A stretch of DNA of 64,000 nt from Macrostomum lignano (taxonomy: Eukaryota). Both the position numbers and the translations under genes were made by a program. Below are positions 1-64,000 of this stretch, in pieces. Position 1 is the stretch's first letter. Each line of letters begins with the position of its first letter. The stretch covers positions 1 through 64,000 of the forward strand of contig NIVC01000892.1 of assembly GCA_002269645.1 (NCBI GenBank), given 5' to 3'. The notes under the pieces are model-generated. The model saw only the letters and a list, made by a program, of their open reading frames with translations. It had not been told where the DNA came from and made no database searches.

Positions 1-2
1 TT

Positions 3-254
3 ATTGGTCATCTTTGGCCAAAATTCGGTTTCTCTAGTCTAAAAAGATATGCAGGCTACTATTCGAATTATCTGGTTGGATACGATGCAGAAAATTTCCC
101 ACAAGCAGTTTCTGTTAGATCAGCATCAAAACCAAGGCTTTTTTGTAACATATTTTTTTCGAAAAAGTTTGTTATTATGGGCGTTCAAAACACTCATGAA
201 TTGAATAATATTCTTAACCATGTCAAGGATTTTTTAATCTCTGTTAATAACTAA
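3..254 (+). CDS. TBP (TATA-binding protein)-like ORF, C-terminal 83 codons, 5'-truncated by the window
   Basis: Frame 3 is open from 3 to TAA 252-254: IGHLWPKFGFSSLKRYAGYYSNYLVGYDAENFPQAVSVRSASKPRLFCNIFFSKKFVIMGVQNTHELNNILNHVKDFLISVNN. By eye it matches the TBP repeat pattern YEPELFPGL..KPK..LLIF.SGK.V.TGAK..EE. Confidence 0.65.
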   Translation: MGHLWPKFGFSSLKRYAGYYSNYLVGYDAENFPQAVSVRSASKPRLFCNIFFSKKFVIMGVQNTHELNNILNHVKDFLISVNN

Positions 255-464
255 ACTTAACAAGTAAACAATTGCTGTCAAATCGCAGTTGCGATGCATT
301 CTTTTACAAACATTTTGTCTTTTTTTTATTTACCAATTGTTTTCTCTAATAGTAAACGTGTCAGCTATACCTATAACTAACCAAATCATCATTTTTCTTA
401 CAGCCGCAAATGACAAACCGGATCATCTATTATATTATGCTCGATACGCTCGTTGTCGAGCTAG

Positions 465-1209
465 GTGCACACAATGCCGCGTGCACAATGCCAAATCTGC
501 AGAAAAAAGTTCAGTAATCAAGCCGAGCTGCATGCTCACTCGCATGGTGCTTGTTTTTCACCGCAACGATTACTGACCGGATCGCTGCAAAACCTGATCG
601 AAAACCCACCAGATGGGTGGTCCATCGCTTTGCGCGAGTCAGCTCATCGTGGTCGGGTAAATTTTGTCGAATTTACTCCCACTCTTGAACAACAAGGCAA
701 CAGCTCTGGCGAGTTACTTCCTGGCGAGTTGATTGCGTCTTTAAGAGAACCAATATTTAAAATATTGGAAAAAATTGGCTCACCCAGTTTATTAATAAGA
801 GTCTGCTTTCACTTGAAAGTGACACTATTTCGACCGAAAACAGCAGCAGACGACAACGATGGCTCGAGCAGCGAAGAGATCATTTCGGTCTATTTTAATA
901 CCAACATTGCGACAATATCATTTGATGAGACGATTGCAAACAGTGACATGCTGTTATCTCCCGAGGCCTACAATGACTGGTTCGCACGCGTTATTAATCA
1001 GTTGTTAATAAAAATTGACAATTTTCAATCTCGAGGTAGTAATTGGCAATATAGAGCAATCGAGCAGCTAGACTTGATGCTCTGCGTTTATCGCAAAAGC
1101 CATGCAAGCACACTGTCAACAAATACGTCCCACGGTGGTGTGGGGGCGGGCGGCGGCAGTGGTGGTGGTGCGGCGGTGGTGGTGTGGTGGTGGCGGCGGT
1201 GGTGGTGGT

Positions 1210-1241
<32 letters not shown>

Positions 1242-1376
1242 GCGGGGGAGTCCGGTCCAGTCCGGTCCGGTCCAGTCCGGTCCGGTCTGGTTAAGCAGCA
1301 ATCGTTTAAAGTTCCAGTCTCAATCGGTCGCAAAGCTGGAGCAGTACTGCTTCTAAAGCCGCACAGAGCAGTTTAA
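465..1376 (+). CDS. Maverick C2H2 zinc-finger / GSxW-domain protein (resembles the pPolB-associated N-terminal region), probably degenerate at its 3' end
   Basis: Finger CQICRKKFSNQAELHAH; motif IDNFQSRGSNWQYRAIEQLDL; GC-rich simple repeat at 1133-1290; an in-frame DNLCF motif lies beyond two stops. The track start is GTG, so the true start is uncertain. Confidence 0.6.
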
Positions 1377-1867
1377 AGCATCAAGACTATTTAAGAGTCT
1401 TACACAAGCGACAACTTGTGTTTTCGCGCATGCAGTCCATTCGTTCTCGAAAACAGAAAGTTTTTTTTGATGCAACAAAGAAAACTTGCACTAAGCTTCT
1501 TCGATACGAAGCGATCCTGGACAAGTTCAATTAATTCGCTACCCTTTGGACACTGGCACTTGGCTAATTAATTAACAATATGCTCTGATCTCTTTTGTTG
1601 TACAAAGTAATAGCATGCTATAGAAGACTGTAACCCATCATTAATTTTTTCATTGATCATTATTTACAATAAATAAATGATACCGGCATTCGTTTAAATT
1701 ATAATTTTAGCACTTTTTTAATTGTGTTTAATTATTTGAAAAAGTATATTTTTTATAGTTAGATTCTCAAGACTAAGCTTGTGTTTGTAGTAGACGTAAA
1801 TGTAGTGCTATCGTTCATGTTTCAAGAAAAAAAACTTTTTTTTAAACTTTCAGCTACAAGAATCGAC

Positions 1868-2350
1868 ATGAATCCCGAGCAGCAGCAGCAACAACAACTA
1901 ACTGATCGTAAGCTTTTAGTTGAACGTCTATACGATTCGGCAACGATTCCGACCCGAAAAACTGTCGGGTCGATCGGGTATGATCTTTGCGCTGGCGTCG
2001 ATGGTACCATTCCGGCCTACGAGTCCCGGAGTGTGCGAACCGGACTCAAAATTCGCTTACCGCCTGGTACCTATGGCAGGATAGCGGGACGTTCCAGCAT
2101 GGCTCTGCACAGCTTATTTGTTGGCGGTGGCGTAATCGACCCCGACTATACTGGTGAAATCTGTATAGTCTTGTTTAATTACAGTCCGGAAGACTTTGAG
2201 TACTATGCCGGGCTCAGTATTGCACAACTGGTTCTGGAGCAGGCCGTGCTTGCTTCAGTCTATGTGACTGAAGCAGACAATTCGATTCGGATGATTGAGC
2301 CGCCGACCAAGCGGCGCGGCTTTGGCGGCTTTGGCAGCACTGGCCAATAA
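1868..2350 (+). CDS. dut: Trimeric dUTPase (viral accessory gene)
   Basis: All five motifs present: GYDL, GRSS, GVIDPDYTGEI, IAQL and RGFGGFGSTG; ATG at 1868. Confidence 0.95.
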   Translation: MNPEQQQQQQLTDRKLLVERLYDSATIPTRKTVGSIGYDLCAGVDGTIPAYESRSVRTGLKIRLPPGTYGRIAGRSSMALHSLFVGGGVIDPDYTGEICIVLFNYSPEDFEYYAGLSIAQLVLEQAVLASVYVTEADNSIRMIEPPTKRRGFGGFGSTGQ

Positions 2351-2444
2351 GTATAATAATAATAATAATAAACTGATTTTTTTCTTTGGTGATTGGTGCA
2401 CTATGCGAGAGCTTTGTAAATACTATAAGCAATTTTAAAAATTT

Positions 2445-2888
2445 ATGCCTAAAATATATGTTGTAAAAATGTCTCCAGCGAAAGATCGAGGTTTTAAAAA
2501 GAAAAAAAAGAGCATTCGTAAAAAGAAGAAATCTATTAGAAAGATTAATAAAAAGCAACAAGGTTATGGTGTCGTAAATTGGTTAATTAATCATTTACCA
2601 TTTGAAGCACATTTACCCGGCGGATATCAGTTTTGTGGTCCAGGTACGCAACTGCAAGCTAGGCTAGCAAAAGGACAACGAGGAATTAATCGGCTTGACA
2701 ATTTGTGCATGCTTCACGACGTGGCCTATGATAAAAATTCTGACGTGCAAGAGAGGTTAAAAGCTGATAAGCTATTAGAATCTGGTGCACGAGAGATTGC
2801 CCACGATCCGTCTACTGGTTGGAAAGAAAAACTAGCTGCGAAGTTGGTTACCAAGGTTATGCAAGTTAAGCAACGCTTTGGTGCTTGA
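2445..2888 (+). CDS. Parvovirus-VP1u-like phospholipase A2 protein with Lys-rich N-terminus
   Basis: Ca-binding loop YQFCGPGT, catalytic HDVAY, downstream AD; N-terminal KKKKKSIRKKKKSIRK. Confidence 0.9.
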   Translation: MPKIYVVKMSPAKDRGFKKKKKSIRKKKKSIRKINKKQQGYGVVNWLINHLPFEAHLPGGYQFCGPGTQLQARLAKGQRGINRLDNLCMLHDVAYDKNSDVQERLKADKLLESGAREIAHDPSTGWKEKLAAKLVTKVMQVKQRFGA

Positions 2889-2890
2889 AA

Positions 2891-3601
2891 ATGCAGCAGC
2901 CATACAATATGCAACTAGCTCACGATTCTACATTTATTATTGCTGGACCTTCAAACTCGGGTAAAACTGAATGGACGTTGCGTTTGTTGACTGAACGAAA
3001 AGAATTATTTGATAAAAAACCGTGCCGTCTTGTTTGGTGCCATGGATCAAGTTTGAAACCAGACGATCAACAACGAATTAGAACATGCTGGCAAAAAAGC
3101 GGTCTTGACCCTATTGTTTTTGTACCCGAATTCACACCACAGATGATTAATCGTTTTTTACCACACGATTTGGTTGTTGTTGACGACTTGCAAAGCGAGA
3201 TTGCTAAGTTGCCAGAATTTACTAGTATGTTTACAAAGCATGCGCATCATATCCCTTTGACTTGTCTGTACCTTTGTCAAGGTCTTTTTAACAAGTCTGA
3301 TCCAGAAGCACGCATGCGAAGTTTATCAGCTAGTTATATTTGTCTAACTCGTAGTGTGCGCGATCGAACCACAGTTGAACATCTCGGTCGACAAATGTAT
3401 CCGCGTAATAGTAGGTTTCTAGTGAATGTGTATGAAGACGCAACAAATAACAAACCTTTTTCATATTTATTCATTGACCTGCGGCAAGTGACACCAGATT
3501 TTTTACGATTGAGAACAGGAATATTTCTGGTGATGAACAAGTTGTCTATACTCGTGAATGTGATGCAAAGTTTGTGTAATATTATTATAAGCAAATTATA
3601 A
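2891..3601 (+). CDS. A32/FtsK-like DNA packaging ATPase
   Basis: Walker A GPSNSGKT, Walker B VVVDDL, plus HH..(L)CQ and RD motifs of Polinton ATPases; probable 1-nt frameshift near 3527. Confidence 0.92.
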   Translation: MQQPYNMQLAHDSTFIIAGPSNSGKTEWTLRLLTERKELFDKKPCRLVWCHGSSLKPDDQQRIRTCWQKSGLDPIVFVPEFTPQMINRFLPHDLVVVDDLQSEIAKLPEFTSMFTKHAHHIPLTCLYLCQGLFNKSDPEARMRSLSASYICLTRSVRDRTTVEHLGRQMYPRNSRFLVNVYEDATNNKPFSYLFIDLRQVTPDFLRLRTGIFLVMNKLSILVNVMQSLCNIIISKL

Positions 3602-3636
3602 ACTGTTGTCAATATTAGTTTGTGTTTTATTTCAAA

Positions 3637-4632
3637 ATGAGTTTTTACGTTTTTTTGCCGTCAAACGATATCAGTTACGAAACCAACTCGCCTAATGAAT
3701 TTCGAGTGCGACTAACTGAACCAATAAATTTATTGAACGGATTCTTCGAGGTTGCACTAGTTGAATTACTGTGCCATGGAGCAATTACGACGCCAAATGC
3801 TCATCGTGAGCGTCGATTTGAAGTTCCATATTTTGCGGACATTGACTCAATAATACGATTAAAGAAAAACTATTGGGGTCGTGTTTGGGCAGAGGCAGAC
3901 TTGGATGCTTACGTTTCCTGGCAACCGTCTGGTACAGATGAAAAATTTGCCTGGCTTTTACGAAATTCAGGCGAAAAAACTATTGGATTAGAACTACCAG
4001 TTACATTTATGGACGCTTTCAAATTTGACTCTTGGAAGAAACTTTCTGGACTTGTCTCGGAAAAATTATCAAAACCTGCCGCTGGTAGTGTACAACCACC
4101 GGATGGTTCATACTTGGATTTGATAAAAAGTCTCGACAATACTCTAGCGCTAGTACCTGAGAACTATTATGTTTTTTATTGTGTTCTATCGCCTGGTGAA
4201 GCTATACGACTTGTTTCGCATGGAGACTATCTTCGAAAAACGGAAGGAGAAGTGTACATCAAAGTACACCAATATTGGTTGAGAAATCGTGTTTGGCGCA
4301 TTAACAAAACCTACTTGGATGCTGTGCTACCTTCTCCGATGCCTAGTAAAACGGTTTACATGTACTGTTACACAGATATAATCGAGTATCAAGCAGTGGG
4401 AAGTACATCAGTACCGTTGCTTCGAGTTGTGGAACTCCAACAAAAGAAAAACGGAGAACTTATACGCGATAGCAGTGCATTGCAAACACCCTACTACATG
4501 TACTTGAAAACAAATCGACAACAAATTCACGAGATTTCGATTCGACTATCGGACCAGCGCGGAAAACCGTTTAATTTTGATCCGGGAGCACACGTTGTTG
4601 TCGTACTGCATTTTAAACATAGGTCGGACTAA
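3637..4632 (+). CDS. Penton / minor capsid protein
   Basis: N-terminus FYVFLPSN..N...FRV.L..PI.L.G.FEVAL.E; C-terminus YTDIIEYQ.VG....PLLRVV...I.I.L.DQ.G.P..F...VV.LHF. Both are typical of Maverick pentons. Confidence 0.85.
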   Translation: MSFYVFLPSNDISYETNSPNEFRVRLTEPINLLNGFFEVALVELLCHGAITTPNAHRERRFEVPYFADIDSIIRLKKNYWGRVWAEADLDAYVSWQPSGTDEKFAWLLRNSGEKTIGLELPVTFMDAFKFDSWKKLSGLVSEKLSKPAAGSVQPPDGSYLDLIKSLDNTLALVPENYYVFYCVLSPGEAIRLVSHGDYLRKTEGEVYIKVHQYWLRNRVWRINKTYLDAVLPSPMPSKTVYMYCYTDIIEYQAVGSTSVPLLRVVELQQKKNGELIRDSSALQTPYYMYLKTNRQQIHEISIRLSDQRGKPFNFDPGAHVVVVLHFKHRSD

Positions 4633-4688
4633 TTTATAAGCAAAGATTAATTGTGTAATAGAAAATTTTGTGAATTTGTTTTTTAAGA

Positions 4689-5117
4689 ATGAGCGAACTA
4701 ACAGAAAAAGGAAAACAAAATGCTCGCTCATTGTGTCAGTGTGCTTTTTTACTACAAATTGTTTATCGGCTAAAGCATCCAAAGCAGAGAAAAAGTTTTT
4801 TACAAACACTTTCAGAGTCGGAGATACGATGTCTAGTAGACTTTCTGTTTAATATTATTAGTGGACGTATTAAAATTAGTAACTGTAACAAAAGACGACT
4901 TGAGAAGCATCGCAGATATATACGCCAGCTTTTGGAACAGAAGACTCCAATTACTGCAAAAAGGAAAATACTTGTCCAACACGGAGGATTTTTACCTTTT
5001 TTGGCTCCAATTATTGCCGCTCTACCTGCTATAAGCACTGCGCTTGGGATAACGTCTGGAGTAGTTGGTACCGCCGCGGGAGCAGCGAATTTAATACGAT
5101 CAATTCAACGAAAGTAG
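4689..5117 (+). CDS. Conserved Maverick core-like protein with adenovirus pX-like GGFLP hydrophobic tail
   Basis: Basic helical body followed by LVQHGGFLPFLAPIIAALPAI, similar to adenovirus pX (GG.LP.LIP.IAAAIGA). Confidence 0.75.
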   Translation: MSELTEKGKQNARSLCQCAFLLQIVYRLKHPKQRKSFLQTLSESEIRCLVDFLFNIISGRIKISNCNKRRLEKHRRYIRQLLEQKTPITAKRKILVQHGGFLPFLAPIIAALPAISTALGITSGVVGTAAGAANLIRSIQRK

Positions 5118-5127
5118 TAGGAATATA

Positions 5128-5817
5128 ATGCGAACTAACGAGAGTAGTAGTTTTCAACGAATGTATTTAGTCCCTGAATCTGTGTATCAATCTGCATGTC
5201 AAGGTGCAGAGCAAGGATCGTCACCAACTGCTGAGACACCTCGAAAAACTGAAGTTTTAGACGCACCGCAAGATGCTCTGGCAAAAAATATGGTGGAAAT
5301 GAGAGACCAAATGGATAACTTGGACAAGGAAATGGAAAAGGAGCCAAATTACACAGCTCAATTGAAACGAAGCAGATTGGAAGACAAACTTTTAAAATTG
5401 CGCAAAGTCTATCGCACTGGAGACGAGGACAATCTGTCACTTGTTCGCAAAGGGACTACTGTAAGAAGTTCATATGCCAGCGAATCAAGGGAAATTCCTA
5501 AAGTTTTTTTACCACGTTTCGAAGCTCTCGCTCAAAACCTATTTTCGGACATGGACAAGAATGCAGAACCAATGCTGGCTAATTTGACTGATGCCGAGAT
5601 ACAAGATCTCATGGAATATGTTGTTCGAGACAGACCGCTTAAGCGACACGAGACTCAACCGCCTAGTGGACTAAAAACATTTTTAGACTTTCTTCGAAAA
5701 CGTGGAATCGCAGCAAACCAAATCGGGCGTCATGTACGAAACGAGCTAATGTCTGCTCCAAAAACTGTTGCAAAGGAGGATCTTAGTCTGTTTGAAAATT
5801 ATCAAACACTGGCTTAA
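5128..5817 (+). CDS. Uncharacterised Maverick protein (helical/coiled-coil)
   Basis: 229-aa uninterrupted ORF filling the gap between viral genes; RMYLVP near the N-terminus; upstream TATAAGC at 5030. Confidence 0.7.
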   Translation: MRTNESSSFQRMYLVPESVYQSACQGAEQGSSPTAETPRKTEVLDAPQDALAKNMVEMRDQMDNLDKEMEKEPNYTAQLKRSRLEDKLLKLRKVYRTGDEDNLSLVRKGTTVRSSYASESREIPKVFLPRFEALAQNLFSDMDKNAEPMLANLTDAEIQDLMEYVVRDRPLKRHETQPPSGLKTFLDFLRKRGIAANQIGRHVRNELMSAPKTVAKEDLSLFENYQTLA

Positions 5818-5918
5818 TTTGTTTTAAATGTTTTAACAAAATTGATTCGAGCACTATAAGCTTTTTAAAAAGGTTAATTTTTTGTTTATGAAAAATATAT
5901 AGTTTAATAAGACAAACC

Positions 5919-6107
5919 ATGTCATCTATCTTCCAAAAACTTTTGATTCGTCTCTGTGAGTTTTTTTGCATAAAATCTGAATGTGTGCCGTTTCTGGGAA
6001 AGGAGCACAACGAGGATACTGACGGAGATTCGATCGAGGCTTCGTTCTTTTGTTGCAACTGTCAAACGACTAGCATCAATCTAACTGATGATGAAGCGAG
6101 TGCGTAA
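5919..6107 (+). CDS. Possible small Cys-rich viral ORF (62 aa) overlapping the integrase start
   Basis: ATG in good context (ACCATG) 64 nt after a TATAAGC; six Cys and an acidic stretch; no recognised homology. Confidence 0.3.
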   Translation: MSSIFQKLLIRLCEFFCIKSECVPFLGKEHNEDTDGDSIEASFFCCNCQTTSINLTDDEASA

Positions 6108-7248
6108 GGAAATTGAAGAATTTTTTACGGATGCTTTTTTTAACTTGAACAAGCCTACTTCATTTAGTGGTAACAAGACTATACTTGTTCGTGAAGTACG
6201 TAAAAAGTTTCCACAGATTACGAACAAAGTTGCAAAGCGCGAAGTTGATAATTGGGTGCGATCAACAAATGAGCATCATTTATTTCGAAAAACACGACGA
6301 AACTTTCCAACTCCAAAAATTAGTGTGCCACCAGTTGCAAAGTTTCAGTTTCAAATCGATTTGGCAGATTTACCTCAATACAAGACGGAAAATCGAGGTT
6401 ATCGTTACATACTTGTTCTTATCGACTGTTTTACTAGAGTTGTACGACTAAGACCATTGCGTACAAAGAAGCCTTCAGAAGTTAGTCAAGTATTACTAGA
6501 GATTTTTCGAAGTGGTTTTAAGCCTGTTTATTTACAAGGTGATGCTGGTATGGAGTTTCTCGGAAGAGCTACACGTCAAATGCTGAAACAGGAAGGAGTT
6601 CGATTTTTTGTTAGCCAAAGCAATTACAAGGCAAGCATGGCTGAACGATTTATCCGCTCGTTAAAGGAACGTCTATTACGATACTTTCGAGCAAAAAATT
6701 TACCTCGATGGTTTGACATTTTACCGCAATTGGAAGATAATTTCAACTCTAGTCCTCATCGATCCTTGAGTGGAGAAACACCAAAACGGGTAGAGACAGA
6801 CCCGCATTTACAAGGAATTTTGTGGGACAAAATGTTTGCGAAGTCGTACACTAAAAAGAATGAGAATAAATTTAAAGTTGGTGATTGGGTTAGAATTACA
6901 CGACGTCGAGGAACATTTGAAAAAGGATACACTACGACTTGGAGTAATTCAAAATATCGCATTCATCGTGTACACTTGACAGACCCGCCAATGTACGAAT
7001 TAGTGGACCCTGAAGATGGATTTGAAGTGCTGAAAGGAAGGTTTAACCAAGCGGAACTAATGTTGGTAAACGAGACAGATGAAACACCTAATGAAATTGA
7101 AAAAGTTATTGAAACTGATCGAGCGAAAAATGGAAGTCGTCTGTATCTAGTAAAATGGAAAGGTATGCCAATCTCAAGAAGTCAGTGGTTAAACGAAAAT
7201 GATCTTGACGCAAAGACTGCTAAACTATTTTCTAAAGTGTATAAGTAA
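6088..7248 (+). CDS. Retroviral-like DDE integrase with C-terminal chromodomain
   Basis: Catalytic triad in FQIDLADL, LQGDAGMEF and MAERFIRSLK; chromodomain EIEKVIE...YLVKWKG.....QWL.E.DL; ORF intact. Confidence 0.95.
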   Translation: MMKRVRKEIEEFFTDAFFNLNKPTSFSGNKTILVREVRKKFPQITNKVAKREVDNWVRSTNEHHLFRKTRRNFPTPKISVPPVAKFQFQIDLADLPQYKTENRGYRYILVLIDCFTRVVRLRPLRTKKPSEVSQVLLEIFRSGFKPVYLQGDAGMEFLGRATRQMLKQEGVRFFVSQSNYKASMAERFIRSLKERLLRYFRAKNLPRWFDILPQLEDNFNSSPHRSLSGETPKRVETDPHLQGILWDKMFAKSYTKKNENKFKVGDWVRITRRRGTFEKGYTTTWSNSKYRIHRVHLTDPPMYELVDPEDGFEVLKGRFNQAELMLVNETDETPNEIEKVIETDRAKNGSRLYLVKWKGMPISRSQWLNENDLDAKTAKLFSKVYK

Positions 7249-7289
7249 CACATGAATTGGGATTGCATGACGATGAGAAGACTGTTGAA

Positions 7290-7748
7290 ATGGATCCTAT
7301 TTTTGCTTTTTATTCTGGTCCGAATAGATCTGCTGAAGGTGGAGGTGGATCTGGCATTCCTGTTTACGAAGGTTACGGTTTTTTGTCAAATTTGGCGGAC
7401 AGATTGGTGTATCCTGTACTACGCAACGCAAAGAAAGATTTCTTGGATCGTGGTCTGGAGTATTTGAAAAGTGCGACAGCAAAAATTGGTATGGGTCGGA
7501 AGCGTCACTTGGACACAGAATCGAGCGAAGAGATGTTTAATACAACTGCAGTTTCGAGACCAAAGCGAAGGAAAAGAACCAGTGGAGTGGCTATAAGCTT
7601 AGGAAAGAAGAAACGGCAAAAGAAACGACGAACAAGACAGTGTGGAAAGGGACGCGTGAACAAAAGAAAACGCAAGAAGACCGGTGGTATAGGAAAACGT
7701 CGAACTGCTACTGCAAGCAAGAAACTTTTTAGTCTGTTTGAAAAGTAG
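7290..7748 (+). CDS. Basic core protein (adenovirus pVII-like precursor)
   Basis: Gly-rich GxG motifs (EGGGGSG, YEGYGFL), then an amphipathic helix and a very Lys/Arg-rich C-terminal half; immediately precedes the MCP. Confidence 0.7.
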   Translation: MDPIFAFYSGPNRSAEGGGGSGIPVYEGYGFLSNLADRLVYPVLRNAKKDFLDRGLEYLKSATAKIGMGRKRHLDTESSEEMFNTTAVSRPKRRKRTSGVAISLGKKKRQKKRRTRQCGKGRVNKRKRKKTGGIGKRRTATASKKLFSLFEK

Positions 7749-7749
7749 C

Positions 7750-9072
7750 ATGAACCATTTGCTTGGACCTGATATTGCTGCTCTTAAAAGTGAATTGTCG
7801 CTATTTGATCAAAGTCCTGTTCAGTTTAGTGTTTTGGATAATCGATATACTAACATTCAACCGCAACATGGTATTACAAAAGGATCACCTATCGAATTTG
7901 AAGTTGTGCCTGCAGGCGATTTGTATTTGGATCTACAAGAAACTGTGCTCACGGTATGCTTCAGCGTTAGTGATAGTGAAGGTGAACCTATAGATGCAAC
8001 GAAAAATTTTGTTTGTTTGAATAATTTGGTTATTGGAACATTGTTTGAGGACGTTCAATTTACTATTGGCGATACTGTAGTTGAAGGTGGTAGTTTTATG
8101 TATCCATACAAGGCTATGCTTCTTACATTACTGGAATATGGACATACAGCTCAGAAGGCTGGTTTACTGCCGTGGGGGTTTTACAAGGATACAGCTGGTA
8201 AAATGAATGCAACAAGTGAAAACGATGGACGAACAAAGAGGCAGGCGCTCATTGCTAACAATAGGCGGTGCACTGTATCGGGGCCGTTATTCTTGGATTT
8301 GTTTCGTCAGCCTCGGTATCTACTATCAAAGACACCACTACGGATCAAGCTCATACCGGCAAAAAGTAAATTTGTCCTGAGCGGGTCAACATTAGAAGCT
8401 GGTGCGGTTTTAAAAGACTATGAGATCAAGTTTTTGCGTGCAGAACTACGATTGCGGTTTGTTCAACCCTCGCCGAGTGTTATCAGTGCACATGCTCATG
8501 GACTTAAAAGTCACAATGCATTATATCCGCACCGAAGTCTAAGCCTTGGTACGTTTACTATACCCCGAGGATCGTCTAGCCATACGCATGAAAATTTGTT
8601 TCCTAGTGGGGTACCACGGCTTTTATTGATGGCAATCGTAAGCAACAAGGCATTCAATGGAAGCATGGACACAAATCCGTTCAACTTTGAGCATGCAAAT
8701 GTGAGCAGCATTGGTGTGTTTGTGAATGGAGACTCGGTACCATCGCGTCCGCTGCAGACAAACTTTGGAGATGATTGTGTGACAGAGTATAATTTTTTGC
8801 TACAACAGCTTGGAATCTATCTACAGGGACGAGATATTGGATTTAATATGCTGGATTACGCCAATGGTTACTCAATTTTTGCATTCAGTCTTGGAAGTGA
8901 ACCTGGTGTCGGACGGGGAGTGCAACTGTATAAGGAAGGAAATGTAAAACTAGAGTTACGCTTCAATGCTGCAACTAGTACCGTGTACAACGTCATATTT
9001 GGAGGTATATTTGACAAGCAACTGCAACTGACTGAACTTCGCGACATTGTTCCTGGCACAGTATGGAAGTAA
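7750..9072 (+). CDS. Major capsid protein (hexon-like, Polinton PY)
   Basis: KSELSLF..SPVQ..V......I.P......PIEF.V....DLYLDL..T.L motif; SGPLFLDLF.Q..YL; NPFNF; G...L...F at the C-terminus; 440-aa intact ORF. Confidence 0.92.
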   Translation: MNHLLGPDIAALKSELSLFDQSPVQFSVLDNRYTNIQPQHGITKGSPIEFEVVPAGDLYLDLQETVLTVCFSVSDSEGEPIDATKNFVCLNNLVIGTLFEDVQFTIGDTVVEGGSFMYPYKAMLLTLLEYGHTAQKAGLLPWGFYKDTAGKMNATSENDGRTKRQALIANNRRCTVSGPLFLDLFRQPRYLLSKTPLRIKLIPAKSKFVLSGSTLEAGAVLKDYEIKFLRAELRLRFVQPSPSVISAHAHGLKSHNALYPHRSLSLGTFTIPRGSSSHTHENLFPSGVPRLLLMAIVSNKAFNGSMDTNPFNFEHANVSSIGVFVNGDSVPSRPLQTNFGDDCVTEYNFLLQQLGIYLQGRDIGFNMLDYANGYSIFAFSLGSEPGVGRGVQLYKEGNVKLELRFNAATSTVYNVIFGGIFDKQLQLTELRDIVPGTVWK

Positions 9073-9626
9073 TTGATTCTATCCTAGATCGTGGTGTAAC
9101 AGATCGCTTCCTTCGCAATGTTGTATCGAAATTGTGCGCACATTTTTTAAATGTTGTATTTCTTGGTGTTTTTCCTCAAAACTTTGTTGGTGGACTTAGA
9201 CGCTTACCTTTAGACGGTAAAGACTATTTTTTTATCGTTAATACTGACGTCTCCAACCTGCCCGGAAAACATTGGGTATGCGTTTGGGTTTATGGTCATC
9301 GAGCAGGTCGCGGTAGCAAACGACTTGGTGAATATTTTGATTCTCTTGGTCTAGTACCATTGCCAAGAATAGCAAAATGGCTAGGAAAAGAATGTGGAAA
9401 TTCGAAAAATTGGTGTTATAGTCGCTTTGCTATCCAAGACCCACAGAGTGGAAGTTGTGGATTTTGGGTAATTTTTTATATTTTTCATAAGTTGACTACC
9501 AGAGGAAACCTAGAGTGTTTTATTCGAAGCGTTTTTAAACGGAATATAATTCGCACTGGTTCGTTTCGATACTTGTATGCTAAATTACGCAATTTTGTTT
9601 TACGAGTGCTGCCTCAATATTTGTAA
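9063..9626 (+). CDS. Adenain-like cysteine protease
   Basis: NTD....PGKHW (His), YFDSLG (Asp), IQDPQSGSCG (Gln/Cys); overlaps the MCP stop. Confidence 0.93.
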   Translation: MEVIDSILDRGVTDRFLRNVVSKLCAHFLNVVFLGVFPQNFVGGLRRLPLDGKDYFFIVNTDVSNLPGKHWVCVWVYGHRAGRGSKRLGEYFDSLGLVPLPRIAKWLGKECGNSKNWCYSRFAIQDPQSGSCGFWVIFYIFHKLTTRGNLECFIRSVFKRNIIRTGSFRYLYAKLRNFVLRVLPQYL

Positions 9627-10227
9627 ACTCGCTAATTTGTGCGTCAAATTGTGTTTGTATCTAGTTGAAATATACAATACTGCTTGAAAAGAAGAATTTA
9701 AATGCGTTAAGTTATACGCGAAATAAGCTTTGTGTCAAATTGAATTTTGGTTGGGCTTGTAATTAGCTGCATTCATTGCGGATAGAATTTAGGTGGATAG
9801 ACAGGTGTTTGCGTAAAAGTGATTCAGCTAATTGGTTAATTCATTGCGTAAAAGCTAGTTTGCGTGCACGGCAAATTTCAGACTCTGCCATTTTTTTGGG
9901 CCTGTACTTACTATGTATTTCGCCATAAGGAAATCGGCTTTGTGTCAAAAAAACGTATACTACTTCAACCGACGATTATTTATCGATGTCGGAAAAGTTA
10001 ATTCGAATAAACCTGACAGCACTATACCACTTCGACAGTAGATTAAGGGCTTAATTATCATGAAGGCAGCAGACCTGCAGGACCAGATGCAGTACACATT
10101 TGCAAGAGGCACAGGTTGCAACATGGGGAATACATCCTCTGTTTATTAGCCTGATCAGAATAGAGGGCTGATTCATCACGAAGCTTGGTCTTGGATACAA
10201 GGACTGCTTGAAAAGTACTTAATCGAT

Positions 10228-10546
10228 GGGGGTAGTCTAGTGGTTAGAGCGTCGGACTCACTCTGGAAGGTCGGGGGTTCGATTCCTGATCCCACTCGGT
10301 ACATTTTGTGTTCTTGACCAAGACAGTAACTCACTCTGCATTGCTTCAGTTCACCCAGCTGTAAAATGGGTGCCAGCATTAGCTGGGGGGGGGGGGTAAT
10401 TGAGGGGTGTGGCGACCCCCAGTCCTTGGACTGAACAGCCACCGTACGCAGCCTTCAGATGCGCCGCGCAATAGCTGCGGCTGGGCTGTCAGTTGCACAT
10501 CTGCCCACTAGAGCTGGTGTTATCACTTATTATCATTATTCATATT
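10228..10546 (+). mobile_element. tRNA-derived SINE, family 1 (CORE-like central domain)
   Basis: A box TAGTCTAGTGG, B box GGTTCGATTCC, body CTTGACCAAGAC...CACCCAGCTGTAAAATGGG, (TAT)-rich tail; two further copies in the window. Confidence 0.85.
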
Positions 10547-10695
10547 ACTTAAACGATACCTAAGTCGTGCTCGCATGGATAGCTACAGGCTTAGTAAAGC
10601 AGAAGGAGCAAATTAAATTTAACCTTACTTAGAAAGTATTTAATTTTGACACGATTGACACAACCTGCAAAACTCCCCGCTGTAATTATCAAGAC

Positions 10696-10862
10696 TAGGG
10701 GTGTTCGGGGTTCGGGGTTAGGTCGGGGTTCGGGGTCGGGATTAGGGGTCGGGGTTCGGGGTCCCGATGAATGTTCGGGATGGGGTTCGGGATTCCCGAA
10801 AGATGTTCGGGATCGGGGTTAACCCCGAACCCCGAAAAAAAATGCCATCCCGAACACCCCTA
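10696..10862. mobile_element. hAT-type MITE (167 bp)
   Basis: TIRs TAGGGGTGTTCGGG / CCCGAACACCCCTA; perfect 8-bp TSD ATCAAGAC at 10688-10695 and 10863-10870; internal TTCGGG(G) repeats. Confidence 0.9.
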
Positions 10863-12229
10863 ATCAAGACACTATACCTAATGATATAAAAATTAGCTAG
10901 ATCACAGAAGTAACTCAATTTTAGTAAATAAGCTACCAAGAGCAGTAACAGGTTTTATTTTCCTGTATATATCTTCTGCTTAAATGATAGAAATACTTTC
11001 AAACACACTGGTTTCTAAAGGCCCTATGAGTGCTAGGGCTCACATCTGTAACTCACCGAACCGAATATTATTCGAGGCACTATTCCAGGCACATAGGCGC
11101 AATGGAAATCAAATAATGGTTTGAGCGGGTAGGGTCAGCGCTCAAGCAGCTTCTCTCTCACAGGCAACCAGGCAAACCCCCCCCCAAAGCATTGGCTGTG
11201 AGTCTTCTGTGTCACTCGTTCGCAGGCTGCTGGCTTGGCACTCAAATCTCAGCTTCGTTTTTGTCTTTTGGCCATTGAGGCCGGCTAGTCTAGAGCTGGT
11301 CTGTTTGGATATGTACTCGTGGTTGCGGTCGAGATGAGTAGAGGTCGTTGTTTTTCCAGTGCTTACAAGCACCTTCACAGCAGATCCACACCCTGACCGT
11401 GAAATAAAACTTATAGATAAGCCTCTTTATTAGACTTTTGCCATTGTACTCCGCCAATTTCGTGCCAAGATTGGCTGCATAGAGGGGCCCCGGGGGGTGG
11501 GAAGGTGACCCGCAACAGCCTTCAGTTTGCATTTTTGCCCATGAAACGACAATTTATATGGTTTTTTCCCATATAATCGTTTCCTTCTGCCAACAAACAG
11601 TTCAGGAAGACAACGAACTATGGACTCGATGGTACTTTCTCTGTGTGATCTCTAGAGTCACATTCTCAAACTTCAGGCGAGGATCTTTCCTCTTCAATCA
11701 GTATATTTTATAAGCTAACACACTGTACGCGAGCAAGGAGGAATAGGGGAAGAAAGTGGAATGGGGAGGCCCAATAGGAGCCGTCGGCCAGAGGAGATTC
11801 ATGCATCACGCGAGGCTGGGCTTCTCGCTCGCCGATCATCGGGGCTATTTTTAGGCATGCAGATCTTGTGCATCTGGGGAGTTGCTGCCAAGGCTGGATG
11901 CTTGTTCACGCATCACGCGCGTGTCGGCTGATTTCTCCCACCCTCTTGCTAACGGCGCTTTCGTTTCACTTCACCCAGTCCATGCAACTAATGTACTCTA
12001 ATGTACTCAACTAATGTACTAAGGCACGAGCTTAAAATAAACAAATTGAACTACGTAGTATTGCTTGCGTCTGACATAAATTACAGGCTAGCTATAGTTA
12101 AAGCCCAGGCGTTTTTACTCACAATTCGTCCATTAAAAACCCAGCCACTGGAGCTTCGTGACCAGCAAGAAACATTCAACATTCTAGTAACAAGGAAAAC
12201 GTAAAGCAACAGCATTCAGGTGCCTGAAA

Positions 12230-13789
12230 ATGTCCGAGAACGTGCGCCAATTTGTCAGCAAGCTAGTTAGCGCCGAAGCTCTAGATAGTGCCAAAGATTT
12301 TTGCCTCGCCAATGGTAAAAGCCTGGCTGCAGCCACTGGAGCCGCGGTGGCGCTGCTGTACGCGGCCAGAGCTTACTATCGGGTTTATAGACTGCCACCA
12401 GGACCTCTGGGCTTGCCTATTCTTGGCAGGTTGCCCTGGCTCGACCTGAAACACTTGGAAGAGAGTCAGGAGAAGATGCGACATCAATACGGTGGTATCT
12501 ATTCGTACCGAATGGGCAGCCGCCTGATGATAGTTGTGTCCTCCTATGAGCTGCTCAAAGAGATGCTCAGCGAAGACGTCTTTTCTGGCAGGCAGTTGCC
12601 CCCAGCCGCTCAGCGGACGGCTCAAGATTGCGGAATACTCTTTGTCGAAGGTCGAGTCTGGTCTGAGCAACGAAGAGTGTCTCTACGGGTCCTGAGAGAC
12701 TTTGGCTTTGCTCGCACGGAATCTGTGGAGTTTATCAATGAAGAGATTTGCATCCTGATGGAAAAACTGGAGCAGCAACCGACTGAGGTCAAGGTGATCG
12801 ACCATTTTAATGCCCTGACTAACAGCGTCATTGCTATGCTCGTGTTCGGTAGGCGCTACGCCAACGAGGACAAAAGATACGAAAAATTCTTAGAGAATTC
12901 AAAGTTTCTCTTCGACGTAGGACTACTGAGTGAACTGCCGTTTCTCTTTCCCTACCTGTCCAAGTTGCTCAGTCTTTTGCCAATGACTAGAAAAATCGTT
13001 AAAACTGTCCAAGACATTCAAACGTTTATCGAGGAAGAGATTACTAAGCGAGAGGCTCTGATCTCTAGCGATGCTGATGCCGAAGGAACTTGCCTGTGCG
13101 ATGCCTACATTATAGAGCGCCGGAATGCTGAAGCCAAGGGTGACTTTGAGACGTTCAAAAAATTCCAGCTAGTCAGGGTTAGCATGGAACTGTTCGTTGC
13201 TGGCACCGATACCACGGCAAAGACGCTGGAGTGGCTCATGATCCACATGGCCGCGTTCCCGGAGGCGCAGGACAATGTCCAGGCGGAGATTCACCAAGTT
13301 GCTGGAACGGAGAGGCAGCCGCAGCTGTCGGACAAAGCGCAGCTGCACTACACGCAGGCTGTCATCGATGAGAGCATGCGGTTCGCATCTCTGGCTCCAA
13401 ATGCGATATCTCACAGAGCTATAAAAGACACGTACTTCCGAGGCTATCTCATTCCGGCCGACGCAGCCATTGTGCCATTCCTGTACGGACTGCATCGAAA
13501 CTCGAAGTACTGGAAGCGACCGCATACGTTTTATCCGGGTCACTTCCTGACCGAGGACGGCCGCTACGCTCCATCAAAGATGTTGGAACCGTTCTGCGTC
13601 GGCAAGCGGGCCTGTCCGGGCGAGAGTTTGGCCAAGTTGGAGATTTTCCTCACCTTCACGGCCATCATGCAGCGCTATCGGGTGAGATTCTCGCGCGACT
13701 ACGAGACTAAAGTGGACGATATTCTGCGCGGAGTGTGCGGCCTGGCCCGCGACGCGGGGGAGAACCGGCTGGACTTTGTGCGACTCTGA
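12230..13789 (+). CDS. Cytochrome P450, CYP2 clan, single coding exon
   Basis: PPGP hinge, I-helix AGTDTT, ExxR (ESMR), heme motif FCVGKRACPG; 519 aa intact. Confidence 0.95.
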   Translation: MSENVRQFVSKLVSAEALDSAKDFCLANGKSLAAATGAAVALLYAARAYYRVYRLPPGPLGLPILGRLPWLDLKHLEESQEKMRHQYGGIYSYRMGSRLMIVVSSYELLKEMLSEDVFSGRQLPPAAQRTAQDCGILFVEGRVWSEQRRVSLRVLRDFGFARTESVEFINEEICILMEKLEQQPTEVKVIDHFNALTNSVIAMLVFGRRYANEDKRYEKFLENSKFLFDVGLLSELPFLFPYLSKLLSLLPMTRKIVKTVQDIQTFIEEEITKREALISSDADAEGTCLCDAYIIERRNAEAKGDFETFKKFQLVRVSMELFVAGTDTTAKTLEWLMIHMAAFPEAQDNVQAEIHQVAGTERQPQLSDKAQLHYTQAVIDESMRFASLAPNAISHRAIKDTYFRGYLIPADAAIVPFLYGLHRNSKYWKRPHTFYPGHFLTEDGRYAPSKMLEPFCVGKRACPGESLAKLEIFLTFTAIMQRYRVRFSRDYETKVDDILRGVCGLARDAGENRLDFVRL

Positions 13790-14684
13790 ACTGCGAAGTT
13801 GAATTTTTGATTTTAATGGATATTTCTATTGTAACTTTAGATATTAAACTTTAAACACTAGATAGTCAGCATGCAGTGCAGCAGCTGATACATTTTCATG
13901 CAGTCTATTGGTGAGACTGCCGAGAATGGTCAGAAACATCCGTATATTTTTATATACATGTATCTGCTAATCTAGCTCTTAGCCCCAAATTTTCTACCGA
14001 CAAAAGACAAAATTGTTGGACGAAATTCTCAACCAAAAGCTAGGAGTTTCTGTTTTTAATCCAAACTAATAATAAAAACAAATTCACATCTGCAAAGCAT
14101 AACGCGTCTATATTTCAGATAAATTTATTCTATCAAAATAAAAAATCATTCGTCATGAATAAAAACAATTAAATAAACTAGGTGGAGTCTTTCCTATTTA
14201 CAATAACCATTACCAATAATAGATTGTTTTCCAAAAAACACAGTGAATATCAAATAGCCTGTATATAGGAGTTAATTAAAGCACCAGCAAACTCATTTAT
14301 AAATTAAAATAATCGGCAGTTCTTGGCAACAGTACAAAAATTAAGACGGTACACTAAAAGAAACAATAAAAATGCTAAATCACGCAAAAAAAATTTTCAT
14401 TTCTATCCAGATTAGAAAACTAACGCAAAATTAATATTACGCTATCCGATCTATAATATAGCTAATCTAGTAGTCAATAATCAATACATAACAGCAATGA
14501 TACTACTCGTATTACAGTAGTATTGGCCCAGAATACTCGAAAAGCCATGATGAGAAGAAAACATGGCATAAAAAATGAAAAATTATTGCCTTCTTTATTA
14601 GTTAACAATCGATACGATCGCAAAAGAATCACAGTTGCGCAATCAAGCGAAAAGTGAAACCAAATTTATAACAGAAAAGGTCAT

Positions 14685-17600
14685 TTAAACTCGTTTCAAA
14701 TGCGCCCTCAATATATAGGCGGCAACCAAGGCGCTGTTGACACTGCCGAGAAAGCCAAACGACCAGACGCCGAGATTGTCCAACATTAGGCCGCCTAGCG
14801 TTGGCGAAGCGATGCGAATAACGCTATTGATTGACATGTTGATGCCCAGTACAGAGCCTGCGGATTTTGATGGATGCAAGCTATGATTTGTACGGGCGAA
14901 TTGCACTCAAATTTGTGCTATTACAACGATTTTCAAAGTACATTAGCGTCTACTCTCATTCTTGGGTCCTATAGTGACGAGTGACCCTCAGAGAGTGCCT
15001 CATCAGAGAGGCTTACAGAGCGTGTTCTTGGGCGATTCTCAGTGATTTACTGACGACTCTCAAGGTGTGTTCTGAAGCCATTCCTAATGATTTACTGACG
15101 ACTCTCAAGGTGTGTTCTTGGGTGATTCTCAGTGATTTACTGACGACTCTCAAGGTGTGTTCTGAAGCCATTCCTAATGATTTACTGACGACTCTCAAGG
15201 TGTGTTATTGGGTGATTCTCAGTGATTTACTGACGACTCTCAAGGTGTGTTCTGAAGCCATTCCTAATGATTTACTGACGACTCTCAAGGTGTGCTCTGG
15301 GGCGATTCTCAGTGATTTAATGACGAATCTCAAAGTGTGTTCTGAAGCGATTCCTAATGATTTACTGACGACTCTCAAGGTGTGTTCTTGGGCGATTCTC
15401 AGTGATTTACTGACGACTCTCAAGGTGTGTTCTGAAGCGATTCCTAATGATTTACTGACAACTCTCAAGGTGTGTTCTGGAGCGATTCTCTGTGATTTAC
15501 TGACGAATCTCAAGGTGTGTTCTGAAGCGATTCCTAATGATTTACTGACGACTCTCAAGGTGTGTTCTGAAGCGATTCCTAATGATCTACTGACGACTCT
15601 AAAGGTGTGTTCTGGGGCGATTCTCAGTGATTTACTGACCACTTTTAAGGTGTGTTCTGAAGCGATTCCTAATGATCTACTGACGACTCTCAAGGTGTGT
15701 TCTGGGGCGATACTCAGTGATTTACTGACAGCTTGCTTTCACGCTGAGTTCAAGGGTGTTACTTTATGTCTGCAGAATATTTAGTATATTACTCTTATTA
15801 ATGGAATGTACCGCCTTTTTGAAACGGTAATAAAATTTTCGATTCTAAGTAGATAAATCACGACTTGATTACTTACCGGTATCCTCCAGCGACACAGCAT
15901 TGGTGAGCGCACTGCTTACCAGCACATTGATAAGTGTCAGGCCGATAACCAGAGGCAGAATGCACACGAATAAGTAGTAGATCTGGGTGCCAAGAAACGC
16001 CTGTAAAAGTGAGTTCACAGCATTAAGGAAAATAGCTGGAAAAGATGTGTATGCAAAAAAGATGTGTATCACGATCTATATAATTCAATGGTCAAAGCAC
16101 TTGCCAACATGAAATATCCCACTGTGAGAATGGCACAACCGACAGTCAGTAACAGGCTGTCGCTAAATCGTTTAGTCAGCACAGAGATGCCAAGACCTTG
16201 CACAGCCATTGACACTACAGCAACGTACGCCATCATAATTCCGCTAATCTGAGGCGTAGCGCCCAGCTGTTTGACAGAAATGATTGGCATCATGCTCTGC
16301 AGTAGGCCAATAGGAATTCCTGTGACAACTTTCACCGCCAGCAGCCAACGAGTTCGTCGATTCTTCACTAGGAACTCGGAGAATTTCGCCAAGTCGAATA
16401 CCTTAGCGCCTGATGAAGACGATTTGAAGCCAGCCTCATTGGCGTCATCTGCCGAGGAGGAGGCTGTTGAAGACTTTGACATAACAGGGGAAGCCTTCAG
16501 ATTAGCGGGGATGGTTAGCCAAACGGCTGACATGCTACCGAATGAGAGAACAGCCGCGATGAAGCAGGCGTAATGCTCACTGTTGAGAGGAGAGGTCGGA
16601 GAGAGGTGAACAAGTGTGTAGAGGTTTGGGCAATGTTTAACGACTCTCAATGTAGCTTAGGAGTGATTCTCGATTTTTTTACTAAAAGACTGTCAACGTG
16701 ATTCAGAAACCAGTGGCAATTTGTTTATTAAACGACTCTCAATGTGGTCTAGGAGCGAGTCTCGGGTGCTTAATGAACCACTCTCAGTGTGATCTAGGAG
16801 TGAGTCTCGGGTGCTTAATGAACCACTCTCAGTGTGATCTAGGAGTGAGTCTCGGGTGCTTAATGAACCACTCTCAGTGTGATCTAGGAGTGAGTCTCGG
16901 GTGCTTAATGAACCACTCTCAATGTGGTCTAGGAGTGAGTCTCGGGTGCTTAATGAACCACTCTCAATGTGGTCTAGGAGCGAGTCTCGGGTGCTTAATG
17001 AACCACTCTCAATGTGGTCTAGGAGTGAGTCTCGGGTGCTTAATGAACCACTCTCAGTGTGATCTAGGAGTGAGTCTCGGGTGCTTAATGAACCACTCTC
17101 AATGTGGTCTAGGAGTGAGTCTCGGGTGCTTAATGAACCACTCTCAGTGTGATCTAGGAGTGAGTCTCGGGTGCTTAATGAACCACTCTCAATGTGGTCT
17201 AGGAGCGAGTCTCGGGTGCTTAATGAACCACTCTCAGTGTGATCTAGGAGTGAGTCTCGGGTGTTTAATGAACCACTCTCAATGTGGTCTAGGAGCGAGT
17301 CTCGGGTGCTTAATGAACCACTCTCAGTGTGATCTAGGAGTGAGTCTCGGGTGTTTAATGAACCACTCTCAATGTGGTCTAGGAGTGAGTCTCGGGTGCT
17401 TAATGAACCACTCTCAATGTGGTCTAGGAGTGAGTCTCGGGTGCTTAATGAACCACTCTCAATGTGGTCTAGGAGTGAGTCTCGGGTGCTTAATGAACCA
17501 CTCTCAATGTGGTCTAGGAGTGAGTCTCGGGTGCTTAATAAACCACTCTCAATGTGGTCTAGGAGCGAGTCTCGGGTGCTTAATAAACCACTCTCAATGT

Positions 17601-19922
17601 GGTCTAGGAGTGAGTCTCGGGTGCTTAAAATGAACCACTCTCAATGTGGTCTAGGAGCGAGTCTCGGGTGCTTAATGAACCACTCTCAATGTGGTCTAGG
17701 AGCGAGTCTCGGGTGCTTAATGAACCACTCTCAATGTGGTCTAGGAGCGAGTCTCGGGTGCCTAATGAACCACTCTCGGTGTGGTCTAGGAGCGAGTCTC
17801 GGGTGCTTAATGAACGACTCTCAACTCTCAATGTAAGTCCAGGAGAGAGTCTCTCGAGCAATGAATGCATTGGCGCCTCGTTGGTTGTGATATAGTTAAA
17901 GAACTCATTGGGCAAAGGTTTAATAACTTTTCATACAATGCACTACACAAACCTGGTCGCCTTGATAATGAAACCACTGGATAGGGAGCCGAGCACCATG
18001 CCGACACCGTAGGAGATGCCGAGCTTGGCTAGACTATCCGATCGTTTTAACGGGTCTGATAGGTCCGTCACCACCATCTGACCGCCTGAAACACAAAAAA
18101 TAAGAATGCAGCTTTAGTACGTTCCGGTACTGTGGTACCTAATTAAACCAGAGTTTTCGTAGAGTTACTAGTACAGTATTTAATCGGACAACTACCATAG
18201 TTAATAACACTTAAAGTTTTTATGGTATTTCATTAAAAGACTAATATCATTCAGTAATTACTTTGACAACTATTATCTGGGTGGATGTTTCATAGCGCCC
18301 CTGTCACAGTTACAATTGTGACAACCGAGTAGTGATAATTGTTTATTCAAAAGCGGTTGGTTTCATAAGACATCACTTTATTGGAAGTGAAAAGCACTTG
18401 ATTCTAGACAAGCTTCAGGACAATTCAGGACAAGTAGCCCCAAGAAATTTTTCAGCAATTCCCTGGGGGTTGACTGTGACTGCGCCAGCGAGGCACCCGT
18501 TGCTTTGGCCATAGACATTCTAAGTCACTACTAAAGCTTGTAACTTGCCATTAGATTTAAAAATCAGTTTATGCAACTAAACTTCGCAGAACTTGGTAAA
18601 TTTGCTAACTTGTCGCTTGCATAGATCTTATATTCTCTTGATAGACCACTTTGTATGGCGGTAATAGGGAAAGTGCAACCGCTGTTTTTCGTCACTTGTG
18701 CGAAAAAAGCCGACATGGGTTGCTTAAATTTTGAGTTCAGTAGCTTAAGGGACATAGACGCTACTTTTGAGAATTGAATAAAACTTCGCGTGAATTAATC
18801 AAACAGCTACTCAATTGAACTAAGAATGATGAATTCACTGCAGAGACTACTGACGAAATTGAGTTCAGTAGTTGATTTTCGCGCTGTCGCGAGATGCAAT
18901 TTTTTTACATTAGCTTCTATGGTCACATAAGCGGTTAATGATTGGCCCATCTTGTGTATATATGATCGCTTGTCATTATTAACCTGTAACTTATAACTAT
19001 GAAACACCAACTCTCATAGAATTTCAGGTCACTAAGGCTAGTTCAGAGACATAGACAAAAAGAGCAAGAAAACTAGACTTAATGTTTGAAATTGCGGGGA
19101 CTGTGAGAGTTGCATCATGGTCTATATGTATCATAGACTATGCTAATAAGTGCATGTCTATAATTCACAAGGCTTGTAGAAACTCAATTAAGACAAACTT
19201 CCTATCTTTTCAATTGCGCCCCAGATTAACGGTATTTTGGTTTTCTTCTAGTATGGAAGGTCTAGCACAGGGTTCTCTTAGCACGGGTTTTTTTTCCAAG
19301 TTCAATCGGTTAGGAACATTCAGTCATTGTTTATTGACAGTTAGGCTCTGACTAAACTAAGACGAACACCATTACGTCTACATCAGTTTTATGAATTGAC
19401 GTTTTGCTTGTTTGAATAAAAAGGGGATTTTGTTCAAAATCGGAGGTAAACAGCTGTGTAGTGATTTGGCATTGAACTACACGGATACCACGTGGATAGA
19501 CATAGTGCATGCAGATACATTAGCTACAAACTGGTTACTAACACTGATACCTAAACAACACCCAATTTTTTACCCTGCATCGCGTGCACCAACATTAGCG
19601 GCAGCCGGGACAAAAACATCCAAAACAAGCCGTCAGTTAGGGCCACAGTCAGGCACGATATTCCTGAGGCGCCAAACGCCAGACAGAGCGCCAATCTGGC
19701 GCCATACAAATCGCCAAATCGGCCAAACAGCGGCCCGCCAAGCAGTTGAACAGCGGCAAACATCGTCTGCAAGTAGCCAAATGCCAGATTTGAAGCCTCC
19801 CACTTCTGTAATAGAAACGGCACAGCGGCCTGTTGGATCCAGAAAGCCAGCGAGTATAGCGCTATGTTGGCGTGCGTGCTCAGCATAATTGCACTGGGTG
19901 ACAACTGTCCCTTGCCAGCCAT
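14685..19922 (-). CDS. SLC22A18: SLC22A18-like MFS transporter, 5 exons: 19922-19574, 18085-17953, 16579-16105, 16000-15877, 14857-14685 (417 aa)
   Basis: Splice phases join into one 1254-nt ORF; motifs GGPLFGRFGDLYG, QMVVTDLS and NAVSLEDTGSVLG match the SLC22A18 family; intron 3 is GC-AG. Confidence 0.88.
15025..15728. repeat. 45-bp minisatellite with alternating A/B variants (SLC22A18 intron 4)
   Basis: GATTTACTGACGACTCTCAAGG recurs every 45 nt (15044, 15089, ...). Confidence 0.95.
16727..17825. repeat. 45-bp minisatellite (SLC22A18 intron 2), about 24 copies
   Basis: Unit TAATGAACCACTCTCAATGTGGTCTAGGAGTGAGTCTCGGGTGCT. Confidence 0.95.
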
Positions 19923-20739
19923 TATTTGGTCGGATTAATTGATGACTTGTTAATTCACTCCTCCAGCAACAATTCAGTCAGCTAGGCTCTGTAAGTAAAC
20001 GTAATAAACCTTTATTTAATCGAGTAAATTCAGTTATTTGCTTATGTCATAGTGGCAGGTAATTTTCAGATCGAAAGCGATAAGGCTACAAAAAGAATTA
20101 AAATTCACACAGCCTACTGAACTTTCCTTAGAATTAACTTTATTAAAATTTATGCTAACTTAATTATCTTTATTATAAGATCGGACAGCCTTGACTTGTC
20201 AATTAATGAACAAGCTAAAGCATTTAATGGAGCCTTTGTAGCAGTCAATGTGGCGGAAGTGAGCTAGCATTTTGTGTATATTCTGTGGTATCGTATCGAT
20301 TACTGTGTAGCTCTATAGTTACAAATATATGAAACAACAATATATCCAATAATAAATCAAACACTTTGAAATATACTGATGTAGAAGGCATGGAATATAA
20401 TAATATCAATCGAAGGCCTAAAGGTTTATGACAGATCAGAAAGCGTTTGGGGTAAAAAGTAAAAAGTCAACTTAAATGACAGATCACAATAATAATTACA
20501 TGAAACGGCAAAAGTTTCGCGTGAATTCAGATTCCTATTTTACAAGCGTATGATCTTGAACAGCAGTATAAATCGAAAGACCATCGCAAATTGAGCTACT
20601 TGGTAAAAAATCGAGTATAGCTAGTAGAGTCTAGCAAAATTACACATGGAATATGTACACATTTCAGTAAAAAAAGCTGACTTAAATTTAACTTGATTCT
20701 TCTACTTGGCGAATTTCCCTAAATTTATAGAGGCTTTAT

Positions 20740-21023
20740 GTAGCCTGTGGTGGAGCTTCGGACTCAAGCCTGCAAGGTCAAGGTTCGATTCCCGATCCCA
20801 CTCGGAATAATTTGTGTTCTTGACCATGACACTTCACTCTGCACTGCTTCAGTTCACCCAACTGTAAAATGGGTGCCAGCATTAGCTGGGGTAATTGAGG
20901 GTGTGTGTGGCGACCCCCCCCCACCAGTCCTTGGACTGAACAGCCGTACGGAGCCTTCAGATGCGCCGCGCAATAGCTGCGGCTGAGCTGTCGGTTGCAC
21001 ATCTGCCCGTAGGGCAGGTGTGA
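20740..21023 (+). mobile_element. tRNA-derived SINE, family 1, second copy
   Basis: B box GGTTCGATTCC and body nearly identical to 10228-10546. Confidence 0.85.
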
Positions 21024-21169
21024 CAACGAAAAAAGAATCAATTATTTTATTAAACAATGTAGAGTCAATCGATATACAAAATGTTTAACAAAATTAGTGC
21101 TAACACACTTAGGATTAGGTGACGAAAGTGTCAACTTATCACGCATAACTGGATATTGTGTCATGCAGC

Positions 21170-22996
21170 TTACAATTTGTACTGAAAGCTGAGCTGCCTG
21201 TGCTGTCTTAGAGGCGCGGCGGCCTCCTCAGTGACAAGAGCTGATCCGGCCACGGTCAGGCTGGTCAGATTGTGCGCGCACTCGCTGCCAGCCAGCTTGG
21301 CAATCCCTGCGTCAGTCAAGCAGGACCAGAATCGCAATTCTAAGGTCTTCAATCCGCTAAAACTGGCCAAATAGTCGAACACGACGTTTGTTAGATTGTC
21401 ATCCAGGTAGCCATTGTGCAAGGTTAGTACTTTCAATTGACGTTTGGCATTAGTCTGGCTCAGACAGAGCACCCCATAGTTAGTGATAAGTTTCAGTTTG
21501 TACAGGCGAATCTCTTTCAGACAGGGCAGGCAACCCAGGGAAGCCAAACAATCGTCTGTCAGACAGACACAATTAGCAAGCTGCAGTGACTTGAGACAGC
21601 CACCCGTAGCTGAATTAACCAAGTTGCTAACCAGCTCAGGACTGAGATCTGCTCGACTCAAAGTAAATTCTCCTAGATTCGGAGTAGTGGCAGCTGGTCC
21701 GGCTAAAAGTGCAGCTAGAGAAGAAGCATCAATGCCGCTCCTATTCACAGACAGGTAGAGATTGGTGACCTGAGCTGGCTGAGCCGATATAATGGCAGTG
21801 AGCACCGGCGAAGAGTCCTTAGGTAGCGGACATATCAGCTTTAGATTGATCAATTTCTTGCACGATTTTAACAGACAGCTGAGGCCATCTGTTGCCGAAA
21901 ATTCAGCCAAAAAAGACAAATGCAATTGTTTTAGTTGGCAACAGCCGGTGCCCAAGTCTGCCAGGTAATTGTTGGCACTGACTTCAAATTCAACAGTTAG
22001 ATTCAACTCGCGAAGCTGCTTCCAGTTTCTGCCAATAAGTTGCAGCGAATGCTGCAGCACCTGACGTCCAGCGAAAAGTGTAGTGGACTCCACTGCAGGG
22101 CAGTTCACTAGCAATGATTCCAAAGCTTCTGTTGTTTGTATTTTGATGTCCGGCAAGCAGATTGTCTTTAGGCCGCGACAAGCGGTAGCCAAGGAGATGA
22201 GCAGCTGATCTTGCGCGCTTCCAGTTTTCTCAAAAGTGAAGCACACAAACTTTTCAAGCAATGGACACTTGAGAATAGCCTGCGAAACCGAACCGATGCT
22301 GGCAAGCTTCACGCCAATCATGAGCTCTCGCAGTGGACAGCAGGCCGCCAAAGCTTGCAAACTGGCATCGCTTAACTGTTGAGCATTTCGAGAAATTTTC
22401 AGCTTGAAAGCTGTAAAACTGACCAGCCCGGGCCATTTTTGCGAAGCTACAATGCAACAATCTGGGCTAAGGCACGACTTGCCAACGTCAAGACGTTTTA
22501 TTTGCGGACAACTTGTTGCAAATGCACTCAAACCATTCGCTGCGATATTGGAGGACTCAACAAGAACAAGCTCTTGTAGCCGAGGACAGTTAGTTGCTAA
22601 GGCGGCCAAAATTTCAGCATTAGTTGCTCCCTTAATCATGGTCGTGTAATGTTTGCTAAATCGGCATTCAATTTGCGTGAAACTCTGTAAGTTGCAAGCT
22701 CGCTTCAGTAAAATTCTCAATTGCATGGCTGACACTGATGTATCAATAGTAAGACTAACAATGAATTGGCAGATTTTTCGGCCTAACCGCTTGGCTTGGT
22801 CAGCTGACATATTATCCATTGTATATATCAGTGATTTCCAAGTGCTGGGTCGCGAGGCTACCTGGTTCCACCAGCGTGACACCTGGCAGCAGGAGCTTAG
22901 ATCAGCTTGATCCAGATAATGAAACACATTGCTAAGCAACATTAGAGGCATTGAGCCGAAACTATTTGATTGTTCAGCAGCTGTTAAGCTAGTCAT
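21170..22996 (-). CDS. F-box/leucine-rich-repeat (FBXL-like) protein, single coding exon
   Basis: F-box MPLMLLSNVFHYLDQADLSSCCQVSRWWNQVA followed by many Cys-containing LRRs (e.g. CLTDDCLASL, LTDAGIAKL); strong splice acceptor 3 nt before the ATG. Confidence 0.9.
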   Translation of the reverse strand: MTSLTAAEQSNSFGSMPLMLLSNVFHYLDQADLSSCCQVSRWWNQVASRPSTWKSLIYTMDNMSADQAKRLGRKICQFIVSLTIDTSVSAMQLRILLKRACNLQSFTQIECRFSKHYTTMIKGATNAEILAALATNCPRLQELVLVESSNIAANGLSAFATSCPQIKRLDVGKSCLSPDCCIVASQKWPGLVSFTAFKLKISRNAQQLSDASLQALAACCPLRELMIGVKLASIGSVSQAILKCPLLEKFVCFTFEKTGSAQDQLLISLATACRGLKTICLPDIKIQTTEALESLLVNCPAVESTTLFAGRQVLQHSLQLIGRNWKQLRELNLTVEFEVSANNYLADLGTGCCQLKQLHLSFLAEFSATDGLSCLLKSCKKLINLKLICPLPKDSSPVLTAIISAQPAQVTNLYLSVNRSGIDASSLAALLAGPAATTPNLGEFTLSRADLSPELVSNLVNSATGGCLKSLQLANCVCLTDDCLASLGCLPCLKEIRLYKLKLITNYGVLCLSQTNAKRQLKVLTLHNGYLDDNLTNVVFDYLASFSGLKTLELRFWSCLTDAGIAKLAGSECAHNLTSLTVAGSALVTEEAAAPLRQHRQLSFQYKL

Positions 22997-25419
22997 TATC
23001 TGCAATGAAAAAAATAAAAGTATAGGTAGTAAATTAAAATCATTTACATGAGTTTTAAGGCAAATATTAAACCTAAAAAGAAGCTATTAGCTATAGCTTA
23101 TATTGCTCAAGTATGCCTTGTGGTCAAGTGGACATTCTTGATTGATATAGAATAAAATAAAAAAACTAAAGAAATAAAGAATACACCTAATAGATAAGAA
23201 TGTTCTTTATACAAGGGCTATCCCAAAAGTAGTGTTACTTTTCATAAAATCTCTCATTTGAATGAATCAAACAATATAATTTTGTACAAATTTATTGCAG
23301 CAACTCTCAAGTTTCAACAAGTTCCAAGTTAGCAAAATTATAAAGTGGTAGCTAACAAATGGTTAACTGGTTGTAATAAATGTATAAAATGATTGTGGTA
23401 AATGACTACAATAGACCCATGAAAATTGCACATGAATCTTGGCTGCATTGTGCAATATCCTCCAAAAGGTATAAATCACACTTCTCTAAGCAACACTTGA
23501 ATGCACATCCATGACTTTTGGTGCATCAAAATAAGGAAACAAAAAGCAATGAAGCTGAAGCCCAATAGGAAATATTCTGCTGCTTTAAAACATATGTCTT
23601 TCCAAGTTTTCCCATAGATATCTCTTTGCACAGTAGCCTAATAAAGAAGCCCAAGTTTAGGGCCTATGCAATCAAAAGTATTTTCACTACTTTTTGCTAG
23701 GTTGCTGACTTATTATAAGTCTATGGAACCTGAGTTCCTGCTAAATTTTTGTTCATAACTTTGTTTCCATTGTCTGTTTATAATTTTAAAGTTAATATCA
23801 AGAAGAGAGTTGCTGCTATTAAGTTGTGCAAAATGATATTATTTGGATCATCAGAATAAGAGATATAATGAAAAGTAACACTACAAATAGCCCTTGTAGC
23901 TTTAAATTTATTGATTTAAATTAAATCACTTTCAATCAATCTATAGTAAAACTTCAAAAGTTTTAAAATTAGTTTTCTGTAAAAAAACAAAAAAATAATA
24001 AGGAAAAAAAACAACTAAATTGCATGACCTAATAAAAAAGCTATATTTGCAAGATTTTTAGGAAAAAACAAAGTACATTGTCTATATACTGGACATATTA
24101 TGATTTAGGCTTAACATTTCCTTGGTGTAGGTAGTGTACACCTATGCCATAACATAGATGAAAAAGTTTTATAGCTTAGATCTCTAGCGCCCTAAAAGCT
24201 TAGCCTGCAAAAAAGCACTATTCATTGAACTATCTTGTCTACGTCTACTGATTATATATTATTCAGTATTTGATGATTGATTATGATTATCCACTGGGCC
24301 AATCGCTAAAAAAGTTAGTTTTTATATAAACGCGATAACAAATCAGCGTTCAAATCTGCGCCATGATTACAGCTGACCAAGCATATTTAGAGTCACTTTA
24401 AAGTTCTGATTGTCCTTACCGATATATATTTTAGGTAACTCAACAAAAATCATTTTTTCTATAGGGTAATCATGCGAATATAGTAAAAAATTTAAGTATT
24501 TGTTTTTATAGGGTAAAATTTTAAACTTGCTGCAACATGCCTGATGTGATCGACCCACACGACCACCAGCCTAGTTCAGTTCTTAGGCTAGGCTTAGGTA
24601 GGCTAATAGCTTTTAATTATAAGGGCATTAAATTTAAAAAGACAAAAACTTGAAGAGACAATGCAGCATCATGTTGGGCTCGTTCTGAGTGTATGCGATC
24701 AATAAATAAGTGTAGTCAAGTGTAACAATAAAATCTATGCCTATGTCTATCAGCCTATGGCGGGTATAATTTCAATTTATTAAATACCTATTATCATATA
24801 AGTGTGACATGACAAATTAAGTTAGGCCTAGAGTTTTGTACAGTATTTCTAGGGTTTAGACGACTAGAGTTGTCCTAGGCTTAGGTTTTTTGTTTACAAT
24901 TATATTTAAGCCTAGTTTGTCTAAATAGGCCTAGATAATAATAAGCCTATAAATTTCACTCATTTCCTATTGGTTGTAATTAGGGAAATAAATGCTATAA
25001 TTAAATTATATTATATTAGACCTCTAATCATTCCTTTTGGCCTTTGGCTTTATTAGCTTTTATTATAGTCTAACCTATAATATATATATTTATCCACTAG
25101 GGCCTAATAGACAAAGCAAGTGGCCTAGCACAAAGTAAATACATTTTTGCATATTTATCCCAATTTTTGCATAGCATTACTACTAGCAATGGTTTTCTAC
25201 TGAACTGATAATAATAAACTTAAAGATTAAGACTTAATTAGTTAATAAACTTATTAAACTTAAAGCTAATAAAGACAAAGGGAATAACTATTGAACTATA
25301 GTGCATCTTTATAGCATCTATTTCCTTAATTACTACCAATTGAAAATAAGTGAACAATATAAATCTAGGCATTTTAGACAATTTATCTATTTAGACATTT
25401 AAAGCTATGGCTTTCTTGG

Positions 25420-26456
25420 TATAAAGGGTATGCCAAAAGTTCTTGGAATGTCTAACATAGCTCTTCAATAGAGCCATGAAATTTATGCCCATGGTGTCAA
25501 ATGAAAGGAAATTTTGTCACAAAGAAAACAAATTTAAAATCATAATGATATCTTTTTTTATTCAGGAGCTGCAGCAAGAAATGTGAACAAAGGTCAGGGG
25601 TAATATTATACAACCTCATATATCAATGAAAATAATTTTTCATCTCTATTTTTAGATATTTTAATTTTGAATTTGTGCTACTGATTTGTCAGAAAAACAT
25701 GGTAGTGTCTATAGAAAAAAGCAGAAATGCTCATAAAGCTAATCTGAGTTTTTGTGCAAGTGCAGATAATTCGTACCTAGCGCTTGCTTTCAACTTGAAA
25801 TTTCTTTACAAAATTGAGTTTTCTTTAGAGCCTTGAAAGTCAGTGAAGTCAAGTTTTTGCCTTTTGGTCAGTAGGATAGAGTGAAACCAAGATTTCCGAC
25901 CACTTATTCTCTATCCATGGTAAGAATAGCCTGAAAAAACTGCCTTTATTGATTAAATGAATGCTTTGCCTTTAGAGATAGCCAGTCTGCTATGAATGAT
26001 CAGCCATGCTCTAGCTGTCCTTGCACATCAGGTGGCAAGACATCCCATCAACAGATTGAAACGGTTTTTGCCCAGGCCATTGATGGCATGCTTTCAAGGT
26101 GGCAAAGGTGTGTCCAGCTGAATGGGGATTATATAGAGAAGCTGCAGGTTGAGCTTGATGATTCACTTTGAATTTTGAATTGGTGCATGCCCTAAGGATT
26201 CATCAATGGTATAAACTGTTTTGTGTTTTATTATTTAAAATCATTGCCATAGATTTTTGGGATTGTGTAACATTACCCCTGATCTTTGCGCAAGTTTCTT
26301 GCTGCAGCTCCTGAAGAAAAAAAGTTATCAACTTGATTTTAACTTTGTTTTCTTTATGACAAAATTTCCTTTCATTTGACACCATGGGCGTAAATTTCAT
26401 GGCTCCATTGAAGAGCTACATTAGAAATTTTGGTAACTTTTGGGACACCCTTCGTA
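25420..26456 (+). mobile_element. Decayed mariner deletion derivative with ~190-bp terminal inverted repeats
   Basis: 25420-25610 matches the reverse complement of about 26260-26456; mariner-type end TACGAAGGGTGTCCCAAAAG; internal remnant AIDGMLSRWQRCVQLNGDYIEK matches the mariner transposase C-terminus. Confidence 0.8.
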
Positions 26457-27749
26457 TATGGCTATATTGGTCCAGCACTTTATAGTTTCATATATCAAGA
26501 GTATAGAACAAAAAAAATTCACCAAGAAAGGTATATACAACAATGAATTTTTTGCCAAAAGGCATGCATGCTATGCATATTGTTGAACTTGAATGTAACA
26601 GTTTTAACACTACATCAATATCTTCTATAAATATACTAAATCTCTAAGGTTTGTATGCTTGCTTGTCTATAACACTAGAGACTGCAATTCTTGACTAATT
26701 TTGATTGCATTTATGCCAAAAGATTCAAAATCGCCTGGAAAGAAGACAGTTGAATCAATTTACTAATTTTCCTTTAAGGCCATAAAATTAAAGAAGTTTT
26801 GTACATATATGTGCATTTTATTTTTTACCTTCTTAGAATGCATTATTTGTTTTTGAGATGAATTTCACCCTAGAAGGCATAGTATAGGCCTAGAGTATTG
26901 TGTTTTTTGTTGTCTTTTTTGGTTTTGGTTAAGTATAGTAGAGTATTGGGCTTGGTCTACAATAAGAAAAGCAGTTATATAGCTTAATTGTTAGAACATA
27001 AAACTCATGACTTGAAGGTTGGAGGTTCAATTCCCAATCCTGTAAGAATCAATTTGTAACATAATATTTTGCATGATCCTTATTATAGCTACAGGAGAAG
27101 CCTAGGCCCTATTAAAAACTGAATTAGAAATATTTAACTTGGTTTTTTAGGAAAGGGCTAAAGAATAGTAAATAATGCTTATCTATTAAATGTCTTTTTA
27201 ATATATTAAGTATACTGTTGTTAAATTACATTGTTATATTAGGCCTATAGATTTTCCAAATCAAATTTTTCTATAATATCAAAATACTTGGGATACTATG
27301 ATTAGGCTTCTAAGATTTTAGGATCAAGAATTAAGATCCAATCTACCTCTTGGTAAAATTCATTGCCATATATTTTCTTAAAGAGTAAGAAGCAAAGTTT
27401 AACAAGATTTTGCAAAATCTTAATGATTCCTAGAACTAATAAAGTCAATTTGTTAAAGTTATCAAAATAAAATGAAAAAATCAACCTCAAAAACAATTTA
27501 TGCATAATATATTATTAATTTTTTCTTAGAGCCACTTGTATTTAATATTAAACAAGAAAAACTTTCTTGTCTTTCAAATTGTTTTTAAATAGCATATTCT
27601 TAGGATAGATAAATATATTCTGAAAAATTACTTATATATAGATTATATAGATTATATAGTTTTCTAGAATATATACTTCATTACTTCATTGCATTGCACT
27701 TGAGGAATATATTTATATGGTTTGAATATCTCTACCTATAAAAATCAAA

Positions 27750-27751
<2 letters not shown>

Positions 27752-27782
<31 letters not shown>

Positions 27783-27819
27783 CTGTGTGTGGTGTGTGTG
27801 TGTGTGTGTGTGTGTGTGT
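27752..27819. repeat. (GT)n microsatellite
   Basis: Direct reading. Confidence 0.95.
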
Positions 27820-28054
27820 ACAAATTACTTCGCTATGGACTCCCAAACCGCTCTACCAAAAACGATTTTTAGAAACCTTGTTATTGAACACAAAAGCACT
27901 GTCTAAATTTCTAAAGACAGGCATGCAAAGATAGGTACCAAGATAGACACAGAAAGACAGACACCAATGTAATTAATTGGCTGTTGCGTTCAAGTTGCCT
28001 GTTTAATAAAATATACAATTTTAGCATTTATGTTTCTGTAAAACTTTGCTCCAG

Positions 28055-31000
28055 GCTCAAAACTGGTTTCGCAGTCAAACTGCCAAGCTGGCTGGCAAAG
28101 ACAGCAGTCAGCAGGAGCAGAAACAGCAGAAGATCTACAGTCTGCAGGGTGTTGAAGTGCCATTTCCTTACAGCGCGTATCCTTCGCAACTAAGCATGAT
28201 GAGCCGGGTTGTGCAGAGCTGCTTAGCCAGCCAATGCTGTTTAGTTGAATCCCCAACTGGCAGTGGCAAAAGCCTGTCACTTCTCTGCGCCAGTCTGGCT
28301 TGGTTGCGCCATTTTAAAGATAAAAATAGTCCGGTAAGATCTTAATCAAGGTGCACAGACTCGCTCACTCACAGAAGCCTTGCTCACCCAATGACAAAAA
28401 CTAAGACAGGCAAAAATACAGACACCCAAATGACACAAACACCAACGACCGAGACCCAAAGACAGAGAGGAATACTAAGACAGGCACCCAAAAGACAGAC
28501 ACCCAAAGCCAGACATCCAAGAGACAGACACCCAAAAACAGACGCCTAATGGAGTGGCGTGCCCTCGCGGTTAAGCTACTGGTTTATTCTGTTTTCTATT
28601 ATTACTTCTATTATCATGTACTCTAATTCGGTAGGTTGTTGCCACCAGACTAATGTCTCTTATAATAATAGTTTTAAATTAAAATAAGTGAGACAAGAGT
28701 CGATTTCATGTAAGATTATTGGAACAAACAAACAAAATGATATTATTGAACCAAAATATGCAAAAGATTAAGCACTGTTATTTCCTAAGTTAATAGAACC
28801 GGTAGACTCCTGGTTCCCTTAGTTAGACCAACTGGTAGACTCCTTTTAGTCTTTCCCTATTTTATCTAATTGACTATATTAACTTTCCTATTCTCGGTAG
28901 ACTCCGTTTTAACTAAGTGGTAGACTCCTCTTAGCCTCCCTATTTTACCCCTGGAATTTATCCTTGACTTACCCTTAGTTCTTTTAACTTCTTTCTTTTA
29001 ATTTGCTTTTGGAAGGGGAGACTCCCTTATATTCAGTTTTATGCTTTGAGACTTAGTCTCTGAAATGATGTCCTGATGGACGGTCCTGAACAGGATGCTT
29101 TTCCCGAGGCCAAACAGCCTTTTACTAATAGAGGAACCCGCTAAGACTCGAATTCCCATAACTTCAGATATTTTCCCGAAGGCGAACTACTAATAGTAGC
29201 GTAAAAGCAAAACTGCTTATTCTAAATTTCATGCTACTAAAATAATTCCTCTCGACGAAAGAGAACTAACTGGCAAACGCCTTAGCAAAACTGCCTTGAA
29301 CTAAACCCCCTACTACACCTAAAGACAAAGAGAGATACTAAAACAGACACCTGAAAGACAGACACCCAAAGACAGACACCCAAAGACAGACACCTAAAAA
29401 ACAGACGCCTAAAAACAGACTCAAAGACAGACACCCAAAAGACAAATAAAAAAACAGACGCCTAACGACAAGGAGGGATACTAAGACAGACACCTAAAGA
29501 CAGACATCCAAAGACAGACAGTCAAAACAGGCACTGTAAGCGAAGACTCAAGGGCACACTTTTCAATAATCAACTTTCAACAAAGCCTATTAATTAATAA
29601 CACTTAACTAAAATCAGTCTCAGGGCAATAACGATGAGGAACCGAACACGAAAGTCGATTATGAAGATGCTCAAGATCAGACTTCGATAGACAAACAGAC
29701 TGCAGCAGCATCAATTCACAACAAAAATTGCTGCTCAGATTGTCGCAGCCATCCTGCGGTACAGGCGGGTCAACAGCAGGAGCGGCAGCCAGACGAAGCT
29801 TCAATGGCCAAGTGCAACGGCTGCGTGTGTCACCAGGCTGCTCTGCTAGACGCACTGGAGTCCGACTGGCAGCAGCAGGCGGCGAACAAAGTGAAGTGCG
29901 TAATCCAATTTTGCTTGGGGCTTTGTCACGTGATTCACGCCTGTACGGGCCAACCCTCTAGGCGTTGAGGTGTACATGCCTGACAATCGCTGATCCACTG
30001 ACCCACAGGAGGGTCAGAGTTAGTCGTGTATATCTGTCTGACTCACAGAAGGGTCAGAGTTAGTCGTATAGATCTGTCTGACTCACAGAAGGGTCAGAGT
30101 TAGTCGTATAGATCCGTCTGACCCACTGTTCATTTTACTATTCTAAAAAAGTTTTTACTTTTAATTTTGTTTTTTACTTCGCAGAATTCCAAAGATATTT
30201 TTCGGCTCCAGGACGCACAAGCAGATTGCGCAATTGGTTCGAGAATTGAGGAAGACCGCCTTTGCGGATGTTAAGTGAGTTTTGTAGGCTTCATTTTTTG
30301 TTAGTGCAGAAATGCAATTATAAATGGGTGAATTTTCTTAATACTCTACTTACAGTAGAAATATTGGTATACTGCAGGCACAAAGTTAATAATAATGAAC
30401 TTTTATTAAGTATTCTACTTATTAGTAGAAATGTAGGAAAATAACTTTTTAAAGGTAACAGCAATGTATTATATAGTCTACTACTAGTAAAACTGCTAGT
30501 TTTTTCATAGGAAATTTTAATTAGTCACCATCTAAAACTCGTCACTCAGCATGACGGTGCTTTCAAGTCGCGAGCACAGCTGCATACATCCAAAAGTCAT
30601 TGGCAATCGCGGTCGCAGCAAAGCCGAACATTGCAAAGAGCTGCTCAAAGAGTCCTCGTGTGCCTATTATACTCGCAAGACTAGCGCCGATACTCAACAA
30701 AAAGTGCGACAAAATTATGGACTCAGACCTGCCTGGGATATTGAGGATCTTGTTACGGTGAGCTCAATTAACTTGTGCTTGCTTTTCAAGTCTTAATCCA
30801 CCCATTTTCTCTGTATGTCTTCCATGTTTGTCTGCCAACCTCTCTCGGTGTGTCTGTCATGTTTGTCTGCCAGCCTTTCAGTGTGTCTGTCATGTTTGTC
30901 TGCCAGCCTTCTTCGTGTCTGTCGTGTTTGTCTGTGTCGTTTTACTTTAAACAAACAGTTCTCTCATCATCAACTGCAGGCCCTCACCGCCCGCAAGGAC

Positions 31001-31560
31001 AGAAGCCCGTGTCCTTACTACGTGGCCAGGGCGCTAATGGATGAAGCTGACCTTATCTTCTGTCCCTACAATTACCTGATTGATCCTACTATTAGGAAGA
31101 ATGTGAGTTATCTTTACGTGTCTGATAATTGTCATGCATTGGGACTTAAAAATAAAAAAATGAATATATGAATTTCTCCGACCCTATCAGATGAGCATCA
31201 GCGTAAAAAATCACATTGTAATCTTGGACGAGGCGCACAATATCGAAGACGCCTGCAGGGACAGCGCTTCTATAACTATCACTGAGGAGCAGCTGGTGCA
31301 CGCCAAGAAGAACCTGGACGATATTTGTAAGATTTATCATCTGAAAACTTGCTTCCGGGAGAGGTTTTCAGATGTTAAGTTTATAGCTTATTTAGCTTGC
31401 TAGTTAGTTGGTTGGCTAGTTAGTTAGTTAGTCAGTTAGTTAGTTAGTTAGTTAGTTAGTTATTGATAGTTAGTTGGTTAGTTAGTTAGTTAGTTAGTTA
31501 ATTAGTTAGTTGGTTAGTTGATTAATTTGTTAGTCAGTTAGTTAGTCAGTTAGTTAGTTG

Positions 31561-31596
<36 letters not shown>

Positions 31597-34500
31597 ATTA
31601 GTTAGTTGGTTAGTTGATTAATTAGGTAGTTAGGTAGTTAGTTAATTAGCTAGTGAGTTAGGTACTCGTAGTTAGCTAGCTGGCATTCTCATCGCCCCAA
31701 GCAAGTCCTGAGCCGCATCAGCGAACTCAATCAGCCGCAATCCCGCAGGCAGAGACGCGGAGCTCTACTCGCACGCGGCTCCCCTATTAGACACGGTCGA
31801 GAAGCTGCTCAACGTGATGCAGACATCGGCCAGTAAGCTTCGGGCAATCGGTTTCAACCAGATGGAGCACGTCTGGGACGCCCAGGAGATGCTGGGACTG
31901 CTGCGCTACGCTGGAATCCAGCTGACCGAAGGCTCCCACGTTGCGCTGACGCAACACCTTGGCGCTGTTGTCCAGACTATCGAGGAGCGGACAGCTGCGC
32001 AGCGCGGAAATCCTGACGGCTCTGACGGTGACATCAACTGGACTGCAGTGCGCAGAAAAGGCGGCAACAAGTCCGGCTCTGCTAGAGGCAGCTCGGCCGC
32101 CCATGTCACCTTGGATCCGATCACTGTGCAAGCATTGGAAGCCTTTCTATTGGTTTGCCACTTTCTGACCAGGGACAACTGCAAGTTTGCCAACGATTAT
32201 CGCGTGGCTCTGCAGAAGGTGAGCGACCATTTTCTTTTGTTGTTCATCAGATACAAATTCAGTCTAAAGAGTGTCTCACACCTCAAGGGATTGTCACCTT
32301 TTTTTAGGGAGTATCACCCAAATCTAAGGAGATTCACACTTCTATGGAGTGTCTCACACACCTCTAGGGACTGCCTCACACCTCTAGGGAGTGCCTCACA
32401 CCTCTAGGGAGTGTCCCACACCTCTAGGGAGTGTCCCACACCTCTAAGGAGTGTCTCACATCTCTATGGAGTGTCTCACATCTCTATGGAGTGTCTTACG
32501 TCACACCTCTAGGGAGTGTCTCACATCTCTATGGAGTGTCTCACATCTCTATGGAGTGTCTTACGTCACACCTCTAGGGAGTGTCTCACATCTCTATGGA
32601 GTGTCTCACGTCACACCTCTAGGGAGTGTCTCACACCTCTAGGGAGTGTCTCACACCTCTAGGGAGTGTCTCACACCTCTAGGGAGTGTCTCACACCTCT
32701 AGGGAGTGTCTCACATCTCTATGGAGTGTCTCACATCTCTATGGAGTGTCTTACGTCACACCTCTAGGGAGTGTCTCACATCTCTATGGAGTGTTTCACG
32801 TCACACCTCTAGGGAGTGTCTCACATCTCTATGGAGTGTCTCACGTCACACCTCTAGGGAGTGTCTCACATCTCCATGGAGTGTCTCACGTCACACCTCT
32901 ATGGAGTGTCTCATACCTCCTAAATAGGCAGCGTCAGCCACATAGAAGCTATCGCCATACAATGTAAGGCTTTAAGATTCAGAGTAGCACTTTCTCACAC
33001 AATCTCTGGCAGGTGAAGGCGGTGCTTCACCCTCTCAACCAGACCGGCTGGCTCTCCAAGCGTCAGAACCAGCAGGACAACCCTGAGCAGACTCTGAGCA
33101 TGAGCTTCTGGTGCCTGAATCCCGCCGTTGCTTTTGCCGACCTCGGCTCTGCTGCTCGTTGCGTCATTCTCACTAGCGGCACTCTGAGTCCAATGGCCAG
33201 CTTCCAAAGCGAATTAGGCCAAGCGTTCCCCCTGCAATTGGAAGCTAATCACGTGATCAAGCCGGACCAGCTACTAGTCTGTTCCGTTGCTAACGGGCCA
33301 ACAGGTAGATCTTTGTGCGCTAATTATCAAAATTCGGAACGATTCGAATTTCAAGACGAACTCGGCCTGCTGTTGGCCAGCGTGTGCGAGACTGTGCCCC
33401 ATGGCGTGCTCTGTTTTATGCCGTCCTACACGTTCTTGGAGAAGATGCGAACTCGCTGGGCCAACACTGGACTGTTGGAGCGGCTGGAGCGTCGGAAAGA
33501 GCTAGTAGTTGAGCCGCGCGGATCCAATGCCGAATTTGAAGAAGCTATGCGAACTTTTATAGCCAGAATTGAGGCATCCAAGGCGCAAGGTTTGTTTGGT
33601 TTGGTTTCTTGTTTTGCAGTGGTTCTTAGGCTTGAAACTTCATATTCAAGTCCCACTCCGTCTCAGCATCCAATCAGACTCAGTCAAGCCCCACCCCGTC
33701 CCAGCAGCCGATCAGATTCAGCCAAACTCCACCCCGTTTCAGCAGCCAATCAAATTCAGTCATGCCCCGCCCCTACCTTAGCAGCAAATCTGATTCACGC
33801 AAGTCTCACCTCTACCTCAGCAGCCAAGCCCACCCCACCTCCGCAGCCAATAAGATTCACCCAAGCCCCACCCCATCTCAGCAGCCAATAAGATTCAGGC
33901 AAGTCCCACCTCTACCTCAGCAGCCAAGCCCACCCCACCTCCGCAGTCAATAAGATTCAGCCAAGCCCCACCCCCACCTCAGCAGCCAAGCCCACCCCAC
34001 CTCCGCAGCCAATAAGATTCACCCAAGCCCCACCCCATCTCAGCAGCCAAGCCCACCCCACCTCCGCAGCCAATAAAATTCACCCAAGCCCCGCCCCATC
34101 TCAGCAGCCAATAAGATTCAGGCAAGTTCCACCTCTACCTCAGCTGCCAAGCCCACCCCACCTCTGCAGCCAATCAGATTCAGTCACGCTTCACCCCACC
34201 TCAGAAGCCAATAAGATTCAGCCAACAGTCGCCCCTAGAAGCATATGAAAGTAAAACCCAACAGCCAGTCAGAAAGAATCAAATCTACCCTATTTCAGCC
34301 GCAGCCAATCAGCAACAAGGGGACGGCTGTACCGGGGCTCTATTATTAGCCGTCTGCCGCGGCAAGATGAGCGAAGGCATCGACTTCTCTGACGAACAGT
34401 GCCGCGCCTGCGTCACCGTTGGCATCCCGTTTCCCAACGTTCGCGACACGCTGGTCTCTCTGAAGCGCCGCTACAATGATCAGCATGCGAAAGAGCGAAC

Positions 34501-37404
34501 ACTGCTAGACGGTGGGCAGTGGTACGAGACTCAGGCGTTTCGCGCATTGAACCAAGCCCTGGGCAGGTGTATACGGCACAGGCACGACTGGGGCGCCCTG
34601 CTGCTTGTTGATGAACGATTCGCCCAGCGTTCTGGCCGGTATTTGGCCGGCCTGTCCCGGTGGGTTCGCAACAGGGCTACTGCTTGCGATAGTTTTCAGG
34701 TGATTGAGTTACTTTCAATTTGCTATTTAAATAGCCACACTTCCTTAAAATCTGGAAACCGGAAGTCGTTCAACCTCCTTTTAATCCGTGAACCGGAATT
34801 AGCTCAACTTGTTGTAAATCCGTGAACCGGAAGTAGCTCAACTTCTTGTAAATCCGTAGACCGGAAGTAGCTCAACTTGTTGTAAATCCGTGAACCGGAA
34901 GTAGCTCAACTTCTTGTAAATCCGTAGACCGGAAGTAGCTCAACTTCTTGTAAATCCGTAGACCGGAAGTAGCTCAACTTCTTGTAAATCCGTAGACCGG
35001 AAGTAGCTCGACTTCTTGTAAATCCGTAGACCGGAAGTAGCTCGACTTCTTGTAAATCCGTACACCGGAAGTAGCTCGACTTCTTGTAAATCCGTAGACC
35101 GGAAGTAGCTCAACTTCTTGTAAATCCGTAGACCGGAAGTAGCTCGACTTCTTGTAAATCCGTAGACCGGAAGTAGCTCGACTTCTTGTAAATCCGTACA
35201 CCGGAAGTAGCTCGACTTCTTGTAAATCCGTAGACCGGAAGTAGCTCGACTTCTTGTAAATCCGTACACCGGAAGTAGCTCGACTTCTTGTAAATCCGTA
35301 CACCGGAAGTAGCTCGACTTCTTGTAAATCCGTACACCGGAAGTAGCTCGACTTCCTGTAAACCCGTAGACCGGAAGTAGCTGAACTTCCTTTTAATTCG
35401 TAGACCGGAAGTAACTAAACTTCTTGTGATTTTTTAGACCGAAAGTAGCTAATCTTCCTGTAATGTCGAAGACCAAAAGTAAATTTCTAAGCTACTAGTG
35501 TAACACAAAGAAACCGGAAGTTGAAAAACATGTTACAGTACGTACATGTACTAGCAGAATACATACTTTATATTCTAAACCTAACGCCAACGCAAACGCT
35601 CTCCATTCGCCAGGACGTCAAGTCCCGACTCGCTCAGTTTGTAACAGCCAGAACAGCCGCCGCGGCCGCTGCTTCTATCGAAGCGCCAGCAGTAGGGGCA
35701 GCTGCAGCAGCAACAGCTTCTAGTTCCGGTTTAGACTCGCCAAGGTCTGCCCCAGCAACTCCGCTGCCATCGTCTCCAGCTCCACTGGACTCAGCCGGCA
35801 CGCCTAGCGGCAAGCGTCGCTTGTTCGGGCTAAAATCGTCCGTGTCGGCCAGTCCGCTGGTTATTGAGCAAATTAATCTTATCAGCGATGATGATGCTGT
35901 AACAGACGATGATGATGCTGGCTCTGATAATCAGACTGACGATTGTCATCCACTTGAGGGCGATTCTAAACGTCCGAAGCTCGAATCGGCAGATGACAAT
36001 ATTGGTAGTAGCAACAACAGCAGTGGCGCTTGTCTAAGACACTGCTTCGCCTGCGGCAAACAAGGAGTGTACATTGGCAACGGGCAGCTGATCGCGGATG
36101 AGGATAACAATGATCCTCGTTTGGAAAATTCGAAGATGCCTGCTTACTGTGCTCGACTCCTGTCGGCGGCTGTTATTGAGGGTGAGCTGCTTTTTAGCAA
36201 TATGATGTAGGAACCAAAATACTGCATAGCAACATCCTAGTATCTAGTAGCCTAGCAACCGCGTAGCAACGGTCTAAAAACTGCATAGCAACCACGTAGC
36301 AACAGCCTAGAAACCACGTGCAACAGCCTAGAAACCACATAGCAACAGTCTAAAAACCACATAGCAACAGCCTAGAAACTTATAGCAAGCACATAGCACT
36401 GTTTAGAAACAACAGCAACACAGAAACAGTCTAAAAAGCACATAGCAACAACCTAGAAACCACGTAGCAACAGTCTAGAAACCACACAGCAACCACATAG
36501 CGACTGTCTAGAAACCAAATAGCAACCACATAGCAACAGCCTAGAAACCACATAGCAACAGCCTAGAAACCACGTAGCAACAGTCTAGAAACCACACAGC
36601 AACCACATAGCGACTGTCAAGGAACCGAATAACAACCACATAGCAACAGTCTAAAAACCACATAGCAAAGCCTAGAAACAACGTAGCAACAGTCTCGAAA
36701 CCAAATAGCAACCACGTAGCAACAGCCTTAGAAACCACGTTGCAAGGAAGTTTCTCCTCTGATTCCCATTCCCTAGACAGTCGCCAGTCCGAGGCCGGCA
36801 CGCGGCTCCGCAGCTATCACTGTCGTTACTCGCCCGACCAGTTGGAGCCGTTGCTGTCTATGGCCGAGACCGCTGCCTCCGCCCCGCCATTGAATTGTTT
36901 CCTATCCGAGGCCGACGGTCCCGGAGTTTTTGTTGCCTGGCTGCGCTGCAAGCTTTGCGGCGTAGCCGCCGGCTCAGTGCAGTTGGCGCCAAAATTAGAC
37001 AGCGATAGCGCCTGCTTAGTGTACCTGCTGGAGCGCAGGTGATTCGGCTGTATGATTAATTAATAAACAGTAGTAGTTTCTATATATAGAAATTATCAAA
37101 TGTTTTATTCATTTTTACTATCCTACTACGAGAAGTAGTATGCTAAGGGTTTTTCGTGTTTTTACTCATTTGCTTTTCTAAATTTTAAATTCGACTGCCG
37201 ATACGTAGCGTAGTTCATTTTTTCTATATAAATTTGATTTCAATGTTTTAATATCCATTAAAAATTTACTACCTACTAGTCAGTAGTGTCGACAGTTTTA
37301 AACGTGAAAAAGCTTTCAAAGGGATTTAAACGACTATTAAATCATTTATATTGCTCTTAATTACCCCCTGTGCATTTTGCAGCAAGGTGTCATACGTTTC
37401 TTAA
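28055..37404 (+). CDS. BRIP1: FANCJ/BRIP1 Fe-S DEAH helicase; about 12 exons: 28055-28333, 29618-29895, 30185-30274, 30550-30757, 30980-31102, 31191-31326, ~31749-32218, 33013-33589, 34299-34699, 35614-36181, 36777-37038, 37383-37404; start exon not located
   Basis: [14 protein letters not shown], Walker [16 protein letters not shown], four Fe-S Cys (HSCIH, EHCKE, CAYY, CPYY), [43 protein letters not shown]; GT-AG phases consistent. Confidence 0.92.
31400..31680. repeat. (TTAG)n microsatellite in a BRIP1 intron
   Basis: Direct reading. Confidence 0.9.
32340..32915. repeat. 19-bp-based minisatellite (CACCTCTAGGGAGTGTCTCA and variants) in a BRIP1 intron
   Basis: Direct reading. Confidence 0.9.
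33665..34225. repeat. Degenerate C-rich minisatellite containing AGCCAATMAG in a BRIP1 intron
   Basis: Repeated CAGCAGCCAATAAGATTCA and CCCCACCCC blocks. Confidence 0.85.
34757..35520. repeat. 34-bp minisatellite, about 22 units, in a BRIP1 intron
   Basis: Unit ACCGGAAGTAGCTCRACTTCTTGTAAATCCGTAG. Confidence 0.95.
36225..36740. repeat. ~22-bp degenerate minisatellite (ATAGCAACAGCCTAGAAACCAC) in a BRIP1 intron
   Basis: Direct reading. Confidence 0.85.
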
Positions 37405-37639
37405 GCTATTCTCAATGTATTTTAGCACTTTTCTACTAATATCATATTGCTAATTAAAATAAATTATTGCACATTAATGCTTATATCCTATATTTTGGCA
37501 TTTGCAAATGTATTTTTTTCTACTAAAATTATAAAATCACTGTCTTTTGTGGTTTTAATTGCATACTTTTATGGTAAAGTTTTGGAAAGACAATCAGGTG
37601 AAGCGTTTACAGTTTTAATTAGAGATAAAACCTCGCGTA

Positions 37640-38450
37640 AAATTTCGGGATCAAATCTCAGGGGTGAGATTTCGGGATCGAATCTCAGGCGTGAGATTTC
37701 GAGATCAATCTCAGGGGTGAGAGATTTCGGGATCGAATCTCAGGGGTGAGAGATTTCGGAATCGAATCTCAGGGGTGAGATTTTGGGATCGAATCTCAGG
37801 GGTGAGAGATTTCGGGATTAAATCTCAGTGGTGAGATTTCGGGATCGAATCTCAGGGGTGAGAGATTTCGGGATTAAATCTCAGTGGTGAGATTTCGGGA
37901 TCGAATCTCAGGGGTGAGAGAGTTCGGAATCGAATCTCAGTGATGGTATTTCGGAATCAAGTCTCAGTGATGAGTTTTCTGGATTGAATCTCAGTGGTGA
38001 GATTTTGGGATCAAATCTCAGGGGTGAGATTTCGGGATTAAATCTCAGTGGTGAGATTTCGGGATCGAATCTCAGGGGTGAGAGATTTCGGGATTAAATC
38101 TCAGTGGTGAGATTTCGGGATCGAATCTCAGGGGTGAGAGAGTTCGGAATCGAATCTCAGTGATGGTATTTCGGAATCAAGTCTCAGTGATGAGTTTTCT
38201 GGATTGAATCTCAGTGGTGAGATTTTGGGATCAAATCTCAGGGGTGAGATTTCGGGATTAAATCTCAGTGGTGAGATTTCGGGATCGAATCTCAGTGGTG
38301 AAATCTTTCGGGACTGAATCTCGGGGGTGAGATTTCGGGATCGAATCTCAGTGGTGAAATCTTTCGGGACTGAATCTCGGGGGTGAGATTTCGGGATCGA
38401 ATCTCTGTGGTGAAATTTTTCTGGATCAAATCTCGGGGATGAGTTTTCTA
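37640..38450. repeat. 25-27-bp palindromic minisatellite between BRIP1 and FAM78
   Basis: Unit GAGATTTCGGGATCGAATCTCAGGGGT. Confidence 0.9.
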
Positions 38451-38902
38451 GATCATTTTTAAGGATGAGAATCTGAAAAAAGTCTCAAGGTGCGATTTTG
38501 GGACATATATTTTATGTGTGAGATTCCTTCCTTCGGTACCTTGGATTGGACAAAAAACAATCCATGTCCGTGAATTCCCAGCTCAAGTTTTTTCGCCGTT
38601 AGATCCTCTATTCCGTCCTTGGTCGCAGGTGCTTAAAAAATCAAACAAAAAAGATTACGGCTGTTCAGAAAATTGAAAGATAAAAAGGCCCAAAGGGCTC
38701 TTTGGTCGCTCGTTGCTCTTTTCAACTTGAAGCTGAATTGACTTTTCGGGATAAAACAAATTGTCATTTGCGCCAATAAACACGTCTTGTACGGCATCAT
38801 TCATCATCTCAAATAAACAAATGAATATAAAAAGTGAAACTTCCATGAGGCGGCTTAGGACAGCAAGCGGAGTGCAACGGAGGTTGGGGGCGAGGAAAAA
38901 TC

Positions 38903-40654
38903 TCAGTGCTGCCTATCCACTTCGGAGTATCGTCGCTTCAGTTCGACATCGGCTACCCCGTTGCTGTCCTGCCTCCAGGCCAGCCGCCTGCCATGCCGAT
39001 GATGCTCCCGGTGGCCCAGCAGACTAGTGGTCTTGTTGCTTGACGCTATTGGCGCCTGCTGCTGCTGCTGCACACCCTGGCTGGATTGGTAGCGCCGCAG
39101 TCTGGCGCCGCCGTCCCACGAACAGTAGCGCCCAATATCGCGATCGTTTCGCCAACTGGGGCACAGGTGTAAATCCTTGGGCCGGTGCACCCGGTTCGGC
39201 GCCACGCCCGGCATCATGTCGCGGAGCCATCGCTCCCAGGGTACAATAGTCTGTTTTGGCGGCACCAGGATGTCCGGCTGTTGTCCGGGCTGTTTCGGAT
39301 ACCAGATTAGCGACTGGGCGGCGTTGCAGTGCGGCGGATGCACAGCCGACAGAGGCATCGGTTTGACCTCCTCTTCTGGCAGGATTCTCGGCGCTTCCAT
39401 TTGAGTATCTGTTAGAGTTCGCAATCGTCTGCCAATGCGCTCGTGCGGGTCGAATTCCATGTGCAACGAGTAGCGCCAGTGCATGCTGCTCAGTATGTGA
39501 ATCTGATCATCGCCCAGGTGAAACACGTCGGTATCGGCGTGCAGCGCCGCTCTCTTGATGGCCACCAGCCAGATCCAGAAGCTTTGCCGGCGAATAACGT
39601 CGGTTAGTTTTACGCCGTTGCAGTAGGGCAGGTCCCAGGCCACGGTTGGATAGAAATGGTCGGCGTACTGCAGCTTGATGACGCTGTCCCGGACGACACC
39701 TTTAAATTCCATTTCGAGTGGTAGTTTTGTAGCAATTTTTGTTAGTCTACGTTATGGGCTGATAAACTGGTATTGTAAATTGACAAGTCACGTGACTCCG
39801 AAAGTTATTTAAAGCACTAGATGGTAGCCAATGCAATCTTCAACCACATGACCTGAACCGTCGCAAGGCATTGGATCGTAGCTGATTTAGCTGGTCACAT
39901 GACCTGACCCGTTGCAAGGCATAGGATCGTAGCTAATTTAACCAGTCGTCACGTGACCTGACCCGTTGCAAGGCATAGGATCGTAGCTAATTTAACCAGT
40001 CGTCACGTGACCTGACCCGTTGCAAGGCATAGGATCGTAGCTAATTTAACCAGTCGTCACGTGACCTGACCCGTTGCAAGGCATAGGATCGTAGCTAATT
40101 TAACCAGTCGTCACGTGACCTGACCCGTTGCAAGGCATAGGATCGTAGCTAATTTAACCAGTCGTCACGTGACCTGCCCCGTCGCAAGGCATTGGGATCG
40201 TAGCCGAATTAACTGGTCACGTGACCCTGAGAATATTTTGTAATTGTATCGAACCGACCGATAAGCAAGTAAAAGTCAATTTATTAAGCGTAAATTTACC
40301 TTTAGTAACTTCGCACTTGCTCGAGGTCAGACTGTAGAACGGATACTGTCTACCATCGCTGTCATTGACCATTCGATGTTGTCTCGTTTTCAATGGGTGG
40401 AACTCCCAGAACGAGCTGCCGTATTGCCCGTACCGGTTCTCCAAATACATCCGGTCGCAGGCTTGAATCAGCCCTATAGTCCAATGACTGTCCGCAATTG
40501 ACTCTTCAAGTTCAACGAGCGCTTTGCACTTGAAATGCTGGCTCTCGTACTGAACCAAATATGGCTTCTCAGTCACTTTAGTGCTGGTCTTCGGGTCGTA
40601 GTAGCATTTGATCTGGTCAACCCGGATGTTGTCCGTATTGAATTTGGGCGACAT
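38903..40654 (-). CDS. FAM78: FAM78 family protein, 2 exons (40654-40300, 39699-38903)
   Basis: WTIGLIQAC, VNDSDGRQYPFY, DHFYPTVAW, QSFWIWLVA, MHWR and LIWYPK match FAM78A/B; phase-1 GT-AG junction. Confidence 0.88.
39845..40225. repeat. 54-bp minisatellite in the FAM78 intron
   Basis: Unit GTCACGTGACCTGACCCGTTGCAAGGCATAGGATCGTAGCTAATTTAACCAGTC. Confidence 0.95.
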
Positions 40655-40974
40655 TGTGTGCTTAATTGATTTTTATTAATTGATGTTCAACTGTATAGAA
40701 GACTAATAATAATGCTTGGTTGGTCTCACAGCGGCGCTGATCTGCTATCCCGCCATTGTCTTCCGTCGGGGAGGGAACGGGGATGAACGGGGCAAATTGA
40801 CTGCTAACCGACAGCGATAGCTTAAGCGCGTATGTCTGTCATACGGCAGCGGTTTTTTTACATAAACTATTTGGCAATTAGTTGACTTCTAATCTAGCAG
40901 ATGCAACTTCCTCGATCTTCGTGTGTCAAAGCCACAGAGCTCGGAATATGCATACCGGATGCTATTTTTAGTAG

Positions 40975-41559
40975 TATTGGTTTTTGCGAGCTATCTCAGC
41001 CAAGGAGCAAGCAAACTCATCCATCCCATAGATTTCAATACGACGAAGGAGGTGGTTTGAACCATAGACTATCACGTTTTTTCAACCAAACTTATCCAAC
41101 GGGCGAGCAATCTCAGCCATAGCTTGTTTATTAAGCGAAAAATTTAATTGGTTCGTATATAAGAGACTTTATGATAGAGCAGCACATCAGAACACAGGAA
41201 ATTGACTAACGGAACAAACAAATGACTCACTAAATAAGCACTGGTTGCATCTTTTCTGCTGACAAATTGACACCGTGCATCAGATGCAACCAGTGCTTAT
41301 TTAGTGAGTCATTTGTTTGTTCCGTTAGTCAATTTCCTGTGTTCTGATGTGCTGCTCTATCATAAAGTCTCTTATATACGAACCAATTAAATTTTTCGCT
41401 TAATAAACAAGCTATGGCTGAGATTGCTCGCCCGTTGGATGAGTTTGGTTGAAAAAACGTGATAGTCTATGGTTCAAACCACCTCCTTCGTCGTATTGAA
41501 ATCTATGGGATGGATGAGTTTGCTTGCTCCTTGGCTGAGATAGCTCGCAAAAACAAATA
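40975..41559. mobile_element. Near-perfect long inverted repeat (foldback/MITE-like): 278-bp arms, 29-bp spacer
   Basis: 40975-41252 is the reverse complement of 41282-41559 with about 2 mismatches seen; TA at both ends. Confidence 0.85.
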
Positions 41560-41699
41560 TATTGGATTGGCAAAACGTAGTCAATGGTATATAAGAATAC
41601 CAGAAATAATGCAGGAAGACTGTGCGCAGTTGGCGGCAACGTCTCTCACAGCCAGAGCTGAGGCAGTTCTGCCCATTCTACCAACTCCTGAGCACGTGC

Positions 41700-42160
41700 A
41701 AGCCCGCCAATACTGTACAATACTGTACGCAGGCACGCACTCATACACAGGGTGTACAGCAGCTCTTGACTTTCTAATCTTTCGGCATGTACACTCTATT
41801 TTTTTTATTTGAGGCAGGGGGGTTGTGTGCACCCTGGCGCACTTTAAGCGACATAGGCACACAACCGGCGAGAGGCATTGCTGCCCATTCCGCCGACTCC
41901 CCTAAACAGGCACACAAGCGCGCGGATACGTACGCAGGCACACACTCACACAGGAGTGTACAGCGGCCCTAACTTTATATTATCGTTAGGCATGTACACT
42001 TCACTGCGCCTTGGGGGGTTGGCTCTCAAGGCCGCTAATTGCACGAGCAGAGCCAAGCCGAGATTCCAATTCAGCCCCAAATTAATGTGACTGCACTTGG
42101 AATCGAGCCTGGGTCGCTGGCACACCAGAGCCTGCGCTAGACCGCTGGCCTACGGCTCCC
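41700..42160 (-). mobile_element. Second tRNA-derived SINE family (head 42160-42089, tandemly repeated body modules)
   Basis: Minus-strand head GGGAGCCGTAGGCCAGCGG...GGCTCGATTCC; body ...GTGTACA...GCCTGCGTACAGTATTG recurs at 41700-41790, 41925-42030, 48630-48735 and 50475-50590. Confidence 0.6.
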
Positions 42161-42844
42161 CTTGGCATGTGCACTCTCTGTGTGCCCTGTTAGGTTGGCC
42201 CTCATGGCTTTAATTCGCACGTCATCCGGCAAAGCCGATTTTTCAAAGCCGATGTTTAAGAACGCTTATAGACAGAATAGGAGGTCGATTATCTATGGAT
42301 TAAAGAGCCTTTAAACCTAGTAAAACCACAGTAGTACAAATTGTTTATACCAATTGTCAAGCAAAAAAGAAGGCAGAAAAAGCTATGCCTCTAGACGTTA
42401 GGTCGGGAAATGCTTGACCTACCTAAATGGAATTGAAGTCCGCATTTGCAACGGCGCTTCAGTATATTCGTATTAGAGCTAAGGCCTGTTCCGCTCTATG
42501 GCATGAGAGAAGGAAGGCGATTTTAGCTGATTGCGGTCGGCCTGGCAAACAAATTGAATTTCGGACTCTACCGCCGAGTTGGCGATAGGGGAATATCGAT
42601 CTTTTATAGAAACTGGGGGTCAGTTTGTGCCACGACTTCTCGGCGTCCGGCTGAATGTGGAGATTCGCAGCAGTTTCAGGCTCTGATGCTGGCGACCACA
42701 GTCCCGACCGTTTCGGCGTATAGAATTTTCAAATGTTAGCTATTTACATACTTAAAGATTTGTTCCTGGTGAGCTTCTGCGCGTATAACTGAGCTTGTGG
42801 GGGAGGTGTGCTGGTGACACTGCGAGCGTAAGACTGCTAGAGTA

Positions 42845-43290
42845 AGACTGAAAGAGTGAAACTAGGAGAGTGAGACTGAGAGAGTGAGATTGGGAGAGGG
42901 AGATTTAGAGTGAGACTGGGAAAATGAAACTGAGACTGACAGAGTGAAACTGAGAGAGTGAGACTGAGATAGTGAGACTGGGAGAGTGAGACTAGGAGAG
43001 TGAGACTGGGAGAATGAGACTGAGAGAGTGAGACTGGGAGAGTGAGACTAGGAGAGTGAGACTGGGAGAATGAGACTGAGATAGTGAGACTGGGAGAGTG
43101 AGACTAGGAGAGTGAGACTGGGAGAATGAGACTGAGAGAGTGAGACTGGGAGAGTGAGACTAGGAGAGTGAGACTGGGAGAATGAGACTGAGAGAGTGAG
43201 ACTAGGAGAGTGAGACCGGAAGAGTGAGACTAGGAGAATGAGACTGAGAGAGTGAGACTGGGAGAGTGAGATTGAGTCAGAGTGAGACCC
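42845..43290. repeat. 14-bp purine-rich minisatellite (GAGAGTGAGACTGG)
   Basis: Direct reading. Confidence 0.9.
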
Positions 43291-43729
43291 ATTGCTATTC
43301 ATATAATCATTTTTATTATTCCGTGATTATTAAACATTCAAAGGCGAAAAATTTCCAGGCGAGATTGAAAGCATTATAGCTTGTACTAAACGAACGATAA
43401 ACGCGCTTATTAAAAAGTCGTGAATGCTTTTGTACAATACAAATTTGGTGAATTTGCAGAAGAACAACAAAGCCGATATTTCTATGCGCAATTGTTTTAG
43501 AAAAATATTTCGACGCAAACAGTGCTACAATATGGCGCTTTTCCAGGTGAAAAAACTATTAGAAGTGTTAAAATACAGTTTTTAATAGTTAGTTATAGTT
43601 AGCGCCGCTAATCAAAGCGATAATCGAGAGCACCTCCCACTCTTCACTGAGCACTCCCACTCTCTGCGCCTTTGTGCTTGAACTCGAACCCACAGTTAAA
43701 AATGCTCGAGAGACGTCAGACATGTTGCC

Positions 43730-46700
43730 TCAAGCGTCGGATAACTTGCCGCCAACCGCTTGGGTGGATCGCTTCTGCCGGTACTCGTTAATAATGGCGG
43801 CAGCCAGTGCTGGCGTGTTGAAAGCATTCTGGCGCTCCCAGACAATTTCTTCTGGCTGCTGTTGCTGCTTTTGATGCTGATGCTGCCGCCTGCCACAAGC
43901 GGCTGCTGCAGAGCCGTAAACTCCAGGTACAGCGCAGGACATTGGCGTTGAAGCGCCTGACGATGTCGTTGTACCGTCGCTCGCCGTCACCAAGTCGCTA
44001 AAGACAACTTTGTGGCTTGGCGACCGTTCGGCTAGCGACGCTGCCGACACTGCAACGTCTGTCGCTGTTCCAGAAGACGTGGCCGAATTGCTGCTTCGAC
44101 GACGACTAGCGACGCAGACGCCGCCGCTTCTGCTCGCTACCGACGTCTTGACAGGTGACGCTGGCTTGACTGGCACCTGCGCCTGGGTTTAAGGAGCAAA
44201 CAGATGCGCCGTGATGAACATGAGTGGCTTTCTGGGAAGGCATTTCCTGAAGATTTTGAAGGCGACACCTTAAGAAGCGTCACTTTTGAAAAAGCACCCT
44301 TTGACACACTTTTATGAGACAGCTCTGAGAGAGACACCTCTCAGCAAACCAACATTGAGAGAGAGACACCTCTCAAAAAGATACTTTTGAGAGAGACACC
44401 TCTCTGAAAGACTCCCCTGAGAGAGACACCCCTGACAGAGACACCCCTCAGAGAGACTCTCTGAGAGAGATACCCCTCAGAGAGACAGAGAGACCCCTGA
44501 GAGACACCGCTGAGAGAGACACCTCTGAGTCGAGAGACACCTCTGAGAGAGACACCTCTAAAAGAGACACCTCTAAAGAGACACATCTCAGAGAGACACC
44601 TTTGAGAGAGACACCTCTGAGAGAGACACCTCTAAAAGAGACAACTCTAAAGAGACACATCTCAGCGAGACACCTCTGAGAGAGACACCCCTAAAAGAGA
44701 CACATCTGAGAGAGACACCTTTGAGAGAGACACCTCAGAGAGAGAGACACCTCAGAGAGAGAGACGCCTCTGAGAGAGAGACCTCTGAGAGAGACACCTC
44801 TGAGAGAGACACATCTGAGAGAGATACATCTGAGAGAGACACCTCTGAGAGAGACACCTCTGAGAGTGTCACCTTATATAGCGAAACCTTTGCCTCACCG
44901 AAATTGGTCCAGCTTTTTTCTCTTGTATTCCAACCAAAGTCCGCCTCGCTGCATTGCTCTCCTGCAAGTCGTTCTCTTTGAGCTCCGGTGCTTTAGATGA
45001 TTCTTCTTGAGGTTGCTTACGAGGCGAAACAATTTTAGCTGCTCCACCACTGTCACCACTGTGAAATACTTGGTCAGATTCATCAGGCGATTGTTGCTTT
45101 TCTTCTTGTAAATTTTTGCTTCTGAAATGATATTGTAGCTTTCTAATATTTTGAACTGCAGTTATTTCGCATTCAATGGTGCCACTTACTCGACAAGCTG
45201 TCGCACTGTTCGTGCCAAACCGTCGCATCGACGCTTTGACTCCGACAAAGACTGACGAACTGAAGACACGAGTCTGTAAGGCATATTTGTAGAAAATCTC
45301 AGTCAGAGAAATTAAAATTTCAATTCTATATCCCTCGGAGGGCTGCCACATCTTAAGACCATTCCATGTTAGAACAACAAAAGACTACCAGCAGGCCAGC
45401 AAACCTGTTGCACTCTTCAATATGCTTTCGTCGCTTAGCAACAGACTCGGCCACCGGTCGGTCGATTCGTTGCACCGCCTGAGCCTCCTGATCCGCCAGC
45501 AGCGCCAGCAGGATGCTCAATCTGTGCTCAGCGCTGCTCACAAATTCCGTAGTATTTTCGTCAGTTCCACCTCCACCTGGCTGCGATGCTACAGCCGCTT
45601 CCAGACTGGCAATTAGGGCGGCAATTTCTGTCTGGCGATTGCAGAACTCGCGATAGGCCTCATCCATGGCTAACATCTCCCGGTTTATGTCGCCTTCAGA
45701 TTCTTCTGCCGAGGCGACCGAGGACTTAGCGACTGCCATCTGTTGGCAGAATCCACGTTGAGGAATCTTATTGACTGACTAAACACCCTGCTTTGAACTG
45801 TTTGCTTGTAGCTTATCGTAGCAGGCATGGGAGTGGGGTGGGCATCTAACTGGGGTAGGGAGAGATCTGTGCCGCAAGGTTTAATCAGGCCGCGGAGCGC
45901 GGTAGGCGTCCAACTAGGGGTAGAGGGAGATGCATACTGCGAGGTTTAAGGCAGACAGGCGGTGGAGTGAGGTGGGTGTCCAACTGGGGGTGGGGGAGAA
46001 GATCTGTGCCGTGAGGTTTAATCAGGCGGCGGAGTGAGGTAGGCGTCCAAGTGGGGGTAGGGGGAGAAGATCTGTGCCGCGAGGTTTAATCAGGCGGCGG
46101 AGTGAGGTAGGCGTCCAAGTGGGGGTAGGGGGAGAAGATCTGTGCCGCGAGGTTTAATCAGGCGGCGGAGTAAGGTAGGCGTCCAAGTGGGGGTAGGGGG
46201 AGAAGATCTGTGCCGTGAGGTTTAATCAGGCGGCGGAGTGAGGTAGGCGTCCAACTAAGGGTTAGGCATAGACGTTTCATTTAAGTACATTTCTTTTTAC
46301 TTACAATAGGCTTCATAGTATCGGCATTTTCAATTGCTTCCTGTGCCTGTGGCTCCGGCTGCGACAGCGGCGGCTTCACCACTTGAGTAGCCGGGGATGA
46401 GGCTGCTAAAACGGGAATTATTTGCGATTGAATGATTGAATGAACTTGGGAGAGCAGCTGGAAGATTGACCGTCCTTCAGATTTCAGTTGGACAAATAAA
46501 CGACCTTGAGAGATCAGTTGGACAATTTAATGACCTTGAGATATCAGTTGGACAATCAAACGACCTTGAGAGAGCAGGTGAATAATTTTTCTTTAAAGCT
46601 AGTCACTAATCCAGACTAAAAAGATTTTGCTCACCGCTTTTATTAGAGAATGCGCTATCCTGGCTGGTCTCGCTAGGCGGCGCGCTGCTTATTTGCTTAG

Positions 46701-49670
46701 CCGTCTGTTGTTGATGCTTCTTCTCAAAAGCAGAATCGTTCTGCTGCTGCTGCGTCGTGGTTGCTACGTCACCCGTCTGACAGCAGGTGATTGGTTTCTG
46801 CTGCTGCTGCTGATGACAGAGGCAGTTGGGCATCGCACACGACTGGGCTGGCTTTGCAGGATACGGACAGGAGTGCTGCTGGCTCCACAGCTGACTCTGA
46901 CCGTGATGGTGCTGATGATATGGACAACATTGCTGCTGCCTTGGGCTTCTAAGCTGCTTGTCACCTGGTAGGTAGGAAAAGCATTGCGTCCCGATAGAAA
47001 GCATGTCGCTAGAATTTTATATTAAAGCTGTATAAAAAAGTTTCTTTTTACAAAATTCAGCTGGGGAGGAGCAATGCGCCGTGGTCAGCTGGCAGGTGCA
47101 AGACTGCCTCAGGTGGTGCTGTCGGTGCTGTAATAGTCTAGTCTGCTGCTCCAGCTGTTGCTGCTGTTGCTGCAAAAGCAGCTGCTTCTGGTGCAAACTG
47201 TGCAACATGGCCGGCGTTTGGTTGCCATGCGTGTTGTTGCCAAGGGGGATTTGCCTGCTGCCGATGCAGTACTTGCTAGGGGCTGCTGCTGTACTTCTTG
47301 TCTGCTGCTGGGGCTCCTGGATTTTTAGTAAGCAGTTGGGCCTCACGTCTCTGTGGGAGCACAGAGTTAGTTAATTAGTTCGTTAGTTATCTATTTAGTT
47401 AGTTAATTATTTCTTTAGTTAGTAAGTAAGTAGTAAGTTAGTCAGTCAGTCAGTCAGTCAGTCAGTCAGTCAGTCAGTCAGTCAGGCAGTCAGTCAGTCA
47501 GTCAGTCAGTCAGTCAGTCAGTCAGTCAGTCAGTCAGTCAGTCAGTCAGTCAGTCAGTCAGTCAGTCAGTCAGTCAGTCAGGCAGTCAGTCAGTCAGTCA
47601 GTCAGTCAGTCAGTCAGTCAGTCAGTCAGTCAGTCAGTCAGTCAGTCAGTCAGTCAGGCAGTCAGTCAGTCAGGCAGTCAGTCAGTCAGTCAGGCAGTCA
47701 GTCAGTCAGTCAGTCAGTCAGGCAGTCAGTCAGTCAGGCAGGCAGGCAGTCAGTCAGTCAGTCAGTCAGTCAGTCAGTCAGTCAGTCAGGCAGTCAGTCA
47801 GTCAGTCAATCAGTCAGTCAGTCAGTCAGTCAGTCAGTCAGTCAGTCAGTCAGTCAGTCAGTCAGTCAGTCAGTCAGTCAGTCAGTCAATCAGTCAGTCA
47901 GTCAGGCAGGCAGTCAGTCAGTCAGTCAGTCAGTCAGTCAGGCAGTCAGTCAGTCAGTCAGTCAGGCAGTCAGTCAGTCAGTCAGGCAGGCAGTCAGTCA
48001 GTCAGTCAGTCAGTCAGTCAGTCAGTCAGTCAGTCAGTCAGTCAGTCAATCAGTCAGTCAGTCAGGCAGACAGTCAGTCAGTCAGTCAGTCAGTCAGTCA
48101 GTCAGTCAGTCAGTCAGGCAGTCAGTCAGTCAGTCAGTCAGTCAGTCAGTCAGTCAGTCATGCAGTCAGTCAGGCAGGCAGGCAGTCAGTCAGTCAGTCA
48201 GTCAGTCAGTCATGCAGTCAGTCAGTCAGTCATGCAGTCAGTCAGGCAGGCAGGCAGTCAGTCAGTCAGGCAGGCAGGCAGTCAGGCAGTCATGCAGTCA
48301 GTCAGGCAGGCAGGCAGTCAGGCAGTCATGCAGTACCTCACATCCTCCAGCTCGTAGAACAGCTGCCTGCAAGTTTTATCCTGCACGTAGATCCTTCTCT
48401 GCGGATTATCGGCGAACCACTCAGCCGAAATCCACTGGGAGAATGCCTGCACAAACATCTCCTTGACCGTGTCGAGCGAGTTGATCTTGGCTGGTAGTTG
48501 CACCCGACGAACTTGGTCGCGAAAAATTAAAAATGCCGGTCCTGCTGCGGGGATTGTTTAAGAGAGACTCTGCAGACGGAAGGAAATGCCTGATGGGGCA
48601 GCTGTCAGTTAGTTAGTAAGTCCGTTGCCAGGGTGTACAGCTGGTACAGGGTAAACCTGACGTTTTCATCGCCTCAGGCGTGGTGTACACTGCACTCTCT
48701 GTGCCTTGGGGTTGGCCCTGATAAAGACAGCCCTAATTGGCAGATGTGTAACAGCTATTGCGCGGCGCATCTGAAGGCTGCTTACGGATGTTCAGTCCAA
48801 GGACTGGGGGGTCGCCACACACCTTCAATTACCCCAGCTAATGCTGGCACCCATTTTACAGCTGGGTGAACTGAAGGGCACAAGAGTGTGTTGTTTCGAG
48901 TGTGTCGAGAATCCAATCCCCGACCTTCTAGTGGTGAGTTCGACGCTCTAATCACTAGGCTACAACTGGTCGACGCTGAGATGAGTTGCAACTGCTGATG
49001 AAGAGACAAATTATCACCAAGTTCACCTGTCGAGACCGACTTGGAGCTGCGAATCCGACGCAGAGTGAACAGTCCCTGCAAGCCTGAGGCCCGCTTGCCG
49101 CCGGACTCCGAGTTCTTCGATGAGGACGTAGACGCTCTCGACGCGGCTTCCTGGGCGCCAAGGTTGGCCACGTTGCCCAGACTGCCGAACTGCGGTCGGG
49201 TGGCGCCGCTCAGGGAGCTCTGGTGCTGCTGGAAGCTGGAGGCTGAGTCCAGCTGACTGCCAGACTGCTGCTGCAGTATCAGGGGGATGTTGTCTAGATT
49301 AGCAATCCATTCTATTCCTTCATCTCCGTGGTGTTGGCTAGATTAGCAATCCATTCTACTCCTTCATCTCCGTGGTGTTGGCTAGATTAGCAATCCATTC
49401 TACTCCTTCATCTCCGTGGTGTTGGCTAGATTAGCAATCCATTCTACTCCTTCATCTCCGTGGTGTTGGCTAGATTAGCAATCCATCTAAACTCACTCTT
49501 CTTCTTCGACCGTCGCCAACTCCAAGCAGCGGACTGGAGGGCAGACTGTACGGCTGCTGCTGCTGCCAGTGTGACAGCATCCTCTGCTGCTGCTGCTGCC
49601 GACTGCTGGGCTGATGAAGCGCCTGATGTTGCTGCTGCAGCTGCAGTTGAAACCCAACATTATCCGCCAT
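43730..49670 (-). CDS. SRCIN1/KIAA1217 (sickle-tail, AIP3-domain) homologue; coding exons include 49670-49497, 49270-49027, 48541-48337, 47350-47052, 46964-46635, ~46410-46307, ~45766-45402, ~45275-45193, ~45060-44899 and ~44185-43730; further 5' exons possible
   Basis: GPAFLIFRDQVRRVQLPAKINSLDTVKEMFVQAF...RRIYVQD...FYELEDVRDVRPNCLLKI matches the SKT/SRCIN1 N-terminal domain; exon phases join consistently. Confidence 0.75.
44320..44870. repeat. 13-15-bp minisatellite (GAGAGACACCTCT), intronic
   Basis: Direct reading. Confidence 0.9.
45840..46260. repeat. 68-bp G-rich minisatellite, intronic
   Basis: ATCAGG recurs at 46021, 46089 and 46157. Confidence 0.9.
47440..48330. repeat. (CAGT)n/(CAGG)n microsatellite filling a whole intron
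   Basis: Direct reading. Confidence 0.95.
48739..48964 (-). mobile_element. tRNA-derived SINE, family 1, third copy
   Basis: Reverse complement of the 10228 and 20740 copies (CACCCATTTTACAGCTGGGTGAACTGAAG etc.). Confidence 0.8.
49295..49486. repeat. 44-bp minisatellite filling an intron
   Basis: Unit TAGATTAGCAATCCATTCTACTCCTTCATCTCCGTGGTGTTGGC. Confidence 0.9.
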
Positions 49671-49899
49671 TGCACCAAGGGCGAAGGCTGCGCTAGCTCT
49701 GCGATAGCTGGCCTCCTGTGCGACAGGGGATTGTGAGTGAACTGGTTAGTGAAGGTCAGAGTTGCTCAGTCCAGATGGCCCTAAGTTCGATTCCGCAAGA
49801 AAAATTTGCTTCTAAAAGATTGACAAACTACTTAAATGCAGGGAGTGTAAACTACCTAAGACGGATATTAAGAAAACAGCTGGCCGCTGTACATACTGT

Positions 49900-50420
49900 A
49901 TGTGCGTGTACACCCTTTATGTGCGTGTACACCCTGTATGAGCGTCCACACCCTTTATGAGCGTGTTTACACCATGTATGAGTTTGTACACCCTGTATGA
50001 GCGTGCACACCCTGTATGAGCGTGTACACCCTGTTTGAGCGTGTACACCCTGTATGAGCGTGCACACCCTGTTTGAGCGTGTACACCCTGTATGAGCGTG
50101 CACACCCTGTATCAGCGTGTTTACACAATGTATGAGCGTGTACACCCTGTATGAGCGTGTTTACACAATGTATGAGCGTGTACACCCTGTAGGAGCGTGT
50201 AAACCCTGTATGAGCGTGCACACCCTGTATGAGCGTGTACACTCTGTATCAGCGTGTACACCCTGTATGAGCGTGTACACCCTGTATGAGCGTGTACACT
50301 CTGTGTGAGCGTGTACACCCTGTATGAGCGTGTACACCCTGTATGAGCGTGTACACTCTGTGTGAGCGTGTACACCCTGTATGAGCGTGTACACCCTGTA
50401 TGAGCGTGTACACCCTGGAG
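49900..50420. repeat. 19-20-bp minisatellite (GTACACCCTGTATGAGCGT)
   Basis: Direct reading. Confidence 0.9.
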
Positions 50421-51200
50421 AAAAGCTTTCGGTGACACTGTTCCACAACCAAGCGCTGAAGCAAATTCTGTCTGCCCATTCCGCAATACTGTACGCAGGC
50501 ACGAACTCACACCGGGTGTACAACGACCCTGACTTTCTAATCGTCAGGCATGCACACACTCGGTGCCTTATTGAGTTTGGACCCTCATGACAGCCCCCCG
50601 TGGGCTCGTAAATCCAGACGAGTTCTGAAAAATAGGTTCGCACTTTCTAAATTGTCTTCTTCACGGCTGGCTGGCTGTGGCTGAATGGTGACGAGTGGCA
50701 TTAGAGGGAGAGCAGAGCAGAGAGAAGAAGCAAATTCTCAGAGTGGCTCTTCTCGCCTCTCTGAACCGGAAGCCCGGCTGGGCGGAGAAGGGATCTGGGG
50801 TGGAGGGTGGGGGGTTGAGACTTTTTGCGGCTGGATTGGAAACGTGTGTGTGGGAGGCTTGTCAAGCTGGCTTGGCAAGGGGTTGAGGAGGGAAAAAGCA
50901 AAGCGTGAGGTTTCAGCTTCGTGGGGGGGGGGGGATTTCAATGCGAGGCATTGAGCCCGAGGGGTCTCGCAGGCGCTAGTGGATTAAGTAGCTAGAAAGG
51001 TGTTCACTTTCACCTGAACTGCTGCTGATGCTGCCCTGCCACTAAGCAGCCCTCCTGCCTACTCAGGCACTCAGAGCCGTCACTTTTGTCGTTCGATTTT
51101 ATTCTCTTTTAAAATGAATTAAACTCAAGCCGCTCAGGATGCTGCGAGTGACAAATGCTTTGGCGATGATTGGTGAGGGAGACAGAGGACCATAATGCTG

Positions 51201-51428
51201 ATGGATTGCTAATCTAGCCAACATCACCAATGAAGGAATATAATGGATTGCTAATCTAGCCAACATCACCAATGAAGGAATAGAATGGATTGCTAATCTA
51301 GCCAACATCACCAATGAAGGAATAGAATGGATTGCTAATCTAGCCAACATCACCAATGAAGGAATAGAATGGATTGCTAATCTAGCCAACATATCACCAA
51401 TGAAGGAATAGAATGGATTGCTAATCTA
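51201..51428. repeat. 42-bp minisatellite, inverted homologue of the 49295-49486 array
   Basis: Unit ATGGATTGCTAATCTAGCCAACATCACCAATGAAGGAATAGA. Confidence 0.9.
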
Positions 51429-54400
51429 CGCAATTAAATCTACAAAGAAACTGAATTAACTAATTGTTCACATTAAGGTGATGATCATCAAGTTTTCATC
51501 TAACTTGAGCGGACAATTTCGTTAAATTGGAACTGGAATTCTTGGAAACTCGTGCACTAATCATCGGCGCTATTCCAGAGGCCGCGAGGATTCTCCTGTC
51601 CAAATCCGACTGCTAATCAGCTCGGTGTTATTTGTCTCTAATCAGGTACCTGTGGCTAGTCTTGCATTTCTCACCTCGCCACCTACCTTTAGATCAGGAT
51701 TAGAGAAGGGCGCTAAGCCAATGTAATTATCGAACATCTAACAGGCAGGTGACGTTGCTTTGCGAATTATCTTGTCCTAATAAATTTCCCACACGCTGGA
51801 TGGCTGCTTAGCTAAGAATGAATATCGCTTCATTCGGGTGAGAGAATTCTCCGTCATCTCAGCTACACAGACATCTTTTTTGTTTTTTCGCTTCGCAGAA
51901 ATTGATTACTAAACCTATATTCGGAAATTCGGATGTAGCTAGCGGAAAAATTAATGAATATTATAACAAAAAACAGCATCATAATTTTGCTCCAATGAAT
52001 TAATAACTAAATATCACGGTTGATTTCGATTTGGCAAACGAATTAATTTAAATGAATTTCTTTTCTGTCGTAATTAATCGGTTATTTGTAAATAGAATTC
52101 TGGAATTTTTTCGATATGCTTATTGTTCTGCGCAGTAATTGTAAGAAAATTGGAAAAATTTAACTTTTAAAACTTTTAAAATATATGAAGAACTTATTGT
52201 TGAACAGCCAAAGTTCTGTGTCATATTTTTTTCCAAATAAATAAGCTATTAGGAATAACTCTATGATCACCAGAATAGAGCTGGGAATTGTAATGATTTA
52301 TTTGTTTAAGTACACTGACTTATTGATTATTCTCTTTAACTAAGTTATCTGCTTTATATAAATATTAACTAACATAATATTTAACTATACTATGTTACTT
52401 ATACTATATGGTTCGATTTCGTTTCTTATTTTCGATTTTTTCTACTTGAAGTTGATTTGTACTTTTATTTTCCACAGTTTAACTACAATGAGTCAATCTA
52501 CCAATGTGCTTTCTATACCATTAGCTCAATTTCTATTATTTTATATACTTTTAACTAAGCATCAATCATTGATTGCGTTTATAGTCAAGTCGGTAATTGC
52601 TACAAGGGTCCGCTGTATACCTTCTAAATGTAAAAGTTACAGTTTTAGTTGTACTAATAAATTGTCTGTTAATCAGTAATTGAAGGCGAAACAGTGGAGG
52701 AACTGGCCATGGGAATTGCAGGTCTATCGGTTAACGGTTGAATAAAATAATGACCTCGGGACAAAGGAAAACTGCTCGCTTAATTAATCCCCTCTGATTG
52801 ACGACCTTTTTTCTAACTAACATTGTGTGGTAGCAAGTTTTCCTTTGTTACACAGACCAGGCGACTGCCTGTCCGCTTCATCAATGACTTGCTGCTAAAA
52901 GGAAACCCCCGATCCACACGCACACACGCAAAAACGTCTGCTTCAAGATTCCTTTGTGCTCGACAAAGATTGGGGAGGGGCAAAGGCGACGGTCAAATAA
53001 ATAAATATATGCCGTGCAATGCATACTGCGGAGTGTATACTAAGGACGAGCCAAAGGCTACATTACACATACCTGGGCCTGCTAGTCTGTGCCTTCTCCT
53101 ATCTCTAGCTTCGAACTTCAGACTATGCCTCTCTCTTCTCGTCTCAATCTGCAGTATATGATTCGCGCGAATTTGCTAAAGCACTTCATCTTGCCCTAAT
53201 ACCCTACCACCCCTCCTTAGTCGCCTAGCTATAGTTGAGGATGGATGAGGGGAGAGAGGGGGTGGTTAAAGGAGGTGGCGCACAGGCACGCAACGGCATG
53301 CGCGCGCACCCTGCCCGCCCGCCTGCCTGCGAATGATGAAGATGATGATGATTCTGCTGCACAGTTTTTTTACCGCGTGGCTGAGCAAAAGAGATGAGCG
53401 AGAGCAGGGCCCCACACACACACAACAGGGAAGGGGCGGGACGCTTTTGAGGAGAAATTGCCTTGGAAAGGGCGGAGAGAACAAGAGAGAGAGAGAGAGA
53501 GAGCGACAGTGATGAAGAGAGAAGCTGAGCCAGACTGTTTAGTGGAGCACTAAGAGCTCGCGGATCTGGATAGAAGCTGACGGAACTTTTCAGAAGCAAT
53601 TTTAATTGGCTAAAGAGGTTATGAACTCGATATAGTTTAGTCGACTACAGTGGAAGTCTTGCAAAATTTTACAAGCTCGAAACTTCATAAATTCGAAACT
53701 TCACAAGTTTGAAGCTTCATGATTTCAAGACTTCACATGCTCGAAACTTCATAAATTCGAATTTTCATAAACACGAAAATTCACAAGTTCGAAAATTCAT
53801 AAATTCGAAACTTCTGTCTGTCTGTCTCACAAGTTGGAAGCTTCATGATTTCAAGACTTCACATGCTCGAAACTTCATAAATTCGAAGCTTGATAAACAC
53901 GAAACTTTATAATTTCAAAACACCATATTAGCTAATTTTAACTAGCCAGTTTTAATGCTTCAAACCTACACTTGAACTACTTCTAATTCAGTCATCCATG
54001 GTTTCTTTCACGTCTTTCACGTCCATGAAGTTTGTAATGGCGACAGTTTCCAATCCAAGTGTTAGGTAGGGTCTACAATTCACTTTTATATTTATTGCTC
54101 TGAGCTGATATACCAAGGACTTCTAGATTTTTTATCTGGACTGGCAGCGGACGTTGCGCCGGTCATTTCTATGGTTTCGAAGGAGTCTAAAATTGAAATC
54201 CTAGAAATTTCCTAACCCTACTCAGATTCTTGACTTGGAAAATTCGTTGGGTGGGAAATTGAGTTAAGGATAAATTAAGAACACTTATTGGATGGATGAA
54301 AGTCGTCCGAAACGAACTCCACGATTCTTCATATTATATAAAACACTGCGCATAGTTTCCATTCCAGTATTCTAGGGCTTGGATCGCCATGAACTGCCTG

Positions 54401-54944
54401 GACAACCCGATGCAAAACAGGTCCGGTCCACTCTCGCCCCATCTCGTCGTTCCTCTAATTTCCTCTCAGACTCCCGAGTCCCAACGAAGCAACTTGGTGC
54501 GGTATTGCATGGACTCGAGAAACGCGTGCTCCCAGCGGAGCGCGAGGCTGCATGGCTAGAGCAGTTCAAATAGCTGCGATCCGCCAGTGTCAACAATGCA
54601 CAGTGCTGGCCTGAAGACTTTTATCTAGCCAAGCGATCTCTTAAGCTCTCCGTGTCTTATATGCGGCCGGGGAAACCTTCCTCATCATTATCTCAGCTGT
54701 GCCGATGGTGCCGCCTTCTCACCCTCTTCTCACTCTCTAACTTGAGAAGTCATAAAAATTCGTCCATTTTAAGCCGACGCCAATCCCTATAGGCGTCAAA
54801 TCATATATTAATATTCATATACATATACATACATATATAACTATACTTCTCGTTGCTGATTCGTTTCTTTTATATTTTTTCATTACTATTGCCTGGTTAA
54901 ACCCACGCTTAGGAATACAAGATTCCGATTTTTCCTGTAGATTC

Positions 54945-54945
<1 letters not shown>

Positions 54946-54995
<50 letters not shown>

Positions 54996-55014
54996 TAGTG
55001 TCTGTCTGTCTTAG

Positions 55015-55071
<57 letters not shown>

Positions 55072-55090
55072 TAGTGTCTGTCTGTCTTAG

Positions 55091-55141
<51 letters not shown>
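54946..55141. repeat. (TCTG)n microsatellite
   Basis: Direct reading. Confidence 0.95.
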
Positions 55142-55514
55142 ATGCAGTTACCAGTAGCCGCCAGACGCATCGGCAGAAGTAAAAGTTCGGAGCCCAAGAA
55201 GTTGCTTATACGCAGTGACTATTGATAAAACTGCTAGATCAATCAGCAATGTCCCTAGCTAAAGCCCTGCCATGCATAATGACTGTCACAGATACCACCG
55301 GTGCCGTACAGCAATTCAATTTCCAAGCCGTGTCTGCCAAGACTCCCTAACCTCTTGGGAGATTTTCTACCAAAGCGGTGGCAGGGAGTTTCTAATCTGA
55401 GTTGCTGAGTCTCTTAGCTGCTGGGACCAGTTTATGAAATGAATCAGTGTCATGTTTGCTGACCTCGCCGTGATACCTGCACAGATTTTAATGTACATGC
55501 AGATCGTTTCAACC

Positions 55515-56010
55515 GCCTCAATCCCATTGATTTGATACTTGATTGAGGCGACTTAATCCCTTTGAATTGATGCTTGATTGAGGCGACTCAATCCCTTTGA
55601 ATTGATACTTGATTGAGGCGACTTAATCCCTTTGATTTGATACTTGATTGAGGCGACTTAATCATTTTGAATTGATACTTGATTGAGGCGACTTAATCCC
55701 TTTGAATTGATACTTGATTGAGGCGACTTAATCCCTTTGAATTGATACTTGATTGAGGCGACTTAATCATTTTGAATTGATACTTGATTGAGGCGACTTA
55801 ATCCCTTTGAATTGATACTTGATTGAGGCGACTTAATCCCTTTGAATTGATGCTTGATTGAGGCGACTCAATCCCTTTGAATTGATACTTGATTGAGGCG
55901 ACTTAATCGCTTTGAATCATGATTGATGCACTCAACCCCTTTGATTTGATACTTGATTGAGGCGACTCAATCATTTGATTTGATATTTGATTGAGGCGCA
56001 TCAATCCCTC
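55515..56010. repeat. 35-bp minisatellite
   Basis: Unit GATTGAGGCGACTTAATCCCTTTGAATTGATACTT. Confidence 0.92.
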
Positions 56011-56964
56011 CTGTCAGTCTTTGATTGAAGCTTTTCCTAAAACTGAGTTCGCCTTAACAATAAAATTAATGCAGTATTTCTATGCTAACTATAATATTAG
56101 TGCAAAAACTCCTTACAATAATATTTATGGCCAACATGCACTATATAATCCAACCAATCATCTTGATTGGGAATTTTTAATATACAGGATAATTGTAGAA
56201 TTGGGAAGCAGCGAAAGAGTGGGAAGTCTTGCATTTGTTTGGTCGCAATAACTGAAATGAATTCAATTAATTAGCTTTTCTAGGAAGTGGAGCTAACCTA
56301 ACCAATTCTGGGGCAGTTGGGGGGGGGGGCATTCTTCAATTAACCCACCGCAGCCAAGCTAGCGAACGGGAACTTTGGGAGCTTGGGAAAAGATAAGTAA
56401 CTTGGCAAATTTAGGGAACTTGTGGGTAATTGTGGATTTTAGGAAACTTAGGGAACTAGAAAAATTTGGGGAATTCGGGGAATTTGATGGCCAAGACGGT
56501 AGATAAACTTGGGGAATTTAGGAAGCTTGGGGAAGGTGGAGAATTCTGCAAATTTGGAGAATTCGGACAATTTGGGGGAGACTGTATGGAATTTTTGGGT
56601 ATTTGTAGAATTTGGGGAGATTGGGAAATTTTGTGAATTTGGAGAATTTGGGAAATTGCAGGAATTTAGTTTTTTATAGTTCGTTTGCCATTTTTTGCGC
56701 AAATATCGTCATACATTGCAGCTGCGAGTTCTCATTTTTCGTGTGATAGAATATTTATGATGAAAAAATAACCATCGATATGAACTAGCTAATCCGGTGT
56801 GATTTATGATATTATAGCTATGTACAAGCCATTGCAGCACAAGGGAAGACACTCCATTATTTATTTGGCCTGAGAAGCTTGAAACATCTGCTCTGTTTCT
56901 GCTCTAAAATTAATTTTAGTGGAGCTGTTTTTCTACCACCAATTAGTAGAAAAGTCGGCTCAAT

Positions 56965-57710
56965 GGAGTCGGTAGATAAGAGCCGATAGATAAGAGGCGG
57001 CTCAATGGAGTCGGTAGATAAGAGCCGGTAGATAAGAGGCGGTAGATAAGAGCCGGTAGATAAGAGGCGGTAGATAAGAGGCGGTAGATAAGAGGCGGTA
57101 GATAAGAGGCAGTAGATAAGAGCCGGTAGATAAGAGGCGGTAGATAAGAGCCGGTAGATAAGAATCGGTAGATAAGAGGCGGTAGATAAGAGGCGGTAGA
57201 TAAGAGGCGGTAGATAAGGGTCGATAGAAAATAATCAGTAGATAAGAGTCGGTAGATAAGAGGCAGTAGATAAGAGTCGGTAGATAAGAGTCGGTAGAAA
57301 AGAGGCAGTAGATAAGAGGCAGTAGATAAGTTCGGTAGATAAGAGTCGGCAGATAAGAGGCAGTAGATAAGAGTCGGTAGATAAGATTCGGTAGATAAGA
57401 GGCAGTAGATAAGAGTCGGTAGATAAGAATCGGTAGATAAGAGGCAGTAGATAAGAGTCGGTAGATAAGAATCGGTAGATAAGAGGCAGTAGATAAGAGT
57501 CGGTAGAAAAGAGTCGGTAGATAAGAGGCAGTAGATAAGAGTCGGTAGATAAGAGGCAGTAGATAAGAGGCAGTAGATAAGAGGCAGTAGAAAAGAGTCG
57601 GTAGATAAGAGTCAGTAGATAAGAAGCAGTAGATAAGAGGCAGTAGATAAGAGTCGGTAGATAAGAGTCGGTAGAAAAGAGTCGGTAGCGAAAAGTCGGC
57701 AGAAGAGTCG
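56965..57710. repeat. 14-bp minisatellite (GGTAGATAAGAGTC and variants)
   Basis: Direct reading. Confidence 0.95.
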
Positions 57711-58174
57711 CTGGGTGCCATGCGCCGGCACACTCACCCAGTTGATGCCATCTTCAAAGTCGCCGCAGAAAGTGCATCCATCGTAAGAATCCGGCCCGTC
57801 CATGGCTTTTTATGTGTCAAATGAATTCATGCGAAAAAGAACTGTTGTTAAATCGTTTGGAAAGTCAGTTCGTTTAACTTCAATACAGTACAGTAAGCCT
57901 GGGGATTCAAGTTTTAACTGTTTCTATATAGGACTACAATTTCAAACGTTTATCACAATCAGTCCCATCAACTATTGGCTATGCCATTCTACCTCTGGAA
58001 GAGCTTCAACAAACCACGGGCAGACTTCCCAGAAACTGTCATATAGTCAAGCGCTTGCAAATCCATTGGCTAACGGGCTGGATGACCAATAGGAGGGAAA
58101 TTGCGATTTAAAACTATTCAAAACAAAGTCTGACGTCTTAGTATCAATCTGCGCATTCTGTTATCGGGAATAAT

Positions 58175-59340
58175 GGAACTGGAGGGAGGTATGGGAGGTG
58201 AGGAAGGTATGGGATCTTGAGGGAGGTATGAGAGCTGAGGGAGGTTTGGGAGCTGAGAGAGGTAGGGAGCAGAGGGAGGTAGGGAATGGAGGGAGCGGAG
58301 GGAGGTAGGGAGCGGAGGGAGGTTTGGGAGCTGAGAGAGGTTGGGAGCGGAGGGAGGTAGGGAGCGGAGGGAGGTAGGGAGCGGAGGGAGGTAGGGAGCG
58401 GAGTGGTAGGGAGCGGAGGGAGGTAGGGAGCGGAGGGAGGTAGGGAGCGGAGGGAGGTAGGGAGCGGAGTGGTAGGGAGCGGAGGGAGGTAGGGAGCGGA
58501 GGGAGGTAGGGAGCGGAGGGAGGTAGGGAGCGGAGGGAGGTAGGGAACAAAGGGAGGTAGGGAGCGGAGTGGTAGGGAGCTGAGGGAGGTAGGGAATGGA
58601 GGGAGCGGAGGGAGGTAGGGAACAAAGGGAGGTAGGGAGCGGAGTGGTAGGGAGCGGAGTGGTAGGGAGCTGAGGGAGGTAGGGAACAAAGGGTGGTAGG
58701 GAGCGGAGTGGTAGGGAGCTGAGGGAGGTAGGGAATGGAGGGAGGTAGGGAGCGGAGGGAGGTAGGGAGCGGAGGGAGGTAGGGAGCGGAGGGAGGTAGG
58801 GAGCGGAGGGAGGTAGGGAGCGGAGGGAGGTAGGGAGCGGAGGGAGGTAGGGAGCGGAGGGAGGTAGGGAGCGGAGGGAGGTAGGGAGCGGAGGGAGGTA
58901 GGGAGCGGAGGGAGGTAGGGAGCGGAGGAAGGTAGGGAGCGGAGGGAGGTAGGGAGCGGAGGGAGGTAGGGAGCGGAGGGAGGTAGGGAGCGGAGGAAGG
59001 TAGGGAGCGGAGGGAGGTAGGGAGCGGAGGGAGGTAGGGAGCGGAGGGAGGTAGGGAGGTAGGGAGCGGAGGGAGGTAGGGAGGTAGGGAGCGGAGGGAG
59101 GTAGGGAGCGGAGGGAGGTAGGGAGCGGAGGGAGGTAGGGAGCGGAGGGAGGTAGGGAGGTAGGGAGCGGAGGGAGGTAGAGAGCGGAGGGAGGTAGGGA
59201 GCGGAGGGAGGTAGGGAGCGGAGGGAGGTAGGGAGATAGGGAGCGGAGGGAGGTAGGGAGCGGAGGGAGGTAGGGAGCGGAGGGAGGTAGGGAGCGGAGG
59301 GAGGTAGGAAGCGGAGGGAGGTGGAGAGCGGATTGGGAGC
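58175..59340. repeat. 17-bp G-rich minisatellite (GGGAGCGGAGGGAGGTA)
   Basis: Direct reading. Confidence 0.95.
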
Positions 59341-61272
59341 GAATTGAGGAAGGATGTGCAGCACTTGGGGAGAAGGTACATGTACATTTAGGAAGAGGAG
59401 GTTATCCGGTAGAGAGTGTAAGGGAACAGAGTTCGAAGAAATTCCGACTCAATTTGAGAAATATACACCTACCGCGACATTAAAATATTTTACTGTAAAT
59501 TCATTACAGTTATAAAAGCATTCATAAAAAAATTACTTTCTGGAAATCTTAACAAAATAAGCTTCATGTAGCTATATAGAGAAGCTTAAAAATATATATC
59601 GTTATTATTGACGCTAGTGCATCATACATGTGCAGTAAATTATATGATGGCTTTATAGTCGCTAAACATGCAGTTCAAACACAGTTTTTGGAGCAGTCGC
59701 TGCTATAGAAGTTCATAAAACCTATCATGATGATCAGCTAGCTTGCCAACATTGATAGATTTAGTTGCAACAATACACGCTTACAGCTAAAAAATTACAC
59801 ACAACTGTAACATTTTACTCACAGGGCCAGATTTGTTCTCCATGCATAAGTACGACCGTTACAGCTAGCTTCATATACATGTATTTCACTGCAAGCAACA
59901 ATATATTCTAAAAACGATCAATACAATCAATAGTACGAAATAATAATTACACAAAGACAGAGCTCCACAAAAGTCAGTAATGGCTAAAAAGTACATTACT
60001 ATTCTATTAAGTTTTTGCAATTGTACATTAAGTTCTCTTTCTCAACGTAGACCGATTTATAGTCTACAGCATTGGCGCACGGAAAATTGGATTTTTTGTC
60101 TGTTGCTTTTACAATAAATGTTCTCAAATTTCACAATAAGTTAAGCCATGTCTTCAACCGAAACAACTCGATTTTGTGCGCATCAAAACAAGAGCGCACT
60201 TTGCAATAATGGCTACTTGCCTTATCTTTTTAAAATTCAGTGTGAGATACGAGAAAGCTACCAGACTACGGAGCAGTTTCTACTACTTCAATGGCTCTTT
60301 ACTCTACAAACCAAAAGATTAAATTTGATTTCAGTATTTTAAAGGGTGATTTCTTCAGATTAACGTAGAAGCAGCCTCAGAACGGGTGTTGGTGTTTCGC
60401 GGCCTGGCCCGGCCCAGGGCCGCGGCGTTGTTACTTTAGTTTTTAACTTAATTTAAAAAATAGAGCATCAGAAGTTCATTAAATTGACAATCAATATTTT
60501 ACAACGCAGTAAACTCACAATTGACTCTAAAAATATGCGGCATTCTGGTCAGTATTTTTTGTTTTACTTATTTACTAAAATAGATTTACATTGGCTAAAT
60601 ACTATTAGGGGGATCGCCCAGGACGGGCCGGGCCGTGAATTACCGATTCCCCTCGAAACAGTAAATTTATTCGTTTGAATTGGTAAAACAAAAGTCACAA
60701 CATTTTGTTAATTTTAAGAATTGACACATAACTTACACACACAAAATCTGTAACAGTATAGTTTTTATTACATTTTAAAGTTTAGCTATAGCATTCGTCA
60801 TGAAAATGAATATTTTTTTAACTTCCTTCAAAGCGATAATTAAACAAAAATTTCGCGCCTGCGCGAGTCTCTTTGGCCCGGGCCATCAGCCGTGGATGTG
60901 TGCCTCTGGCTCTACTAGTACTACTACTTGACATTTTAAATATTTGTCCTTGCCATATGTTCTCGCTTTGATTTTAGCCTTAGTTATTTTTAATTTTAAA
61001 CTTAATTCGAGCCTTTGATTTAAATTATTACAATAATTATTATTAGATATGTCTATCGCCTTGGGCTTGGATTTAGTAGTAGGCTAGAATCTACTAGATG
61101 AGGTTAAATTTTAGTTTATGACTATGCCTAATCAAGTTGCATTTTAGATTTAATCTTCAGGTTACAATAATGCTATTAGATTTTGGCATGATATGATGTA
61201 TTAGGGTGAGCCAAAAGTTTCCAGAATTTGAACAATTTAAAACTATAACAAATAGTGTCAAGAACAAACAGT

Positions 61273-62834
61273 TTACAGCGATGTGATGTAGTTGCCATTC
61301 AAAGCCCTGACCCTCTCCCATCTTGCTGGCAATGCCTCAATCCCCTCCCTCCAGAAGCTCGCAGTCTTTGAATCAATCCATTTCTGCACTGCCTGCTCCA
61401 CATGTTGCTTGTTGGCAAACCGCTGTCCATCACAAAAGCTCTGGAGAGACCTGAACACATGGTAGTCGCATGGCAAGAGGTCTAGCAAGTATGGTGGGTG
61501 GGGCAAAACACTGAAGCCCAGGCTTGCCAGCTTGGCCTGGGTGAGTCTTGCTTTGTGAGGCCGCACATTGTCGAAGAGGAGCATCTTGTTGCGGTGCCCC
61601 GGGCACACGAATTGCAGCAAATGGGCGACCTGCTCCAGTTTGCTGCAGATCACCTCTGCGTTCACAGCCATGCCATGCGGGATGACCTCCCAAAAAACAG
61701 GGCCAGACGAGCAAAACCAGAAAGAGAGCAGCTCCTTGCTGCAGTGGGGGTTCCGCATTGGGCAGCTGGGCCATAGTTAGGAAGGTGTCCCATATACCCT
61801 GGAATGTACGCCGAGGAAAGGTTTCATGTGTAGGCTGATGTATGCCGATCTTTCAGAACTCAATTTTCCAAACTCTACAGGTACGCCAAATTGTATGCCA
61901 AAAAATTACGATTAATTTTTTTTTAAACTGTAGCGGATAATGAGTGTTAATAAACAAAGTAAAAATTGTACTAATTAAAAGCGCGGGGATTTTAGATTAT
62001 ATTTGCAAATTTACTTTATAAATAAATTTCCCCTTGAGCATAAAATTTTAAAAAAGTAAGATAACTAAAAAAGATTTTTAATATCAATTTTTTTGACTTC
62101 ACATATTTCAGTATTGTATTATCACGACACAACAAAGCAATTTGAACAATAACCCTTTGTACGGCGTACAAGGATGCTATCCAATAGGTATGCCAATCAT
62201 TTTGGCGTACCAAAATTTGCACGCCAATAATGTACGCCAAAATTTATCTAATGTAAATGCACGCTGGAATTTTCCAGCATATAGGACACCTTCCTGACTA
62301 TGGCAGCTGGGTGGTTCTTCAGAAGCATCAACCCAGATGGCTGATGTGCTTGGGTTCTCACAGTAGACCCACTTCTTATCTTGAGTGATTATCAACTTGA
62401 GAAAGTTTGGCGAACCGGCCTAGTGAAGATTTGAAGTCGCCACATCCCCCTGGCTCTTAGCTGCTGAGGTGTCAGCTCATGGGGCACCAGAGTTGGCTTC
62501 TTCGGCACCTTGTCCGCAGCATGCAGGCTCCACTGGACTGTGCCATAGGACACCCCAGTAGCAGCTGGCAGCTTGCACACGCTGTAGTCCGGATTGTCCC
62601 CAAGGGCTTGGAGAACGGCATTGCCATCAGCAGCAGGGGGTTGGCCTGAACTCAGCTTGTCCTTCAGCTCATAGTTCTCCTCAGCAAAGCGAGAGAACTA
62701 GTCGTACACTGACGACTTGGAGGGTGCATGTGGGCCCATCAGCTGCAACAACTCGCGATGTGCCTCTGCTGTATTGCGTCCCGCATGAAAGTGATTGAGC
62801 AGAATTGCTCGCCATTCAGTCTTGGCAGTTCCAT
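61273..62834 (-). pseudogene. Mariner transposase pseudogene
   Basis: HTH region WRAILLNHFHAGRNTAEAHREL; decayed catalytic motifs TQDKKW, LFDNVRPH and HPPYLLDLLPCDYHVF; stops, frameshifts and the MITE insertion. Confidence 0.9.
61771..62303. mobile_element. 533-bp non-autonomous MITE with 8-bp TSD
   Basis: TIRs CCATAGTYAGGAAGGTGTCC; TSD CAGCTGGG at 61763-61770 and 62304-62311; subterminal GTACGCCAAA repeats. Confidence 0.9.
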
Positions 62835-64000
62835 TGGATGCGTTTGCTGGCTTAAGTAGGCAGGGTCTGGGAACTGAGAGATGTTAAGCTAAAGAGTGAT
62901 GATAAGGCTGGCCAACAGCATAGTAGATGGTTGCTGCTTTTAAGCTTTTCCATAGACAAAAATTAACTAAAAGTTTGATTCTAAAAAATTCCGGAAACTT
63001 TTGGCTCACCCTAATAATTATCATAATCACTATATCATCATTATCAAATTGCGCCAGACAAAGCAGTGGCAAAAGTTAGGCCTAATTATTCGCTGCACGC
63101 TGAATATATGAGTTGGGATTGTGACAGCTATTTCAGGGAATGGACTCTCTTTTTATTCTTGTTTGCTTGGAATACCACGCTAAACAAATACATGATTGAG
63201 CTTGCACTCTCAAAAGTCTGTTCCATGAACTAGATGTCACAACATTGCAGATGCCACAGCATTCTTTCATTTTGCAATTACGTAGCACTATCCATTTGGG
63301 AGTCAGGACTTTCAATATACATTCCCCCTTAGAAGACAGCAAAATTATAAGTTAAAATTACTCTTAAAATCTAACTTCAAAATAGGACCACTTCTAAGCT
63401 TAGTAGGCCTATTGTCATTGACATTGTAGCATCAACTCAACTTGTCTCTTGTGTTTTGTTAGGAATATAGCTTATATTCACTTTTCTCATAAAATCATTT
63501 AAATGGTCAATTTATATATAGGTGATGATAAGACAGAACCAAAAGAGCTTATTGGATTTGAATTACAATCACAAACAACAAAATTATATTAGAGGGATTG
63601 TAGGTTCTATTTCAAAATTTTAGAAAATTATCAGTATAGGCCTATTAATCAATTGATAGAAATCCTGCTATTTTGTCTTGGCTAAATCTTGGACATTCCA
63701 TAGAAGCAAGAATTGGACATTTATAGGCCTAACTAATGCACTTGCTTTCGGCCCCCTTTCACTTTTGTTTTACAATCCTATAGTAAAATAGATGTATGTT
63801 TTATATTGAGCAGGATTGTAAGACAAAAGTAGGCCTTAAGGGGGTGCAGAAGCAATTACTATCAAAACACATAATTTTGTTCTTAACTGCACGTCAATAA
63901 TTGATAGAAATATCTCGTTTGACTATTTTATATAGACTAGACTTCATGTTAGTAAAATAAAAATAATTGGAACCATCTATTCAATTTTGTGATATGATCC

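Follow-up and report, generated by a model that had tools for sequence, protein, structure and literature searches.

A TBP-like gene and a variant TATA box as a candidate late-gene switch of Maverick elements in Macrostomum lignano

The Maverick element at the start of the window (the whole 64,000-nucleotide stretch analysed here, positions 1 to 64,000 of contig NIVC01000892.1, assembly GCA_002269645.1) carries part of a gene for a protein with the fold of the TATA-binding protein (TBP) and, ahead of six capsid-block genes, a variant TATA box, TATA(A/T)G(C/T). It is probable, at roughly 60%, that the element's TBP-fold protein binds this box, recruits host Pol II and switches the six genes on late; that the protein reads the box is something we infer from sequence comparison. 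The initial annotation of this DNA had paired the TBP-like gene with such a box, and the pairing holds for capsid-block genes, for six of them and not the eight then named; the connection with baculovirus promoters is weak. A TBP/box late-gene system of Mavericks was not found in the literature searched.

The element and its variant box

The window element shows the Maverick/Polinton hallmarks of an rve integrase and terminal inverted repeats (TIRs); its left end lies beyond the contig. Its features, on the forward strand unless undirected, are as follows.

3..254, +, 3' half of the TBP-like exon, truncated at the contig start
474..1376, +, N-terminal remnant of a protein-primed PolB (earlier "C2H2 ORF"); no box upstream
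1868..2350, +, dUTPase; box absent in the window copy
2424..2430, +, box TATAAGC before PLA2; 5/5 subfamilies, including TATATGC
2469..2888, +, PLA2-domain gene; additional in-frame ATG at 2445
2891..3601, +, packaging-type ATPase (named from its P-loop and neighbouring genes); conserved box lacking
3586..3592, +, box before the penton-like gene; 5/5 subfamilies
3637..4632, +, penton/minor capsid-like gene (label from the initial annotation and context; no Pfam match)
4635..4641, +, box before the pX-like gene; 5/5 subfamilies
4689..5117, +, adenovirus pX-like gene (Pfam E 2e-6)
5030..5036, +, TATAAGC within the pX coding sequence; 1/5 subfamilies, likely incidental
5128..5817, +, conserved ORF without assigned function (ORF5128); no conserved box
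5855..5861, +, box before the small ORF 5919; 5/5 subfamilies, including TATATGC
5919..6107, +, small conserved Cys-rich ORF of 62 aa; conserved in 5/5 subfamilies
6088..7248, +, rve integrase with chromodomain (PF00665 above cut-off)
7240..7246, +, box TATAAGT before the core gene, overlapping the integrase stop; 4/5 subfamilies
7290..7748, +, basic core-like gene (label from the initial annotation; no Pfam match)
7592..7598, +, box of the major capsid gene, placed 123-168 nt within the core ORF; 5/5 subfamilies
7750..9072, +, major capsid-like gene (context and conservation; no Pfam match)
8929..8935, +, TATAAGG in capsid codons Y-K-E; 3/5 subfamilies, probably a by-product of the coding sequence
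9063..9626, +, adenain-like cysteine protease (weak Pfam match, E 0.038)
9861..9964, undirected, right terminal inverted repeat; its 104 bp match the left ends of L031 and L033 at 96%

Pfam gave no match for a capsid or an A32-type ATPase among the window ORFs, and those labels come from context. The ORF once read as a non-structural C2H2 gene is in fact what is left of PolB: the window copy is without about 3.1 kb of PolB present in L032, and relatives have PF03175 frames; 21 of the 23 copies that could be paired show the short spacing. Having lost its polymerase, the window's family would need intact relatives for replication. Neither an RNA polymerase family nor a herpes family was matched in Pfam among 12 window ORFs, and 17 further ORFs of relatives gave no RNA polymerase except a chance-level RPO7 match inside PolB.

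All eight TATAAG sites listed by the initial annotation are present on the forward strand, six of them reading TATAAGC as it had said, and the reverse strand has one (window positions 1-10000). Their number had been put at about what base composition predicts, which is incorrect: 8 stand against 2.1 expected, an approximately fourfold excess (Poisson P 0.0015). The view that upstream positioning is the signal is borne out by hexamer rank and shuffled controls. Specifically, all 8 are followed by an ORF start within 250 nt, windows of this kind making up 30% of the block; TATAAG ranks first among 3043 hexamers for upstream position, and 0/1000 dinucleotide shuffles of upstream windows reach 8 sites (mean 0.77). 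Over five subfamilies, whose capsid genes are 65-80% identical, the consensus is the variant box given above, found upstream of genes at 28/29 sites in the four other subfamilies and at most 170 nt upstream at 34/37 sites in all five; pooled binomial values exaggerate significance, since they count these related subfamilies as independent.

Six genes keep a box (PLA2, penton, pX, ORF 5919, core and capsid), and sites 5030 and 8929 drop out, the latter being lost by synonymous change in the other two of the five subfamilies. Site 5855, formerly given to both ORF 5919 and the integrase, belongs to ORF 5919, where it lies 41-64 nt ahead in 5/5 subfamilies. The PLA2 start, earlier placed 21 nt from its box, is likely 2469 (45 nt), the frame's first Met in copy L032. 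That the ATPase has no box agrees with the absence of a conserved one there, and the same statement about the dUTPase is correct for the window copy but not for L051, L055 and L058, which have a box upstream. Among box-to-ATG distances below 100 nt, measured to starts chosen by us, 53/53 fall within 33-88 nt (median 49), a spacing compatible with a -30 element.

The capsid box is kept within core codons in 5/5 subfamilies while neighbouring residues differ, and the flanks of intergenic boxes differ too, which argues for constraint at the DNA level. The core of baculovirus late promoters is TAAG, and the connection drawn from this is weak. In three loci (L051, L052 and L055) sites homologous to TATAAGC read TATATGC, one related family (B, below) is without TAAG, and no RNA polymerase family was matched among the ORFs searched, whereas baculoviruses have an invariant TAAG and encode a polymerase. 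Two promoter classes are present in the window's family (family A), a canonical TATA before the left-arm gene as opposed to the variant box of the capsid block: at 6/6 family A loci the left-arm gene has its canonical TATA 418-494 nt ahead of exon 2, and the family A box occurs in the left arm at only 1/6.

The TBP-like gene and its predicted splicing

The TBP-like gene reported earlier is real. The family A product matches Pfam TBP above cut-off (E 2e-7, 31 bits against 22.9), its predicted model has a pLDDT of 95.9, and a structure search with that model returned TBP throughout the top 38 PDB matches listed (best TM 0.74), so that Pfam, model and PDB comparison agree on the two-repeat saddle fold of the TBP family. 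ORF 3-254 was correctly identified but is incomplete, the full frame in sister copies having 185 codons. Maverick TBP-like proteins are bare TBP cores of 157-199 aa with 18-29% identity to host TBP, and the gene is under purifying selection, dN/dS being about 0.07-0.20 in three informative within-family pairs and 0.5, based on few changes, in one close pair.

The acidic C-terminal stirrup, the TFIIB contact, is retained, E122 of the host core being invariant in 13/13 rows and the preceding acidic residue kept. On the DNA-binding side the family A protein has both C-lobe Phe, one N-lobe Phe gone and Tyr at the other, and neither Asn, and it departs from the TBP-family set of four intercalating Phe and two Asn; given these lost contacts, it may not bind DNA in the manner of TBP. 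A single-sequence search found no relatives outside this genome, scans of viral and metagenome contigs gave no match, and a search with representatives returned four family A-like proteins on short contigs plus two repeat artefacts. Phylogenetic trees, one of 14 TBP rows and one of 10 ATPase rows, are long-branched, mostly without resolution, and support no claim of origin or co-evolution.

The family A TBP-like exon has no ATG of its own, and in families A and B it is predicted to be the spliced last exon of the upstream left-arm gene; in families C and D the TBP-like ORF stands alone with its own ATG. A conserved cis donor accounts for the absent ATG better than trans-splicing, and a trans-spliced leader was rejected, there being no loose end at the TBP acceptor in four runs. 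The splice onto the TBP exon itself was not seen, and contigs from 3/4 runs cross the acceptor unspliced. Neither joints nor usable ends, hence no start sites, came from the RNA contigs of four runs over window positions 1300-9800, and none of the listed sequence holders is recorded as RNA. At least one intron was observed in the element, and its introns are of spliceosomal type, which indicates transcription by Pol II. For O284, the left-arm gene's front domain, Pfam gave no match, the Atlas no usable one and the PDB 0, and its model has a pLDDT of 35; a single-strand-binding role for it is a guess. A weak search with four matches found no database protein uniting this domain with the family A TBP exon.

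Other Maverick families of the genome

Each of three other families has a TBP-like gene and a box of its own (TATAAATA, TTAAGAA and ATAAGAA). The family B box, TATAAAT, is a perfect canonical TATA, identical to that before the family A early gene and so readable, in principle, by host TBP, and is upstream at 14/14 sites; the family C box TTAAGAA is upstream at 22/24 sites, and the family D box ATAAGAA at 5/10 genes (0/200 shuffles). The family-by-box table is near-diagonal. In family E no TBP-like frame was found among 1801 frames from 17 loci (best E 0.13), and no TATA-like box. The co-occurrence of gene and box across elements, proposed earlier as a check, came out as four families with both and one with neither, although these are few and related and the co-occurrence can be due to shared ancestry. 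The C860 group, a candidate for a new TBP family, is a degraded family C copy adjoining a family E element.

Mechanism, alternatives and known systems

Transcription of the left-arm gene, driven by host TBP at the canonical TATA, would come first, and an alternative phase-0 splice would then join the front part of that gene to the TBP exon. The resulting product would bind the variant box about 30 nt upstream of the start site and engage host TFIIB through its acidic stirrup, and the box-less genes (ATPase, ORF5128, integrase and protease) would be read from the transcript of the upstream neighbour. More tentatively, there may be an animal Maverick lineage with a one-protein late switch, in which captured TBPs diverged together with their own TATA variants into orthogonal codes within one nucleus, working with host TFIIB and Pol II, and two families splice TBP onto a second domain. 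If true, Mavericks would have an independent and minimal equivalent of the herpesvirus late complex, and this would be evidence that those of animals go through a regulated cycle of virion production. A named factor and a 7-8 base target make Maverick gene control and a timed virion programme directly testable; the four natural TBP/box pairs in one host form a set for studying changes in TBP specificity, and such pairs could serve as orthogonal core promoters.

It is unlikely, if well short of negligible, that host TBP/TFIID or the host's TRF paralogue reads the boxes as ordinary TATA boxes, some of them weak, with the element protein acting as a decoy for TFIIB or other host factors or as a genome-end binder. 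The host genome does have an intact TBP and a TRF-like paralogue, the family B box is canonical, the DNA-contact residues of family A are eroded, and promoters 1-2 mismatches away from TATAWAWR are common in the consulted part of one report (PMC10005294), the family A box having 2. However, reading by host factors leaves without explanation the four different fixed boxes in one nucleus, the uniformity of the family C CTTAAGAA (3 mismatches), the canonical TATA before the left-arm gene of the same elements and the boxless, TBP-less family. That another element protein, such as the left-arm front domain, gives the specificity and the TBP fold is a scaffold only is the least probable of the readings considered: in families A and B a fusion of the TBP exon with another domain is predicted, and herpesvirus ORF24 contacts DNA via an extra domain in the portion of the account available (PMC12529657), yet families C and D have own boxes with a stand-alone TBP-like ORF.

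It is very improbable that the motif marks the 3' end or termination of the gene before it and is no promoter. Many boxes do lie within 15 nt of the upstream stop, the penton, pX, core and most small-ORF sites fall at -15 to +38, and family B sites frequently overlap AATAAA; but the distance to the next ATG is tight while that to the previous stop ranges from -168 to +273, the capsid box is well inside the core ORF, and the A, C and D boxes are no poly(A) signals. A marginally slimmer chance attaches to the boxes being baculovirus-like initiators, late promoters served by the RNA polymerase of a large DNA virus that infects the same host, in the way virophages use helper promoters. The (A/T)TAAG within the A, C and D boxes fits this, whereas the TATATGC sites and TAAG-less family B, the 0/53 distances below 33 nt and the spliceosomal-type introns do not, and the element's own TBP gene would be left without explanation.

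Compared with cellular TBP/TRF (PF00352), the Maverick proteins share the two-lobed saddle, the stirrup glutamate and the C-lobe Phe, and differ in partly replaced Phe and Asn contacts and in the predicted spliced last exon of families A and B. A viral TBP-fold protein is also known from Nucleocytoviricota (homologues of the ASFV B263R type and of phycodna-like viruses). These viruses have large genomes with TFIIB and late factors and, in most, their own polymerase, whereas the Mavericks have the TBP fold only. CpV-BQ1 has TBP and TFIIB without an RNA polymerase, according to the sections consulted (10.1101/2025.01.22.633263).

The best reading by analogy is that the Maverick system would work like the vTBP/TATT system of beta- and gammaherpesviruses, unrelated in make-up. 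There, as far as the available portions of the papers describe it, a vTBP (KSHV ORF24, EBV BcRF1, HCMV UL87) goes with a TATT late box (PMC6541308, PMC12529657), which in KSHV is TATTWAA about 30 bp ahead of late starts (PMC6541308). On that description both systems encode a TBP-fold protein and no RNA polymerase of their own, and in both a variant TATA is shared by structural genes with a canonical TATA at others. ORF24, however, acts as one of six proteins in a viral complex, binds Pol II directly and is without the TFIIB-binding acidic residues (PMC12529657), whereas in Mavericks a small TBP core of proposed function keeps these residues, and the boxes vary by family.

Integrase and TIRs are shared with the Mavericks, Polintons and adintoviruses of published accounts, and the PolB remnant and the putative ATPase, protease and capsid-like genes would be as well; the accessible sections of those accounts describe no promoter motif or TBP function (10.1101/697771, PMC8097293). 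The label 'TBP' does occur on genes of MELD viruses, in the figure legends of the non-animal part of Starrett et al. (10.1101/697771), and vertebrate Mavericks are reported as intronless (10.1101/697771, PMC8097293), unlike the intron-bearing window element.

The element and its TBP-like gene

The window begins at the start of contig C892 of genome G000, and bases 1-9964 constitute the right part of a Maverick/Polinton, in which Pfam searches identify an integrase with chromodomain, PLA2, pX and dUTPase, together with a weak adenain match. Proteins near-identical to those of a related family have been annotated from Macrostomum lignano, and this flatworm or one of its near relatives is therefore the probable host. 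The right end of the element is marked by one feature:

ending at 9964: terminal inverted repeat of 104 bp, matching the left end of sister copies

The reading frame that the initial annotation listed as a C2H2 ORF is instead the front of pPolB, as PF03175 frames lie behind the same zinc finger in two other copies, L032 and L045. Alignment of the window with L032, a sister copy with a longer PolB, shows a 3.1-kb gap at 1370, and the spacing from TBP to capsid is short in 21 of the 23 copies that can be paired across the TBP and capsid searches, which indicates that most members of the window's family carry the polymerase deletion. A GGN/CCGGT repeat tract (window 1130-1290) adjoins the start point of this deletion, and an endonuclease VII-type domain forms part of the pPolB of family A (L032:1062-4469, L045:1629-6062). 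The host flank carries a cytochrome P450 ORF without introns (12230-13789) and, on the - strand, MFS transporter exons and an F-box/LRR ORF (16069-22996).

The TBP-like frame is cut by the contig start in the window (ORF 3-254); of 31 near-identical copies, 26 have it in full, at 185 codons. Its initial assignment is upheld, since the gene scores above the Pfam TBP cut-off and the best structural matches of the predicted fold (pLDDT 95.9) are TBPs; HHalign against host TBP gives 98%. Values of dN/dS are 0.07 (B1/B2), 0.17 (A2a/A2b) and 0.20 (C1/C2), with 0.5 in one very close pair and about 0.2-0.3 in saturated pairs. TBP-bound DNA has two kinks with two Phe at each, according to PMC10005294. 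Compared with host TBP, the family A protein retains the acidic stirrup and the two Phe of the C-lobe; of the N-lobe Phe, one is replaced by Tyr and the other is missing, as are both Asn. The TBP C-lobe contacts the 5′ TA step of the TATA box, which would match a box that is constant at TATA and altered in its 3′ half. In other family A subfamilies a deoxynucleoside kinase lies right behind the TBP-like gene (L038:200-901, L045:950-1546, L094), sharing one open frame with it in one subfamily; the kinase is absent from the window family.

The TBP frame starts without an ATG, behind a pyrimidine tract and a phase-0 AG, and a phase-0 GT donor sits at a constant position in the upstream (left-arm) ORF (both in 6/6 family A and 2/2 family B loci); from these matching signals, a fusion of the TBP exon to the upstream gene by alternative splicing is predicted. 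In RNA-like contigs from three of four runs, in three studies, a 71-nt GT..AG intron is seen in a more forward part of the upstream gene (L091:846-1912 and window-family copies), which is therefore transcribed and spliced. The joint onto the TBP acceptor was not seen in the RNA-like contigs of the four runs, and contigs of three runs cross the acceptor unspliced. A canonical TATA box precedes the upstream gene at 6/6 family A loci; the left arm has almost no variant box (1/6 loci). In place of this gene, which has a front domain in families A and B, families C and D have a PC4-like gene.

The box upstream of the capsid-block genes

TATAAG is present in window 1-10000 at all eight + strand positions initially listed (2424, 3586, 4635, 5030, 5855, 7240, 7592 and 8929), and once on the - strand. 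The accompanying claim that this count is what base composition predicts does not hold (2.1 expected), while the positional signal does: with ORF starts set by homology, 8/8 sites have a start at most 250 nt downstream, TATAAG comes first among 3043 hexamers, and 0/1000 shuffles reach the value. In the four other subfamilies of family A (capsid 65-80% identical) 28/29 sites lie upstream of starts, the hexamer ranking 1, 2, 1 and 3.

The box is kept in 5/5 subfamilies before PLA2, penton, pX, the small ORF and capsid, and in 4/5 before core. TATATGC replaces TATAAGC in the copies L051, L052 and L055, and the profile over 29 kept sites, these variants included, is TATA(A/T)G(C/T)(A/T)A. A box before eight genes, as first proposed, is thus reduced to these six; the remaining sites are counted as incidental, because 5030 occurs in the window family alone and 8929 tracks capsid codons, with synonymous loss in 2/5 subfamilies. 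The capsid box sits in the core ORF, where neighbouring residues differ in each subfamily, which points to constraint at the DNA level. Box-to-ATG distances below 100 nt (n=53, three families) are all at least 33, with a median of 49; as the starts were chosen by the analyst (2469 was preferred to 2445 for the window PLA2), this spacing is supporting rather than independent evidence. In subfamily A4 the PLA2 gene is interrupted by a GT..AG intron-like insert of ~77 nt (L055:2140-2216).

Other Maverick families of the genome

Family B, found by capsid search, is distant (capsid 30-32% identical) and carries a TBP-like exon of its own, which shares 19-20% identity with that of family A. Its box, TATAAATA, precedes the pX, small ORF, penton, core and capsid genes and lies upstream at 14/14 sites. 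PolB was not seen in the family B loci (L073-L088) or in four further upstream stretches, and one subfamily has a Fic-domain gene. The small ORF before the integrase is Cys-rich and kept in families A and B (window 5919-6107; L073:6604, L081:6708), beginning with a Met-Gly motif in the latter.

A Pfam TBP search of the genome, in which 150 of 330 candidates were scored, yielded host TBP, a paralogue resembling TRF and numerous TBP-like loci in multiple copies. The loci retrieved from among these fall into families C and D and have a stand-alone TBP ORF, overlapped by another ORF (L128:8305-9382, L151:1106-2194). The family C box, (C)TTAAGAA, is upstream at 22/24 sites; that of family D, ATAAGAA, precedes 5/10 genes, matched by 0/200 shuffles. 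The family-by-box table is near-diagonal. Family E is abundant and has capsid, ATPase and PolB; neither a TBP-like frame (17 loci) nor a TATA-like box was found in it, its top words being A/T runs adjoining the ATG (shuffles: 6-mer 5/200, 7-mer 15/200). The suspected pairing of box and TBP-like gene is indirectly supported, both being present in families A-D and neither being found in E, the one negative control; shared ancestry may also account for this co-occurrence.

Possible roles of the TBP-like protein

We favour, at a probability of about 0.6, a mechanism in which the element's TBP-fold product would bind the family-specific box and, once bound, recruit TFIIB and Pol II of the host to the capsid-block genes, with transcription of the left-arm gene begun by host TBP. 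The main competing explanation, that host TBP reads weak or canonical boxes and the element protein has another job, draws support from the canonical family B box; we consider it unlikely. A 3′-end signal or a helper-virus promoter would fit the box worse. The favoured Maverick mechanism is proposed to work like the herpesvirus vTBP/TATT system, to which it does not belong: vTBP has a six-protein complex that the Maverick is without, and ORF24 lacks the acidic residues that the Maverick protein retains (PMC6541308, PMC12529657).

A search that excluded subscription journals and bioRxiv supplements found no paper in which the TBP-like gene of a Polinton is connected with a promoter motif. TBP genes are labelled in figure legends of MELD viruses by Starrett et al. 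(10.1101/697771), and TATA was not found in passage searches of PMC8097293, 10.1101/2023.08.22.554363 and 10.1101/2024.03.25.586562. Added here are the sorting of real from incidental sites, the predicted spliced fusion, two promoter classes and a TBP-less control. The family C TBP-like gene itself has a family-type box upstream, and a feedback loop is possible there.

What the first reader, a model, noticed from the sequence alone, without database searches (positions are those of the whole stretch)
3..254. TBP-fold ORF missed by the ORF track at the window's left edge
Seen: an open 83-codon frame with YDAENFP...KPRLFCNIFFSKKFVIMGVQNTHEL, paralleling the second TBP repeat (YEPELFP...[25 protein letters not shown]). 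Established: TBP-like genes occur in nucleocytoplasmic large DNA viruses; they are not among the core Maverick genes. Inference: it belongs to the element, since it is co-oriented, intronless here and 210 nt from the next viral ORF. Its divergence suggests a viral lineage rather than a recent host capture.
Basis: partly seen in the sequence, partly recalled or inferred. Interest (0 to 1): 0.7.

Follow-up and report, generated by a model that had tools for sequence, protein, structure and literature searches.

The report
Maverick's own TBP and promoter box
A virus-like jumping element in an animal genome carries its own, heavily altered copy of the protein that marks where genes start (TBP), and most of its particle-building genes sit behind the same unusual TATAAG signal, which suggests the element steers the host's transcription machinery to its own late genes.

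Summary
Confirmed. ORF 3-254 is the C-terminal lobe of a divergent TBP: 23 of 23 PDB sequence hits are TBP, and its model (pLDDT 90) ranks TBPs first to fourth among 48,161 chains (Z 6.2-7.8). Its 5' half lies off the window. Four relatives (43-47% identical, 143-257 aa) form a long-branch family about 20% identical to canonical TBP, so not a recent host capture. It sits beside a probable pPolB remnant in a multi-copy Maverick (integrase, capsid, ATPase, protease; right end at 9964); the left end is unseen. New here: all 8 plus-strand TATAAG hexamers lie 21-158 nt before 8 different virion-module starts (rank 1 of 3,263 hexamers); eight comparator elements show no such uniform box. The lobe keeps both intercalating Phe and an acidic TFIIB pair, but L205 is Asn and T215 is Met. 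Best model (0.5): a viral specificity factor that leads host TFIIB/Pol II to TATAAG late promoters, like herpesvirus ORF24/TATT. Main rival: host TBP reads the boxes, since a TBP-less element also has TATA-type boxes. A second Polinton with TBP plus TFIIB turned up. Binding and start sites untested.

The parts
3..254 (+). 3' part of a divergent TBP gene (C-terminal lobe, 83 aa; 5' part off the window)
465..1570 (+). probable N-terminal remnant of protein-primed DNA polymerase B (C2H2 finger, then a motif collinear with the L032 polymerase); broken by a simple-repeat tract (about 1133-1291), frame changes and stops; no catalytic part in the window
   Evidence: weak pairwise scores (E 0.012 and 0.068), so probable only
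1868..2350 (+). dUTPase; no TATAAG box within 500 nt upstream
   Evidence: Pfam PF00692 E 1.8e-29
2424..2429 (+). TATAAG box, 21 nt before the first ATG (45 before the second) of the PLA2-domain ORF
2445..2888 (+). parvovirus-type PLA2-domain protein
   Evidence: Pfam PF08398 E 3.4e-9
2891..3601 (+). packaging ATPase; no box of its own, starts 2 nt after the PLA2 stop
   Evidence: 40% identity to the L001 ATPase, which hits Adeno_IVa2 and Pox_A32
3586..3591 (+). TATAAG box, 51 nt before the minor-capsid-like ORF
3637..4632 (+). minor-capsid-like ORF (name inferred from position and recall)
   Evidence: 35% identity over 88 aa to an L001 ORF; no Pfam hit
4635..4640 (+). TATAAG box, 54 nt before the pX-like ORF
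4689..5117 (+). adenovirus pX-like core protein
   Evidence: Pfam PF05829 E 2.3e-6
5030..5035 (+). TATAAG box inside the pX ORF, 98 nt before ORF 5128
5128..5817 (+). 229-aa ORF, unassigned (weak likeness to the L001 ORF in the same place)
   Evidence: E 0.2
5855..5860 (+). TATAAG box, 64 nt before a 62-aa ORF (5919-6107) and 233 nt before the integrase
   Evidence: the 62-aa ORF has no Pfam or PHROG hit
6088..7248 (+). retroviral-type integrase with chromodomain
   Evidence: Pfam rve E 4.6e-8, Chromo E 1e-6
7240..7245 (+). TATAAG box in the last integrase codons, 50 nt before ATG 7290
7290..7748 (+). basic 152-aa ORF (putative core protein, inferred)
7592..7597 (+). TATAAG box, 158 nt before the major capsid ATG
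7750..9072 (+). Maverick major capsid protein
   Evidence: 112 homologues at E<=1e-20, among them animal F54H12.2-like proteins; 28.5% identity to the L001 capsid
8929..8934 (+). TATAAG box inside the capsid ORF, 134 nt before the protease ATG
9063..9626 (+). adenain-like cysteine protease
   Evidence: Pfam Peptidase_C5 E 0.038; 31% identity to the L001 protease
9959..9964 (+). right end of the element (ACTACT)
   Evidence: contigs of two runs leave the window at 9964-9965 into two other flanks (table 7); the terminal motif as a Polinton trait is recalled

Best explanation
The ORF is the second lobe of an element-encoded, two-lobe TBP of about 180-210 aa that acts as a late-gene specificity factor of this Maverick. 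Shown: TBP homology and fold; a Maverick virion module downstream; one TATAAG box before each of eight genes of that module and none before the polymerase remnant or dUTPase. Inferred: (1) the TBP is made early; (2) it bends DNA with its retained Phe pair, and its rebuilt, more polar saddle prefers TATAAG(C), a box that host TBP uses poorly; (3) through the acidic stirrup of this lobe it recruits a TFIIB (host, unless one lies in the unseen left part) and host RNA polymerase II, switching on capsid, core, protease and integrase genes together. It would work like KSHV ORF24 on TATT boxes, but with a bare TBP.
For: Box: 8 of 8 plus-strand TATAAG lie 15-160 nt before a gene start with 12 starts (P 9e-7), 7 of 8 with the 11 ORFs of 100 aa or more (P 2e-5); rank 1 of 3,263 hexamers both ways; 5 of 8 and 6 of 8 with a 100-nt window. 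Automated two-strand version: 7 of 9, seven genes, rank 1. TATAAGC occurs 6 times against 0.6 expected. Four boxes lie inside coding sequence; the two in-frame Tyr-Lys pairs near gene ends use TATAAG, the four internal ones TACAAG (Fisher P 0.067). In 7 comparators without a detected TBP, TATAAG ranks 124 or worse and the commonest upstream TATA hexamer is mostly TATAAA. G at position 6 cut activity to about 7% (tobacco, fly) or 40% (HeLa) in a TATAT context (PMC10005294 Table 5). Protein: F190, P191, F207, V213 kept; L205 is Asn, T215 Met and V203 Phe in 5 of 5 family members; L114 is Gln in 3 of 4 relatives; E188 kept in 5 of 5, E186 is Asp in the window. ORF24 is also polar at L114, L205 and L189 (PMC12529657 Table 1); the two glutamates are the TFIIB contacts (PMC7221094).
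Against: No binding, start-site or expression data. A complete Polinton without detectable TBP (L001) has TATAA[AG][CA] before 5 genes (5 of 11 matches, P 0.009), two of them TATAAG, so such boxes do not need an element TBP. L032, which has TBP and TFIIB, has no uniform box (TATAAG rank 316). TATAAG-containing octamers occur among the frequent core-promoter words of some species (PMC9504043 table). Box-to-ATG distance is loose (21-158 nt), and in 4 of 8 cases another ATG comes first after +25. The 160-nt window and the 62-aa ORF were chosen after seeing the data; Bonferroni over 4,096 hexamers gives 0.07 (11 starts) and 0.01 (12 starts). The lobe that should read position 6 (recalled) is off the window, the TBP gene's own promoter is unseen, and E186 is Asn or Ser in 4 of 4 relatives. 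No contig spans the repeat at 1142-1296 to join TBP to the virion module; only the window does.
Confidence: 0.5

Rival explanations
1. The TATAAG boxes are ordinary TATA variants read by host TBP/TFIID; the viral TBP is an optional booster or stand-in, for example in cells where host TBP is scarce, without changed specificity.
For: TATA-type boxes, two of them TATAAG, precede virion genes in TBP-less L001; canonical TATAAA boxes precede ATPase and other genes in L017, L024, L026, L029; TATAAG words occur in host core promoters; L032 has TBP without a uniform box.
Against: Here the box is TATAAG before 8 genes while TATAAA precedes one and TATATA none; DNA-contact residues are changed alike in 5 of 5 family members.
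Confidence: 0.25
2. The protein is a decoy or repressor: it occupies TATA-like DNA or soaks up TFIIB to damp host (or its own) transcription, and the boxes are a separate matter.
For: It keeps the C-lobe Phe pair and acidic stirrup, while the N-lobe of relatives is strongly rebuilt (F116 Tyr in 4 of 4, T124 Phe/Leu, N159 Thr); viral TBP N-lobes are proposed to escape host regulators (PMC7221094 passage).
Against: Does not explain a uniform non-canonical box in the same element.
Confidence: 0.1
3. The gene is not part of the Maverick, or is dead cargo: a host TBP paralogue or pseudogene next to the insertion.
For: The left terminal repeat is unseen; the genomic context of the four relatives could not be read; this copy's polymerase is broken.
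Against: Next to a polymerase-like remnant on single contigs in 3 of 4 runs; GC3 0.27 and codon score 0.143, within the 0.12-0.23 of 9 of 11 element ORFs and above both host genes (-0.18, 0.03); open frame; 24 invariant columns at 43-47% identity; about 20% identity to canonical TBP.
Confidence: 0.08
4. The boxes are late promoters of a helper virus of the baculovirus type (DTAAG; recalled), as virophages use the promoters of giant viruses, and the TBP is incidental.
For: TATAAG contains ATAAG; ATAAG is strand-biased, 15 on + and 3 on -.
Against: Only the TATAAG form is placed before starts; the other TAAG words are not (4 of 24, P 0.63).
Confidence: 0.04

Closest known systems
Cellular TBP (Pfam PF00352; yeast, human, archaeal)
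   Same: Fold; F190, P191, F207, V213, G216; acidic pair at 186/188; two lobes in the relatives.
   Different: About 20% identity; L205 Asn, T215 Met, V203 Phe, G210 Lys/Arg in 5 of 5; a two-residue insertion after the FP motif; N-lobe contacts changed in the relatives; little or no N-terminal extension (143-257 aa).
Beta/gamma-herpesvirus TBP mimic (KSHV ORF24) with TATT late promoters
   Same: Viral TBP fold with kept Phe and polar residues at L114, L205, L189; one non-canonical box before late genes; host Pol II (PMC12529657).
   Different: ORF24 is 752 aa with Pol II-binding and extra DNA-binding domains, needs five more viral factors and lacks the acidic TFIIB pair; this family is a bare TBP that keeps it. 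No sequence relationship was shown; the likeness is functional and inferred.
TBP-TFIIB pairs of Nucleocytoviricota
   Same: Divergent viral TBP; giant-virus TBPs are the top BFVD fold matches of relative P0004 and the nearest Atlas clusters are 50-59% viral.
   Different: Those viruses nearly always carry their own TFIIB (PMC7221094) and mostly their own polymerase (recalled); neither is seen in the visible 9,964 nt. Identity to those TBPs is 7-16% in the fold matches; no clade was shown.
Mavericks/Polintons/adintoviruses (PMC8502044)
   Same: Integrase with chromodomain, capsid, ATPase, adenain, PLA2 and pX domains, terminal motif, several insertion sites.
   Different: TBP appears in that paper only as a label in the Figure 5 legend on MELD viruses; the word promoter does not occur in its text. 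PLA2 and pX are separate ORFs here; the polymerase is a remnant in this copy.
Polinton L032 (found here, IMG/VR)
   Same: Polinton gene set with its own TBP (PF00352, 51.8 bits).
   Different: TBP of another lineage (18-20% identity), paired with a TFIIB gene, Ile at the L205 position, no uniform box.

Membership tests
TBP family (PF00352) | Pfam score above the curated cut-off | tested here: inconclusive
   Fragment 18.2 bits against 22.9; 3 of 4 longer relatives pass (33.8, 30.8, 28.6; the fourth 22.8).
TBP family (PF00352) | TBP lobe fold | tested here: met
   Four TBP chains rank first of 48,161, Z 6.2-7.8, rmsd 2.6-2.7 A, 74 of 83 residues; Z under 8 alone is not proof, but sequence hits agree.
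TBP family (PF00352) | Two lobes in one chain | not testable with these tools
   5' part off the window, no genome held. Relatives have two lobes: all 38 listed Foldseek rows at E<=2.3e-5 are TBP-bearing chains, aligned over about 190 columns.
TBP family (PF00352) | Intercalating Phe pair of the C-lobe (F190, F207) and P191 | tested here: met
   F32, P33, F51; numbering from PMC12529657 Table 1.
TBP family (PF00352) | Intercalating Phe pair of the N-lobe (F99, F116) | not testable with these tools
   Off the window. Relatives: F116 is Tyr in 4 of 4; F99 Tyr, Tyr, Phe in the 3 that reach it, with an uncertain alignment.
TBP family (PF00352) | Acidic TFIIB-binding pair in the C-lobe | tested here: met
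   D28 and E30 in the window; second position Glu in 5 of 5, first position acidic in 1 of 5; feature from PMC7221094.
TBP family (PF00352) | Binds and bends TATA DNA; supports initiation | not testable with these tools
   Needs bench work.
Host TRF2/TBPL1 | Loss of most intercalating Phe; about 40% identity to TBP (both recalled) | tested here: inconclusive
   No TRF2 sequence was in hand; both C-lobe Phe are kept and identity to canonical TBP is about 20%, which does not fit.
Maverick/Polinton (adintovirus type) | Retroviral-type integrase, capsid, packaging ATPase, cysteine protease | tested here: met
Maverick/Polinton (adintovirus type) | Protein-primed DNA polymerase B | tested here: inconclusive
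   No tblastn hit of the L001 polymerase in the window; only an N-terminal, motif-level match to L032; left part unseen.
Maverick/Polinton (adintovirus type) | Terminal inverted repeats and target-site duplication enclosing the gene | not testable with these tools
   Right end fixed at 9964; left end off the window; no second copy of the element in the window.
Herpesvirus vTBP (ORF24/UL87) system | Large multi-domain TBP mimic within a six-factor complex | tested here: not met
   Family members are 143-257 aa and the window's protein ends right after the lobe; ORF24 is 752 aa with a further C-terminal domain.
Giant-virus TBP-TFIIB system | Own TFIIB in the same genome | tested here: inconclusive
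   A profile of six L032-type TFIIBs found nothing in six frames of the window (best E 0.52) and Pfam gave no TFIIB in 12 element ORFs; the left part of the element is unseen.

The most novel reading that the evidence does not exclude
Some animal Mavericks run an orthogonal late-transcription code: a minimal, re-specified TBP that reads a private TATAAG box and plugs into host TFIIB and Pol II, with TBP acquired or rebuilt more than once among Polintons (alone here, with TFIIB in L032). It would be the smallest viral system that swaps the host's promoter-recognition factor, and a handle on whether and when Mavericks make particles.
Probability: 0.4. Interest if true: 0.85.

Novelty: new variant of a known kind. 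Interest (0 to 1): 0.66.

Why it matters
How Mavericks time their capsid genes is open, and they encode no RNA polymerase of their own (recalled). A viral TBP with a matching box gives a concrete early-to-late switch that can be tested with a gel shift and start-site mapping. It would parallel the herpesvirus ORF24/TATT system in an unrelated virus group with far fewer parts, and would be a natural altered-specificity TBP, of use for understanding TATA recognition. I found no paper describing such a pair in Mavericks in ten searches of the held library; most subscription journals are not held, and figures could not be seen.

Tried and rejected
No whole genome, so no leftward extension; contigs run 263-737 nt past base 1 in 3 of 4 runs, but their letters are not given. 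No RNA holder listed: nothing on expression. Longer-protein search with the fragment: none of 14 candidates scored. Two of 6 representative hits (P0002, P0006) are fibronectin-type repeat proteins matched through repeats and were dropped. The family alignment found no fifth relative (4 hits among 5,979 candidates) and no locus in viral, metagenome or prokaryote collections or phages. Of 14 loci from the PLA2 pattern, 5 had no element gene and 3 short ones (L016, L018, L022) were left out of the motif test; the 6 used are partial and related to each other. Foldseek on the fragment gave nothing at E<=0.001. Pairwise test of ORF 474 against the L001 polymerase was not significant (E 0.59; 155 of 300 shuffles as high); its Atlas hit was under 0.9. 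The tree (9 rows, no animal TBP or TRF2, long branches meeting) cannot place the family. The TFIIB search failed to run and was redone. No Rfam match in 1-12000. No PHROG match for the TBP. The report that yeast TBP L114F recognises TATAAG (Arndt et al. 1994) is recalled only: not held, not found in text. The N69 and V71 rows rest on a doubtful alignment and are not used. No complex prediction was run.

Full report
Observation. Frame +3 is open from base 3 to a stop at 254 and gives 83 residues. Pfam returns TBP as the only family (E 0.0022; 18.2 bits, under the 22.9 cut-off). All 23 PDB sequences matched at E<=10 are TBP or TBP fusions (best E 1.5e-5). A model built on the fragment and four relatives has pLDDT 90 and pTM 0.80; against 48,161 chains the first four are TBPs (Z 7.8, 7.7, 7.5, 6.2; next 5.8). 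Foldseek gave no match at E<=0.001 for this short model, though its top six rows are TBP. The gene's start is off the window and no genome is held.

The family. A search of 1.84 billion representatives gave 6 hits; 2 are fibronectin-type repeat proteins and were dropped, 4 are true relatives of 143-257 aa, 43-47% identical in alignment with 24 invariant columns. Three of the four pass the Pfam TBP cut-off. The model of the 208-aa relative P0004 (pLDDT 74) matches solved TBPs over about 190 columns (E 5e-8; TM about 0.4, the lobes being loosely placed), and giant-virus TBPs in BFVD at 7-16% identity. No further member was found. The four are unnamed singletons on short contigs, and no locus for them was found, so their context is unknown. 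The five form a clade (100/100) on a branch of 3.2 changes per column, 15-24% identical to two canonical-type TBPs; the tree has 9 rows and no animal TBP or TRF2 and cannot give an origin. A recent host capture is excluded by the divergence; a giant-virus origin is not shown.

Residues. With a canonical-type TBP as ruler (spacings equal to yeast) and the numbering of PMC12529657 Table 1 (section read), the window's lobe keeps F190, P191, F207, V213 and G216, and has Asn at L205, Met at T215, Phe at V203 and Lys at G210; these changes hold in 5 of 5 members (Arg once at 210). L189 is Asn in the window only. The two acidic residues that bind TFIIB (PMC7221094 section 11) are Asp and Glu here; the second is Glu in 5 of 5, the first Asn or Ser in the relatives. 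In the relatives' N-lobe F116 is Tyr (4 of 4), L114 Gln (3 of 4), V122 Thr, T124 Phe or Leu, N159 Thr. KSHV ORF24 also has polar residues at L114, L205 and L189, and its authors link the polar surface to its TATT promoters (passages). From recall only: yeast TBP L114F reads TATAAG (Arndt et al. 1994; not held).

The element. Downstream, on the same strand: a probable polymerase remnant, dUTPase, PLA2-domain ORF, ATPase, minor-capsid-like ORF, pX-like ORF, a 229-aa ORF, integrase with chromodomain, a basic ORF, major capsid and protease. ORF 474 begins with a C2H2 finger and carries a motif collinear with the polymerase of L032 (E 0.068 and 0.012); it is broken and has no catalytic part in the window. 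Twenty runs of one organism label in 8 studies hold 1-1100. Of 4 runs laid, 3 have one contig over 1-1141 that runs 263-737 nt past base 1; none spans the repeat at 1142-1296; contigs of two runs leave at 9964-9965 into two other flanks, which fixes the right end at ACTACT and shows several insertion sites. Contig depth at 1-340 is close to that over the virion module, a weak sign only. Codon usage of the TBP ORF (GC3 0.27; score 0.143) fits 9 of 11 element ORFs (0.12-0.23) and not the two host genes (-0.18, 0.03), but dUTPase (-0.16) and the polymerase remnant (0.007) do not fit either. Membership is likely, about 0.9, not proven.

The box. TATAAG occurs 8 times on the + strand and once on the - strand of 1-9964. 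Each of the 8 lies 21-158 nt before a different start: PLA2, minor capsid-like, pX, 229-aa ORF, a 62-aa ORF before the integrase, basic ORF, major capsid, protease. Position 7 is C in 6 of 8. With the 11 ORFs of 100 aa or more, 7 of 8 fall 15-160 nt upstream (P 2e-5), with the 62-aa ORF 8 of 8 (P 9e-7); TATAAG ranks first of 3,263 hexamers either way; an AT-matched null gives the same, and Bonferroni over 4,096 gives 0.07 and 0.01. With a 100-nt window it is 5 of 8 and 6 of 8 (P 3e-4, 3e-5). The window size and the small ORF were chosen after seeing the data. Over the whole 64 kb the hexamer is not enriched (33 against 35): the signal is placement. The polymerase remnant and dUTPase have no box within 500 nt; ATPase and integrase follow a boxed gene directly. 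Tyr-Lys pairs use TATAAG at the 2 gene-end sites and TACAAG at the 4 internal ones, and the capsid's Tyr-Lys is shared with its three closest relatives but only 5 of 113 aligned capsids. Other TAAG words are not placed before starts (4 of 24), against a baculovirus-type helper. In 4 of 8 cases another ATG comes first after +25, which a simple scanning model does not explain.

Controls. L001 is a complete Polinton with matching ends and no TBP by two profiles and a Pfam scan of 9 of its ORFs; the broader profile did find the TBP of L032 at E 9e-15. In L001 and six partial, related PLA2-class elements TATAAG ranks 124 or worse. But L001 has TATAA[AG][CA] before five genes (5 of 11; P 0.009), two of them TATAAG, and the others have TATAAA boxes. 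So TATA boxes before virion genes are general; what is special here is the uniform G at position 6, which weakens host-driven transcription in a TATAT context (PMC10005294 Table 5, rows 1-19 seen), though TATAAG words do occur in host promoters (PMC9504043 table passage). L032, a 20.6-kb contig with polymerase, integrase, capsid, ATPase, protease and dUTPase, has tandem TBP and TFIIB genes, seen on 201 and 132 contigs. Its TBP is 18-20% identical to this family and it has no uniform box. This shows that Polintons do carry TBP, and that TBP does not imply a private box. No TFIIB is visible in the window.

Mechanism. Most likely (0.5) the protein is a late specificity factor: it bends TATAAG(C), recruits TFIIB through the stirrup of this lobe and so directs host Pol II to the virion module. 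Fold, residues and box placement are shown; timing, preference and recruitment are inferred. Rivals: host TBP reads the boxes and the viral TBP only boosts (0.25); decoy or repressor (0.1); not part of the element or dead (0.08); helper-virus promoters (0.04).

What is known. PMC8502044 (sections 8 and 10, passages, one supplementary file searched with no hit; figures not held) and its preprint (passages) label TBP only in figure legends on MELD viruses. PMC7221094 (sections 7 and 11, passages) treats TBP-TFIIB pairs of large DNA viruses. PMC12529657 (abstract, sections 4 and 15, passages) gives the working analogue. bioRxiv 2022.05.25.493380 (passages) mentions TFIIB for giant viruses only. 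Ten searches (listings) showed no paper on a Maverick TBP with a matching box; preprint supplements are closed and could hold such annotations. Four unchecked notes of this scan report Polinton TBPs in other genomes; they are leads, not support.

Verdict. It is a new variant of a known kind: viral TBPs and TBP-mimic late switches are known, a bare re-specified TBP with its own box in an animal Maverick is, as far as I could search, not described. Interest 0.66.

Noticed in passing
L032:7841-9036 (-): A Polinton-type contig binned with a giant-virus genome carries tandem TBP and TFIIB genes between its capsid and integrase regions; the proteins are seen on 201 and 132 contigs of up to 21 kb.
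   Followed up: partly
   Followed up: partly
window 1868-2350: The dUTPase has GC3 0.53 and host-like codon usage, unlike the rest of the element: perhaps a later acquisition.
   Followed up: no
window 1-9964: The window differs from all four laid runs by small indels at several places, two of them in or at ORFs (polymerase remnant, ATPase 3' end); assembly errors or copy-specific breaks. One contig of run X12 has two small gaps inside the TBP ORF.
   Followed up: no
L001:11373-11885 (-): The complete TBP-less Polinton L001 has a PC4-like ORF (weak Pfam hit, E 0.003), another general transcription cofactor fold.
   Followed up: no
window 12230-13789 (+) and 21170-23005 (-): Single-ORF cytochrome P450 (519 aa) and F-box/LRR (611 aa) genes in the host flank.
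   Followed up: no
window 15022-15729 and 16731-17824: 45-nt tandem arrays that read as long repetitive ORFs, between pieces of what looks like a transporter gene on the - strand; many more arrays follow to 59 kb.
   Followed up: no
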